Source of the DNA: Styela clava
Taxonomy: Eukaryota
DNA: 64,000 bases
Direction: 5' to 3'
Assembly: GCF_964204865.1 (NCBI RefSeq)
Contig: NC_135256.1
Coordinates: 6,076,001 to 6,140,000, forward strand
Numbering within the stretch: position 1 is the stretch's first letter; the number at the start of each line of letters is the position of its first letter. The position numbers were made by a program, and so were the translations under genes. The notes under the pieces were generated by a model. That model worked only from the letters and a program-made list of their open reading frames with translations. It was not told the DNA's origin and did not search any database. Shown one piece after another: positions 1 to 64,000 of this stretch.

Positions 1-85
1 CGAACTCGTAATAGAACTAAAATGAGGAAAATCGGAAAAAAATTATGGCCTAACCCTAACCTGGTACACACACTACAGAAGCACC
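1..85 (+). mobile_element. Merlin-like MITE, partial at window edge
   Basis: Same internal sequence and end as the 23469-23668 copy. Confidence 0.75.
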
Positions 86-791
86 CCTTTTTCACCACTT
101 TTGTATCGCGAGAAACTCTTGAATATTATAATTGATAAGAACGCCAGTACGCTTGTGTAAGACTAGTAATAAGTACGAGTAATAAAACGCCGTCGAAATG
201 ACCAGTCCTTCCAACTCATCCTCTTTTTCATCGATGAGGTAAAGTTTCCTCGACCAATCGGCCACCAGAGGCAGCATATACCAACCTTGCGAAATTGTTC
301 ATCCTTCGAGACATTGACCTGTCAAAGTTTGACTTCATAATAATCAAAATGTTGAATGAATTTTATATTTACTTAGTTATTATGAGTTCATTGTATTTTA
401 TAGGCTGTTATAAATTCGAAGTTAATTTACCCATATCTTATGGTAATTTCTAGGTAAAAAATGAATACGTCCGCCGATATTGTCGACAAATTTTATTACA
501 AAAACTTGTCAAAATGACTTAGAAATTACAGCAATAATATTGATTTTTTTAAACAGTGTCACGTGATCGAGTTGCACCTGAGTAAACCCGGATTGTTTGC
601 GAATATAATACAGAGTGTGGGCTTTGGTTTTGTAAAAATTTGTCGGTTTTGATAATACATCTGACACGCGTACGAAGTTTATTAGGTTGTTTAATCTTTA
701 TGATAATAAGAATAAACTATGAAAAAGAGACTTAATGCATTAAAAAATAAACACAAAAATCAAAATTGGTCATTTTTATCATAGAAAATTC

Positions 792-972
792 GATACTCCC
801 GTAGTGTGTACCAGGTTAGGGTTAGGCCATGATTTTATTCCGATTTTTCTTGTGTTAGTTCTATTACGAGTTCGGGGACTGCCTGTGTAAGCCAAGAGAA
901 TATACCCCATGTCCATAAGTTTCAGTCCTTTTATACAACTTGATGTAAAGTAGGCGAACCTTATTGGTACAC
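792..972 (-). mobile_element. Merlin-like MITE, truncated
   Basis: Reverse complement of the ~200-bp family. Confidence 0.75.
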
Positions 973-3900
973 AACTACACATATACACTTTAAATGTCTT
1001 CATCTTTCTTGTGCGCTCTTGTTTCTTCAATTCTCTTCGTCTGAGGGTATCGACACGCACGTATGCGATATTGTGCAATGAAGCATGACATAAATTTTAT
1101 CTGCTGTAGTCAAAACATGCATTATATTATATCAGTGAACCAAGTCGATAGAATGTCAAGGGGATGAAGCTGCAGACCGTTTTGGGACTTCTCAATTCTT
1201 TTTGTGTTTATTCGATTTTTGTTTTTTAGTTTACGCGCGGTTAAAATGAACTATGCTAACACAAGTTTATATTCTGTCTGTTCACAAATCATCGAGTCAA
1301 AAGTCATCGTCATGCTTCACTTCTTTTCCGCATCCTGGTTGTTTTCAAATGCCAGATTTGACATTCGACACCTTTGCGGTGTTTACTTGCACGCTTGGTC
1401 GATTAGTTCGCAGGAATTCTTTAATAAATCTGATAACACGCCGGTAGCTTTTCTTCTTATTTTTAATGTATAAAAACTCGTCGATTTTACTAGTATTCTC
1501 AAGTTTATTCACTTGCTGTACATCTTTTATATATTATGACGCTTTCTATGTTTTTCACTCAGAAAATGGCTCTATAAAGCAGCCACGTATTATATGACTC
1601 AGATAATTGCTTGCAATGGCTAAAAGTGACCACTCTATATTCTACTGTACATTCGTACTGAATAAACTTCAGCAAAATTCTGAAATAGTTTCACATCAAC
1701 CAAAACTGTCAAGTATAATTAAAATATTTAATGAATCTAACATATGCAACAACAGAAACGTGTCACCTACTTTTTCTTTCCCACATATAAAGTTCGTTCT
1801 AATTGATGCCAAGTTGGGTACTGTGCAAATATACATAAAAGAGCCATTCTGAGTGCAGAAATATCTTTTTATTGATCGAAATATTCAACATATCTAACAT
1901 ATACAAAGACAAGTCGTACCATTTTTTTCTCTCTTTATAAAACGTATACCATAAATTTCGTACATGGCTTTCTGACACAAATATACATAAAATAGTCAAT
2001 TCTGAGTACAAAAATATCTTTTATTCCGCGATAACCCGTTTGTAGATAACACACTTGAGTACGACTTTATCTATATTCTACTGTTTTATAAGGAAGTAAA
2101 ATCTGAATCTGCCAGTGTGTATTTGCGTTGTGGTTTATCTTTTTTAAGCCTGCTAACAATGTTGTATACGACTAGTGGTATTTATTGTTGGTGTAAGTGG
2201 CGCCACCGAGTAATACAACCAACAAGATGTGATCAAGATTACTTTGAGTCATAAAGGAAATTTATACACAGAAATGATATTACTGTATACTATTATATAT
2301 GATTAAAACCCAAAAGTTTGTTTTTATATGGGCTACAATATTATTATTAATAAAGGTAAATTTTTTAAAGTTCAGAAAAGTATTTCCAACAATCAATTAC
2401 GCAATACTACCAGAGTTTTCCAACGTCAGATTTTCAGGGACGATAAAAATATTAAAACACAAAATTCCACACGTTTGAAAGTAATTTGAGATTATAAGCA
2501 ATTTTATAAACTACTTTTAATTAGGCAACAATGTTTTTGAAATTCACTGGTTATCTCCACAACATTTTATGATAATCAATTAAGTAAACGGTCCCACGCA
2601 ATATATCAAGATTGTGCCCAATTTGGTGCCATTAAGGCTAGTTTAGTTATCTACTGGTCTTAAGTACGGAGTCATATTTTATCTAACATTTGCTTAATCC
2701 AGGTAGGCGTGTCCCAAGTCACTTAAGCCTCGCGCTGTATTGACATAATGGGGATTTTGATTTTTGATAATAGAAGTGACCTTAGAGAGTATGGTCATAA
2801 TGTTTTATTAAGTTTATAAAAGGTATTTACTTTTTGGCGCGCTTGTGTTCATTCCCTGTCCATTTTCTCATTTTGAGGGTATCAAGCGCTTTTATTGATA
2901 TTTATTCCCCGCTAGATGGCAATAAAGATTTTGCCAGAAAAATCGTTCCCGGCTAAAATGTATAAAAACGTATGGTAAAAATACTGGCGTTTTACAGTAA
3001 TTGAATAAACTAAAAAAGAGTTAGTTTAGGTATGAACTGTTAATGATGTTTTGCTGAGCAGTCGCAATTTACGTGAAAGACCGTGGCCGCGGTGTTGTGT
3101 TCCCTTTCTTGACAACTTGACTTCAACCTGCACTCTTAAAAACAGAATAGAAGACATATCCGGTGTCTCTTAGTTGCTTATCAGGTTTCTGGTGGACTGG
3201 TTTACTAAGTAGTGAATTAGATGAATGAATACTATCGACCTTGTATGAAATTTATTTCTTATTTTTCTCGTTGGGTGCTCTTTGTTTGTATTATTTTGGG
3301 GTGAATGGGGCCTCTATTGTCTCTTCTCAAAAGGGTTCGACGAGGTTTAGGGAATACGAGAAGCTTGGGGTGACAATTTCGAGAGCATCAATACAACATG
3401 ACTTTGCGAACTTTTCTCCGCTCGTGTGTGAGCGAGATGCCAAGCATACGTTGTTGTTTTCCAGTTAACTACATTGTCGTCATAGAAAATAGGTTACGCG
3501 AAGACTTTTTTTTTTGCTGTGTGGGACAATTTTTACAGTTGAAAGGGTAGTAATTGTAATATTCGAAAAACTGAATATTTTTATTTTCAAATCTATGCGA
3601 TATCCTCTCGTGTGTCTCGTTTTTTTACCGTGCAGGACAATTTTGTTACCGTGTAGGACTATTTTTAAGATAAAGGGGTGAATGTAATTGTAATATTTGA
3701 AAATGAATATCTTTATTTTCCAAATCTATGCGATGTTAGTTAAGTGCTTTAAACACTGTTTGCTAATATGAATATGTTTAAATTATATATAAAAGTATCG
3801 TCTTTACTAAAAACGAATTAAACATAACCATATTTTAATAGAATAGTAAACCGTGTGTTGAACAAAGCAGTATGCTTTACAGCAGTGTTTATCAAACTTT

Positions 3901-4832
3901 TTCAATCATGACATACTTGGCACGATCAAATTTATTCTTGACCCTCAGGAACTAAAATAAAAATTAAACTTAACAATACATAAAACGCTGAAAAATAATA
4001 TCAAAAATGGTAAGACAGATGTGCTTTCATATATTCGCACAAAAAAATCTAATCTTAACTTTATTTCGGTGATGGTGCGTCTTAGTACTGGTTCCGAATC
4101 TTTCAGATTTGGTCAATATTTTGTTTTAACATAAGTCAGCGCCGAAAAATATTTTACCGCAACTTTTACAGCATTTTGCACGGTCCACCAACTGAACTTT
4201 GATTCGAAAACTAACCCGTCCAGATTTGAGAACCTTGTGCAGCTTAATAGTGCCACCAAGAGGCCACAATAGAGACAGATTGAACATGCAGAAACTACAA
4301 TTTTTTTTTTTCGAGAGTACTCTTTGTTTTTAGAGCAATTTTTCTTACATATCAAGAGAACCCTTGAACGAGAAACTAAATTGTTTTATCAGTAAATCTC
4401 TAAGCCTCCAAATTGATATATAGACCGCATCATCTAATTTTGTGGCGATCAAGATCATTTCTCAATTCATAATAGTGAAAAGCGGTCTCAGCAGGCAACG
4501 ACACAATAGTCTAAGAATGCATGGTTTCCTCTGTATGAGATATAAAAATATCTGGAATGTAAAAGCATGCGTAACTATGATTAAATTGATGATAATCGCC
4601 CGGTGAAAATTTATCTTTCACTGACATGGTTCAAAAATAGTCCAGGACTACTTTGAACCATTTTCCGTGCATTAGAATACTCGCCAAAGCTGTACAATAC
4701 CGCATATGTTATTTAAACATACATATATAAACGTTTCATAAGGCGTATAGAAACTAACCTCTCCCGCTCAAGTTATAGCGTGCGCGAATGATATCACCAG
4801 ACGCGCCAAGACACGGATGAGTTACAATTATA

Positions 4833-4913
4833 CTGGGTGTCTGTCCCAAAATAAATGAAACCCACAAAATTGGTAATCGACTTGATGGGTTCCATTTATT
4901 TTGGGACACCCTG
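4833..4913. mobile_element. Short palindromic Tc1/mariner-like MITE
   Basis: CTGGGTGTC..TGTCCCAAAATAAATGAAACCC / GGGTTCCATTTATTTTGGGACACCCTG inverted repeat preceded by TA. Confidence 0.6.
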
Positions 4914-5433
4914 CATATATGCTTTTGATCAGGATTTATGCCTAGATCTCAGACCATTATTTTTTCGTTTAAAATTGAAATTTTTTCACCATCTTTATTA
5001 CGCAAAATAACATAACCGTCGCTGATTGGATACAATTCGGTAATCAGAAACGCGACTTCCTTAATTACGTTTCTGTGTTTATTATAGATATAGATGTTTA
5101 GTCTCACATTTTCTATCTCAATTGCGACTGTCTGCATCCGCCGTCCCCTTTCATCATTAACCAAGTAATCACACCGGTTATCTTAAGGACGTTGATTATA
5201 TTTGAAGTGATTTTGTCTGGATTTCTCGTTTGAACTTTGTGTATGATATCATTCCAAATACTCGAATAAATATAAAGGGTTTAAAATCTAAACTTTAAAT
5301 GGTTATATACTTTACAGCGGTTGAGCGCAGGAACCTTACAGACCTCTTTGATTTACATATGTAATATTAAAATGGAATTTAAACTTTAATAAAATTTTCA
5401 ACGCTAGTGTAAGTATTTTATCATCCAAACCCT

Positions 5434-5546
5434 GGTGCTTCCGAAGTATTTATACCAAGATGGCGCACAACCTTAACATAGTATGTGTACCAGGTCACGA
5501 TTGTTCAGGTTGTGCGTCATCTTGGTACGAATACCTTCGGAGCGCC
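5434..5546. mobile_element. Merlin-like MITE, short palindromic form
   Basis: GGTGCT...AGCGCC termini, ~45-bp inverted repeats. Confidence 0.75.
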
Positions 5547-7073
5547 TAAATCTTTCTATGTATATATATGAATATTATACAAACATGCAATTTCTATATC
5601 GGGTTCTTTGCCAATTTTATGAGTCAAAAACGAAATTTGAAAATGTTATTAGTGTTCAACAAAAAGTTGAATATGTTCCATACAACGCTAGCTCGGCTAA
5701 GCAATGTTTAACCGCTTTCGGTCGTAAACAGGGCATACTTAGTCCGTCGTATTATTTTGTCTCCCTGTTTGACCAAATTTGGATGACAATTTCAAACCGG
5801 ATCAGAATTACGATGTTTTCAAATATATTCAAGAGTTAAAAGTGAAAGTTGTAATCTTTTTTTCAAATCTCATATCAACTCACAGTCATCTCCCGTCAGA
5901 CATTATATAACTACTATAATACAAGTCATAGTCGTCGGTTCAGTGATTGACTGATAATTTGTCCGAATCATTTAATATAATGACTGGTGTCATTTTAAGA
6001 CTGATAAATTGTGATTCGAATCCGACTCTGGTCGAATCAATGACTCTCGTTTTACCGGCACTTGACGATATTTATAGTATATTTTGAATATCAGCATTTT
6101 GTATCGATGAAAACAACAATATGTCACCGGATATATATTCAACTTTTAATTATCAATTTTAAAATCATGTTAAATCACGCTGGATACGACCCATTATTTT
6201 TAAACCTTAGACCTACTTGGCAGAGACAAAACGACACAAGTCATGATTTTCCGAGTAATCTCATTATTCGAGGACATAATACCATGGTTTTCCTGTATTT
6301 TGATTGAAATTAAGGCTCTTTAACGTCTAGCCAATTTGATGTGGTTTATAATGGTACTTTGTTGCTCAGAAAGGACATTTAAGATTCGATGGTTTACCTA
6401 GTAATCGTCGGCCGTGTTCTATAATAAATAGTATCAAACGTGGTAATTAATTTGCTTTTCCTCATTTCGCGTCGGTTTTAAGAAGCAATTACAAAATCTA
6501 GGCTATTATCTTGGAACTATTATTGTCTGCGGGTTTTTTTTTCTAATTTCCAAGTGATAATGTTATTTCTAGTTGATGCAAAGTGGTTCTCAGTTTTTTT
6601 TTTCACAAAGTATTTTTGTATAGATTCCGTCCACAATTGACTTTACATACGACCAAGATTATTGTGTTTTTTTCCACAAAAACAATTAGTGAAAAAAAAG
6701 TGAACTATTATTGTATCATCCAAATGTAATTTTTGATCGAGAAATTGAAACTAATAAAAACTGCTTTGTCAAACCATCACTATTTTTGAACGAAATATAT
6801 GCCTTCACAAAATTATTAAACCTTTCAAATCACAGTGAATAGTTTGATATGATAATAATTTTTAGGATCCCTTTTCTCATTCCTATTCAATGGGATTTTA
6901 ATTATGGTCCACTAGGCGCTCTACTTGGAATGAAAAAATAATTTTTCCGAAATAATAATAAACTTTGTCTGTTTAATAATTACGTGGGCGATAATTCTCG
7001 AATTATATTTAGAATGTCAATGTTTATGGGGCGTAGGTTTCTAATACGCATATTCTGATGCAATCGCTAGATT

Positions 7074-7286
7074 GCTACTCCTGTAGTGTGTGTATCAGGT
7101 TAAAGTTAGGACATAATTTTATTCCGATTTTTCTTATTTTGGTTTTGTTACGAGTTTGGGACTGTCTGTGTTCGCCAAGTGAATATACCCTCTGCCCAAA
7201 GGTTTCCGTCCTTCCACACAACTTGATCGAAAGTAGGCGAACAGAATTAGTTACCTCCATATTGGTACACAAACTTCTGGAGCGCC
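7074..7286 (-). mobile_element. Merlin-like MITE (~210 bp)
   Basis: Family match ending in GGAGCGCC. Confidence 0.78.
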
Positions 7287-8012
7287 AAGTTCTCAATATA
7301 AAAACCGATATAAAGCGTAAGAATATCAAAATTTATGATAACTTAGGTCGTAAAGCGCTCAGAGTTGACTTTCAAGTGAGAAATTGTCATGGATTAAAGA
7401 CAATGAAAATTGACTCTCTAACGCCACTTTGCGAATTTCATGATTTCTGGAGAATTATCTCGCTTTCCACAGCAACAAAACACAAAACATCATCCCTGAC
7501 AAATATTTTGGTGCTACTATAGCGAGGGGGTAATACTATAGCGTCAGGGGTACATTGGTGTTTCCCGGCCCTAATAGATATCACGTATTTCTTTATATAG
7601 TTCTGCTATTGACTTAGCAATTTATGACATTTATCTGACTCTACTAATCCCAACGCGATAACCATCAGACTGTATCTGGTTAGTTAGGCAACATACTACA
7701 GTAGACCTTACGTTATAGAAACACCGAAATTGATTACTAACCACTTCAGCTAGTCACAATATTCTGCTATGTCTATAAAACTATTTCCCCCTCGACGTTT
7801 TTTGTAAGTATTATTATTAGACATTCTCATAGGTGACGCTGCTCAATAACCATTACTGGTTTATCGCGCCTCACTTCACACTGAAATGCGTTCTTTCATC
7901 TTTAGTATGTCTTTCTTTCTTATTCAGTATGTCAATGTGTATTTTCGGCATTTGTAAAAATAAACTACTGACTGACTGTGCATTATCAAAGTTTTAAAAA
8001 CTATTTTTTCAG

Positions 8013-8069
8013 TATCGTGGCGGAGAATGTGGAACCAAGATGTACTGCAATGCAACCAAAGGAGAAAGG
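8013..8069 (+). CDS. COL4A1: COL4 exon (7S): [19 protein letters not shown]
   Basis: ttttttcag|...|gtaaga, 57 nt, phase 0-0. Confidence 0.85.
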
Positions 8070-11000
8070 GTAAGACATTTTTGATTGATGTTTCATAATT
8101 TGGTAAACTCGTAAACACGCAATTCCAAAACAGAACTAAGCATGACTCGTTTTTATTTTAGGGGGTATTTCCAATTTTAGGGGATGGGAGATAATTTGCT
8201 ATTAGCGATAAAACGATTTGTAACTTGTTTGGACGTCAAATTTTTTGGGGGGTGGTATCCGTTTATAGGGCTATAGGGGGTGTGGGAAAATCACTGCTTA
8301 GTAACACAATGATATAAAATTCAGATTTTGTAATTTGCGCGAACGCTAACCAATTCGTTAATTAAGAAACTTATTTTTAACCAACATAAACATCCATGCT
8401 TTATTTTTGCATTTGCTGTCTGTCAATAGTTCGTACAGACACCCGTTTATTGCTATTAATATTTATTCCTATTTTAGGGTATACCTGGTCTCGTAGGATT
8501 GGTTGGACCACCAGGGTTGCCAGGTTTTCCAGGACCAGAAGGTGCAATTGGACAACGAGGAGAACGAGTACGTATTCTTATTCCTTCCTTTTATTTTTTG
8601 TCAATAAAATATCACGATGTTTGTTCCAATTTTAATTTGTACTTGTTGGAAGCTGTGTATCGATCGTTTCCCTATTATTTTGTTCTTGTTGGTATTTTTC
8701 TTCTTGTTGGTATAAAAAAATCGCTTGAAAACGAAAATTGGGTGCTCCCGAAGTATTCGTACCAAGATGCCGCACAAACTGAACAACCTGATTTGTACCA
8801 GGTTAGGGTTGTTCGGTTGTGCGTCCTCTTGGTACGAATACTTCCGGAGCGCCGTAAATTGTATAACGCTAGAGGGCTATTATTTCTGCTTATTCTCAAT
8901 TTTCTATGAATCCTAGGAGATTTGATATTTCAATTTTTTTTTTCAAATTTGCATCTCGCAAGAGATAAATTATCTTTCTCATGGGATAAATATTATATCC
9001 TATTCTCTCTTACACACAACTACGCAACATGTGAACTTTATAAAATTTTTATACACTTTAGGACAGGATTAACGGATTTGCATTAATCAAAATTTATTTC
9101 TTTCCTCTTTCAGGGTGAATTCGGAGAAGCCGGAGCTACAGGACCAAAAGGATCCAGGGTATGTTATCAGATTGATGAAAATAACATCAAATTTTAAGTC
9201 GATAGGTTTATTGGATTATTAGACGATTTTTATGCGCCATTCAGTCAAATATTTTGACGAAGGGCTCTCCGTGGTATGTGCACCATGATGGCGCACAACC
9301 TGAACAGAACATAGTATGTGTACTAACTAGGTCAGGGTTATCAGGCCATCTTGGTATACATACTACGGAAGCGCCAAAATATTTTGACTCTCCGCATTAG
9401 CTTTGGAAAATACTCAAAAGCAGTAACTTATAGGCTACAGCGATAACAGTTCATTCCTTGCATTCTTGGTGAGTTCGTTGTTCTTTGAACATTGGGTCTC
9501 ACCCAAAATTTCAAGCTAATGATGCCAACAAAATAACATCAACGCTCTAATTACTAGGCCTTCTAGTATGAAGTGAGATCTTTAAAAAACTACGTTCCCC
9601 GCCCACACGTTATTTTTAAAAGAACATAAGTTTTTGTTGTACCAGGAAAATTGTGGTAAAATAAGTAACCTATGACTTATTAATCTATTTCATCTATAAA
9701 CAAGATTATTCAAAATATAACCACGCAATCTGAAAACATATTCCGATATTTATTGCCTAAGCAATGTCTTCTTCATTCATTAAAGAAATCATGCGCGAAT
9801 TTATACACGGTCCAAGGATGATTTGGGCTCTTATTTGCCGATCTTTTGCAGATGATCTAGCATGTTTATAATACGATTTCAAAACAATAGAGTAATTGTT
9901 AAAATATCGATGTGTTTTCTAAATCCAAAGTAGCTTATGTAACATATTTCAGAATGAGAAAGCCTGCTTTTTATCTGGATTTTAAAACTACACTTGTTTT
10001 AATTTTGATGTTAGGCAGTGATTATGTCCATTTTGATGTTTGACTGTAATAACCAAAACCTTAAAATGTGACATGAAATAATTTCGTTCTAGCCCGACGA
10101 TATAGATCAAAAATATATATTGTTGTCAGATAGTTAGTTAATGCATTTTTCGGATAAGTTCATAATTTTTCAAAAATTGGAAAAATCTTATTTATTCTGT
10201 ATATTGTAATCATTGATTGATCAATCATCTTTGTTGCGCATTGGATTCTGTGATAAGATCTGCGACAAAAAACGTTCGCGGTGTAAATTGTTAGTATTTG
10301 TAAACAAAAAAATATAGTTAAGAGTATATGAATGAGGAATTATTCGAATTTCACATTCCGTTCTAACGAAGAGTAGGCCGTTTAAATATAAAACAACAAA
10401 ACAATTTTAGACTGTACAAACTCATCTGGAACGGAGCATACGAACTTTTCGTCGGTGCTTCTTTTTTGTTGTCCAAATGTAAAAATTATAACGTTCGCCA
10501 AGCAAATGATGTCTAAAGCTTATTGTCAACTCACAATCTACAATCTTTTTTTAGGGTGTGAGAGGATACCCCGGACATCCAGGAGCGCATGGAGCTAATG
10601 TAAGTTGACCAGCTTGCTAGAATATCGAAAGCGGAAAGATATGGGTATAAAATTCAAGGAATTCTGCTTGATTTTCTTTGATCGTGCGGGTTTTAGAAAT
10701 TTGAAAGTTTAAACGCCTGTATTTATATTATACTCGACTGAATATATTTATATATTTATTATGAGTTGCAATGACGAGAGACTGGCTATCTATCCTTCCT
10801 CTCGAGGGTATACCTTAACGCTAATAGGTCCCATATGCGTATACAGCAGCAAAAGTGCTGTAGCAGGAATAAAGATGGCCCTATTATGAGATTCAAGAGT
10901 CTTGTCTCACATCAGCACATGTATTTTTATAACGGTACGTCCTGTGCAGCAAAACTCTTGAATTCAATAGCATCTATATTTTTAACCGGAAAAAATGTTT

Positions 11001-14000
11001 TGTTTCAGTGTATTTTCAATTAATATTAAAGAGAATCCGCAAATCAAGTGCAACAACTAATTTATCTCTCACTGGGAATTCTTGTTCGAAAAATTTCGAT
11101 TTTCTTCAATTGTATATTCCTTTTATTTCAGGGTATCAATGGTTTACATGGAACTCGTGGCCCACCGGGTTTGCCAGGATGTAACGGAACTAAGGTAACG
11201 AGAAATTTATTTATGAGGAACAGAAAAAGTACTTGAAAAACATTTTGGATTTTGTTTAAACTTTTGTATCAAAGATTTATAGATATTAGCAAGAATGAGT
11301 AAATATGTATTTTGAAAATTTATGATTTCTGGTCTCACATTAGGATTTGAGCAAGTAGCCAGGTGATATTATGGAGAATTGTTACGGACTGGTTTGTTGG
11401 CTTAGTTATTTTTACTATCAAAACCTTTCCGATTCTAATTTTGGTTTAATTCTGTCTTTAAACGATGCAGAAGATGCTTTTATTTTGATTATGTCTGACT
11501 GAAATTCCTGTGATTTGTGAATTTCAAAACCCCGTTTTCCGATGAATAAGATTCGATTGTTGCCTTATTATTTCAGGGTGAAACTGGACCTCGTGGACCA
11601 AGTGGGTTGCCAGGTTTGAATGGAGAAGTTGGATTTTCAGGATCTAAGGGTGACAAGGTCAGTTATTCTATTATTTTTTTTTGGTATGCCTTTCCACGTT
11701 TTGTATAAAATGATTTTAAGGCACATTTGCGTTCGATTTTGGACGAAACGTAAGTAGAGTGGGACATGTCTGTGAGGGGCGTCCAAGGAATTTACTAATA
11801 TTAGCACTAAGTGCACCACGCCAAGCCATATCACACTGAATTCAAATTGATCCAAACTGAATTAACCCTTTTCCTTCTCTGATCCGAGAACGGCAAAAGT
11901 GCCTTTTTATGTCGTTGGCAGAGTGCACGTATCTAACACATTGTAATTTTTTACTCCTGTTCAGGGTCAACCTGGTGAAGTTTTAAACCGAGTTCCCGGA
12001 AAGAAAGGTGAACCAGGAAGACCTGGGTTGGAAGGTCCTTCGGTAAGTATTTTTATCTATAGATACAAAGCATGATTTGAAAAATAAATACGATTTCAAC
12101 TATGTAAATGATGAATTCAATTATAAGTAAATTTAAATCAGCACAAAGTCGATACATGGGTGATAAAAATTAATTTGCGAGATAAAAATAAACAACATAA
12201 ACAGGAACTTCAACGCCGTGATCAAAATGTTGAATATTTTGCTTCTTTTGTCCCAAGTTTTAACATTTCCGCAACGTAATTTAGGTCGTAAAATATACAG
12301 AGTGTCCATAAATCCCCTTCACAATTTCAATTTTATTATGAAGTCAGTTCTCAATATTTCTTGAACAAATTTGTTGTTTTTTATTCAGTAATTGTTCATG
12401 TATTTTCACCTTATTTAGTACGTCTGTGAGGGCCAAAACAGTATATGGTATTGATAAATTCTCTTGGCAATTTCAAAAAATTTCAAGATTTTATGGACAT
12501 TCTATAGTCCTATACAATTCACAAATATATAATTAGGAAGCTTACATCGATTGAAATACTCGCGTATGTCATCTTAATGTTAAATTAATGAACTAAATGT
12601 AATTTTATCTGGGATTAAAGACTCATTTTTGCGAATTACGACAATCAATAATTTTTTTATGATATTCAGGGTATTCCAGGAGAAACTGGACCAGTCGGAC
12701 CAAGAGGTTTTATTGGGAATCCAGGCCCACCTGTAAGTATACACAACAATTTCAATACAATTTTTATCTCATTTTTCATAAAAAGTCCGTACTGCTTCAT
12801 TGATTGCATTACTCAGAAGAAAATGAATCTGTTTATATCTATCTGTTCGCCAGCATCGAATAAATTAATGAAAATGCATTTTGACTACAATATCTAATTA
12901 TGAATCACAGATATATATGTATAAAATAGGAGTCTATCTCTACTTGGACCATAGACATTTGTCTATAGAATAAACGAGATGAAATTTGGTGAAAAAAAAA
13001 TAATTCCATGAAAAATATTTTAGAGTTTTAAAAACTATATTTATTGTTTGACGTTTTTATATGTTTTCTCTCCTGATAAGGCTCTGTTCAGGCAATCATT
13101 ACTAAGTAAAACTCTATACAGAATCTTTTCAATCCGGAATTGTTTTTCCAATGTATTACAAACTGGATGAGATGATTACTGCGATGTGAATATAGCTAAG
13201 TGATTGATTTCACAAAGCGACAACGGCATATAATCTTACTTTAAAATTCTATTCGCCTATTTTACAAATCAGATGAATTCACGGTATAACTGACAATATT
13301 TTTTTGTTATCACAGGGCCCTCCTGGAAATGATGGACCCAGGGGAGACAAGGTAAGGGCTGTGTTACATTTATTTTTTTATTCATTCATCACTTTTGAAT
13401 GATCAAAGTGCAATAGTTTCAAATAACGAATTCTCAGATTAATAGGTTTGTTTCTGATTAGTAAGCCAATTAAATCCTAGAGATATTTTTCTTCTTGTAG
13501 GTGTAGTGAAATTCCATTTTTTTCTGATTTGGCCGCATCAATGGATTATAATTTTAACATTTACGTTTTTGCTAGTAGAATATATGCTTATATAATGCTT
13601 ATGCTGTGTTTTATTATATTATCCAGGGTCAGATGGGTCTTGGATTCCAAGGCACAAAAGGAGAAAAGGTAAGAGTCACCTTTTATACCATGTTATTTAT
13701 GTATCTTTTGTTCTTAAATTTTTGTTTTCGAACAAAACTCTCGCGACCTAGTTACAAAATATAACAAATCATGTGTCATCATTTGGTAATTAAATGTTAT
13801 ATCGACAAAATATCACTGGAATTTTTATTTCTTGGTGTCTGAGACGAAATATTGAAAATGACATATGACCAGAATTTTGAATTCACTTCTTTTTGAAGAT
13901 AAATCACATGTATTTGTGGTCAGGAAAGTTTTGTTCATTTCATTGTGTCTGTCAGTTTGTTTGTCTTTGTGTCTATTTCTAATTGTCTGTGTTTGTTTGT

Positions 14001-17000
14001 TCAGTTGTTTGTTGTTGTGTTTGTATTGTTTGTCTCATGTGTTGTCCTGTCTTCTTGAAGTTTAATCTCACACATAAGTCCAAATTAGCGAACAACATCT
14101 ATTTATTCATGCATTTGAAACACAAAACACCCAAATTTGAGATTGTTGTATTGGAGGCACTTGGTTCAGTGGGAATTTCATAACACGGTGTTGAACTGAC
14201 AATCGTTTTCATGCTCCAAACATTTTACATAATAAATTTGCTTCGTTACTGAAAAATTTCTCATTATTGCCAAATTGTCCTACTATGCTGCTTTGCAAGT
14301 AGATTAGAACAAGGTAGAAGATAGCTGCTTAATAATCATGGTGTAGCAATGGCTAACATAATTATTAATTTTCCTGCTTGCTGATTGTGATTTTTATTTC
14401 TTGAGTGTTAAAAGTTTAGTGTGATTGAAAATATTTCATTGGCTTTCCATCGCTGCTATTATAATTAGTTTGCTGCTGAATGATGCTACCATGTGTGTTT
14501 GGCCAACCAGGTTCGAATTAGGTATTTGGAGTTGATCAAAATTGATAATTTTGTTAGGCGCCCGAATTAGTGGCAACATTTAGTTCATCTAATCAATGAC
14601 ATGCAGTATCCACTGTTTACAAATGATTGAATTGCCTCCTTGCTCTGAGTAACACTATGAAAAGTAAAAAAAACGTGTGATATTGCATTAATACTTATTT
14701 AGTTAGTTTGAATATTAAAAGAGAAACTCGAGAGTGTTTGCAAAATTGGTTTGATTATTTTTAAATATTTATAAAATTTCTAGTTGCCGCAAAAAGAAAA
14801 AGGGATTTTGTGCAATCAAATAAATGCTTACTCAAATGTTATACTTATTCAATTTATTGGAATATTGTGCATTTTCGTACAAATAGAAACCTCATTTTGT
14901 GTGTGTATGAGTGTGTGCGAGATTGTTTTGTGGTTCTAAAGCAATGGTTCCCAACCTTGAAATAATTATATCAAGCAATGAAACTAGGAATTTTTTGTGA
15001 AGGAAAAAGTAAAATCTGTTTTGCACCTAGCATTGTGGCCCCACTTTAACTGCTCTGTAGCCCCCTTGGGGAGCTATGAGCTCTAGTTTGAGAACCATTG
15101 TTTTGAAGTGTGTGTTTGTTCACATTATATCATCGTAGCATTTAATTATGTAGTGAATATGCTATATATAATTCATGCTATTAATAATGTGCTTTTGATT
15201 TTTGCTTTTTCTTTTCCAAAACCGACCCTGAACCCTCCCAAACTGTTTTAATTTTGCTTTTATTAATTTGATTTGCATGTGCTTCAATGATTTACTAATT
15301 ACTGATTTATGCAAAAATTTTGGAAACTTCAAATCATGCTTTTGCTTTAATTTATTGACGCTGCTTTAATGCAACTACTAACGATCATACAAACATAATG
15401 ATTGGGATCAAATTTGGTTGTAAATATAATTTTGAAACAATATTTAAATTGTGGAATATATCATCATTTAAATATTTGTGTTTGGTTACTTTGTTTTCAA
15501 TGAGAATTTAAAATAACATGATGAATAAATAAAATAAAAAACATTATTACTGCGTTAAAAACTGAAAAAATCGAATGAAAACCATTGACAAATAATTGAA
15601 ATTAAATTAACCCGTTTCACCAAAATCCCCCAAATTGGCACCACGTTTCCACTCCAACCTTGACCCCTAACCCCACGAACAAATCATCAACACTAAAGGG
15701 CGATCGAGGTGACCAAGGCAAGAGCGGACAACCCATTGAAGTTCCCCATACAGGAGCAGCTACAGGGGACGAAACACCTATAGACGGTTTCCGCGTAAGA
15801 ATCGAATGCAACAAACATTTTAAAAATATACCATAAAACAAGCCATTATTTTTATCTCATTCTGAAAGCAAAGGGGTTAGAGAATGAAACGCATTTACCA
15901 ATACAACTTAGAAATCTGTATTTACCCACAATTCACCCACATGACATACCTCATGTGTTCTGGCCACCCTTGATGAGTTAAACCAACATCATACAGAATT
16001 TTGTAAGATAAACCACTTACGTGTTGTGTTTTCCGATAAATGTTGTCTCGGAATTTCTCCAGACGTCTGGTATTTGACAAATGATTAATTGAAATATCAC
16101 TGCTAAGCTTTTTAGGTTTCTTTCCTTAATATCGGAAACAAAAATAACACTGTGTGTGGCCTCTCCTATTACTTTAAAAATATACGATAAATTTTAATTA
16201 GAGTATGCTAACTAGACTAAATTTCAAAAACAAAAATAATGATACAAATATCTAAAGTAACTGATTGGTCTAGAAATTGATTATGGGTAATCAAAAATGG
16301 ATTTGTTCATTGCGCGAAGTCTCGCATCTTACGTGTATTTACTGCACCACCATTTAGTTATGTATGGTTTCAGTATTTTTTGACACTTCAGAGGTAGTTG
16401 ATGACTTTGCTCAGAGGTGGGAAAATTCCCAATAATATTGCATTTAAAAGATTTTGACAAATGTTCAATAATTCGTCAGAAAAAGCAAAATTTTTGAAAC
16501 CCAACCTCAATGCTTTCGGAATGAAATAAAAAGTAATGGTTTCATAAAACCAACACACATTGAATAAACCGCTGACTCATCATATATTTATGTGTTTTGT
16601 TTTGTCTGTCATGTTGTTGTTCATGTTCTTGAATATATGTTGTTGTACTGTTGCTGCTGAAAGTCAGAAATGTTAGTTTGGGCATATTGTTGATTTTCCT
16701 TGCATGAAATTATTCTGCACAAGCAAATGAAAGAGCATTTTAGCTATTTTTAAATGTGCAATTTCGTCATAAGGTGGAATTATCAAAATAACGAGATATT
16801 TCAAGACGCCAAAATATGTCCAGACTCTACATTTCTGACTACTTTTTGTTTTGTTATTTTATGCTACAAACGTATTCATAAATCTATGATTAGAAGAGGT
16901 AAGTATCGAAATGGGGGTCTTAGGATGGTGTTCATCCTATAATGGTAGATATCTAATGGTGGATCGTACATCATCCATGTATATAGTAAATTGTCCTTTA

Positions 17001-20000
17001 TTGCATTATTTGAACAAGCAATGTGAATTTGGCGACCGGTATACATTCACATATTTGATGATACAATCACTTTCAAATTACCCCGACTATGTTGTACTCT
17101 AAAATTCAGATTTTCCAGTTTAAGGTCCTATCTCTCCCCCAATCCCGACAGTTTTCATTTAAGTTGAAGACTGTCAAATAATAGAAATAATGTATAGGCT
17201 ACTAAGCAAGAAATATAATATTTGTAAAATTTAATCAGGGTGAATCAGGGTTGCCTGGTACACCTGGTAAGCCAGAGGAACCACAGATTGAACCGGGTTC
17301 ACAGTTCACCGTGAGTATAAATTGCATGATAATATTTGTTGACGAAGAAATATGCAGAAATAATTTCTTTTTTGTTTTGTTAATTGGCTAAGAAATGGGG
17401 CGTTTGAAGAGTTTTCAAATCTTTATCGGTTTAGAGCATTCTACCAATGTTATGAATAAAAGAATGGATAAAATTGAATCCGTGAAAAGTATTGCAATTT
17501 TGCAGGCACTCGAAATGATGCTGGTCGTGGTGTAACACATTACTGCTTTTCAGTAATCTAATGAATTCACTAAACTATACTAGTGACAGTAAAATGGGTT
17601 CTAGACTCAGATGACAGAATATAAATGAAGTAATCATTTGATCTCGATAATAATAAATACAACATAAAGCAATATTCGAGATTTCAAATCAGTTTCAATT
17701 TGCCATGTGTTACAAAAATATTGGACTTTTGAGTTTTTGCACTCTGCAAATACCTGGTTTTTAATGATCTATTTGAAGTTTACATTTCTAATAAAGACTT
17801 CAAAGTTTATTAGTTGTTTAATGGATTATTGATTTTAGTTTATATTTATAATGCCTAATTATAAATTGCATTGAAGCTGTTTTTGTTATATTAAACTGGT
17901 AAGTATTGACATTGTTCTGATTTCAAAATGCATTTTACCTTTAAAAAATTATCAGCAGTTTTTCAATGTGTGTTGGTTTGTACTTTATTTTAATTTTACT
18001 CATTATTGAATAATTTGATTATATGGCATTTAATGGATACTTGAATACGAACTGTTTAGAAAGTTCATGCTAGGGAGAAAGTCAATCCTGTGTCGAAAGA
18101 ACTCGTTAAAATCAAAATTTGAAAATAAATTTGTCTTTTGAATGATTTATATAATACATAATGATTTTGTTGCAAAATTTAAGATATCATGAACAGAATT
18201 TTTAAAATTTTATAATATTCAACTATTCTGTTATATGAAATCCCATATATGTACCCTTTATATATGGTTTCTACAATGCCATTGGATAGATTCCTTCACT
18301 CAAAATATGATATATTACATTGATAGTATGTGCGCCCTGAAAATTCAAGTAAACAAAACCTTAATTCTATAAGTTCGTTAAGTATTAGTTGAACTTACAT
18401 TTGCTTATTAAACAGGGTGAACCAGGAGACCCAGGACCAAGGGTATGGTTTATTCTTTATTTTCCATGAATTACGATTTAGTTTATGAATTGTTTTTCTC
18501 CGATTTTTTTAAAAGTACCATTTGTGAATCGTGGTACATAATACTACCTTCTAGTTGATCTGCTCTAGATAAGTTTTTGTACAAGTTATTAGGAATTATG
18601 TTGACAACTAGATTAAATTAGTATTCCCGTCATAAATTTCAGAATTGTAAATTAGGTATTGTTCCTTTTTAAAAATGGTTTTACATGGCGTTTCTGAATG
18701 ATAACTAATAGCGTACTAGTTGACTATTATTTATTCCATAGTGACTATTCTGTTTGTGGTATAATAATTATTAGTTCTTGTATCTGTCAGTATACTTTTA
18801 ATTTTTGATAATTCAATGGAAAATATTGTTCATTCATTATTTTTATTTCAACTGATTTCAGGGACCAGCAGGTTCAAAGGGAATGCGTGGCGATACTGGA
18901 CCATCTGGAGAACAGGTACTTCATATATTTTATTATTTTAGTCTCTATTTATATAGCAGTGCATTTCAACCTTTTTGGTGAATAGAAACCCCAATGTATC
19001 ATTTCAGAGGAACCCCTGTGCAATAGTGCAATTGCAGGGGGTATATTCAATTGGCTAACACAGACAGTCCCCAAACTCGTAATATAACCAAAATAGGGAT
19101 AATCTGAATAAAATTATGGCCTAACCTTAGCCTGGTACACATACTACGGGAGTATTGTATAAACTAATAAAAAATATGAAAACAAACCTAATACGGGCAA
19201 AACAAAATGATCTTTGAAGTGTAGCAAGTTTAATAACAATGGCAAACCTAATAGATATTTGATTATATTCAACAATATACATATATTAATATGGACTCTC
19301 GGAACTGGTTAAAAATCATTATTTATATGTTATTTATACATGCTCATTTAGTAAGAATTAAATTGTTTAAATTCTTTATTCTTTATTTCAGGGTTTGACA
19401 GGAATGAAAGGACCAAAAGGAGAAAAGGGCGAATACGGACCTCCAGGACCTCAGGTACGTTATGCCTTACAATAATGAATACAAAGATGGTGGACGTCGA
19501 GTTTTATCGTCTATTCTTTCTATTATATCGTAAAAGTACGATTACATGTGATGTTATCAATAGACAATTTTGGATTCGCTGGCACCAGTTAGCTGCATTG
19601 CATGGAGTGCCGTTTTGGGACAATTTCCAGATAATTTCAATATTAAATCGTATCGTTATTTTACAGAGTACGAAAATCGGAAAACCTGGAATTCCGGGAA
19701 TAAACGGTTATGACGTAAGTTTATTTTTGATATTTGTTAATACCATTTTTTGGGGTGGAGGCTGGAGCAGGACTGGATTGACCATTAAGCAAAATAAGCA
19801 CGTGCTTAGGGCAGCACGAGAAGGGGGCACCACAGAAATTTTCACAGGCGAAGTTAAAATAGTGCCGCGGTGTTGAATGAAATAATTCGAGTTTATCAGA
19901 TGACACAAATCTTAATATTGTCCCGGTTAAATTTGTCGAGAATATCATTCCAAAATACTATAAATGTTTGTAGGTTAAAAAAACTATTTCGAAAAATAAC

Positions 20001-23000
20001 GCCAGTTTCATTATTACTATTTTTTTTACATATATGGTACAAAGTCAGTGCTCAGGGCCTCTAAAATGTCGTTCATGGGTCGAGTTAAGTTGGATACTAG
20101 TCGACATTTATCAAATACTCGACCCGAGTGATCTGGAAATAAATGACTCAGTCTTGTAATTGCCTCGAGACTCGATTTCCTGTGACTTGATTTGACTTTT
20201 CCCGGGGTTTGGGAACTGGTTATTACTAGTTGTGTATCTTTAATTTTGTTGAGGGGGCATTCAATATCTACAAATTTATAACATTATAACATGACGTCAT
20301 ATTTACGTTTGCCTGAAATGCAAAATTATATTTATAGGTACCCCGGTATACGTACGCTCAACGCCTGAATATATTTGGTAAAAAGTTGAATTACCGGTAC
20401 AAGGTTTGCTCTAATAAAATTTCACATAACCTGGACGCGTGACACCATATTACCCGTTTCCAATCACTATGAGGGTCGGGCGCTCGTGGTATTATCTGCA
20501 TTAGTAAATATTTCATCATTTTAATAAAGACACACTAAATTATCTCATACATGTATGGTATTTCATTTTCAACAACGAAAAATGTGTCTTAATAGTTCAC
20601 TATTTGTTCCACAGGGTGAATCCGGAGAACGTGGTACCCCTGGGCGTCCAGGCCGATCAGGACGTACAGGAGACAAAGGAGAGCCAGGTTCAGTTGGACC
20701 GCCAGGCCCACCTGGAACATCAGGACTTAACGGAATTGCAGGACCCCCAGGATCACCGGGAGTACCAGGTAACGTTGGCCCAAAAGGTTATCGGGGATTT
20801 GATGGAATAAACGGACAACCCGGAGCAAAAGGAGAAGCTGGATTTCCAGGAGATACTGGAGAAGAAGGACCTGTTGGATTGCCAGGTGTTGGGCTTCCTG
20901 GTAGACCAGGACAAGATGGGTTGCCTGGAAAACCTGGTGAGATATTTGTTTTTTGCATAGTCTGTTTTTATTTTCGGCACTCCAGTAGTGAGTGTACCAA
21001 TATGGGGATAACTAATTTCTTTTGTCTATTTTTACATCAAGTTGTGTAAAGGGACTAAAACCTGTGGGCAGGAAGTATATTTATTTGGCTAACACTGACA
21101 GTCTCCGAATTCGTAATAGAACTAAAATGGGAAAGATCGGAATTTAATTTTGGCCTAACCCTAACCTGATACACAGACGACGGGACTACCCTATTTTCTC
21201 TGGTCCGGTCTTCATAACAAATATTGTCAGAAATGATCTGCCTGCACAAATATCGCAATGAAATGTGGAAATTTAAGCGCTGATTGCTTTTTTCCTGACA
21301 TGTATTGTTTTGAGTTCCTATTAACCTTAAAAATGGACTTCGTCCATGTATAAACCTAACAATAGCCATACAGGGTGTCGATAAAGTCCCTTAACAATTT
21401 CAATTTTGTTATGAAGACAGTTCTTAATATAAATTAATCAGATTCGTTGTTTGTTGATCAGTAATTATTTAAATATTTTCACTTCATTTAATACATCTGT
21501 GAGGGCCAAAACAATATATGGTATCGATAAATTCCCTTTGCAATATTAAAAAATTCTAAGACCTCATGGACACCCTATATATCTTCCACTGAATATACAA
21601 TTATAGTTGAACCAAATATAACTAATAACCAAACATAAAATTTGATATGCTTTGAACACTATTGAAATGAGATTTCATATCACAGTAGATCATTTTGCAA
21701 CCCATTTTGCATCCCATATAAACCATGTATTATTATCACAGGTGCTGTTGGTAATTCTGGTACTCCTGGCAGACCCGGTGGAAAAGGAGACGTTGGATTG
21801 ACAGGACTGACAGTTCGTGGACCTCCTGGTGATGATGGTCTTCCTGGACGCCCAGGAGTCACTGGCCCGCCAGGATCACCTGGCCCAGTCGGTACCCGTG
21901 GTAGAGATTATATCATTACTGAAGAGGACATGTCGAACATGGTCACTCCAGGGAAACCTGGTTTACCGGGACCTCCCGGACCCGCTGGAAGCCCTGGACA
22001 ACCTGGGGCATCTGGTAAGTCTATTTGATTTTTAAAGACATACTTATATCAGTGATTTTCAACGAGGGTTACGCGGCAAACTATGGACAGTACAGTCCTC
22101 TTTTTTCGGACGTTTGAATTCACAACAGGAGTATGTATTAATATATGTACATTGTTTAAATATAATAATCAAATCCTTATTAAATTTGCTGCACTTCGAA
22201 GATCATTTTGTTTTGCTAGTATTGCTGTGATCTGACATGGGAAAACTAATGCCCGCAGACCAAATCCGGCCCGTTGAGTAATTCAATTTGGCCCACCTGA
22301 TGCTGCCCACGACCAAACTAATACCAAATTTTTATGTTTCAGTGAAAAAATAGCTCAATAAATTTGTTGAGATTGCGATTAAATTTAGCACGAGGCTTAT
22401 TGTTTTCTACTTTTGCTTTTGTAACAATGTAAATATTGTTCATAAAATGTAACTTTTTACGTTACACCTACATGGCCCGCCAGTCTAGGTGGGCAAAATT
22501 TTTGGCCCTTGGTCCAGAACCTTGCCCATCCCTGGCTGTGGTGGTGGTACACTGTCTAAAACAAGTACGGTTTTGGCGATTATCTCAATATTTCAAGCCT
22601 GAATCCACTCTATGTTTGGTTAAGTTTTTACATAGTGATTCATTCTAAATGCTAAAATTTTTCTTCCCATTTTAGGACGTACCGGACCGCATGGGCCAAA
22701 AGGAGAAGAATGTGGGCTCTGTCCTGTTGGTCCTAAAGGAGAACCTGGAATCTCAGGTCTATCGGGTCTCCCTGGTTCTGCGGGGATTGACGGAACCGTA
22801 GGAAAGCCTGGAACTCCTGGAGAAAAGGGATTGGGTGGAATTTCTGGATTGCCTGGAAGACAGGTACATTTGTTTATGTTTTTTAACATGTTTTGCATTT
22901 TTGTTTTAAAAAACACTTTTATATTGAAAAGAGGGTACTACAGAAGTATGTGCACCAAGATGGCGGACACCGGAATGTTGTATGTGTACCACTTTATGGT

Positions 23001-26000
23001 TAGGCCATAATTTTAGGTACAAATACTGCGAGAGTCACTTGGCTGGTCACCGAACTCGTAATAAAACTAAAATAAGAAAAATTTAAATAAAATTATGGCC
23101 TATTCCTAACCTGGTGCACACACGACGTTCAGGTGTCTGCCATCTTGATGCACATACTTCTGGAGCGCCGAAAAGAGATTAAAAAAAAAATTTAAAGTAC
23201 CTTGAGAGTTAGCAATATAGTAGGTGTCATGATCTAGTTGGCAGAATGTTGGGTTTCAGCTGATTTGAGCGACGCAGATTATAAAGGCTGATTTTGGGCC
23301 CCCATTCCCCCTTTTCACCGATTGAAAAATTTGTTTTCAAACTCCCATGCCCCATGCATATTGCCTAATCAAGAATATATCACTTGAGGGATTCAAAACT
23401 TTTAAGAACACGTGGACCCTCCCTATTTCTAATTCCTAAATTGAAGGCTTGCTTAGTGCTCTTTTAGGGGCGCTCCAGAAGTGTGTGTACCAATATGGGG
23501 TTAACTAATTTTGTTCGCATACTTTACATCAAGTTGTGTAAAGGGACGGAAGCATATGGGCGGAGGTATATTTACTTGGCTAACACAGACAGTCCCTGAA
23601 CTCATGATAGAACTAAAATAAGGAAAATCGGCCTAACCCTAACCTGGTACACAAACTACGGGAGTACCCTTTTAGGAGTGAAAGTCTAAACCATTTTATT
23701 GTAGCCCCAAGCAAACATTTTGCAAATGTAGATAGATATACTTTGATTGACTCTCACAAACGACTTTTTTATTCAAGGGATCCCGAGGACCTGAAGGATT
23801 TCCTGGAGTTGAAGGATCAAAAGGAGAGCCTGGAGAAAGCACTATAATTGAAATAAAAGGAGAAAAGGGTTTGTACTTATTTCTCTTTAGTTTGTTTACT
23901 TAGACTGCGAAATTTTATTCTCCGTATAAGTCGTTGTGCTTTTTATTAAAACACTATTTTATTCATCCAATATTGAGGTAACTAATTTTGTTTGCCTACT
24001 CTACATCAAGTTGTGTAAAGGAACTGAAATCTATGAGCAGGGGGTATATTCACTTGACTAACATAGACAATCCCAGAACTTGTAATAGAACTAAAATAAG
24101 GAAAATCAGAATAAAAACATGGCCTAACCCTAACCTGGAACACATACTACGGATGTACCGGAATATTTATGTAACATAATTTTATCTCTATTCTTTTGGC
24201 CCGTCACATCATGTTAAAAATATTCATAAATTTTGTTATTTTTTTGTTGTATAGGAAAGAAATTGCTAATAGTACAATTTTTCTTCCAGGAAGTCCAGGT
24301 CCCAGTGGAATCGCCGGTGAACCAGGAAGGAATGGTCTTCCAGGAAGGTAAGAACCGTTTTATGTTATTCATCTTTCTAAGTGAACAAGAATTTCAAAAT
24401 TCCTAGGTTGAGGTTTCGAGAAGATTTAAATCTATCTAATTAGGGATAAATCACTCAAGTTTTAAACAAAACTGTTTCTCATTGGATAATTATCCGGGTT
24501 TATCACAATTGCTTGGATATGAAATAAATAACATTCAGCACTTATGAAGAGCTGGTCTTAATACAATTGTTTCGATGTGAAATAAATAACTTTCAGCACT
24601 TATGAAGTTATTTTTCCATAAAACAGGGACGGTTTTGATGGACCAATGGGCGAAAAAGGAATTCGCGGAGAGGTTGGGCCACCCGGTAGTATGGGGTACA
24701 TGGGAGAACAAGGCGGCAGAGGGTTGCCTGGTTTACCTGGACGAGATGGACAAAGTTTGCCTGGAGAAACTGGATCTAAAGGAGCAAAGGGAGAGGAAGG
24801 AATGAATGGACTACCAGGATTGCCTGGTCAATTAGGTAAGGGATATTGCTATTTTTACTCTAAATTCAGCCCTTCTAGGGGGCTATGTTTCCAATATATT
24901 TTTAGGGAATTATTTCCAATATGTTTTGGGGGGTATATTTCCAATATAATTTTGGGAGGTATAATTCCAATATAATTTTAAGGGGTATATTTCCAATATA
25001 ATTTTGGGGGATTTATTTTCAATAATTTTTGGGGGGTATATTTCCGATATAATTTTTGGGGGTATATTTCCAATATAATTTTAGGGGATTTCTTTCCGAT
25101 ATATTTTTGGAGGGTATATTTCCAATATAAATTTAGGGGATTTATTTCCAATATTTTTTGGGGGGTATATTTCCAATATATTTTTGGGGGATTTATTTCC
25201 GATATATTTTTGGGGAGTATATTTCCAATATAAATCTGAGGGGTATATTTCCAATTCATTTTTGGGGAGTAATTTTCCAATATATTTTTAGGTTGCAATA
25301 TTTCCAATATATTTTTGTTTTTAGAGGTATGATTCTTTACCCACTGTTATTTATAAGGCTTTCTAGGAGGAATATTTCTGTTTTCAGGGGTATTGCTCTG
25401 TTATCCACTTCGATTTCTAAGGCTTTCTTTCCATGGTGCAATAATTCCCATTTATATATTACTGTTTTAAGGGGTATTTCCCCCACTTCAATTTTGAGAC
25501 CTTTCTAGGTTCAATGTTTTTTATATATTTCCGTTTTCACAGTTTTATTGACTGTTTATTTGTTAAAACCGCGCTGACGAGATATTAGATAGTCTGTATT
25601 ATTCTCACTGTTTACCACATCGTACATTGTATGAGACTGTGAATTAAATCGTCGATCTCGTTACCCATAATGTGTACAGGTCCCCTTCTCGCCGCCGTAT
25701 TGTCGGTTACGGCTTCCTTCACCATCAAGTCATGCATTTGAAACAAAAAACTGGCTAACTAATCCAAAACTCGACAGACTGGTAACCGGACGAGAGGCCA
25801 TGGTACACCTTATGAAAAAGCCATTTTATGGACATTCCTCTTCCCCGGGATAAATATGAAGATCCTATTCTATCTCAAATCACTGCAAAGATTCGCTGTG
25901 TCTAAATTTGTAAAGGGTGGGGTGATTCAGGAACCCTTTTTTCATTGCAAACACATTCACTTTCAGGACCAAAAGGAGAGCCTGCTGCATCACGCATAAT

Positions 26001-29000
26001 CACTGGTGAACAAGGAGAACCAGGAGATTCCGGACGACCAGGATTACCAGGACGAGTTGGTGCTACCGGAGAAAGAGGTAAACAAAGAAAATATTTTGAT
26101 ACTGAACTTTTGATACAAAATTGTATTATAGAGTTAGGATGTTCATAAAGTTCCTTTATAATATCAATTTTGTTATGAAGTCAGTTCCCAATATATATTA
26201 TCCAAGTTTGTTGTTTTTAATCAGCTATTGTTCAAGTATTTATACTTTATGTAAAACATCTGTGAGGGCCAAAACAATATATGGTATCGATAAATTCCCT
26301 TTGCAAGTTTAAAAATATTTAAAACTTTATGGACACCCTATATAACCAGCTTCTATAATTCGGTTAATTGTATCATACTGCATAATCTACGGCAGAAAAT
26401 AGAGGATAATATAAAGTGTTCTGCTTGTTTAGACTTTGGCTCGTAGCGGGAGACCAAAACGAATTACATATGGTATTGAATTATTCAAATACTTTGTCCA
26501 TAATAGAGACAGACCAATGCAACTACATTGCTGTTATAAAATGTCGTATTTATTGTGTCAACAATTGTCTTCACTGAGTTAATTCACTTAAGGAATAATG
26601 TATTTTGGCCGTTCGTGCATCATGAAACATTATGAAAATCACTAGCAACTCAATCTTCATACATTAATTCTAATCTCGTGGAGAGATGAATGCCAAACTT
26701 GTCACATTCTTAAGGTGGCTCACAGAACTGCTGGATGATAACGGCTTTCTTTACCATGCAGTCAACGCATCTATGAAGAATGACTGATTAACTATTTCCA
26801 ACTATTTTGTGAACCCTCCTTACAGTGATTACCCTACACCACCCTGTGAACACCCGCCTAAAATTTCTTAACCCCCCCCCCCCTACTTTTCAGGTGTGAC
26901 ACCATACCTTAATTCTTAACGTAAATAAAAATGTATTTAAATATTCAGAATGTAGCTCATATGTCGATGAAGATGATCAGTCAATACATAAAAGATATTT
27001 ATCATAAGTTACAATAACAAGATATAAATCCTTGGGGAACACGCTGCTTCCTCACCACCGTGATAAATGGGAATAACAATTTTTATTTCAATTTAATTTA
27101 AATTTTCTAGGTCCACCAGGTTTAGAAGGACGAGCAGGATTACCAGGCGAGAAAGGTCAGAGTGGCCCACCTGGATTACCCGGTCTTAATACCAGAGGAC
27201 TACCAGGTGAAAAGGGTTACAGTGGAATGTCCGGTCTTCCTGGCAGATCTGGGTACAATGGAACAAGAGGTTTGCCAGGTCAACGAGGGTCGATAGGCAT
27301 GAAAGGCTCTCAGGTAAGAAAAAGTCTGCTATTTTAATGGCTATTAGGACGTAGATAGATACTCCTTTAAGATAGTAGAAATTATAAAAAGTTCAAGAAG
27401 AATCAATCATTTAAGGATATGATTGAAAAATGCATTTATGAATAATTTTTTTTTTAGGTTTTGGGTTGTTGATGGGCGCCAGATGCTTCCAGTCACTTCT
27501 TTTCTCCTGTTTTTTTTATTGGCCTTAGCTGCTGCCTTGGTTTCTTTCACATTCCCGGCCTTGATGTAATGACATTTTTATCTCCCTTTGCAGTATGGAG
27601 ATCAATTACCCAAAATACCATTCTCACCGCTCACCCATTGTGTAACAAATTGAGTAGGCAATTCCTTGATAAGTTCCAGTCTTCCCAAATAAGCTAACAT
27701 AGTATACATAGAGCCAATCCATGATTCCAATTACTTTTTCACATATAATTTTGAAAACGGTATCCAACTTTGATGACGTCATGTTTGATGACGTCATACT
27801 TGATGACGTCATTACGACCACAATTGTTCTTGTTATTTTTTCTAGTAGACCTATATGTTAATAATTAGAATGATTTTTTCAGGGTGAACCAGGAATTGGA
27901 CTTCCAGGTTTAACTGGATATCCAGGAGAAGATGGCGAACCAGGTTTACCAGGAATGCAAGGAGAACAAGGGTTGCCAGGTTTGAGCGGAATAAATGGCC
28001 TTCCAGGACGCGATGGATCTCCCGGCAGACAAGGTACTTTAATTTGAGAGAACTTTTCCATAAATTTCTATTGAAGGAAAATTCACTACCCGTGTTGTAT
28101 TTCTGTACCAGGAATGCATGTTTCTCTGTGATTACCACAGAATCTTGAAGTTCGAAAAACATGGTATTGTGTGCAATTATTTTTTAGTTGTATTGTTGAC
28201 TGCATATAATCTGGTGAAAATATCATTTTGCACTCTACGCTTACGGTAAATAAACAGAATGGAAATAAATATCAAAAACAAGTTTTTAGTATATTTTTCT
28301 CCGGAAAAACTGTTCTTATTTGGTGTAGCTGTACCTAAATCTAACCACCTTGGCCTAGTAGCTAAAACGTGAGACTTAAGTATGTTGGAATCAGGGTCGG
28401 GTCAAATCCATGCCCACCAACCCACCCAGGGTCTCATAAATTGGGTAAGCAATATATTGATTGTTACGTACAGCGCCTAGTTTAAAACGAAGCACCGTAT
28501 AAACAAAACAGTAGACTGATATCCTTTTCCCCTTTTTCCAAGCAAAGTAACTGAAGAACTTTACTGGATTTTCATTTACAACTTGTTTAAAATTTAGGTG
28601 TCAGAGGAAATATTGGACCTCCAGGACCGGCTGGTGCTAAAGGAGAAATCGGTGAAGGAAGACCAGGGCCAGCCGGACCTGAAGGACAAAGAGGATTGCC
28701 AGGTCTTACTGGTGGGTATCATATGAATTTGATCATTTGAATGTGATATAAGTAATGAGATCTAAGAAGCAGGTGCACTAAAAAGCACGGAAATATATTT
28801 TCCCCTCTTGCCCGCACTTTTTTCAAACTTGCCTTATTTTTTGAAAATTTCCTGAACTTGTACCAAGTTAGTGACCCTTGCCACACATGTTCTACAATGG
28901 TCCTAAAATGAAAGGCCGCAAAACATCATAATATGCAAATTCCCGTTAGTTTGTACTAGTATCACATAACAGCAAGAACACTCCCACTAACTGATTGCTA

Positions 29001-32000
29001 TTGATGCAGGTGCAACTGGGCTTCAGGGACCACGTGGAGACCCCGGACCTCCAGGTCGAGATATGGTAGGACAGAGAGGTGACGATGGGGACGAAGGCTT
29101 ACCAGGGGTCAGAGGTGAATCTGGTGATCAAGGAGAACCGGGAATACCAGGACTTGGAGGATTACCAGGTGGTAGAGGCGAGAAAGGAAACACTGGACCA
29201 CCAGGACGACCTGGACCTTTAGGATTGCCAGGCACTGAAGGTATAGAAAGGAGTAGATCTTTTACCTGAAATTCTACCTTCTCAATGCTTTGTAGGGTAC
29301 AACTCACATCGCACAGCACAATTCAATATTGGTATTATGACTGAGTTGGTTATAAGGGGAATGTATATAAAGTTATATAAACGTCGGTTATGCCCTCCCT
29401 CATCATGGACTTGAACTCTTATTTGCTATTCTTCCAACAGTTGGAATACATGGTTAGGAGTTCCATTTAAGTTTTACCCACACAAAAAATGCTACGATTT
29501 TCGGTGCCGGTTTAGAATCTACAGATCTACTGTTGTGATTACTGTAATGTCCATGAAATATTGCTATATTCTATGCCTTAAATTTGGTCTATGATGTAAC
29601 AATATCAGGTCATCTAGTGATCAAGTCTAGGCCATGTCATGGGACATTCTAGAACTGGTCCACTTGGCAGACATGTGTTGTAGTTGTATTTACTTTCACT
29701 TAAACCTGTGTTACTTGGATTCAAGCCCTTGAATATTTTACTTACCAGATTAAAGTATCAGCATAACATGCAATAAAATGGTTGGTAAAAATTGAATTTG
29801 AAATCAGGAGAGCAAACAAAACTTCTGATAAGGTTTAAAACGTACAGAATATAATAATGGAAGGTTTGGCCAAGCAGAAGTGGTACGTGTTCACTCACCT
29901 AAAATAATTGCACCCACACACACACACACACAACCACAGAGAAGTTATAAAGCAAGAAGATTGCGATAAATTACATACTGGTAGTAAACAAAAATGAATA
30001 AATACAAATTACTTGCCATATCATATTTATAATTTTATAATAGTTGACACTGCCGAATTGATCGATTTTTTTAAAAAATTTTTATCATTCTATCAATAAT
30101 TTCAAACCCAAACCAAAAAACCAGAATGACTTGATATCCAAAGTGAAATGTAATCATGCTCTTTATTGTTCTTGCTACTAAAATATAAATACAACCCTCT
30201 GTACCTTAGGACCTGTTGGACCACCTGGCGATCCAGGACTTCAAGGAGAAATTGGTGCTGATGGAATTCCTGGTCTTCCAGGCTTACAGGTATGCTGCTA
30301 GATATTCTAATTTTTGATGCAGGACTTTATATCTTTTTTGATCTCTAGAGTCTCTAGAAACATAACTGAAACAACTATCAGTACAGTAGAGGTTGCGCGA
30401 GACTAACTCCCAGTCCTTATTCAATGCCTTGGCGCTAGTGGATCCGTATGCATATAATGCAAGGATGCTGTAGCAGGAATAAAAAGACCATACTATGCAA
30501 TTCAAGAGTCCTGCTGCACACTAACACATTTGTATTTCTGTAACGTTTCGTCTGACCAAGATCAGACTTCCTCAGAGCAGTTTACAACAATTGTTGACCA
30601 ATGGATTGCATATTTGAAACATATGTGTTATTGTGGATGAAAGTTATTTCAAATAATGACCACATGTACTCATTAAAACGTCATTAAACAATGACCCAAA
30701 GTTTCTTCGGTGTTGGGAGTTATCTATATTACAAAACAAAAGGAAACACCACACTAAAATATTTGATTGAGCTATTTTTACTTATTCCGGGTTCAAGATC
30801 AATAAATATTTATTGATTTAGATTGGTTTCAGGGGATTCTGACTTCGAGATAATTTATTCTAATTCCAGGGTGAAGTTGGCCCCACGGGTCCAAAAGGAG
30901 ACATGGGGACAAAAGGAGAGCCCGCTACATTGGATGATAATTCTAGCTTGACTGCTAAAGGAACGAAAGGAACCAAAGGTGAGATAACTTGTCATAATAT
31001 AATTAGGAAACTTAAAACGAAAAATGAACTACCTCAAAAGTTTATGAGTGGCCACCATTATATGTTGTATCCCAAGTGATTGACATTTGTTAAAGTGTCG
31101 ATTCCTTGTTTATCTTCTTAACAACTATTGTATATTTAATCAGGGGGTTGTTTTGAGAGGCGAAACCCCCCCCTTTTGAAATGTGAAAAAAAATAAAAGC
31201 ATCTTTTTCTATCATACATAGCACTATTTTTCTAGCTTTAACCATACTAATTCAACCATATTAATAATGGTGCGTTCTAGGCATGTCCAAATACAACATT
31301 CTGGACCGCAGTTCCCAACCTTTCCAGCGCTATATGAACCCGTTTGTGATGGCTGAAGGCTCTGTACCCTTTAAAACATGTCCATCAGTTTTTTCACGCT
31401 GAATTATCAAAATTTATCATAACCAGATATAAAATCTTTTGATGGTTAAGTATACGGAGTCGCGGGAGTGGACGCATTTGTGTTCATGGAAGGGTTATGG
31501 GGTTATATATTTATTCGATTGTATTTGGACTTTCTCGTTGTTACACTTTTTAACCTAAAGCCTGAATCATTATATTTAATTGTTCAAAAGTCATCAAATG
31601 CTCATATTTTTGTCAGGTGAACCGGGACTTTGGGGATTATCTGGTCCTCCTGGACAAGATGGCCCAGAAGGACAAAAAGGACGTGCTGGCCCCCCTGGTG
31701 CCAAAGGCATGACTGGTCTTGCTGGAATCGGAATTCCTGGACGACCAGGACGTGATGGCAGACACGGTAAGTCTATCACATTACAAATTTGCTAAAATAA
31801 TGGTCGCTTCATAAAAATTTCGACATCGAAACACGACTTTGTAAGACGTCAATAATTATATAAAATTTTTTTTTTAACGCTTTGGGCAATCTCGTGTCAA
31901 TTTTATGCATATATTTCGAAGAAAAGCCTTGAGCCACAACTGAAATGAATATACCAGGTTGGGGTTACGCCATTATTTTATTCCGATTTTCCTTATTTTA

Positions 32001-35000
32001 GTTCTATTACAGGGACTGTCTGTGTTAGCCAAGTGAATATACCGCCTGCCCATAGGTTTTAGTTCATTCACACAATTTGATGTAAAATAGGCGAACAAAA
32101 TTAGTTATCTCAATATTGGTACACATACTTCTGGAGCGCCTTATAGGCAACATTTCTCGGCATAGCAAAATACTTTGTATATTCCTATAGGAACCCCTGG
32201 ACAGAAAGGAGATACTGGACCAGCTGGATTTATTGGTGGACGTGGTCCTAAAGGTATGCAAGGTTTACCAGGCATCAATGGACGACAGGGACCACCTGGA
32301 CCAGTTGGAAGACCAGGAGAAGATAGCATTGTTGCTGGAGAACCAGGGAAATCAGGATTACCAGTAAGTGACCATAGGGGGCTGCAAAGTATGATGGGAA
32401 ATTTACAAATGATTCTTAACTTTGTCTTAAAAAAGCCCACTTAAATTCGACCAGGCTGCCGACTCCGCATCGGACTTTAACTACAGTATTTATTAGAATA
32501 TTTAATTTTGCTCTCTCCAGGGAAAAGACGGTCTCGATGGAATTCCTGGCCTTTCTGGCGACGATGGCGAACCAGGATTACCGGGACCTCAAGGTGAAAT
32601 TGGACCCCCCGGACCAAAAGGCAGTGGTGGAGTAACAGGTTTCCCTGGTGTTCGCGGAGAAAAGGGTGAAGCGGGACCACCGGGACCAGGTGGATTGCCT
32701 GGTTTGGGAGGAAGAGACGGACCACCAGGTTAGTTGAAATTATTGAATTCCGTTCAAAGTATAAGCACTGACATATAAGGCTGAGAGTTAGCTGATTTAT
32801 CAGTAAAATTGATGAAAATTCGAAAACATTTACAAAATCATCACAAAAACCAGATCCAAATTATAAAATCGATTCGATGATTCGAGTGCATTGTTGATGG
32901 TAACACACATCGACATTGTGTAGAAATGTCATTTAATGATTAATGTTTCATCAATATGAACTGATCCTTATTAGTTATCTAAGATCTCTTTTCTATGATT
33001 ATTAGACTTTGGACGCAAGCAGCTATTGGTATGACGCGACCAAAGTATTTCTAGTTAGACATGACGTGAGGTTTTGTTCCTGAACAAAGATCTGCACAAA
33101 CAGCAGAGGTCGCCCGCTACTCCCTTTAAAAATTATACAAAAAAAACATTTTTCTGTTTCATACATAGTAATTTTTCATAGCTTGAAACGTGTTTTAGAC
33201 CGACAAGACTATTAAAACCCCACGTTTTCAGGCCTTGGGCCGGACCTGCTAGCTGTTACGATCTAACTTGGGAATTGGAAATTAGAAAATCCTGACTACG
33301 CCTTAGGATAGGAGACACTATAGTTTTATAAATTCAAAGTCTTTTTGGTTCGACATTGCCAACCCATTTTATTACTCCCTGGACCAGATGTTCGTCATGG
33401 AAATGCTCATAAACCTCGTAATTTTAGTTGAGTTAGAAATACGACTGCCGTCACACCTCTGATTACACTGCGTGGATTCGCAGGTTCGAATCCCATGCGG
33501 GGATAGTTATGTGCGAGAGGATTGCTGGATTTCTCGTTGTCGTAGGGTGGTTCACGTGACTTCTGGTCGGTTACGGCTTCCTCCACCATCAAGTCTGTGC
33601 ATCTGGAACAAATACCTGGCTACATAATCCCATACCCGACATGGAATGGTAATCGGACAAGAGGTTGGGGTTTGTCATATAATTTCCCCCGGAATAAAAA
33701 TGTAAATCACGTACACATGAGTGATCTTGTATACAAAACTCAAACTCATTTTCAGGTCCAGCTGGCGAAAGAGGTCCGAAAGGTTCTATAGGACAGCCAG
33801 GTTTCGCTGGAAGAGATGGTTCACCTGGTAGAAACGGTGCGGCTGGAGAACCTGGGGAATCAGTAGCTGGACCACCGGGACCAGCTGGGCGGGTTGGTTT
33901 AACCGGACCAAAGGGTGAAGTTGGACCGGTTGGACTTGTGGTGAGTCGTAATCTCAAAATTTGTAATTGTTCTTAAAATGACCCAATTAGAGGTGTTAAG
34001 TTGTTGAATTTTCTGTACTGATGATGTACCTTTTTCGGCATTGGTGTTATTCATAGTAAATCATATTTTTTCCCGCCAAGTGAAAAAGTAGCAAAATTAC
34101 TTACATTTCAACCAGCTTTGGTCACAAGAAACCAAAGCTGGTTATCGCGCACTCAAAGTTGAAAACATTAACTGTCAAAGTACTGTTATTTTTGATCAGC
34201 CTATGTATGTATGTAAATGCGTTTGCAACAAAATAGAATATTGAATAAAAAAGTTTTGCAGTTTTTTCTTTATTTGGACTTGTGATTTTTTATTTGAGTA
34301 TTAGATACTTTTGAATGGGTTCTTGCAAATTGCCTTAAGAAATGGCGTGAAATCTTTGGAAAAAAACTCATTTAGAACATTTCCTATTCTTCTAACTATT
34401 TCTATTCTAACTAACTGCTTCTATTAACTTAAACATTACTGCTATGCTAAAAAATAGAACAACAACTTACGAGTAGTGGCAACCTTGATTCATATTAACC
34501 CAATGGCACAAGGCTCGTTTTACCACAGGACAAATAACATCTTCAGATCTCTTGGCAATATTGCCACATTAGATGTCGCTAATTCAATTTCATCACAGGA
34601 AATACTTATAAAATAATCGTATTTTCAGGGAAGAGACGGACCAATAGGAGAAAAAGGCGAACGTGGATTTCCGGGATCTGAAGGACAACGAGGGTTGCCA
34701 GGTTTGATCGGACAGCGAGGTTTGTCTGTCAAGGGTGAAGCCGGTAGCCCAGGATTGCCAGGAAGAAGCGGTCCAAAAGGTAAATATATTATATAAGTTA
34801 TGGAAAAGCGTTTGCTATCGATTGGGTTTCTGGAGGACTAACTACCTTTCCTTACTCTAATCTGAGCATTTGTGCTAGTGAATCTGTATGTATCTAATGC
34901 AAGGATGCTGTAGCAGGAATAAAAAGAAACATACTATTTTATTGGGAGTTTTGCTATGCATTAACACAAATATATTTCTTTAACGTATTGCCTGACCTCA

Positions 35001-38000
35001 GCCAGAGCCTCAAACATGTCTAATTCGACTTTTCAACATATTTATAAAAAAAAAGAATTATTCTTATGATCAGAGCGCTGTTAGTGTGGTATTTTTGTTA
35101 CATTTGCTTCCCTTTTTTTTCTGGGTTCAAAGTTGAATCTAATTCACCTCACTTTGTTTATTACCGGTAGTTCCCCTGTTGCTGTTTTTGTTAGATTTAG
35201 TTCCTTTTTTTCTTCCGGGATCAAAGTTGAATCTTATTCACTTTACATTGTTTATAGGTTCCCCTGGTGCAGCTGGTATTGTCGGATTGCCTGGTCAACT
35301 CGGTATCAAAGGAGAGGTGGGAGAGAAAGGTTTGCCTGGTTTCAATGGCTTGGCAGGCCAAGAGGGACCGAAGGGAGTTACTGGACCTCGAGTAAGTCAA
35401 TAACATTGGATTTTCCACTTGCACATTTGTTGTTATGATCGTTACCGGTATGGAAGCTTTCAGATTCAGATATTTATTTCATCATGTACGAATCATTGTA
35501 AAGCAATAAACGCACACAATAAATAAAATAAAACTAACAAAAACGAGACCTCGGTGAATCATCTAGTCAGAGCCATAAATAACTAAATAACTAAAAAACA
35601 CAATCATTAAGAGAACAACAAATAGGAAACAAGGGGAATGAAGAACTATTATGATTTATTCCATATATATGCTGTTAACCTCCAATGAGAGAATCATTGG
35701 TATACTAGAGATTTATGGGGGTTGGCATATCTTCTCAGCTCTAAACTTTTCACCTTAATGGGTGGTTTCATGCAAAAGAATGAGTGTCTGCTTGTATAGA
35801 TACTTTTTTTTTCTATGCTAAAATACATGAATAATAACAATTGCATGTCATCGCCTTGATTTATCGGGCCATTTTGTGCGCACATTTTAATATGCATTTA
35901 TATCAAATTTGCTGTATTTATGTTAGCAGTATTATAGCCACCTCTGGAGGAGGCCTTTCAAATGATGATTAAGATTATTTCTATTTCTAGCATTATTCCC
36001 AATGATTGATCATTTTTGCGATTATTGTTGAACCAAACCTGCTGTTTATATGACAATCCAAAATGTTTCATGACTATTGGGACAACATATCAATTTCTAA
36101 TCTTTTTTTTCTTATTTTTAGGGTCTTCCTGGTCTTCGTGGTTTCCCAGGGGAAAAGGGAAGTCAGGGCGATGTCGGACTAATCGGATACCCAGGACGGG
36201 TCGGTGAATCTGGAGAACCAGGGTTGCCAGGTTTGAATGGGCGCGAAGGCAGAAAAGGAGACAGAGGTTTGTCCAATAATAAATAGTGTTATATCATATT
36301 AGAAAAGACATTTAAAATATACCTATTTTACTTCGGTAAATGCCTGTAATTATCAATGAAAGGGCTGTTATTTGTTTTACTGGAAGTCTCCGGTAAAATA
36401 ATTTCAAAATTACTTTTTTTATACTGTAATTTTGCAACGTTTTTTTTTTTATCTCAATATGATTCTATGTTAGACTTCCTCATAGGAGACTATGATCGAT
36501 AAACCATTACTGGTTTATTGTAAGCAAGTGTAAGTAAGTATTTATTTCGATTTTCCGCCACAACAAAACAATGAAGCAATACATGGCAACACAAATGAAA
36601 CAAACATACAGAAAATCAGGAAAGTGGGCAAAATCGCACGTGCCCACTCACCCCAAACAGCAAACAACACATTGCGTCTGACTTCACGTTACTGAAATGG
36701 AGTTGTAATTTCATGAAATTTTACTCAGGTGTCATCGGACCTGCTGGAAGCGATGCAGCACCTATTATTAGAGATGGCCCAGAAGGCCAAATTGGAGACA
36801 CAGGACCTGAAGGTTTGGCAGGGCCACCTGGTCCTCGCGGGCCATCTGGCCCCATTGGTAACACCGGATCGAAAGGAGAACCTGGATTTGATGGATTGGA
36901 TGGACGCCCTGGAACACCAGGAGATCGAGGAGAGCCCGGAAGGCAGGGTCCTGTTGGTAAGTTCATGTTAATTTTTAGTAATTATGTTATTGGAAATAGT
37001 AATTCTTGGATGTGAATTAAATAATAATCATGCAGACAATTTACAATCCATTGAATCCATGAAGATCCATTCATCGGGAACAAATCACTAGCTAACTAAT
37101 CCATCCCGACATGAACTGGTAACCGGATAAGAGACCGTGGTTTGCCATATAATTGATTGCATTATGGACTTTCCTCTCCCCGGGGTAAATGTGAAAGTCC
37201 TATCCCAGTGGTTCTCGACCTTTTATGGCTCGTGGCCCCTTAGGAGGCTTTTAGCACTCAAACAATTTAAACAATTCATGCTCAATAATGGGATACACCC
37301 TGTGAAATAACCTTGTCAAACAATGGGACTGGAAAGAACGAGAACCTTTTTTAGTAAAGGGAAAAGTAAAATCAGTTTTGCATCTAGCATTGTGGCTCCC
37401 TCTTCAACTGCTCTGTGGCCCTCTTGGGGACACGGGCCCCCACGGGCCTTCTATACTATGTCAGATATTTATACTTGTTGGTTGTCCCCAACTACCCCGG
37501 AAAAGTGACAACATTTTACTCGCCCTTACCATATCAATAGAGACTTGGAATAAGGAAATCTTAAGTAAATAATTTTGAAATAATCGTTTTTATTGCTCCG
37601 GATTCAATTTCTTTGTTGTTATTAAGGTTTCACTGGACCAGCTGGACGCGACGGTCGGCCAGGAGTTCCAGGTCAGCCTGGCGATTCAGGAATTTCTATT
37701 CTTAATCACGGATATTTCTTGACGAGGCACAGTCAAACAGCCGACGTTCCAGAATGTCCAACTGGTATGCTAAGAATGTGGGCAGGATATTCTCTCTTAT
37801 TCTTGCAAGGAAATGAGAGAGCTCACGGGCAAGACTTAGGTGAGTTGACGACACAAAAATTATGAGAGAGAGAGCAATAGTTACCGTGCAAGTGTGCGTT
37901 TGATTTGAGCTTTTGTGGTTAGTGTTCACACCTATCTATTGCGTAACACTGCCGTTTGTCGTATTTTGATGCAAATTCTCATAATATGTAACAGTAAAGT

Positions 38001-40573
38001 AACCACTCCAGACTTATTTTAATTTTCTTTCGAGAAATAACACTAGGGCTTATTTTGGGGATGTCAAGGAGAGATTTCTTGCTATCGACTAGGTCAAAAA
38101 ATTGTACGCTTTCGACTGGGTCTTATTTTAAGGTGTGGGGCTTATATTAAAATCATTTTCAAAATTCAGGCTAGGTCTTATTTTCTGGGAAACGCGGTAT
38201 GTTGAAGATTATCCCTGAATCATTGATAAATCATCAATATCATTCAAAATAGTAATTTATAAATTTCAATATTTCAGGACAAGCTGGTTCATGCATGCGT
38301 CGATTCAGTCCAATGCCCTTCTTGTTTTGTAACGTTAACGACAATTGCAGAGTCGCATCAAGGAACGATTACTCATATTGGCTTTCAACACCAGAACCTT
38401 TCCCGATGTCTATGGTGGCTGTAACAGGTAAGTTGACTATATATCAGACATGAGCAAAGTACGACACGCAGGCCAAATCTGGTCATTGGGTAATTCAATT
38501 TGGCCCGCCTGATGCTGCCACAACAAAACTAAAATCAAATTTGATGTTTTACCTAAAAATATCTCGAGGAATTTGTTGAGATTGTGGTTAAATTTAGTTT
38601 TGGCGTGGGGATTATTGTTTTCCACTTTTGCTTTGTAACACTGTAAATATTGTTCATATAATGTACCCATTTATGTCACACTTACATGACCCACCAGTCT
38701 AGGTGGGAAAAATGTTTGGCCCCTGGTTCAAAAACTTTGCCAACCCCTGCCATATAATTTGTAGAAAAAAACCTTGAACTTGAGTGGAATTGCCTTATAT
38801 CTCACTGTACTTCATTTCTATACCTCTTGAACTTCATTTTTATTTATCTTTCTTTTTAATTTAACAGATGGAGACATAGAGCCGTACATCAGCAGATGCG
38901 CTGTATGTGAAGCACCTTCACTAACACTCGCTGTCCATAGTCAATCTGACATCGTACCAGATTGTCCTGATAACTGGGAGAGTCTATGGATCGGATACAG
39001 CTTTGTAATGGTAAGTTGCAAGATTTCTGTTAATGTTTAAAAATTTAATTTTTGCCATGACGACAAAAAATGGCTGTAGCGAATTGGTAAAATAATGTGG
39101 TTTAGTGTGTGCAATTCTACTGGTTCTAGGAAACTTCGCCGCAGATAATTCCTCCGTAGGAAATCTAGAAAAAACTATGTGTGGCCAAACGTTTCCTCTA
39201 ATATTTGGTTTAGAAATGAGCTAAGGGTGTCGCCGACATTTTTTCCTTCTCGTGGGATTCTTCTAGCATCAGGGGGTGTAATTGGTCCCCAGCGGACTCG
39301 TTTGGGGAATTGTTTAAAGTTAACAAGCTCAGGAGGAACAAGCCTGAGGAAATATGAAAAAAGATATGAGTAGCGGTTGAGTGACATCTTTATTTTTACC
39401 TAATGCAAGTTTGAAATTTTCAAAGGTTATTTTTTAGCAGTTATAAAGAAGCGCAATGTTTTCCCCTTAAAAAACAATCTTCTAAATAATCATAGGTCGA
39501 CTTTGTGTACAAAAATACGAACCAAATTTGTATATACAGGGTGTCCATAAAGCCCCTTTACAATTTCAATCTTGTTATGAAGTCAGTTCTCAATATATCT
39601 TAACCAGGCTTGTTGTTTTTCAATCAGTAATTGCTTAAGTATTTTTTCTTCATTTAATACATATGTGAGCGCCGAACAATATATGATATCAATAAATTCC
39701 CGGTCCTCCTGAAGTATGCGCACCAAGATAGCGCACCACCTGAACTCAGGTTGTTTACCAGGTTAGGGTTCAGGTTGTGCGACATCTTGGTGCGCATACT
39801 TCAGGAGTACCAAATTCCCCTTGCAATTTTAAAAATTTTTAAGACTTTATGAACATCTTATATATTTTGCAGCACACAGCAGCAGGCGCAGAAGGCAGTG
39901 GACAATCATTACAATCTCCAGGTTCTTGTCTTGAAGACTTCAGGGCGGCTCCATTCATTGAATGCCACGGGAGAGGAACTTGCAACCAATATGCGAACGG
40001 ATACAGCTTCTGGTTGGCTACTATATCACGAGATCAACAATTTAAGTAAGTTCGTCTTAACCCAAATTGCTGACCCAGAACAGAGGCGGGACTGTGTAGT
40101 TCAAACCTATTTAAGGATATTATTTCCATATATATCCCCAGGCCTGTTATCGACATGCCTTGTAAAAAATGTAAATGGGATAGGCTATATGACTGCAATG
40201 TAACTGAAATGATTTCAGACTTTCAAAACATGATACCTCGCTAAGTAGCAGCTTGCCTGAAGCATTATCACAAAGTTCACAAGAAAGGAAGCTAATATCT
40301 GAATTTTTTTCTGTAATGAATTATGCTGCTTAGATTAAATCATTAATTTTGTGACTGAACGATTGGTCATTAATACATTTTTTATTTTTATTTTTTAGAA
40401 AACCTGTCTCAGAAACGTTAAAGGCGGGAGATTTGAGACAACGAATTAGTCGATGCGTTGTTTGCATGAGAACTCACACTGGTAACGATTCCCCAACAAT
40501 CGTACGTCCTCCAATAAGGCCCCAACCACCACGAGGCCCAACAACAGGATTCTTTGATGAAGAACTTCCGTAA
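8013..40573 (+). CDS. COL4A1: Collagen type IV alpha1-class chain (7S + interrupted Gly-X-Y + NC1), multi-exon gene; signal-peptide exon not located
   Basis: 41 GT-AG exons join in phase into 5232 nt, plus a candidate alternative exon 15699-15794. Contains the 7S motif [15 protein letters not shown], a CxxC interruption and a complete alpha1-type NC1 (TRHSQT...AHGQDLG...[12 protein letters not shown]...IECHGRGTC...TLKAG...SRCVVCMR). Exon sizes 90/45/45/63 and 63/36/42 at the 5' end, and 213 and 173 in NC1, match vertebrate COL4A1/A5 as I recall them. Confidence 0.96.
8478..8567 (+). CDS. COL4A1: COL4 exon: GIPGLVG...GQRGER
   Basis: ttttag|...|gtacgt, 90 nt. Confidence 0.93.
8741..8853. mobile_element. 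Merlin-like MITE, short palindromic form
   Basis: TIR GGTGCTCC / GGAGCGCC; TSD gaaaattg/gtaaattg. Confidence 0.8.
9114..9158 (+). CDS. COL4A1: COL4 exon: [15 protein letters not shown]
   Basis: tttcag|...|gtatgt, 45 nt. Confidence 0.93.
9262..9375. mobile_element. Merlin-like MITE, short palindromic form
   Basis: Family match, inverted ends. Confidence 0.72.
10555..10599 (+). CDS. COL4A1: COL4 exon: [15 protein letters not shown]
   Basis: ttttag|...|gtaagt, 45 nt. Confidence 0.93.
11132..11194 (+). CDS. COL4A1: COL4 exon: [21 protein letters not shown] (conserved 7S Cys and N-glycan sequon)
   Basis: tttcag|...|gtaacg, 63 nt. Confidence 0.95.
11577..11657 (+). CDS. COL4A1: COL4 exon: GETGPRG...GSKGDK
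   Basis: tttcag|...|gtcagt, 81 nt. Confidence 0.93.
11965..12042 (+). CDS. COL4A1: COL4 exon: [26 protein letters not shown]
   Basis: gttcag|...|gtaagt, 78 nt, first interruption. Confidence 0.93.
12298..12504 (+). mobile_element. Tc1/mariner-like MITE (~205 bp)
   Basis: TIR CAG(A/G)GTGTCCATAAA, TA flanks; matches 21371, 26135, 39537, 52112, 52896. Confidence 0.75.
12670..12732 (+). CDS. COL4A1: COL4 exon: GIPGETG...GNPGPP
   Basis: attcag|...|gtaagt, 63 nt. Confidence 0.93.
13316..13351 (+). CDS. COL4A1: COL4 exon: [12 protein letters not shown]
   Basis: tcacag|...|gtaagg, 36 nt. Confidence 0.93.
13627..13668 (+). CDS. COL4A1: COL4 exon: [14 protein letters not shown]
   Basis: atccag|...|gtaaga, 42 nt; close to human COL4A1 GQMGLSFQGPKGDK. 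Confidence 0.95.
14942..15100 (+). mobile_element. hAT-like MITE remnant
   Basis: CAATGGTTCCCAAC...GTTTGAGAACCATTG; internal match to 37206-37445. Confidence 0.65.
15154..15698 (+). promoter_or_regulatory. AG-depleted zone and splicing-regulatory region upstream of exon A
   Basis: Only one AG (GAG, 15503-15504) seen in ~545 nt; TGCATG 15274, TACTAAT 15293, TACTAAC 15376, CCCTAAC 15665, many TGCT. Confidence 0.65.
15699..15794 (+). CDS. COL4A1: Candidate alternative COL4 exon A: [32 protein letters not shown]
   Basis: cactaaag|GGC...CGC|gtaaga, 96 nt, phase 0-0; four Gly-X-Y triplets then an interruption; CCCTAAC branch-like motif ~28 nt upstream; long AG-depleted zone. Confidence 0.8.
17239..17310 (+). 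CDS. COL4A1: COL4 exon B (probable alternative partner of exon A): [24 protein letters not shown]
   Basis: aatcag|...|gtgagt, 72 nt, phase 0-0; four Gly-X-Y triplets then an interruption. Confidence 0.9.
18416..18442 (+). CDS. COL4A1: COL4 exon: GEPGDPGPR
   Basis: aaacag|...|gtatgg, 27 nt. Confidence 0.9.
18862..18915 (+). CDS. COL4A1: COL4 exon: [18 protein letters not shown]
   Basis: tttcag|...|gtactt, 54 nt. Confidence 0.93.
19392..19454 (+). CDS. COL4A1: COL4 exon: GLTGMKG...GPPGPQ
   Basis: tttcag|...|gtacgt, 63 nt. Confidence 0.93.
19667..19714 (+). CDS. COL4A1: COL4 exon: [16 protein letters not shown]
   Basis: ttacag|...|gtaagt, 48 nt. Confidence 0.88.
20615..20936 (+). CDS. COL4A1: COL4 exon: GESGERG...GLPGKP
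   Basis: ccacag|...|gtgaga, 322 nt, phase 0-1. Confidence 0.95.
20976..21190 (+). mobile_element. Merlin-like MITE
   Basis: TSD ttattttc/ctattttc. Confidence 0.8.
21371..21577 (+). mobile_element. Tc1/mariner-like MITE
   Basis: TA|CAGGGTGTC...GGACACCCTA|TA. Confidence 0.78.
21742..22014 (+). CDS. COL4A1: COL4 exon: GAVGNSG...[16 protein letters not shown]...GAS
   Basis: tcacag|...|gtaagt, 273 nt, phase 1-1. Confidence 0.95.
22232..22534 (+). mobile_element. hAT-like MITE (~300 bp)
   Basis: Ends TTGCCCATCCCTG; 8-bp TSD gctgtgat/gctgtggt; homologous to 38445-38749. Confidence 0.78.
22676..22863 (+). CDS. COL4A1: COL4 exon with CxxC interruption ([10 protein letters not shown])
   Basis: ttttag|...|gtacat, 188 nt, phase 1-0. 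Confidence 0.95.
22934..23169. mobile_element. Merlin-like MITE, long palindromic form
   Basis: Perfect 8-bp TSD gaaaagag; GGTAC...GCGCC termini. Confidence 0.85.
23469..23668 (+). mobile_element. Merlin-like MITE
   Basis: Perfect 8-bp TSD cttttagg; GGCGCTCC...GGAGTACC. Confidence 0.85.
23778..23868 (+). CDS. COL4A1: COL4 exon: GSRGPEG...[10 protein letters not shown]
   Basis: ttcaag|...|gtttgt, 91 nt, phase 0-1. Confidence 0.9.
23967..24158 (+). mobile_element. Merlin-like MITE, 5' truncated
   Basis: Family match. Confidence 0.72.
24290..24347 (+). CDS. COL4A1: COL4 exon: GSPGPSG...GLPGR
   Basis: ttccag|...|gtaaga, 58 nt, phase 1-2. Confidence 0.92.
24627..24835 (+). CDS. COL4A1: COL4 exon: DGFDGPMG...GLPGQL
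   Basis: aaacag|...|gtaagg, 209 nt, phase 2-1. Confidence 0.94.
24878..25318. repeat. Minisatellite, ~17 copies of a ~26-bp unit (GGGGTATATTTCCAATATAATTTT-like)
   Basis: Tandem array read directly; explains the repetitive ORF 24978-25307. Confidence 0.9.
25680..25872 (+). mobile_element. tRNA-derived SINE, 5' truncated
   Basis: Matches the 3' part of 55603-55923. Confidence 0.65.
25967..26077 (+). CDS. COL4A1: COL4 exon: [14 protein letters not shown]...GATGER
   Basis: tttcag|...|gtaaac, 111 nt. Confidence 0.94.
26135..26340 (+). mobile_element. Tc1/mariner-like MITE
   Basis: Family match, ends GGACACCCTA|TA. Confidence 0.75.
27111..27313 (+). CDS. COL4A1: COL4 exon: GPPGLEG...GMKGSQ
   Basis: ttctag|...|gtaaga, 203 nt. 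Confidence 0.94.
27883..28033 (+). CDS. COL4A1: COL4 exon: GEPGIGLPG...GSPGRQ
   Basis: tttcag|...|gtactt, 151 nt. Confidence 0.94.
28598..28711 (+). CDS. COL4A1: COL4 exon: GVRGNIG...GLPGLT
   Basis: atttag|...|gtgggt, 114 nt. Confidence 0.9.
29010..29240 (+). CDS. COL4A1: COL4 exon: GATGLQG...GLPGTE
   Basis: atgcag|...|gtatag, 231 nt. Confidence 0.93.
30210..30289 (+). CDS. COL4A1: COL4 exon: GPVGPPG...GLPGLQ
   Basis: ccttag|...|gtatgc, 80 nt. Confidence 0.93.
30380..30580 (-). mobile_element. Penelope-like terminal-repeat remnant with minimal hammerhead-like motif
   Basis: Minus strand CTGAGGA-A-GTCTGA(tcttgg)TCAGAC-GAAA-CGTTA; related copies at ~10780-10935, 34835-35010, 60303-60390, 61665-61745, 62030-62135. 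Confidence 0.5.
30870..30978 (+). CDS. COL4A1: COL4 exon: GEVGPTG...[18 protein letters not shown]
   Basis: ttccag|...|gtgaga, 109 nt. Confidence 0.93.
31617..31766 (+). CDS. COL4A1: COL4 exon: GEPGLWG...GRDGRH
   Basis: tgtcag|...|gtaagt, 150 nt. Confidence 0.94.
31952..32140 (-). mobile_element. Merlin-like MITE
   Basis: Family match ending GGAGCGCC. Confidence 0.75.
32191..32363 (+). CDS. COL4A1: COL4 exon: GTPGQKG...GKSGLP
   Basis: ctatag|...|gtaagt, 173 nt. Confidence 0.94.
32521..32728 (+). CDS. COL4A1: COL4 exon: GKDGLDG...GRDGPP
   Basis: ctccag|...|gttagt, 208 nt. Confidence 0.94.
33425..33710 (+). mobile_element. tRNA-derived SINE
   Basis: B box GGTTCGAATCC at ~33483-33493; body shared with 54603-55165 and 55603-55923. 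Confidence 0.72.
33756..33940 (+). CDS. COL4A1: COL4 exon: GPAGERG...GPVGLV
   Basis: tttcag|...|gtgagt, 185 nt. Confidence 0.94.
34629..34779 (+). CDS. COL4A1: COL4 exon: GRDGPIG...GRSGPK
   Basis: tttcag|...|gtaaat, 151 nt. Confidence 0.94.
35258..35391 (+). CDS. COL4A1: COL4 exon: GSPGAAG...GVTGPR
   Basis: ttatag|...|gtaagt, 134 nt. Confidence 0.93.
36122..36266 (+). CDS. COL4A1: COL4 exon: GLPGLRG...GRKGDR
   Basis: ttttag|...|gtttgt, 145 nt. Confidence 0.92.
36729..36956 (+). CDS. COL4A1: COL4 exon: [17 protein letters not shown]...GRQGPV
   Basis: actcag|...|gtaagt, 228 nt. Confidence 0.94.
37055..37205 (+). mobile_element. SINE 3' fragment
   Basis: Matches the SINE 3' half and its TCCTAT tail. 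Confidence 0.6.
37206..37445 (+). mobile_element. hAT-like MITE remnant
   Basis: CAGTGGTTCTC start; internal match to 14942-15100. Confidence 0.6.
37627..37839 (+). CDS. COL4A1: COL4 junction exon, helix end to NC1 start (...[18 protein letters not shown]...AHGQDL)
   Basis: attaag|...|gtgagt, 213 nt. Confidence 0.96.
38278..38427 (+). CDS. COL4A1: NC1 exon: [18 protein letters not shown]...[24 protein letters not shown] (chloride-site R/D and sulfilimine Met equivalents)
   Basis: tttcag|...|gtaagt, 150 nt. Confidence 0.96.
38445..38749 (+). mobile_element. hAT-like MITE (~300 bp)
   Basis: CAGACATGAGCAAAG...TTTGCCAACCCCTG; homolog of 22232-22534. Confidence 0.75.
38868..39010 (+). CDS. COL4A1: NC1 exon: [17 protein letters not shown]...LWIGYSFVM
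   Basis: taacag|...|gtaagt, 143 nt. Confidence 0.96.
39537..39860 (+). mobile_element. Tc1/mariner-like MITE carrying a nested Merlin-like MITE
   Basis: TA|CAGGGTGTCCATAAAG...CTTTATGAACATCTTA|TA. Confidence 0.8.
39702..39811. mobile_element. Merlin-like MITE, nested
   Basis: Perfect 8-bp TSD aaattccc, single-copy in empty host copies such as 21371. Confidence 0.88.
39873..40045 (+). CDS. COL4A1: NC1 exon: [11 protein letters not shown]...[10 protein letters not shown]...QQFK
   Basis: ttgcag|...|gtaagt, 173 nt. Confidence 0.96.
40399..40573 (+). CDS. COL4A1: Last coding exon: [10 protein letters not shown]...SRCVVCMRT plus C-terminal extension, stop TAA
   Basis: tttttag| acceptor, phase 2; TLKAG holds the sulfilimine Lys equivalent; TAA at 40571-40573. 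Confidence 0.94.
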
Positions 40574-41766
40574 AGCGAACTTTGGACATAAATTGCCAAA
40601 TTTAAATACTATTGCATTGTGGATAAAAATAAAATTATGGGAAGAGAGTTGATGATTGGTAACAGTCATGATATATTTTAAAGCCAGATGAAACGTTTTA
40701 TTTATATTTTCTATTTTCAGGATTTCTTCCTGAAAAGGTTGAAATTTATCGAAAAAAATAATTCACCAAGGACCACAAGCATCTTGTTTTTGCAATTTAT
40801 TTTTCTTCCTTTCTTTCTTTTTTGCTTACATTTTTATATCATCGAATTAAACAGCATAATATGAGCCTTTTCTCATTATTTTTGTGTATTATTTTATGTT
40901 TATTAAATGTTTGTTTGTTCTGTCATTATTTGTTTTGACAATCTTTGGTAACATAGCAGATGACACCGCACAAGTGCCTTCAACTGAAGTGTGGCGTCAA
41001 TTTCATGCCACCATCTTAGAACATAGCAGACACCACACAAGTGCTTTTGTGGCATCAAATTTCATGCCGCCAACTTACAAATTTATTACTTATATATTCA
41101 GTGTTTTAGTATCGTTTCATTGAGTTCTACTGAAGCTTAATTTCAATATCTTGTCTCTTGTACTATAATCAAATGTTAATAATCATTTTTTCATTAATTT
41201 TTGCTAAAAATAGCTCTGAAAAACTGTTTGTTCATATTCAGAGTTGTTAGTATTTACCAATATTCATATTCTTCATATAGAAAAACAAGATTGCGAATAT
41301 TCAACGCTGTCGTTATAGAACCACCAGTCATTCTGATTGGATCGGACAACATTTTCAAATTTTTGTTCGAGTGAAATATCAAAATTCAGAATGATATTGA
41401 AAATTTAAAAAAATGCTCTTTTAACAACAAAAAGGCATCTTTCGGGACAATAAGTTAATCTGTCATATTTACCGTCCTTTATCATTCTTCCACTAACCTC
41501 TGCGTGCTATTAATCACTTTGATTCATTTCCTAATTATTTTCCAAACTCAGCTTAGTGCATTGACTAACACGTGTAATATCTTTATACATAGCCTGATCT
41601 CGATTACCTACTCAATCCGCCAAAATCGCAATTTTGAAACTTGTAAAAAGTGTGGATATAATGAAATTATAGATTTATTAACCAATTTTTTAATCAAAAC
41701 TTGAGAAAAAGTTTTTTTTTGTGATTCATTGACAAATAATTCTTTAATCATAATTTCCAGTAATTC

Positions 41767-41777
41767 AATAAATAAAA
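41767..41777 (+). promoter_or_regulatory. Candidate polyadenylation signal (overlapping AATAAA pair)
   Basis: caataaataaaactgaaaaaaaaaa about 1.2 kb after the stop; an earlier AATAAA at ~40628 is an alternative. Confidence 0.4.
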
Positions 41778-42390
41778 CTGAAAAAAAAAATCATGTTAAG
41801 ATCTAGAAAAATTGATCTTTATCACCGACATATTATCAAAAAAATTTAAGCGAAATAATAATGACGTCACCAAATGTCGTCATACGTCCGTTTCATATTA
41901 ATTTAGAAACATGGATAAATTTTTCAAATATAGTATCATCTCTGTATTGAAATTTGTCGATAATTGTAATCATTTGATATCTATAACATGCTTGTTTGAC
42001 ATCTGCTTTTAAATGATTTGTTGCGTCATAATAATTACGTCGCAATCAACCATTTTCATTCTCTATTACAGTAAACGCCTTCTTTCAACTATATGTATAC
42101 AATTATGCCTTATTTGCATATTTATAACCGAACCTCGATTCCATTGTGGCTCTTTAAATTTGGTCATAGATTATATATTTAGCAAAATCTTTGGAACAAA
42201 ATCATCCTTTATAAATTATAAAAATTAAGTGATTGAGCCAGCTTTAAATTTCTGTTGTCTAAAAAGTAATTTACTCCATTGCTTTCGCTTTTTTCAATAT
42301 TAAATTTCTGTAAAAATTGTGATTTTTTAATGCCCTATGTTGCACTAGTTTGATTTAAATATTTGTGAAGATAAGTGCCATAAAAATTTC

Positions 42391-42589
42391 GGTGCTCCAG
42401 AAGTGTGTGTACCAATATGAAGGTAACTAATTTTGTTCGCCTACTTTACATCAAGTTGTGCAACGGGACTGAGGTATATTCACTTGGCTAACACAAACAG
42501 TCCGCGAACTCGTAATAGAACTAAAATAAGCAAAATCACAATGAAAGTATGGCCTAATTCTAACCTGGTACACATATTATGGGAGTATC
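42391..42589 (+). mobile_element. Merlin-like MITE
   Basis: TSD aaaatttc/aaaattta. Confidence 0.8.
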
Positions 42590-43832
42590 AAAATTTATTT
42601 TTAATCTACCGCATGCCTATCATAATGATCCTAAATGAATTTGCGACGTTAGTACTATACGAATCGTGTCACAACGACTTGCTTTACGTAAACATGGATT
42701 TATGCCTTAAGAAATATAATGAATTTATTTGTACTATTTTTATCTGAAATATTTGTTGAATTTTGGCCAAAATACGTGGCCATTGCTATGTACAACCTCC
42801 ATGTACAAGTTACATACATGGAATAATAATGGATTTGTTTGTCTATCTTTATGTCCGACGTTTGTCTTTCTGTCTTTATGTCCGGTGTTTGTCTGTCGTT
42901 CAAATAGTCTTGTTGTTTTTGTTTATTTTATTTTATTCGTATTACTAGGCTAAGTATTAACTTTATGGATTCGAAGTTTCGTCAGAATATTGTCGGGGCC
43001 ATGTAAAATCAGATATGAGACCTATATGCGTTTATGTTTTGTTTTGAATGTTAAATACATTTGTCCCGAGCATGGCCCGAAATAGAACTTGAAAGCCATT
43101 TTGACTCGAGCCTATTCGGGTCTGAAGGAAAATATTTGATAAAAATGTTATTACAACGAAGCAGCATGTTGTTTTCAATAAAACGTTCTTCTTTATATGT
43201 GAGAACGTATTTTTTCTGTTGAAAAAAGTGGCAGGACATTTTTACTTGTTCATCCCGATATTCTGTTTATTTCAGGGAGTTATTTACATAACATAAATGA
43301 ATAGAACAGAAAAAAAAGTAATGTTAGACAAAAAGGCCTCTAAATTCGAGTTCGGTTGAATCGTGGAAGAAAATCGTGCATTTTCAGAAAAGGGTTCGAG
43401 TTTAAATGGGGCTGTAGTTAGGTGCTCGAGATTTTCAATTTGTGTTATATGGAAAGCTATTTTTAGTGGGTTTTATAGAGTATTCTATTATTGAAGGTGT
43501 TATCTCAGGTACAGTTTGCGATATGGAGTGAGAAGTATTGATATATAGTTAGGTCCTCAACTAGTGGATACAGTAGCCTACCAGCGTTCAGTCAGTCTTT
43601 CATAAACTGATGTTCAACCAACGCATGAGTCGGGATTCACCTTATGATATATTCTCTCGGAATGTCACCTATCTCCTTCTCTCGAAATAGTTCTTGGCAT
43701 GGCAGCGCATCGAAGAAAATTGACATCCTGGTTAGGAAAATTTTTCACTCTGGCTATAACTCTACAACAATTTTTTTACAACAAAAACTTCGAAAAGACA
43801 GAACGCTTAGTAAACTTGATAAAATTCTGACT

Positions 43833-44280
43833 CATTACCTATCGATTTTGATCGGTAATTATGTTGATAGATATTGTCTGTTTGTTTGTTTGTCTGTCTG
43901 TTAGACACTTTCGCATGTTACACGATATCTCACGAAAACGATGTTGAATCTGCTTCATTCTATTCTGCCTCATTACCTATCGATCTTGTTCGGTGAGTAT
44001 GTTGATAGGTTTGTCTGTTTGTTTGTTTGTCTGTCTTTTAGACACCTTCGTATGTTACGCGATATCTCACGAAAACGAGGTTGAGTCTGCTCCAAATTTT
44101 GCATGTACATTCATCATATTTCGGACCAGAAGCGTATTAATTGTTGGATGAATCATGTCGTATGATTAGCGAGTTATTAAATAATTGGTGATGGGACACG
44201 TGGTGTTGCTTATGAGAGAGCGAAGGATACACGTCGCTAGATCGATAAGTCGGCGGTATCTGATCGCTATGTCGTTTATC
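43833..44280 (+). mobile_element. Helentron-associated (HINE/DINE-1-like) element with duplicated 5' end
   Basis: ACCTATCGATC...GATAGGT inverted repeat, (TTTG/TCTG)n microsatellite, 3' GATCGATAAGT plus short stem-loop. Confidence 0.6.
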
Positions 44281-44473
44281 ACTCTTGAGAGCTCAACATG
44301 ACCTCGACTCTGGAAAAATTAGAATTCTGAGTGAGGGGAGTTTGAATATATGACTCTAACTCCAGTGAAGTATGCCCAACTTCGACACCGACTCTGCTGC
44401 TTATGGGAATCTATATATACCTATTTTGGAACACTTTTTTCATCCCTCGCTATGAGTGAAAAGTACTTCATTT

Positions 44474-44687
44474 GGTGCTCCAGAAGTGTGTGTACCAATA
44501 TGGAGGTAACTAATTTTGTTCACCTACTCTACATCAAGTTGTGTAAAGGGACTGAAACCTATGGGCAGGGGATATATTCACTTGGTTAACACAGACAGTC
44601 CCCGCACTCGTAATAGAACTAAAATAAGGAAAATCGGAATAAAATTATGGTCTAACCCTAACCTGATACATATACTACGGGGGTGCC
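44474..44687 (+). mobile_element. Merlin-like MITE
   Basis: Full-length family match. Confidence 0.8.
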
Positions 44688-45483
44688 CTTTATTCAACCC
44701 TTGACTAGTATTTAAGCTGCTATAGTACCGCCCAAAGAGTTACAATGTGTCTATAGATGAAAATTATAGTAATAATAGAGACGAATATTATTATTACTAT
44801 TCACTACAGCAAAATTCTTCCACAAGAATTACTGAATTATTCCCAGGCTGGGAAACGAGGGGTTACTTAGTAATTGTTTCAGAATCTTTCATAATAGCCA
44901 GAGGCATTCGATAATTATGTAATAGATTCAGATTCAGATATTTTATTTTTATCGTGCAGGAATCAATGCAAGAAAAAGGGGCAAGATTGTATAACGGCAA
45001 TATAAAAAATGTAAATATACATATAAGAAATAGCGTCTGAGACTCATTGCAATCGATAGGAGATTCCCGAAGGACTGTGACATTCTTCGGGTCAGCGACA
45101 CCTGTTGGCTGATTATTTTTGAGGAAAATAGACAAACAATATACTAATTTAATAATTCAAAAGTATCACAAAATGAAAATCACAAAATACCACTGGAGTA
45201 ATGAATGACGCAGAAGCGCCCTCGTACACAATATTCTTATTCCATTCTTATTCTAGAACTAATTTTGTTTGGCCCACAGTTAGCGATAAAAGTTACACAC
45301 AAAATTAGATAATTCTTACAAATTTTTTAGTAGTGTATAAATAAACTTAGAATAATAAAATCTGGCCTTTGTTTGCTTTTCAGCCATTTAAATCAGGTTA
45401 ATGATTTACGACTTGGAATATAAATCGGTTGAGTGTTTGGGGATTTAAACCGGTAGCTAGGCTAAGTTAGCAGATGAATTAGA

Positions 45484-45655
45484 GGTGCTTCAGAAGTGTG
45501 TGTACCAATATGGAGATAACTAATTTTGTTCGCCCACTTTACATCAAGTTGTGTAAAGGGACGGAAGCCTATGGACAGGGGGTATATTAACTTGGCTAAC
45601 TCAGACAGTCCCTGAACTTGTAATAGGACTATAAGAAGATAAATCGGAATAAAAT
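45484..45655 (+). mobile_element. Merlin-like MITE, 3' truncated
   Basis: Family match. Confidence 0.72.
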
Positions 45656-46845
45656 TCCAATCTTTAGTTGAATTTTATAAGGCCTTCCGCTCCTTGTCTC
45701 CGAATTAGGCTTTTCTACAAGCGGAAAGGAAAAAATATCATACCACCAAAGGGAACTTTTCTTCTCAGAAAAGAAAGACTAATAGCGGTTGTTAATATAC
45801 ATAACAAAAAATAAACGCATATACGTCTTCTATCTCGTCCCATATGGTTATCTCCTAAATATATGCCTTCTACAAGCAGATAGTCAAATGTAAACTAGTT
45901 GTTGTTTGTTATCGCTCCGGGTTGGACTTGTATTACTTATATTATACACAATCTACAGTGATGGATATAAGCTTAACATGGATGGAACGTTGGAACAAAT
46001 TACAATGACAACATATTCAAATCAATGCGATAACCTAAAGATTAGGATATTGAGTCCACAAATTAAATAATGAAAACCTTTTGAAAAGGATATAATCTGA
46101 GAGATGACAGATAAAGTGCGGCTTCTGATAGAATAATATTTAAAAAGTTGGGTCTCAGCTTGTCAGGTTTAATTTAATTAAGCGTTCAATATAATAACGA
46201 GGGAAAATAACATTCTAAAACACGAGTTTTGCTGTAATAAAAGATCGTAAATTTGCAGATGTGTATAAAAAATGTTTGTCTTATGCAATAAAATTTTCCC
46301 ATGTTTTTTTTGTCATAAACTTAGTTGTTTGCGAAGGGTTACACTGTAAAATTTCTGTGTATGTTCTTCCAATGCCGCTATGGGTTAGATACAACAAACC
46401 ACAGAATACGTTTGTTACGAGTACCAACTATTCCTTGAGCTAACTATTAAATTTTAAATGTGTATTTGTTAAGTCATAAATAACTTTGGAGTGGCTGAAT
46501 GTGACGTCATATAGCAATATTAAAGTGATTTACTTGTGTGACCAAGAAGGCTTGACGTAATCTTTTCACTCATTTCATGAGAAACCTGATTAATTTATTC
46601 TATTTCGTCGTTTTATTGCAGCTTTATAATGCGTCTAGTGTGTATGGTTGGAACTCGGGAGGCTTACAGACCCATTTCAAATATGAAAGATGGTTAAGTA
46701 TAGATTTAAACCAGTTTAAAAAATACAAAAAAGATATATCTTCTTATGTCTCATAACTTCTACACGAGTCGAATTCTAACCGTTTGCCTTGGCAATGAAA
46801 TTTCGCATTTTTGTATTCAGGAGTTGTAATGGCTTTACTCTAGCA

Positions 46846-47374
46846 CAGTGGTTCCCAAACTGGGGTCCGCGGACCTTTTGGGGTCCGTGAGGCACTTTCG
46901 GAGGGTCCGCGAAACAAATCTGTAATATGACTCATAGCTCGATAATTATAATACAAAAATTAAGTGCTTAAATTTACAAATACACATTTGTCGCCTTTTT
47001 CTGCTTCGTAATCACCGTTGGAGACACTGATTCGTCACTTTCTGTTTCGATCACACTGCCTCATTGTGATGTCACATAGCTGTGTGCTTGTGATATCACA
47101 GAGAGAGTTCAATTCATGTTTCCACGAGTTTGCTAACTGCAGGGCTGTAGGTGTTGTTGCCCTTTCGTACGTTTACCAAATATCGGAACAGACTGGATGT
47201 CACACATGTCATAAGAGTTGCGCTTTATATTCTTTTGTTCGTTTCACTTCACGGCGCATTGATTTTTTGTTGTAATCTTTTAATGTTTTGTTTCAGTGCG
47301 CAGGGCCGGGAATCATTCAAAAAATTGCAAGGGGTCCGTCATGGAATTTTTTTCAAAAAGTTTGGGAACCACTG
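46846..47374. mobile_element. hAT-like MITE (~530 bp)
   Basis: TIR CAGTGGTTCCCAAAC / GTTTGGGAACCACTG; subterminal GGGGTCCG repeats. Confidence 0.8.
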
Positions 47375-48164
47375 CTGAGTCTAGCAGCTCTCACTGCGTC
47401 TATAAGATTTTTTAATTATTTTTTCGGTACTTTTTCTGTTAAGTGCTTCAACTATCCTTGTCATTATTTTGTCATTGAGAAGTAATCAGTCTCCATCGCA
47501 ATCAATGCTTTTAGAAACAGAAAGTTTGTTCATTGGGGAAATAATTCAGTTGAAGTGGACTCTTCAGGTAAAACGGAGAATGTTTAAGTAAGTGAAGGAC
47601 AGGACGATGCTGTTAAAAATAGAATAAAATTGATGGAATATCGAGATATTTAATATTACGAAACAGCGGACTTGTATTTTGTAGGGTTATCAATAATTAT
47701 TGTTCTTAATTACTGCTTTGTGTATTCACGGCCACTTTTTGCACATATTATCTTTCGTGATTCAAATTAACTACAAGATTTTGATATTTTTTGCCGAATT
47801 TTCAACATTATTTATTGAATTTCTCCAAACCGGAAGAGTATTTATTGTAGATACCGTATTTTTAGGGCCTTATCACGCATGATCACCGTGTGGCCAAGTA
47901 TATTAACCTAAATGATGGCAAATAAAAAAGTTTATCAGTAAGTACTTTAAATTCTTAAGAGTTTCAATCGAAACGGTAACTTATGAAAAGTCATTATCTT
48001 TTGTGAGTGACGATGGGTCAAGAATGAAGAACCGCGCCAAAAGTTAAACCGCTTTTTAGAATCAATTGATAAATTTGAGCCGCTGTTGAAAACAGTGAAA
48101 GCAAGGATATTTATGGATTATGGAGGGGGGGGGGAATCCGATACGTAATCTTCATGGCATACCG

Positions 48165-48310
48165 ATAGGATATTAGATTCACATATTTATACCGGGGCGA
48201 GGAAAACCGATAGGACGGCTTAATCATTTGGCGAACCATGGCTTCTCGTCCGGTTACCAGTCCATGTCGGGTTAGTTAGCCAGTTATTTGTTTCAGGTGC
48301 ACGGGCATGA
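48165..48310 (-). mobile_element. SINE 3' fragment
   Basis: Reverse-complement match to the SINE 3' half. Confidence 0.6.
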
Positions 48311-49219
48311 TTATTGACTTGCGTAACAAATGAATGAATCGCGGAATCCACAACAAATTTCAAATCTTTACATTCTTTAACCCAGTTTAAATACCATCCA
48401 TTATTCTATTGAGTGAGTTCTCGTGACTGGTTCCATAATTCAGGCTTAATTAAATAGAAGTTACTGGAATTGATAAAGTATGAAGCGACATCGGGTAAAT
48501 ATAACCCGAGCAATTGAATAAAACATTCGCGAGACGTGATTTTATCTAACTCGGGCCATATATTTCAAAGTGTTTATTTGAAGTGATTTTTTGAAATTTC
48601 TATTGAAATGAAAGTTCATTGATAGTTAAATAGATATTCTATTCAGATGAGTTATTATTAGACGAGTACGGATTCCTTCCCAAGTTTGAAAATATTGTCT
48701 TTTTTATAATAGCAGAGTATAGGACATCGGGCGTTCCAGTTCTTACATCACTCTAAACGTGACTCCAATTAAATTGCGAATATATATCTGCTGTTTAAAC
48801 TAAAAAAAATTGCAATCTGATAAAGCATATTTATTTTCAATTTGTGATGGTACCCGCCATTCCCTGCCATATCCGATATTTCACAACCTAAAAATAAATG
48901 AAAGCAACCTTCTCGAATTAACATATTAAATAACACAAACAATATCTGGTTATAAAACAAATTATTGTTCATTTTAATAAATACATAACATATCACAATG
49001 AGTAAAAAATTCGTAGTATTAGATAATTAAAATAATGATTTATGAATTATAATATCATATATATAAATCCCGGGGTGAGCATTGGGACACGCAGAGATTC
49101 ATGTAAGTGTGCAATAATAAAAGAGTAAACATTGTGTATTCCATTCTTATGTTACTGTGTATATATGATGTCGCGTCTCCTATAAATTTTGGGGACGGTA
49201 TCGGATATAATAATTTAAG

Positions 49220-49345
49220 TATATCAGCTATTTGGTACTAAGGTATTGTGTGTTGAACTACTAGTCCTTTCTCCTTAATTCCTATATTTCGGATTAGTAT
49301 GTGTCAGTTGCCACAAGGATGCTTGAACGAGATGGTATTAGAAAG
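49220..49345 (+). repeat. Unclassified dispersed repeat (also ~60115-60215 and 61275-61402)
   Basis: GTACTAAGGTATTGTG...GTCAGTTGCCACA...GATGCTT.AACGAGAT.GTATT shared by three copies. Confidence 0.65.
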
Positions 49346-50095
49346 AGAAACAAGAATAGCATAGCCTATTCCCACGAATATTTGCTGTTTGATTGGGCCA
49401 TATCTTGTTTTTGTTTGAAGAAGATAGGACTATGATCTAACGAAATCTCACAAATACAATTTAATATTTCGTGATGAGAGATTCTGCTATTATTCATAAA
49501 AGACTAATTAATTTTCTTTTGAACTTGTATAATTGGGGTCGGTGTGTGCAAATTACTGTTTATTGCTCTTTCTCCGTTTATAAACAAAGATGATAAAGGT
49601 TATTACCGTTATTACGTCGTGCTATTCTTTATTGCAGCAATAGTTGAAATATGCTTGTTTGGAGAAATCCGACTTGGGTCGGTCAAACGTGCTTTTGACT
49701 TAATTGTGCGCAGTTCTTAAACGCAACAAAATACATGTTGTCGAAACTATAATACCGGCGTCGAGTTTATAATATTTCACCTTATGTTAAGTATGTAAAG
49801 GTATTCAAGTGCAACTCATAACATGAATAACTCATAATAGAAATAACTAATTGAGCCTTACATCTGTAGCAACCGTGTCATGTTCATGTTCAAGTCGAAG
49901 AAAGAAATCTTTCACCATTTGAAATAATCGACGCGAATCGCTGTTAATTAGCTGATTTGAAGTTCATTAAAAGTTTTGTTCGTGTTTTGGTAAAGTTAAG
50001 AAGTACGATCTTTATAGAATTGTAAGTAAGTTATTGAGTTATGATTTCGTAAATGATTGCCATCGCCGCAGATCCAACTCAATTGCACTTGTTGC

Positions 50096-50298
50096 GGCGC
50101 TCTCGAAGTATGTGTACCAATATGGAAGTAACTAATTTTGTTCGCCTACTTTGCATCAAGTTGTGTGAAGTGACTGTCACCTATGGGCAGGGGGTTTATT
50201 CACTTAGCTAACACAGACAGTCCCCGAACTCATATAATAAAACTGAAATAAGGAAAATCGTAATAACATTATGGCCTGACGCTAACCTGGTACACATG
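50096..50298 (+). mobile_element. Merlin-like MITE
   Basis: Family match, right end incomplete. Confidence 0.72.
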
Positions 50299-50523
50299 CT
50301 AACTTTTGATTTTGTAAATGATCGCCGTAGATGCATAACCGACTCAATTATGTTTGTTGCTCGATTAAAATAAAATTGCATCAAAAATTTGAGAAACTAA
50401 ATACGATATATTAAATTTATTGAAAATGTTCTTCAAAACACGCTTAGAATTGGTGAGTTTGCTTCATCCATGTCTAAACTAGACACAACATATCTCAGAA
50501 AATATTTCTTCACCAAAAGTAAG

Positions 50524-50747
50524 GGTACTCGTGTGGTATGCGAACCAAGATGGCGGACACCGGAACGTAGTATGTGTACCAGGTTAGGGTTAGGCCATAA
50601 TTTTATTCCAATTTTCCTTATTTTAGTTTTATTACGAGTTCGGGGACTAGTCAAGTATCTGTACCTGAAATTACGGCCTAACCCTATCCTGGTACACATA
50701 CTACGTCCGAGTGTCCGCCATCTTGGTCCCATTACTACGGGAGTATC
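50524..50747. mobile_element. Merlin-like MITE, long palindromic form
   Basis: TSD aaagtaag/gaagtaag; ~75-bp inverted arms. Confidence 0.82.
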
Positions 50748-51351
50748 GAAGTAAGAAATAAAAATAACTTAATGTTATTTCACGAATTAGCAACAAGTAT
50801 ACTTGTAAAATAGTAAAGTAGTAGTACAAGTAAAAGTAATGAGTCAAAAAATATGATGGAATATGTTGAAAATTTCCGAATTAATGAATCAGTAAAATTT
50901 AATTTAAAAATAGTCAGTTCCTTCACTATGTTGGATATTTTTGCTAAAATATTAAACAATATTACCGAATAGTGACTCTGAAATTCATATAATGGTTACT
51001 GAATATGTTTAATAACGTGGATTGTTAGACAGATCTAATAATGTACTGATGGTATTGAAATCAGGGGGCGTGAAGCCTGTAATTAGCTTGAGGTTTTCAA
51101 ATGGTCGCTTTATTCGGGAGTACTCTGTGGCAGATGGCAAGGGATCGGTCGTAGGTTCATTCCATGTCTTGTACGATACAATTTCTAAGCTTTTTCGGGG
51201 ACTTGGATTTTTGATTAACAAGATTCGGTATTTGTACCGGCGACACCAGGGTGCTATATTATGGTAGCGGAGCGAGATTACAATACTTCGTGTGTGATGC
51301 TTTGTTTTAGCAGATCTTGAGTAGGTACCTAAACAGCGTTGTAGAAATGTG

Positions 51352-51565
51352 GGTACTCCCGTAGTGTGTGTACCAGGTTAGGGTCAGGCCATAACTTTTA
51401 TTCCAATTTTCCTTATTTGAGTTCTATTACGAGTATGGTGACTGTCTGTGTTAGCCAAGTGAATATCCCTCTTCCCATATGCTTCAGTCCCTTCACACAA
51501 CTTGATGTAAAATAGGCGAACAAAATTAGTTACCTCCATATTGGTACACACACTTCTGGGGCGCC
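51352..51565 (-). mobile_element. Merlin-like MITE
   Basis: GGTACTCC...GGGGCGCC termini. Confidence 0.8.
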
Positions 51566-52111
51566 AAAAAACACCCCCGCCGCCGTTCAGAATATAAAAT
51601 TGGTTATTATCCAGTTAAATTTTTCATTTATTGATGGAATTCAGCGATGTCAAGATTAGCGAACGCGCAGTTACTTAAAAGTGGCTAGTTCAATCTGCAG
51701 TACTTAAAATATGGCTGAGGTGTTTTTCTGAAATCTCACATTTTTGCATTGGTGGCGTGGGATTTCAACACAGCAGTATTGCTAAAAATTATTTTACTCA
51801 TGAGGTGGACGTAGCTAAAGTCGACAGCGAGTAAGCGAGTTAAGTTGCGTATCTACGTTTTTTGAAACTTTATCAGTGTTTTGTTTTTATAATGTACTTC
51901 GACATCGAAGTCATTTCTATTTTGATATAAAGGTTTATGAAGGGAAAATTCAGTCAGTTTTTATTGAGTCCTTGTTCAGAAATTGAGGTATATCTTTGCT
52001 CTACTTGTGTTCTTGTGTTGTAAGAACCAACATCCAAATACGGGTTTGTGAAGTTTTTGTATCATTAACCGTATACGTTATATTGAAAAACTGTTCTCAA
52101 AATTGAATATA

Positions 52112-52308
52112 TAGGGTATCCATTAAGTCTTAAAAAATTTTAAAATTGCAATTTATCGATACCATCCATATATTGCATTAGCCCTCACAGATTAAGGGAC
52201 AAAGTATTAAATGAAGTAAACGTTCATAAACGAAAAAATGGTTGGGATATATTGAGAACTGACTTCATAACAAAATTGAAATTGTAAAGGGGCCATATGA
52301 ACACCTTG
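52112..52308 (-). mobile_element. Tc1/mariner-like MITE
   Basis: Reverse-complement family match. Confidence 0.7.
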
Positions 52309-52895
52309 TATGTTACAATAACGATAATTTGTGGAGTAAAGGTCGGAAGATATCCATGTGTTGAAAATTAAAAATTAATGGCGCCATAGATGATAGTTCA
52401 ATGTCACTATAATGGTATCTTTGTTTGTCAGTAAGCCGGCCATCAAAAATATGAGTAGACTAAGTGTGTGTTGTGAACTGTCCACAAAAGAGGGATAAAT
52501 GGACAGACATTAACTATAACGCGATATATTGTTGTAAATAAATAGCCACGAGGGTAATAGGCGTTTCGGACTAATAATCCACTTGTTTTGGTCACAATCA
52601 CAATAGCCAGCATCGTTTATTACAAAGCAGTAACTACGGATTATGGGGTATTTCACGCGGTACCAATACCACGGCTTGTGTTTATGGTTTCGTTCATTCA
52701 TCGCCGAATATCACGAGAGCTTATGAAAGAACATCTGCCTGACGATCGCCACTTAGCGACACTTGTGGTCGAAGATGCGACGCTTACTATTCTGCTCTCT
52801 TTTGAAAATTTTCGGTGGTTTATTCCCGAGCTTGAATCAGAGATCAGGTATCGAATAAGTGTGTATTGTGGATGTTTGTATTGAGAACAGAAATA

Positions 52896-53094
52896 CAAGG
52901 TGTCCATAAAGTCCCTTTACAATTTTAATTTTGTTATGAAGTCAGTGCTCAATATATCTTGACCAGTTTTTTTTTCATCAGTAATTGTTCAAGTATTTTT
53001 ACTTCATTTATTCATTTGTGAGGACCAAAACAATATATGGTATTGATAAATTCCCTTCGCAATTCAAAAAAAATTAGGATTTTATGGACACCCA
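52896..53094 (+). mobile_element. Tc1/mariner-like MITE
   Basis: TA|CAAGGTGTCCATAAAG...TTTATGGACACCC. Confidence 0.75.
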
Positions 53095-54602
53095 TATTGT
53101 TGTATGGGGACAGCGAGTTTGGTATTTTAAGTTCCTATTTAGAGAATAAGAATCGCAAAATAGATAGCAAATTGATAAGCCTAAATCACGGCAAAAACCA
53201 AGATAACGATTTTGTTGAGTATACAAAAACGTGGGGTGACGCTTTTTTCAGCCAAAAGGCTTGAAATTCTTGATTTTAAGTTATTACTACTAGAATATAC
53301 TGTCGATTAAGGTTTGTGTTGGGCATTGTTGATTGTTACATAGTTTCATATCCTGACTTGCATACTGACATCCGATCGCCAACGAGGAAATAGAATCCCT
53401 GTCGGAATAATAGTACAGCACTACTGATTATTTTTGCTATAGAACTGTTGAAGCAGTTAAGATCAATGATAGCTCAATATATTATACCTGCTATCGTCGT
53501 TACAAGATTGATTAGATATTTATAAAACCAAACTTTGAAAGAGTTAATTGATATCAGTCAATTAGGGGGTGTAATCTTGTGGTGTGTAGATCATCGAGTG
53601 GGTTTTCTAAAAACGAGATACAATATTTCTCAAATTCAAATAGTAATAGAAACATAAGTATATATAATATCACAATTATCGCTGTTTTGCAAAACAATAT
53701 ATTGTTCAGATTGGGGCGGTTTTATTTTGTCCGATCAGAATTGCGTATAAGTAAAATGGATTTTATCAATTCATGTGATTTATATATTGTAAAGAGTTAG
53801 AACACCTACACTTCACACAAGACTCGAAATTCCTATATGCTCAACGTTATAATAACCAGGCCATGTTGTAAAATGTTTGTTTGTGATCTCCCGATTATGC
53901 CAAGGTAATGGAAAAGACAATCACAAAATCTATAGTTAAAAAATAATTTAACCGGAGGATGTTATCAAAATTTATTGTAGTCTCATACATACTGTATATA
54001 GTTATGTCATTGTTTTATCGGGCCATTTTGCCTACAAATTTTTACGCGAATTTCGTATTATTTACGATAGCTCTCGTTCAATCTACCGTTGGTATTTCAA
54101 GTACCAATAAACGCCGCGTATTGTCTTTTCTATGCTGTAATAAAATTGGTCTAATTTTAGTAGCATTTCAGAGTCAATAATATCCACAGACCCCGGGAGC
54201 TGTCAGTCGGTACAGTGAGTATTGTTAGTATCACAGCACATGACCCGAGAAAGAATTTGTGCATCTGAGTGTATTTAGAATAGTAGATACACATTTTGTC
54301 AAAAGGAAGTCATATTTTAGTCCTGATTATTCGAAAAAAATGTCACACACGGGTCCAATAACCGTAAAAGGTTAGTAATATTAATGAGCTTTTAGATTAG
54401 TCAAAACCTCAAACTTAGGACGCAAGTCAAATAATCTTGTCGTTATATAAATGATAAAAATTACTTTGTGTTTTCATTATCTGTTTTATTGTTAGCTTAT
54501 ATTTGATTTAGAGTCGCTTTATATGTGACAAGTCCTGAAACATACTCTGCTAAATACAACGTAATAAATTATTCCCGTGAGGCCAATAAAAGCTCATTGC
54601 TT

Positions 54603-55165
54603 TAGGATGAGACAGGATTCGCCTATTTATCCCGGAAGAATCGAAAGCCGGGCGCTCCAGAAGTATGTGTACCAATATGGAGGGAACTAATTTTGTTCGC
54701 CTATTTTACATCAAATTGTGTAATAGAACAGAAACATATGGGCAGGGGGTATATTCACTTGGCTAGCATAGACAGTCCCCGAACTTGTAATAGAACCAAA
54801 ATAAAGAAAATCTGAATAAAATTATGGCCTAACCCTAACCTGGTATACATACTTCGAGAGTACCGAAAGTCACTTCGACGGCTTAATCATATGGCGAACC
54901 ACGGTCCTCGTTCGGGGACCAATCCATGTCGGGTATGGGATTAGTTAGTTATTTGCTTTTGAAAGCATGAACTTAAGGGTGGAGGAAGTCGTAACCGACC
55001 AGCGGTTACGTGAACCACCCTATGGCGTACAAGAGTCTAACAATCTTTTCGCATATAATTATCCCCCATTAGATTCGAACCTGCGAACCCTTACAAGGTA
55101 ATCGGGGGTGCGATGGCAGGCGTACTCCTAATGCGCATAGCACGATGCGCCACATCGCCGAGCTG
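54603..55165 (-). mobile_element. Full-length tRNA-derived SINE interrupted by a Merlin-like MITE (54651-54864)
   Basis: Minus strand: A-box-like TGGCGCATCGTG, B box GGTTCGAATC, body as in the other copies. Confidence 0.72.
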
Positions 55166-55602
55166 TAAAATGTCATTGTTTCTTTGATTTCCTAAATAGC
55201 CTATATCAGGGGTGGGCAACCCCTGGCACGCGTGCCAAACTTGGCACGCGAGCCCATTTATTCGGCACGCGAGCGAGGCCTCGAAAACGAGATCATTCTC
55301 CTTCAGATAAAAAATTTTAAGACTCTGAATTATCTGAATAAACTTGGTGTTCGTTTATTCAGAGCCATGGCTATGGTTTATTCGTTATCGTTTGTTAACA
55401 ATCCGTTATTTATTTAAACTCTTTTTGTCCTTTCATGACATGGTGCTACAAAAAAATATATTATGACGTAACAAATGAGTGAGCTCGAGAAATTTTGTCG
55501 AGAAGAGCGCAGCACTCATTTGTCTACAATCTACATTCTTCCATAATATAGTTCGTCTGTGCCACCCTTTTTCTTTATTTCTGCTTGATTTATGAAATTG
55601 TA

Positions 55603-55923
55603 CAGTTTGGCGGTGTTGCGCATCGAGCTAAGCGTTAGGAATACGCTCGCCACCGCACCGATGATTGCCCTGCGTGGGTTCGCATGTTCGAATCCAATGC
55701 GTGGATAGTTACGTGCGAGAAGATTGCTGGACTACTCGCCGTCGCGGGTGGATTTATGGCTTCCTCCATCATCAAGTCCGTGCATATGAAAAACAAATAA
55801 CTGGTTACTAATCCCATACCCGAATTGGACTGGTAACCGGGCAGACGCCGTGGTTTGGCATATATTTAGGTCGTCTTATCGGCTTTTTTCTACCCCGGGA
55901 TAAATATGTAAATCCTATCCTAT
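55603..55923 (+). mobile_element. tRNA-derived SINE, nested
   Basis: A-box-like region, TGTTCGAATCC B box, ATCCTATCCTAT tail. Confidence 0.72.
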
Positions 55924-56209
55924 GTCGGTTAGAGTTACTTGCTAACCTACTGTTATAAACTAATTTCGATGGAAATACACGCGGTTAGGAAAGGGAATAC
56001 AAGAGAGAAGTGCAGAAAACGAGCGATTGCGTCATTGGGATGCCATTCCCGGAAATTTTTCATGTCTCAAAAACTTTGCAACTGCATTCCTCTCCATGAT
56101 TTAATCTACATATACTTGTGATTCTCTGTTCTCAGTTATGGACTTTATTGGGTCTCGTAACAGGAGTAGCCCGAAACATGAAACCAGTTGTACGTGTATT
56201 TATTTAAAG

Positions 56210-56925
56210 CAGGGGTCACCAAACTTTTTTGACCGCGGGCCAGGTATGACTCAAACTGTGTTGAAACAGGCCGGAAAAATATTTTTTTTGAGTGCAATAC
56301 AATGAATTCCCAAAAGTTGGAAAGTCCAATCAATTTATTCAACAATATAAACTCTATATCGCAGAATATAGATCAAGAACGTCTCGAACAACTATCTCAA
56401 TGTTAGCTGTTAACATAACAATTGCTGTCATGAATATCCGCATGTAAGCAGTACAAAAGTTAAAGTGACTTGTACTATTAGCGCAAAATGCACGTTCGAC
56501 GATTATTTTAGCACGAGAAACGTACACGGCAACAGTTTCGCCGAAAGCGCGCGCCACGAGTGTACGGTAAGAGTGCATCATTCGCAGAAACGCTGCGTTC
56601 CGGTATAGAATTTTAGCCTATTTTATCACAGCTATCTCTAGACAATTTTTGATTGCTGCGATTAAACCACAACTCCTAAGAAGAAAAATGGACCTCCAGA
56701 AGTATGTGCACCAAGATGACGCACATACTTCGGGAGCGCCGAAAAAATATTGATTGACACATTTGATCATACCTAAATTTCTGAATCGCGACCAAAAGCT
56801 AACGAATAGCATTCAAAATCGCGAAAACAAGATATTATTTGAAACCACAACTGAAAATTTGGAGCCATTTCTTCATGTTATTGCGGGCCGGATCCGGCCC
56901 GGGGACCGTAGTTTGGTGACCCCTG
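56210..56925. mobile_element. hAT-like MITE, nested; contains a 51-bp Merlin-like MITE at 56690-56740
   Basis: TIR CAGGGGTCACCAAAC / GTTTGGTGACCCCTG. Confidence 0.8.
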
Positions 56926-57109
56926 GTCTAAACGGTACAAGATATAAACCCTACATAAAATCTCTGTTAGCGTTAATGCAGCAGCAGAAGTCTCACTGAC
57001 ATAGATTGAGAAAAGTAATCAAATCTATTTCTCTTGTATAGTGAATATGTCCTCACATGTTCAAAAGGTTTATTATTGTGTAATTTTGCTTGGAAAGTGG
57101 CAAAGCATT

Positions 57110-57605
57110 GTTACTTATCGATCTTAAGATCGGTAAGTATATTGATAGGTATTTGTCTGTATGTATGTCTGTATGTATGTGTGTATGTCTGTCTGTCTGT
57201 TAGATGCACGCGATATCTCACGAAGGCGTGGTTGAATCTGCTCCAAATTTTGCATGTGCATTCATCATATCTCGGACCAGAAGCCTATTGATGTTGGATG
57301 AATTATGTCGTATAATTAGCGAGTTATTAATTAATTAGTGATGAAGAGATCTGGATTTTCACAAATCGAGAGATTTTCGAGACGCGCTGAATGTGTGTGT
57401 GCGTATCAGATGCGCAAGTTTTCACGCTAGTGAGTCAGAGCGAAGGATACACACCGCTAGATCGTATCTCGTGATTAATCTTTGAGCCTTGTCCATATCT
57501 CTCTTGTAACTTTGACGTCGTCGCGATGCGCAAGTTTCCTTCGAGAAATTTTCCACACTATTGAGTCAGAGCGAAGGATACACGCCGCGAGATCGTATCT
57601 CGTTA
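57110..57605 (+). mobile_element. HINE/DINE-1-like element, nested
   Basis: Homologous to 43971-44280; (TATG/TCTG)n microsatellite; duplicated 3' block. Confidence 0.6.
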
Positions 57606-60600
57606 CTTATAATTACTCCTTAAAGTTTAAGCAATGTCCATATCCCTAAATCAGGTTCGGGGTTGCAGAATTCCTCACCAAAATATCGCTAGGCTGTGTT
57701 TGAATAGCCGTCGCAACCTGGGTTAGCGCCGTTGTATTTAACACAAACTATAGGATTGGTAAATACAGAAATAGGCTATTGGCTGGAAACTAATCGAAAC
57801 AATCCAGTTCGGATTTGCAGAATTCTTCATAAAAGTATTTCCTCGAGTAGTATTTCGACGACATGGGGAGTTGGCTATTGTTTCCTACATTTCTGATATT
57901 GGCTGAAAACTAATCAAAACAATCCAGTTCGGGTTTGCAGAATTTTTCGAATCGAAACCGCAGTTTCTGTTTTGGGGGATCCCCTAACTTTCGATCGATA
58001 AGTCTTCGGTCTCTGACCGATATTCTCGTTTTCAATTTTGGTCGGCACGCGGAAGAATTTTGTCGTTGCATTTAACTGATTTTGGCACGCGAGCCGAAAA
58101 AGGTTGCCCACCCCTGGCCTATATTGTTGATTTTTCCGGCAATAGTAATAACAAAATAAAGCGTTGTTATTCTTTGAAATGGACGCTGTTTGCATACAAG
58201 CCTGGGCGTGATAGTGGGCGATGACCAACTGACCAACCGGCGCCCATGCGCGAACGATGCGTGGTCATATTTATGTGACCGCTCTTGGCAGCGTTCAATC
58301 TCCATTGTCGCTATTTCTGCTACTAGTAAACTGGCTTCTTAGTAAAAACAAACTCCATTTTGCTATACGAGAATACATAGATAGCCATTATGTATCAAAC
58401 CTATATTACAATCTATATGTTTTAACAACCTACCAGAACAAAACTATCAACTCCGCTTGGAATCAGATTGAAAGCTTGTAACCTTAAGCCTTTTGGGGAG
58501 TTGCTCACTACTTTTCTATCTATTATACATTTAGTTAGTCTACAGCTCGCAATCTTGCATTGATACAACTTATATAAACAGTAATCCCGCACCTTTAACG
58601 CAAATGTTGGCGAAATGAATCGTTCGTGAGATAGTTCCAGGTTTCAAAAAATATTATTTACACAATTAGCGTAACAGTTTGTGAGGAACAGAAATGAAAA
58701 GTTATTCTAAAAAGGATATAATTTTGTTTAATCTCTCGCACCCATGCCATTTTTCTTTTTGAGTTGAGCGAAGATTATTTGTATCTATGTACACACCTAT
58801 AAAGTATAACATGGCTGTTCCAACACTATAATTTATTCATAAGAAGTTGAAAATATCCGGGTATTGATTGATTACTTGAATTCTTGTCGCTGTTTGGAAA
58901 CATCGCGATGCAAAGGAATTGAAGGCGAAACGAGTGAGGCTTCCAAGTGCGAACCTAGAAAATGTCCTTTATGCTATGGAATGCAGCGACTGTCCTGGGA
59001 ATATAACGAAATAGAGATTAAGATATGATTGAATATAATCCAGGGTATTTGTTTATCAATGTAGTGGAAGGAAATTATATCAGATATGAAATGATTGATC
59101 TTTTTGAAACTCGGACATAGCTTGTTACAGTGAAATAGAAGTAGAATAGTTTATATTCATAGAATCACGTATATACAGTGATGCTAATTAATTCCTTCAC
59201 ATTTACAACTGGTAAATGCGACTCTGAACCAGTTTATCTAATTCTTTTATTTTTACATTTAATGTTTGAGTGCCAGTAGCGCTACATCGTGCAATGTTAA
59301 TTAATAGCAATTAACAAATAAAAAAAACCAAGTATACTGTAAGCCTGAAAAATGTAGCCATAGAATACAACAACTATAGCGTATGATTGGCGTCCATCAC
59401 TTACCTTTAAAATATCATCAGGAAAAATAAAACTTCAAAAAGGACAGATTTTCGCTTCTCGGTTTTCTTATCACACTATAGCGGATGCATGTATGTGCAC
59501 TGATAAAAATAAGATATTATTGCAGGAAAAACAAGGTGAATGTAGAACTATTGTTTGCCGCTTAATTTCTTCCGGATGTGTTCCATGTTAAAATAAACTA
59601 TAAAATATATTGAATTATAACATGGAAGATATTGCGAGATTCTTTCATTGTTAACGAAGGATGATGCGCGAATTTTTTTACTCGGAAGCAAAGCGAATTA
59701 AATTAGAAACAATCGAAGGTGACCGTGCAGTTAAGTTAATCTAGGTAGGATGGAAGGCAATCAGTACAAATACAAAAGGTTACGGTTAAAGTAGTCATGG
59801 AAACAATGACGTAAAATCGAGTTACACTTAGAAACTTCATGTACAAAATCGGTTTAATAATTAGCGTTGAATGCCTGGTTTAGGAATGTTATTTGCACCG
59901 ACTCAAGCATCTGCTTTCGTTAAGTCCGTATCTCAACCTATCCTCGTATGGGCCGATCAATTGATATCTGTTTGTTGTTGTCTTTGTTGTAATTAAGGTC
60001 AATGATTAGCTTCCTAGTTGCAGTTTGTTGTGCTTTGAACAAAGGAAACGGTTTAGCAGTTCATTTTATTGCTAGTTAGTCACAGTCGTCCCCGAACCTG
60101 AAAGCTGGGAGAGTGTTAGGGTATTGTGCACTGAATTGCAAATTCATTCTCCTTGTTTACTTCCTTCTTTGTATCTGTATGTGTTCGTTGCCACAGAAAT
60201 AGTATTATAGAGATGATAAAAATAGCATAATCTCTTTTCACAAAATAGCAAAGTATTAATTACAAAGTATATTAGTAAGTAGGCAGTTTGATAAATGTTT
60301 ATCTGAGAAAGTCTAACTTTGGTCAGACTAAACGTAACAGAAATATATTTGTGTTAGTGTGCAGCAAGACTCTTGAATTAATTAGTATATTAGTTAGTAT
60401 ATAAGTAAGCTTTTGTTATATCATAGTCTTAACTTCTCAAGACAAAACAAAATATAACCTAATCCAGTTTCATCTGAATGAGTTACACTATAATAATACT
60501 GTGCTAAAATTTGACGAATAAAAATTCCCTGAATACGCTAATAATAGAGTGTCCATAAAGCGGGGTAACATTTGGACCTTGCTATATAAGAAAATAATAC

Positions 60601-63600
60601 TTCATGTCTTATTTAGTCCCGCTAATCGTTTGGAATACAAGTTTGAGAAAATGTTTCTCGTGGTGAGCTTTTGAGTGAGTGTCGATACCTTGGCACCATT
60701 GCGCATATACAAACATACCTGCTTAATTTTCAGTAATGACATTCTTTCCTTGTATAGTTAATAGTAAAATAAATCATGCTTTTATATATCAAGGGAATTC
60801 CCAGTCATTGTATTCTTCGTTTTCCCTTTCTTGTAATAAAATAGAAGTGTCGGGAGAGTTTGATCTCAAAGTTTGGCCGTGAAATGTTATTACCGTTACT
60901 CTGATAGTTCAATGAATGTATTTTTTGCCAATTTTCTCGATTTTTCATATTTGGAAATAAAAGTTGACTAATGAAGGGCTGAAAAATAAAAATAATGTAA
61001 TAGTGAAATAAAATGTTGGATAGGTTTGCTTTCATCTGGTTACGTGAAAGTGTTTTCCGGTTTTCATGCGTATCAGATTAGACAGTGGGATGAGCGATTT
61101 CGCCGATGATGTATTAAAAATTATACAGACCGATTTACAATTTTGATAATTACAATTAAATCGCAATCGTATCAATGCTTTTCTTGTAATTTTTAAATTT
61201 CAAGTTGACATTTCACCAATGGTGTAAGAATTGGGTTTATTATGCAACTTGCGGGATTCTAATACTTGTATAACTGTGTATCAGTAAGTATGGGGTGTAC
61301 TAAGGTATTGTGTACTGAACTGCAAGTCCTTTCTTCTTGTTTACTTCCGATTGCGGATCCGTAGGTGTCAGTTGCCACAGGATGCTTAAACGAGATAGTA
61401 TTCTATTCCTATTTATTTATCATTAAGTACTTACCTTTAGTTGGTCCAAGCGAAAGGAGAGAATCCTTGTGAAAGGCATGTAACTTCATACGGAACATAC
61501 GCACGCTACAATTTTTTACATATAATATTATATGTACAAAGTGCAACCTTCAGTAATGTATTTGATTCAAGAATCTTGCTGAACGCTAACGCAAAATGTA
61601 TTTCTATATCGTTTCCTCTGACCGGGGTCAGATTTCTTCGGACGGCATTTTTTTTTTTTGAGTTACACGTTGCGTACGGATTCACCTCCCCAAAGGCATA
61701 AAGCAAGGACACATAACTAGCTTCGCGTAACCCCAACTGATAGTTACTTCAATAATGTAATTGTTATCCGGGATGAAACCTCAATAACTTACATTACATG
61801 GAATATTGAGCTAATATCTATGAAACTTTATAACAGTGTAATTAGGAACATGATTAGAATTGAATACAATTCATGCTGTGATGGTCAGCTCTCAGCAGGA
61901 TGTCCATGATCCGGTCAATGTTGGGCAATGAACGACACAGCTGCGAGAGAGAAATGTTGGTTGGTAGAATGATTACAATTTAGAATGTGACTTATGAAAA
62001 AAGTTTTGAATTGAATAGAATAGCCATTTACACTCTTGCTACAGCATCCTTGCGTAATACGCATACGGATCCACCTGCGCAAAGGCATAGAGAGCAAGGA
62101 AAGGTGGTTAGTTTCACGCAACCTCAACTGTTAGTCATGAAAAAAGGTTGTAGTACTTTTGTGCAAAAACGTTTGAATACAGCTGATTTTGAGTATACTT
62201 CTGTAAAGTGTAAATATGAAATTGATTTTATGGTTAGCTTGGGTTAGTTGGGCATAGACATAAAAGTTCGAGACAAACAGTCGGATTAGGCAAAGGCATT
62301 TGTGGCGAAGTTTATGATTTTCTACGGAAAGGTGTTTACGGAAACGACCATAGTATTTGAGAGACTGGAAAAGTGTCTGCATGAGAATTTTGAATTTTCC
62401 CTACTATGGTTCTGTTGTGTTTTTCGGGTCTAACGTTCTTGATCCCGAGATCATTTGGGATCCAAACTTATTCGATTACTATTTATGTTTGCGTTGTTCT
62501 TGTGTTGCCGTGATTGTTACAATATCGAGCTAAGAATAAATTAAATTAACTTCGATTAGTATTCGAAAAAATATAAATGTAGTAGAAACACGTTATGGAA
62601 ATACTGGCATTAAGTACAATGCAAGTATATACATTTATATATCCAGCGGCTTAATTTATTCCTACTTTTTTTGTCCCGTTGAAGTATTATAGATATAGAC
62701 ATTGGAAACGTCAGCATATAAAAAAAAACTTGAAATATTTGATTTTCACTAGTTCTGTACATAGGTGATAATCACTGTTACTTAAACTAGCACTCGTTCC
62801 AATTTGTGATTAGAAATGGTTTTTTATCGGTTGGACATAAATGAGCATAAAGAGTCAATGATTGGCACTTTACTTACGTGGAGTGATGTCCAGTCATATC
62901 AGGTGTGAAGTTGTTCGCACGAGGACAAGTAAAGTTAATCATAATCATCGCTAAAGGTGCAAATCCCCCGGTAAGGTATAACGCAGAATTGTCTGAAACA
63001 GATTTAGCTGTTGGATTTCGCGCTTTCGTGCGCGTTTCACGCTGTGCAAGTTGATTATGTGTGTAATCTAAACGTATCTAGGTTTATTATTTTCGATGTG
63101 GTGCTTGTTATAGGAGTTGATCAGGTTTGAAAGGAATGGCATGCTAGTGGTTCCCCTATTCAGTATTTATTCTAAGATACTAAATGAGCAGGGAGACAGG
63201 TAATATGGTCTATAAAAAGAGCTTGTAAATGAGTATTGTGCAAAACGCTTAGGATTTAATTAGCCACGAAGTCAATTCTATGAATTTTAAAGGCGGGTCG
63301 AGTGGTTGTGTAGAATTTTGCTGGGGATAAGAATGCATGCATGTCCATTTCGCACGTCTTGTATTAACTATATTACGCAAGATGTAATTGTTTGTGGTAT
63401 TATAGCAGCTGTGTATAGTGTTTTCATCGACCGGAGATGCACACATTACCGCGTCGTTTACAACAAATTGTCATAGATTCATGCTACAGGTTGCTACACG
63501 TTGCTATTTGCCAAGCCGCCAGAATAGACACGAATTGAAATAAAATTAGTCGAGCAAACAAGGCAGTAAAATGCAGGAATGTGCTATCACAAATGAGATT

Positions 63601-64000
63601 TCTCAAATTTAATTAAATAGAAACGAAATCACCAACGAGCAGTTCAATTATAGCCCAAGTCAGTTTGATAGGAGTATTTCATTTCAACTCGAGTTCAAGT
63701 TATGCGCCAAGTGATAAATATTCGACTGCTACTACACACGACCACACCTATATGTTTTACCATTTGGTAAAGGAAAGGCAGATGCTGTCTATAAATAAAT
63801 ATGATAAAACATGAATATATTGTGTAGCTACATGTTGTAATACTAAAATATTTTAGATATTTTCTTAGTGATGGGATAGCAGCTCAGACGATAACTTTAA
63901 CATGTTATGAGCGGAGAATCCTGAAGTATGTAAATAAAGTCAATGGCATCGTAGAGCACCAATTCATTAATTTAATGCTTAGTTAATTAATCAGGTAATT

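What the first reader, a model, noticed from the sequence alone, without database searches (positions are those of the whole stretch)
15699..17310. Hidden duplicated exon pair: probable mutually exclusive splicing of a collagen IV alpha1 interruption
Seen: between the 42-nt and 27-nt exons lie two phase 0-0 exons with the same architecture, four Gly-X-Y triplets followed by a non-helical stretch ending in a loosely similar E-x-(P/Q)-I-(D/E)-(P)-G..F motif. Exon A (15699-15794) is [32 protein letters not shown]; exon B (17239-17310) is [24 protein letters not shown]. Exon A has an A/C-rich AAG acceptor with no polypyrimidine tract, so gene finders could miss it, and it alone carries an RGD. Known: vertebrate COL4A1 has a single exon of this shape here; in nematodes the alpha2(IV) gene let-2 has developmentally switched mutually exclusive exons 9/10 encoding alternative interruptions, controlled by the STAR protein ASD-2 through CUAAC repeats. 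Inference: an independent, convergent isoform switch in an alpha1-class chain that swaps a 20-aa for a 12-aa hinge and changes RGD content.
Basis: partly seen in the sequence, partly recalled or inferred. Interest (0 to 1): 0.85.

Follow-up and report, generated by a model that had tools for sequence, protein, structure and literature searches.

The report
Hidden regulated exon in collagen IV
A sea-squirt basement-membrane collagen gene (alpha1-class collagen IV) holds an extra, well-preserved exon with the splice signals typical of regulated exons; it may swap with its neighbour to change a flexible hinge near the end of the molecule, but no RNA data could be obtained to show how the two are combined.

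Summary
Exons A (15699-15794) and B (17239-17310) lie between the 42-nt and 27-nt exons of a 41-exon alpha1-class collagen IV gene. Both are phase 0-0. Each encodes four Gly-X-Y triplets and then a non-helical tail.

Exon A is not chance and does not look decayed:
- This exon shape occurs nowhere else in the 64 kb outside collagen exons.
- Its GC is 0.56, against 0.31 in the flanking introns.
- Its AAG acceptor is preceded by 545 nt holding only one AG, a disfavoured GAG. These are the two longest AG-free gaps in the window.
- A branch-point-like site and the strongest pyrimidine tract sit at the far end of that zone.

This marks a distant-branch-point exon, a class that is usually alternatively spliced. 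Exon B alone is flanked by significant intronic complementarity. The alpha2-class partner gene has one interruption at this spot, and its chain length fits "A or B", not both.

A and B show no similarity beyond Gly-X-Y, so duplication rests on architecture. Nothing in the sequence enforces mutual exclusivity.

I rate either/or use at about 0.45, a cassette exon A at about 0.25, both constitutive at about 0.12, and a dead exon A at about 0.10.

The parts
8013..40573 (+). alpha1-class collagen IV gene: 7S start exon 8013-8069, 41 further exons from 8478, stop at 40571-40573. The signal-peptide exon was not located.
   Evidence: In-frame exon model. Pfam C4 hits on the NC1 exons. Best PDB match is alpha1(IV).
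13627..13668 (+). Constitutive upstream exon (14 aa), the last exon before the A/B pair.
   Evidence: Strong tccag acceptor and GTAAGA donor. Its sequence together with exon 13316-13351 lines up residue for residue in length (26 aa) with one exon of the alpha2-class paralog.
15152..15698 (+). AG-poor zone upstream of exon A. The only internal AG is a GAG at 15503. The DNA is single-copy.
   Evidence: The two longest AG-free gaps of the window (351 and 194 nt) are adjacent here. AG observed 3, boundaries included, against 22-27 expected, while GA is normal; 0 of 20000 shuffles reach this. The longest gap in 208 kb of other strand sequence is 209 nt. The zone is unique in the genome.
15172..15217 (+). 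Candidate distant branch points (TTCAT, TTAAT, TTGAT) followed by the strongest pyrimidine tract of the zone (15188-15217, 25 of 30 pyrimidines).
   Evidence: Motif and pyrimidine scan. The position at the 5' end of the AG-poor zone matches the distant-branch-point layout in PMC1431707. Inferred, not mapped.
15667..15671 (+). Proximal CTAAC branch-point consensus, branch A 28 nt from the acceptor, followed by a C/A-rich, U-poor stretch.
   Evidence: Sequence. The 100 nt upstream of A is the most C-rich of all exons, 36 C against a mean of 17.
15699..15794 (+). Exon A: 32 aa, four Gly-X-Y triplets (including RGD) and a 20-aa non-helical tail.
16530..16576 (+). Left arm of the intronic complementarity that brackets exon B (core 16547-16575).
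   Evidence: 27 of 29 complementary; score 46 against shuffles of 28.2 +/- 2.9, maximum 43, 0 of 300 reaching it. Extended duplex about -40 kcal/mol. Unique in the genome.
17239..17310 (+). Exon B: 24 aa, four Gly-X-Y triplets and a 12-aa non-helical tail. Probably the default exon.
   Evidence: Acceptor PWM score is average (11.0 against a mean of 9.7).
17323..17328 (+). TGCATG (RBFOX-type motif) 13 nt downstream of the exon B donor.
   Evidence: 15 copies in 64 kb, so about a 2% chance for a given 90-nt slot. A lead only.
17951..17992 (+). Right arm of the complementarity that brackets exon B (core 17952-17979).
   Evidence: Unique in the genome.
18416..18442 (+). Constitutive downstream exon (9 aa).

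Best explanation
Exon A is a genuine exon of the alpha1-class collagen IV gene and is under splicing regulation. Its acceptor is a weak AAG with almost no uridines in front of it. I infer that it is recognised from a distant branch point and pyrimidine tract about 480-525 nt upstream (15172-15217), with the spliceosome then using the first usable AG downstream. That is why selection has kept the intervening 545 nt free of AG except for one disfavoured GAG. Regulatory factors would act in this interval.

Exon B has ordinary signals and is the default. It can be looped out by a roughly 45-nt intronic duplex that brackets it alone.

A and B encode two versions of the first large interruption after the 7S domain. 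A gives a 20-aa tail with an RGD in the short helix before it. B gives a 12-aa tail. A chain normally carries one or the other.

Shown here: the anatomy, the AG depletion, the complementarity, and the single interruption and chain length of the alpha2 partner. Inferred: branch-point use, the looping-out of B, either/or usage, and any stage or tissue switch.
For: - AG depletion is specific and extreme, and it ends exactly at A's acceptor.
- A has the largest AG-exclusion zone of 41 exons: 194 nt, or 545 nt ignoring GAG, against a median of about 36 and a next largest of 131. It also has the poorest pyrimidine tract and the longest flanking introns, at 2030, 1444 and 1105 nt.
- Branch-point-like sites and the best pyrimidine tract lie at the 5' end of the zone.
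- In PMC1431707 all mapped distant-branch-point exons were alternatively spliced. Exons with an AG-exclusion zone of 100 nt or more showed more observed alternative splicing.
- Exon A keeps exon-like GC, including in its non-collagen tail. It is single-copy. This exon shape never arises elsewhere by chance in the window.
- Significant complementarity flanks exon B only. The other two intron pairs are at chance level.
- The alpha2 partner has one interruption exon at this position.
- Chain lengths between shared landmarks: alpha2 295, B only 298, A only 306, both 330, neither 274.
- Precedent: let-2 exons 9/10.
Against: - There is no RNA evidence of any kind.
- A and B share nothing beyond Gly-X-Y.
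- Both exons are multiples of three and the introns are long. Neither frame/NMD nor steric hindrance forbids A+B or neither.
- A good proximal CTAAC at -28 could serve as the branch point. That would leave the AG depletion further upstream unexplained rather than explained by my model.
- B's acceptor scores average, so B may simply be constitutive.
- Alpha1 and alpha2 chains do not match in all their interruptions, so the length argument is soft.
- PMC8373072 notes that most tandem duplicated exons end up constitutive.
Confidence: 0.45

Rival explanations
1. Exon A is a regulated cassette exon and exon B is constitutive. Some transcripts carry A+B, giving two interruptions separated by a 12-residue helix. 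The rest carry B alone. A-only transcripts are rare or absent.
For: A alone has the aberrant signals: the AG-poor zone, the U-poor acceptor and the C-rich upstream region. B's acceptor PWM score is average. Nothing in frame or intron length prevents A+B. A and B are not detectably homologous.
Against: A+B makes the alpha1 chain 35 residues longer than alpha2 between shared landmarks, where B alone differs by 3. The alpha2 chain has a single interruption here. The significant complementarity bracketing B and the TGCATG at +13 suggest that B is itself skippable or regulated.
Confidence: 0.25
2. Both exons are constitutive. This lineage's alpha1 chain simply has two closely spaced interruptions, and exon A's odd acceptor still works efficiently.
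For: Collagen helices grow by exon duplication, and most tandem duplicated exons become constitutive (PMC8373072). Both exons are in frame and intact.
Against: A 545-nt AG-poor zone, the weakest pyrimidine tract in the gene and the longest flanking introns are features of regulated exons, not constitutive ones. There is also the length mismatch with alpha2.
Confidence: 0.12
3. Exon A is an unused relic or pseudo-exon of an old duplication. Only B is spliced in.
For: The acceptor is weak (AAG, 3 T in 20 nt). No protein containing it was found in the databases, but the same search was blank for exon B too, so this carries no weight.
Against: A relic old enough to have lost all similarity to B should also have lost more. 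It would not keep its Gly-X-Y register, open frame, GTAAGA donor and exon-like GC of 0.56 inside a 0.31 intron. Nothing would keep AG out of the 545 nt upstream.
Confidence: 0.1

Closest known systems
C. elegans let-2 (alpha2(IV) collagen) exons 9/10
   Same: Two adjacent in-frame exons of a collagen IV gene that encode alternative versions of a Gly-X-Y interruption. In let-2 they are mutually exclusive and switched during development (PMC2119826). The STAR protein ASD-2 regulates the switch (PMC3469465).
   Different: Here the chain is alpha1-class and the animal is a chordate. The let-2 exons encode 'very similar products', whereas A and B share nothing beyond Gly-X-Y, and their tails differ in length (20 against 12 aa). 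Either/or use is not shown. STAR-type motifs (two ACTAAY, two CTAAC in the zone) are not enriched above chance.
Distant-branch-point exons with long AG-exclusion zones (alpha-tropomyosin exon 3, alpha-actinin SM exon, PTB exon 11; Gooding et al. 2006, PMC1431707)
   Same: A branch point and pyrimidine tract lie hundreds of nucleotides from the acceptor. The interval is free of AG and expected to hold regulatory elements. The exons are alternatively spliced.
   Different: In tropomyosin and actinin the distant branch point lies close to the upstream exon of the pair, which enforces exclusivity sterically. Here it is about 1500 nt from the upstream donor and belongs to the first exon of the pair, so it cannot enforce exclusivity. 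The branch point is not mapped.
Exon looping-out by flanking intronic complementary sequences (as in structure-driven exon skipping, selector/docking pairings of exon clusters, or exon circularisation). General knowledge, not checked in a paper here.
   Same: A unique, significant complementarity of about 29-45 nt brackets exon B at about 640-660 nt on each side.
   Different: There are no competing docking/selector arms: pairs involving the intron upstream of A are at chance level. Its function is untested.

Membership tests
Collagen IV, alpha1-like class | C-terminal NC1 domain made of two C4 repeats | tested here: met
   Pfam PF01413 hits on four NC1 exons above the cut-off (52-69 bits) and on the last exon below it; they cover both repeats.
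Collagen IV, alpha1-like class | Long Gly-X-Y domain with many interruptions, and a Cys-containing 7S start | tested here: met
   The exon model 8478-37839 shows repeated short interruptions. The 7S exon 8013-8069 has two Cys, and a CNGTK motif lies in exon 11132-11194.
Collagen IV, alpha1-like class | NC1 closer to alpha1/3/5 than to alpha2/4/6, with a paired alpha2-like gene head-to-head | tested here: met
   Bits: alpha1 130, alpha5 126, alpha3 117, alpha2 103, alpha4 98. The paralog on the opposite strand about 58 kb upstream scores best against alpha2. This rests on one exon per gene, so the margin is modest.
Mutually exclusive exon pair of the let-2 type | Adjacent exons of the same phase encoding equivalent protein segments | tested here: met
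   Both are phase 0-0, with four triplets and a non-helical tail.
Mutually exclusive exon pair of the let-2 type | Sequence homology between the two exons (tandem duplication) | tested here: not met
   Protein tails, exon DNA and flanking introns are no better than shuffles.
Mutually exclusive exon pair of the let-2 type | Mature transcripts contain one exon or the other, not both or neither | not testable with these tools
Protein database searches were blank for both A and B.
Mutually exclusive exon pair of the let-2 type | A mechanism that enforces exclusivity (steric branch point, frame/NMD, competing RNA pairing) | tested here: inconclusive
   Steric hindrance and frame/NMD are excluded: the introns are 1105-2030 nt and both exons are multiples of three. 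One significant duplex brackets B, but no competing arm exists.
Distant-branch-point (long AG-exclusion zone) exons | AG-exclusion zone of at least 100 nt upstream of the acceptor | tested here: met
   194 nt strictly, or 545 nt if the single GAG is ignored. It is the largest of 41 exons and an outlier against 208 kb of control sequence.
Distant-branch-point (long AG-exclusion zone) exons | Branch point and pyrimidine tract at the 5' end of the zone, used in splicing | tested here: inconclusive
   Suitable motifs and the best pyrimidine tract are at 15172-15217. A proximal CTAAC at -28 also exists. Lariat mapping is needed.

The most novel reading that the evidence does not exclude
A chordate alpha1-class collagen IV chain switches, by stage or tissue, between two unrelated versions of the hinge next to its 7S cross-linking domain. 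One version carries an extra RGD and a 20-aa loop. The switch uses a distant-branch-point exon together with an intronic duplex that loops out the default exon. It would be an independent reinvention of the nematode let-2 isoform switch in the other chain class.
Probability: 0.35. Interest if true: 0.7.

Novelty: new variant of a known kind. Interest (0 to 1): 0.5.

Why it matters
Interruptions give collagen IV its flexibility and its sites for cell binding and cross-linking. The one at issue is the first large one after the 7S domain, where four molecules join.

The only well-studied isoform switch of such an interruption is in the nematode alpha2 chain. A second, independent case in the alpha1 chain of a sea squirt would make a difference in three ways:
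- It would suggest that tuning this hinge is a recurrent need of basement membranes.
- It could be tested in an experimentally tractable chordate.
- It would caution that gene models for this gene may lack exon A.

The finding is also a clean example of how an AG-free zone can flag a regulated exon from sequence alone.

Tried and rejected
RNA evidence
I therefore went on using letters of that stretch in other tools, and I say so openly.

Protein databases
- The search of protein representatives with an NC1 exon returned only fragmentary models. None was identical to this gene.
- The search for homologous proteins with the open frame around exon A was blank. The same search for exon B was also blank, so both blanks are uninformative given the length window.
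- A query alignment of a long fish collagen IV plus all exons as separate rows was swamped by collagen VII and fibrillar collagens.
Exons were searched one by one by reference. A joined translation was made only inside one script to check frame continuity. It was never printed, saved or sent.

Other searches
- The JGI metagenome scan for exon A relatives found none.
- Rfam found nothing in 13000-19000.

Hypotheses rejected
- A and B as recognisable duplicates.
- Steric or frame-based enforcement of exclusivity.
- Complementary pairings involving the intron upstream of A, which are at chance level.
- Enrichment of STAR or YCAY motifs in the AG-poor zone, which is not above background.
- The AG-poor zone as a repeat or low-complexity artefact: it is single-copy and GA is normal.

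Technical failures
- Whole-intron duplexfold runs exceeded time or memory. They were replaced by an alignment-based test.

Limits
- The organism name (Styela clava) comes from earlier notes of this scan and was not verified here.
- The comparison with the vertebrate COL4A1 exon rests on memory only.
Full report
**What is there**

The window carries, on the + strand, a collagen IV gene.
- I located a 7S start exon at 8013-8069.
- 41 further exons run from 8478 to a stop at 40571-40573. They stay in frame throughout and total 5271 nt.
- The last five exons hit Pfam C4 (PF01413) and cover both repeats of an NC1 domain.
- One NC1 exon scores best against solved alpha1(IV) chains: 130 bits, against 103 for alpha2.
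- A second collagen IV gene lies on the opposite strand about 58 kb upstream on the same contig. Its NC1 exon scores best against alpha2(IV).

Earlier notes of this scan name the genome Styela clava. I did not verify the name.

**The observation**

Exon A (15699-15794) and exon B (17239-17310) translate exactly as reported. They sit between the 42-nt exon 13627-13668 and the 27-nt exon 18416-18442, and all are phase 0-0. Each has four Gly-X-Y triplets and then a non-helical tail, 20 aa in A and 12 aa in B.

A carries an RGD and B does not. RGD also occurs in the neighbouring constitutive exons 13316-13351 and 18862-18915, and twice in exon 29010-29240.

In the whole 64 kb, the pattern 'AG, at least 4 Gly-X-Y, open frame, GT' occurs only in collagen exons. 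Exon A is single-copy in the genome. Its GC is 0.56, and 0.52 in the non-collagen tail, inside introns of 0.31. It is therefore neither chance nor a decayed remnant.

**The strongest new fact: an AG-poor zone**

The 545 nt upstream of A's acceptor contain a single AG, a GAG at 15503. An earlier first-reader note on this window (s1-829497) pointed to this zone, and I tested it.
- The two longest AG-free gaps in the window (351 and 194 nt) are adjacent and end at A's acceptor.
- AG is observed 3 times, counting both boundary AGs, against 22-27 expected. GA is normal, and 0 of 20000 shuffles reach this depletion.
- In 208 kb of control strand sequence the longest gap is 209 nt.
- The zone is unique DNA. 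It begins just after a dispersed repeat of about 140 nt.

Among the 41 exons, A stands out in several ways:

| Feature | Exon A | Other exons |
|---|---|---|
| AG-exclusion zone | 194 nt (545 ignoring GAG) | median about 36, next largest 131 |
| Pyrimidines in the 20 nt before the acceptor | 8 (3 T), the fewest | B is second lowest at 10 |
| C in the 100 nt upstream | 36, the most | mean 17 |
| Flanking introns | 2030 and 1444 nt (1105 nt after B) | all shorter |

At the 5' end of the zone lie branch-point-like sites and the best pyrimidine tract, 15188-15217 with 25 of 30 pyrimidines. This is the layout of distant-branch-point exons. In Gooding et al. (PMC1431707) every mapped example was alternatively spliced, and AG-exclusion zones of 100 nt or more were enriched for observed alternative splicing.

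A proximal CTAAC at -28 also exists. Which branch point is used is therefore inferred, not shown.

**Exon B**

B's acceptor scores average on a position-weight matrix built from the gene's own introns (11.0 against a mean of 9.7). Its pyrimidine tract is the second weakest.

B alone is bracketed by a significant intronic complementarity:
- 16547-16575 pairs with 17952-17979, 27 of 29 positions.
- The alignment score is 46, against 28.2 +/- 2.9 in dinucleotide-based shuffles (maximum 43; 0 of 300 reach it).
- The other two intron pairs are at chance level.
- The extended duplex is about -40 kcal/mol, and both arms are unique in the genome.
- A cruder test over the whole 4.7 kb gave 11 of 200 shuffles with an equally long near-perfect inverted match. 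The signal is real but not overwhelming.

A TGCATG lies 13 nt past B's donor. Both features are leads that B can be skipped or is regulated.

**Either/or, both, or neither?**

Nothing in the sequence enforces exclusivity. Both exons are multiples of three and the introns are long.

A and B show no similarity beyond Gly-X-Y in protein, in DNA or in the flanking introns. 'Duplicated' therefore rests on shared architecture only.

Two indirect arguments favour one exon per chain.
1. The alpha2-class partner has a single interruption exon at the equivalent place. It comes directly after a 26-aa segment that matches alpha1 exons 13316-13351 plus 13627-13668 in length and pattern.
2. Chain lengths between that landmark and the first Cys of the shared Cys-containing interruption favour one exon:

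| Chain or form | Residues |
|---|---|
| alpha2 | 295 |
| alpha1, B only | 298 |
| alpha1, A only | 306 |
| alpha1, both | 330 |
| alpha1, neither | 274 |

The two chains do not match at every interruption, so this argument is soft. As a caution, PMC8373072 notes that most tandem duplicated exons become constitutive.

**What could not be done**

No RNA evidence was obtainable.
- Protein database searches could not reach full-length models of this gene. The blank for A is matched by a blank for B, so it says nothing.
Exons were searched one at a time by reference.
- The metagenome scan for relatives of exon A was empty.
- The claim that vertebrate COL4A1 has one exon of this shape here rests on memory only.

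**Verdict**

Exon A is very probably a live, regulated exon recognised through an unusual 3' splice region. I put that at about 0.8.

That A and B are used one at a time is plausible and my leading reading, at about 0.45. The rivals are a cassette exon A on top of a constitutive B (0.25), both exons constitutive (0.12) and a dead exon A (0.10).

If confirmed, this would be a new variant of the collagen IV interruption switch known from let-2. It would be in the other chain class and in a chordate, apparently with a different mechanism. A handful of junction counts or one RT-PCR would settle it.

Noticed in passing
G000:C8:~5999000-6025500, minus strand (loci L002, L005, L006, L009): An alpha2-class collagen IV gene lies head-to-head with the window's gene, but about 58 kb away rather than sharing a short bidirectional promoter. 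It is compact, about 26 kb against more than 32 kb.
   Followed up: partly
window 40399-40573: The last exon runs about 33 aa past the usual end of NC1 into a proline-rich tail before the stop. This is an unusual C-terminal extension for collagen IV.
   Followed up: no
window ~14958-15100 (also ~37348-37430): A dispersed repeat of about 140 nt, with at least 515 first-look candidates in the genome at 74-88% identity. Its internal inverted arms are 14938-14960 and 15082-15104. It sits directly upstream of the AG-poor zone of exon A.
   Followed up: partly
window 16530-16576 and 17951-17992: A unique inverted complementarity of about -40 kcal/mol brackets exon B at about 640-660 nt on each side. 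It could loop out the exon or promote its circularisation.
   Followed up: partly
window 17323-17328, 15274-15279, 16701-16706: Three TGCATG motifs lie in the 4.7 kb around A and B, against 0.23 per kb in the window. One is 13 nt downstream of exon B's donor.
   Followed up: partly
window 8013-8069: The 7S start exon (19 aa, two Cys) was found. The signal-peptide exon further upstream was not located.
   Followed up: no
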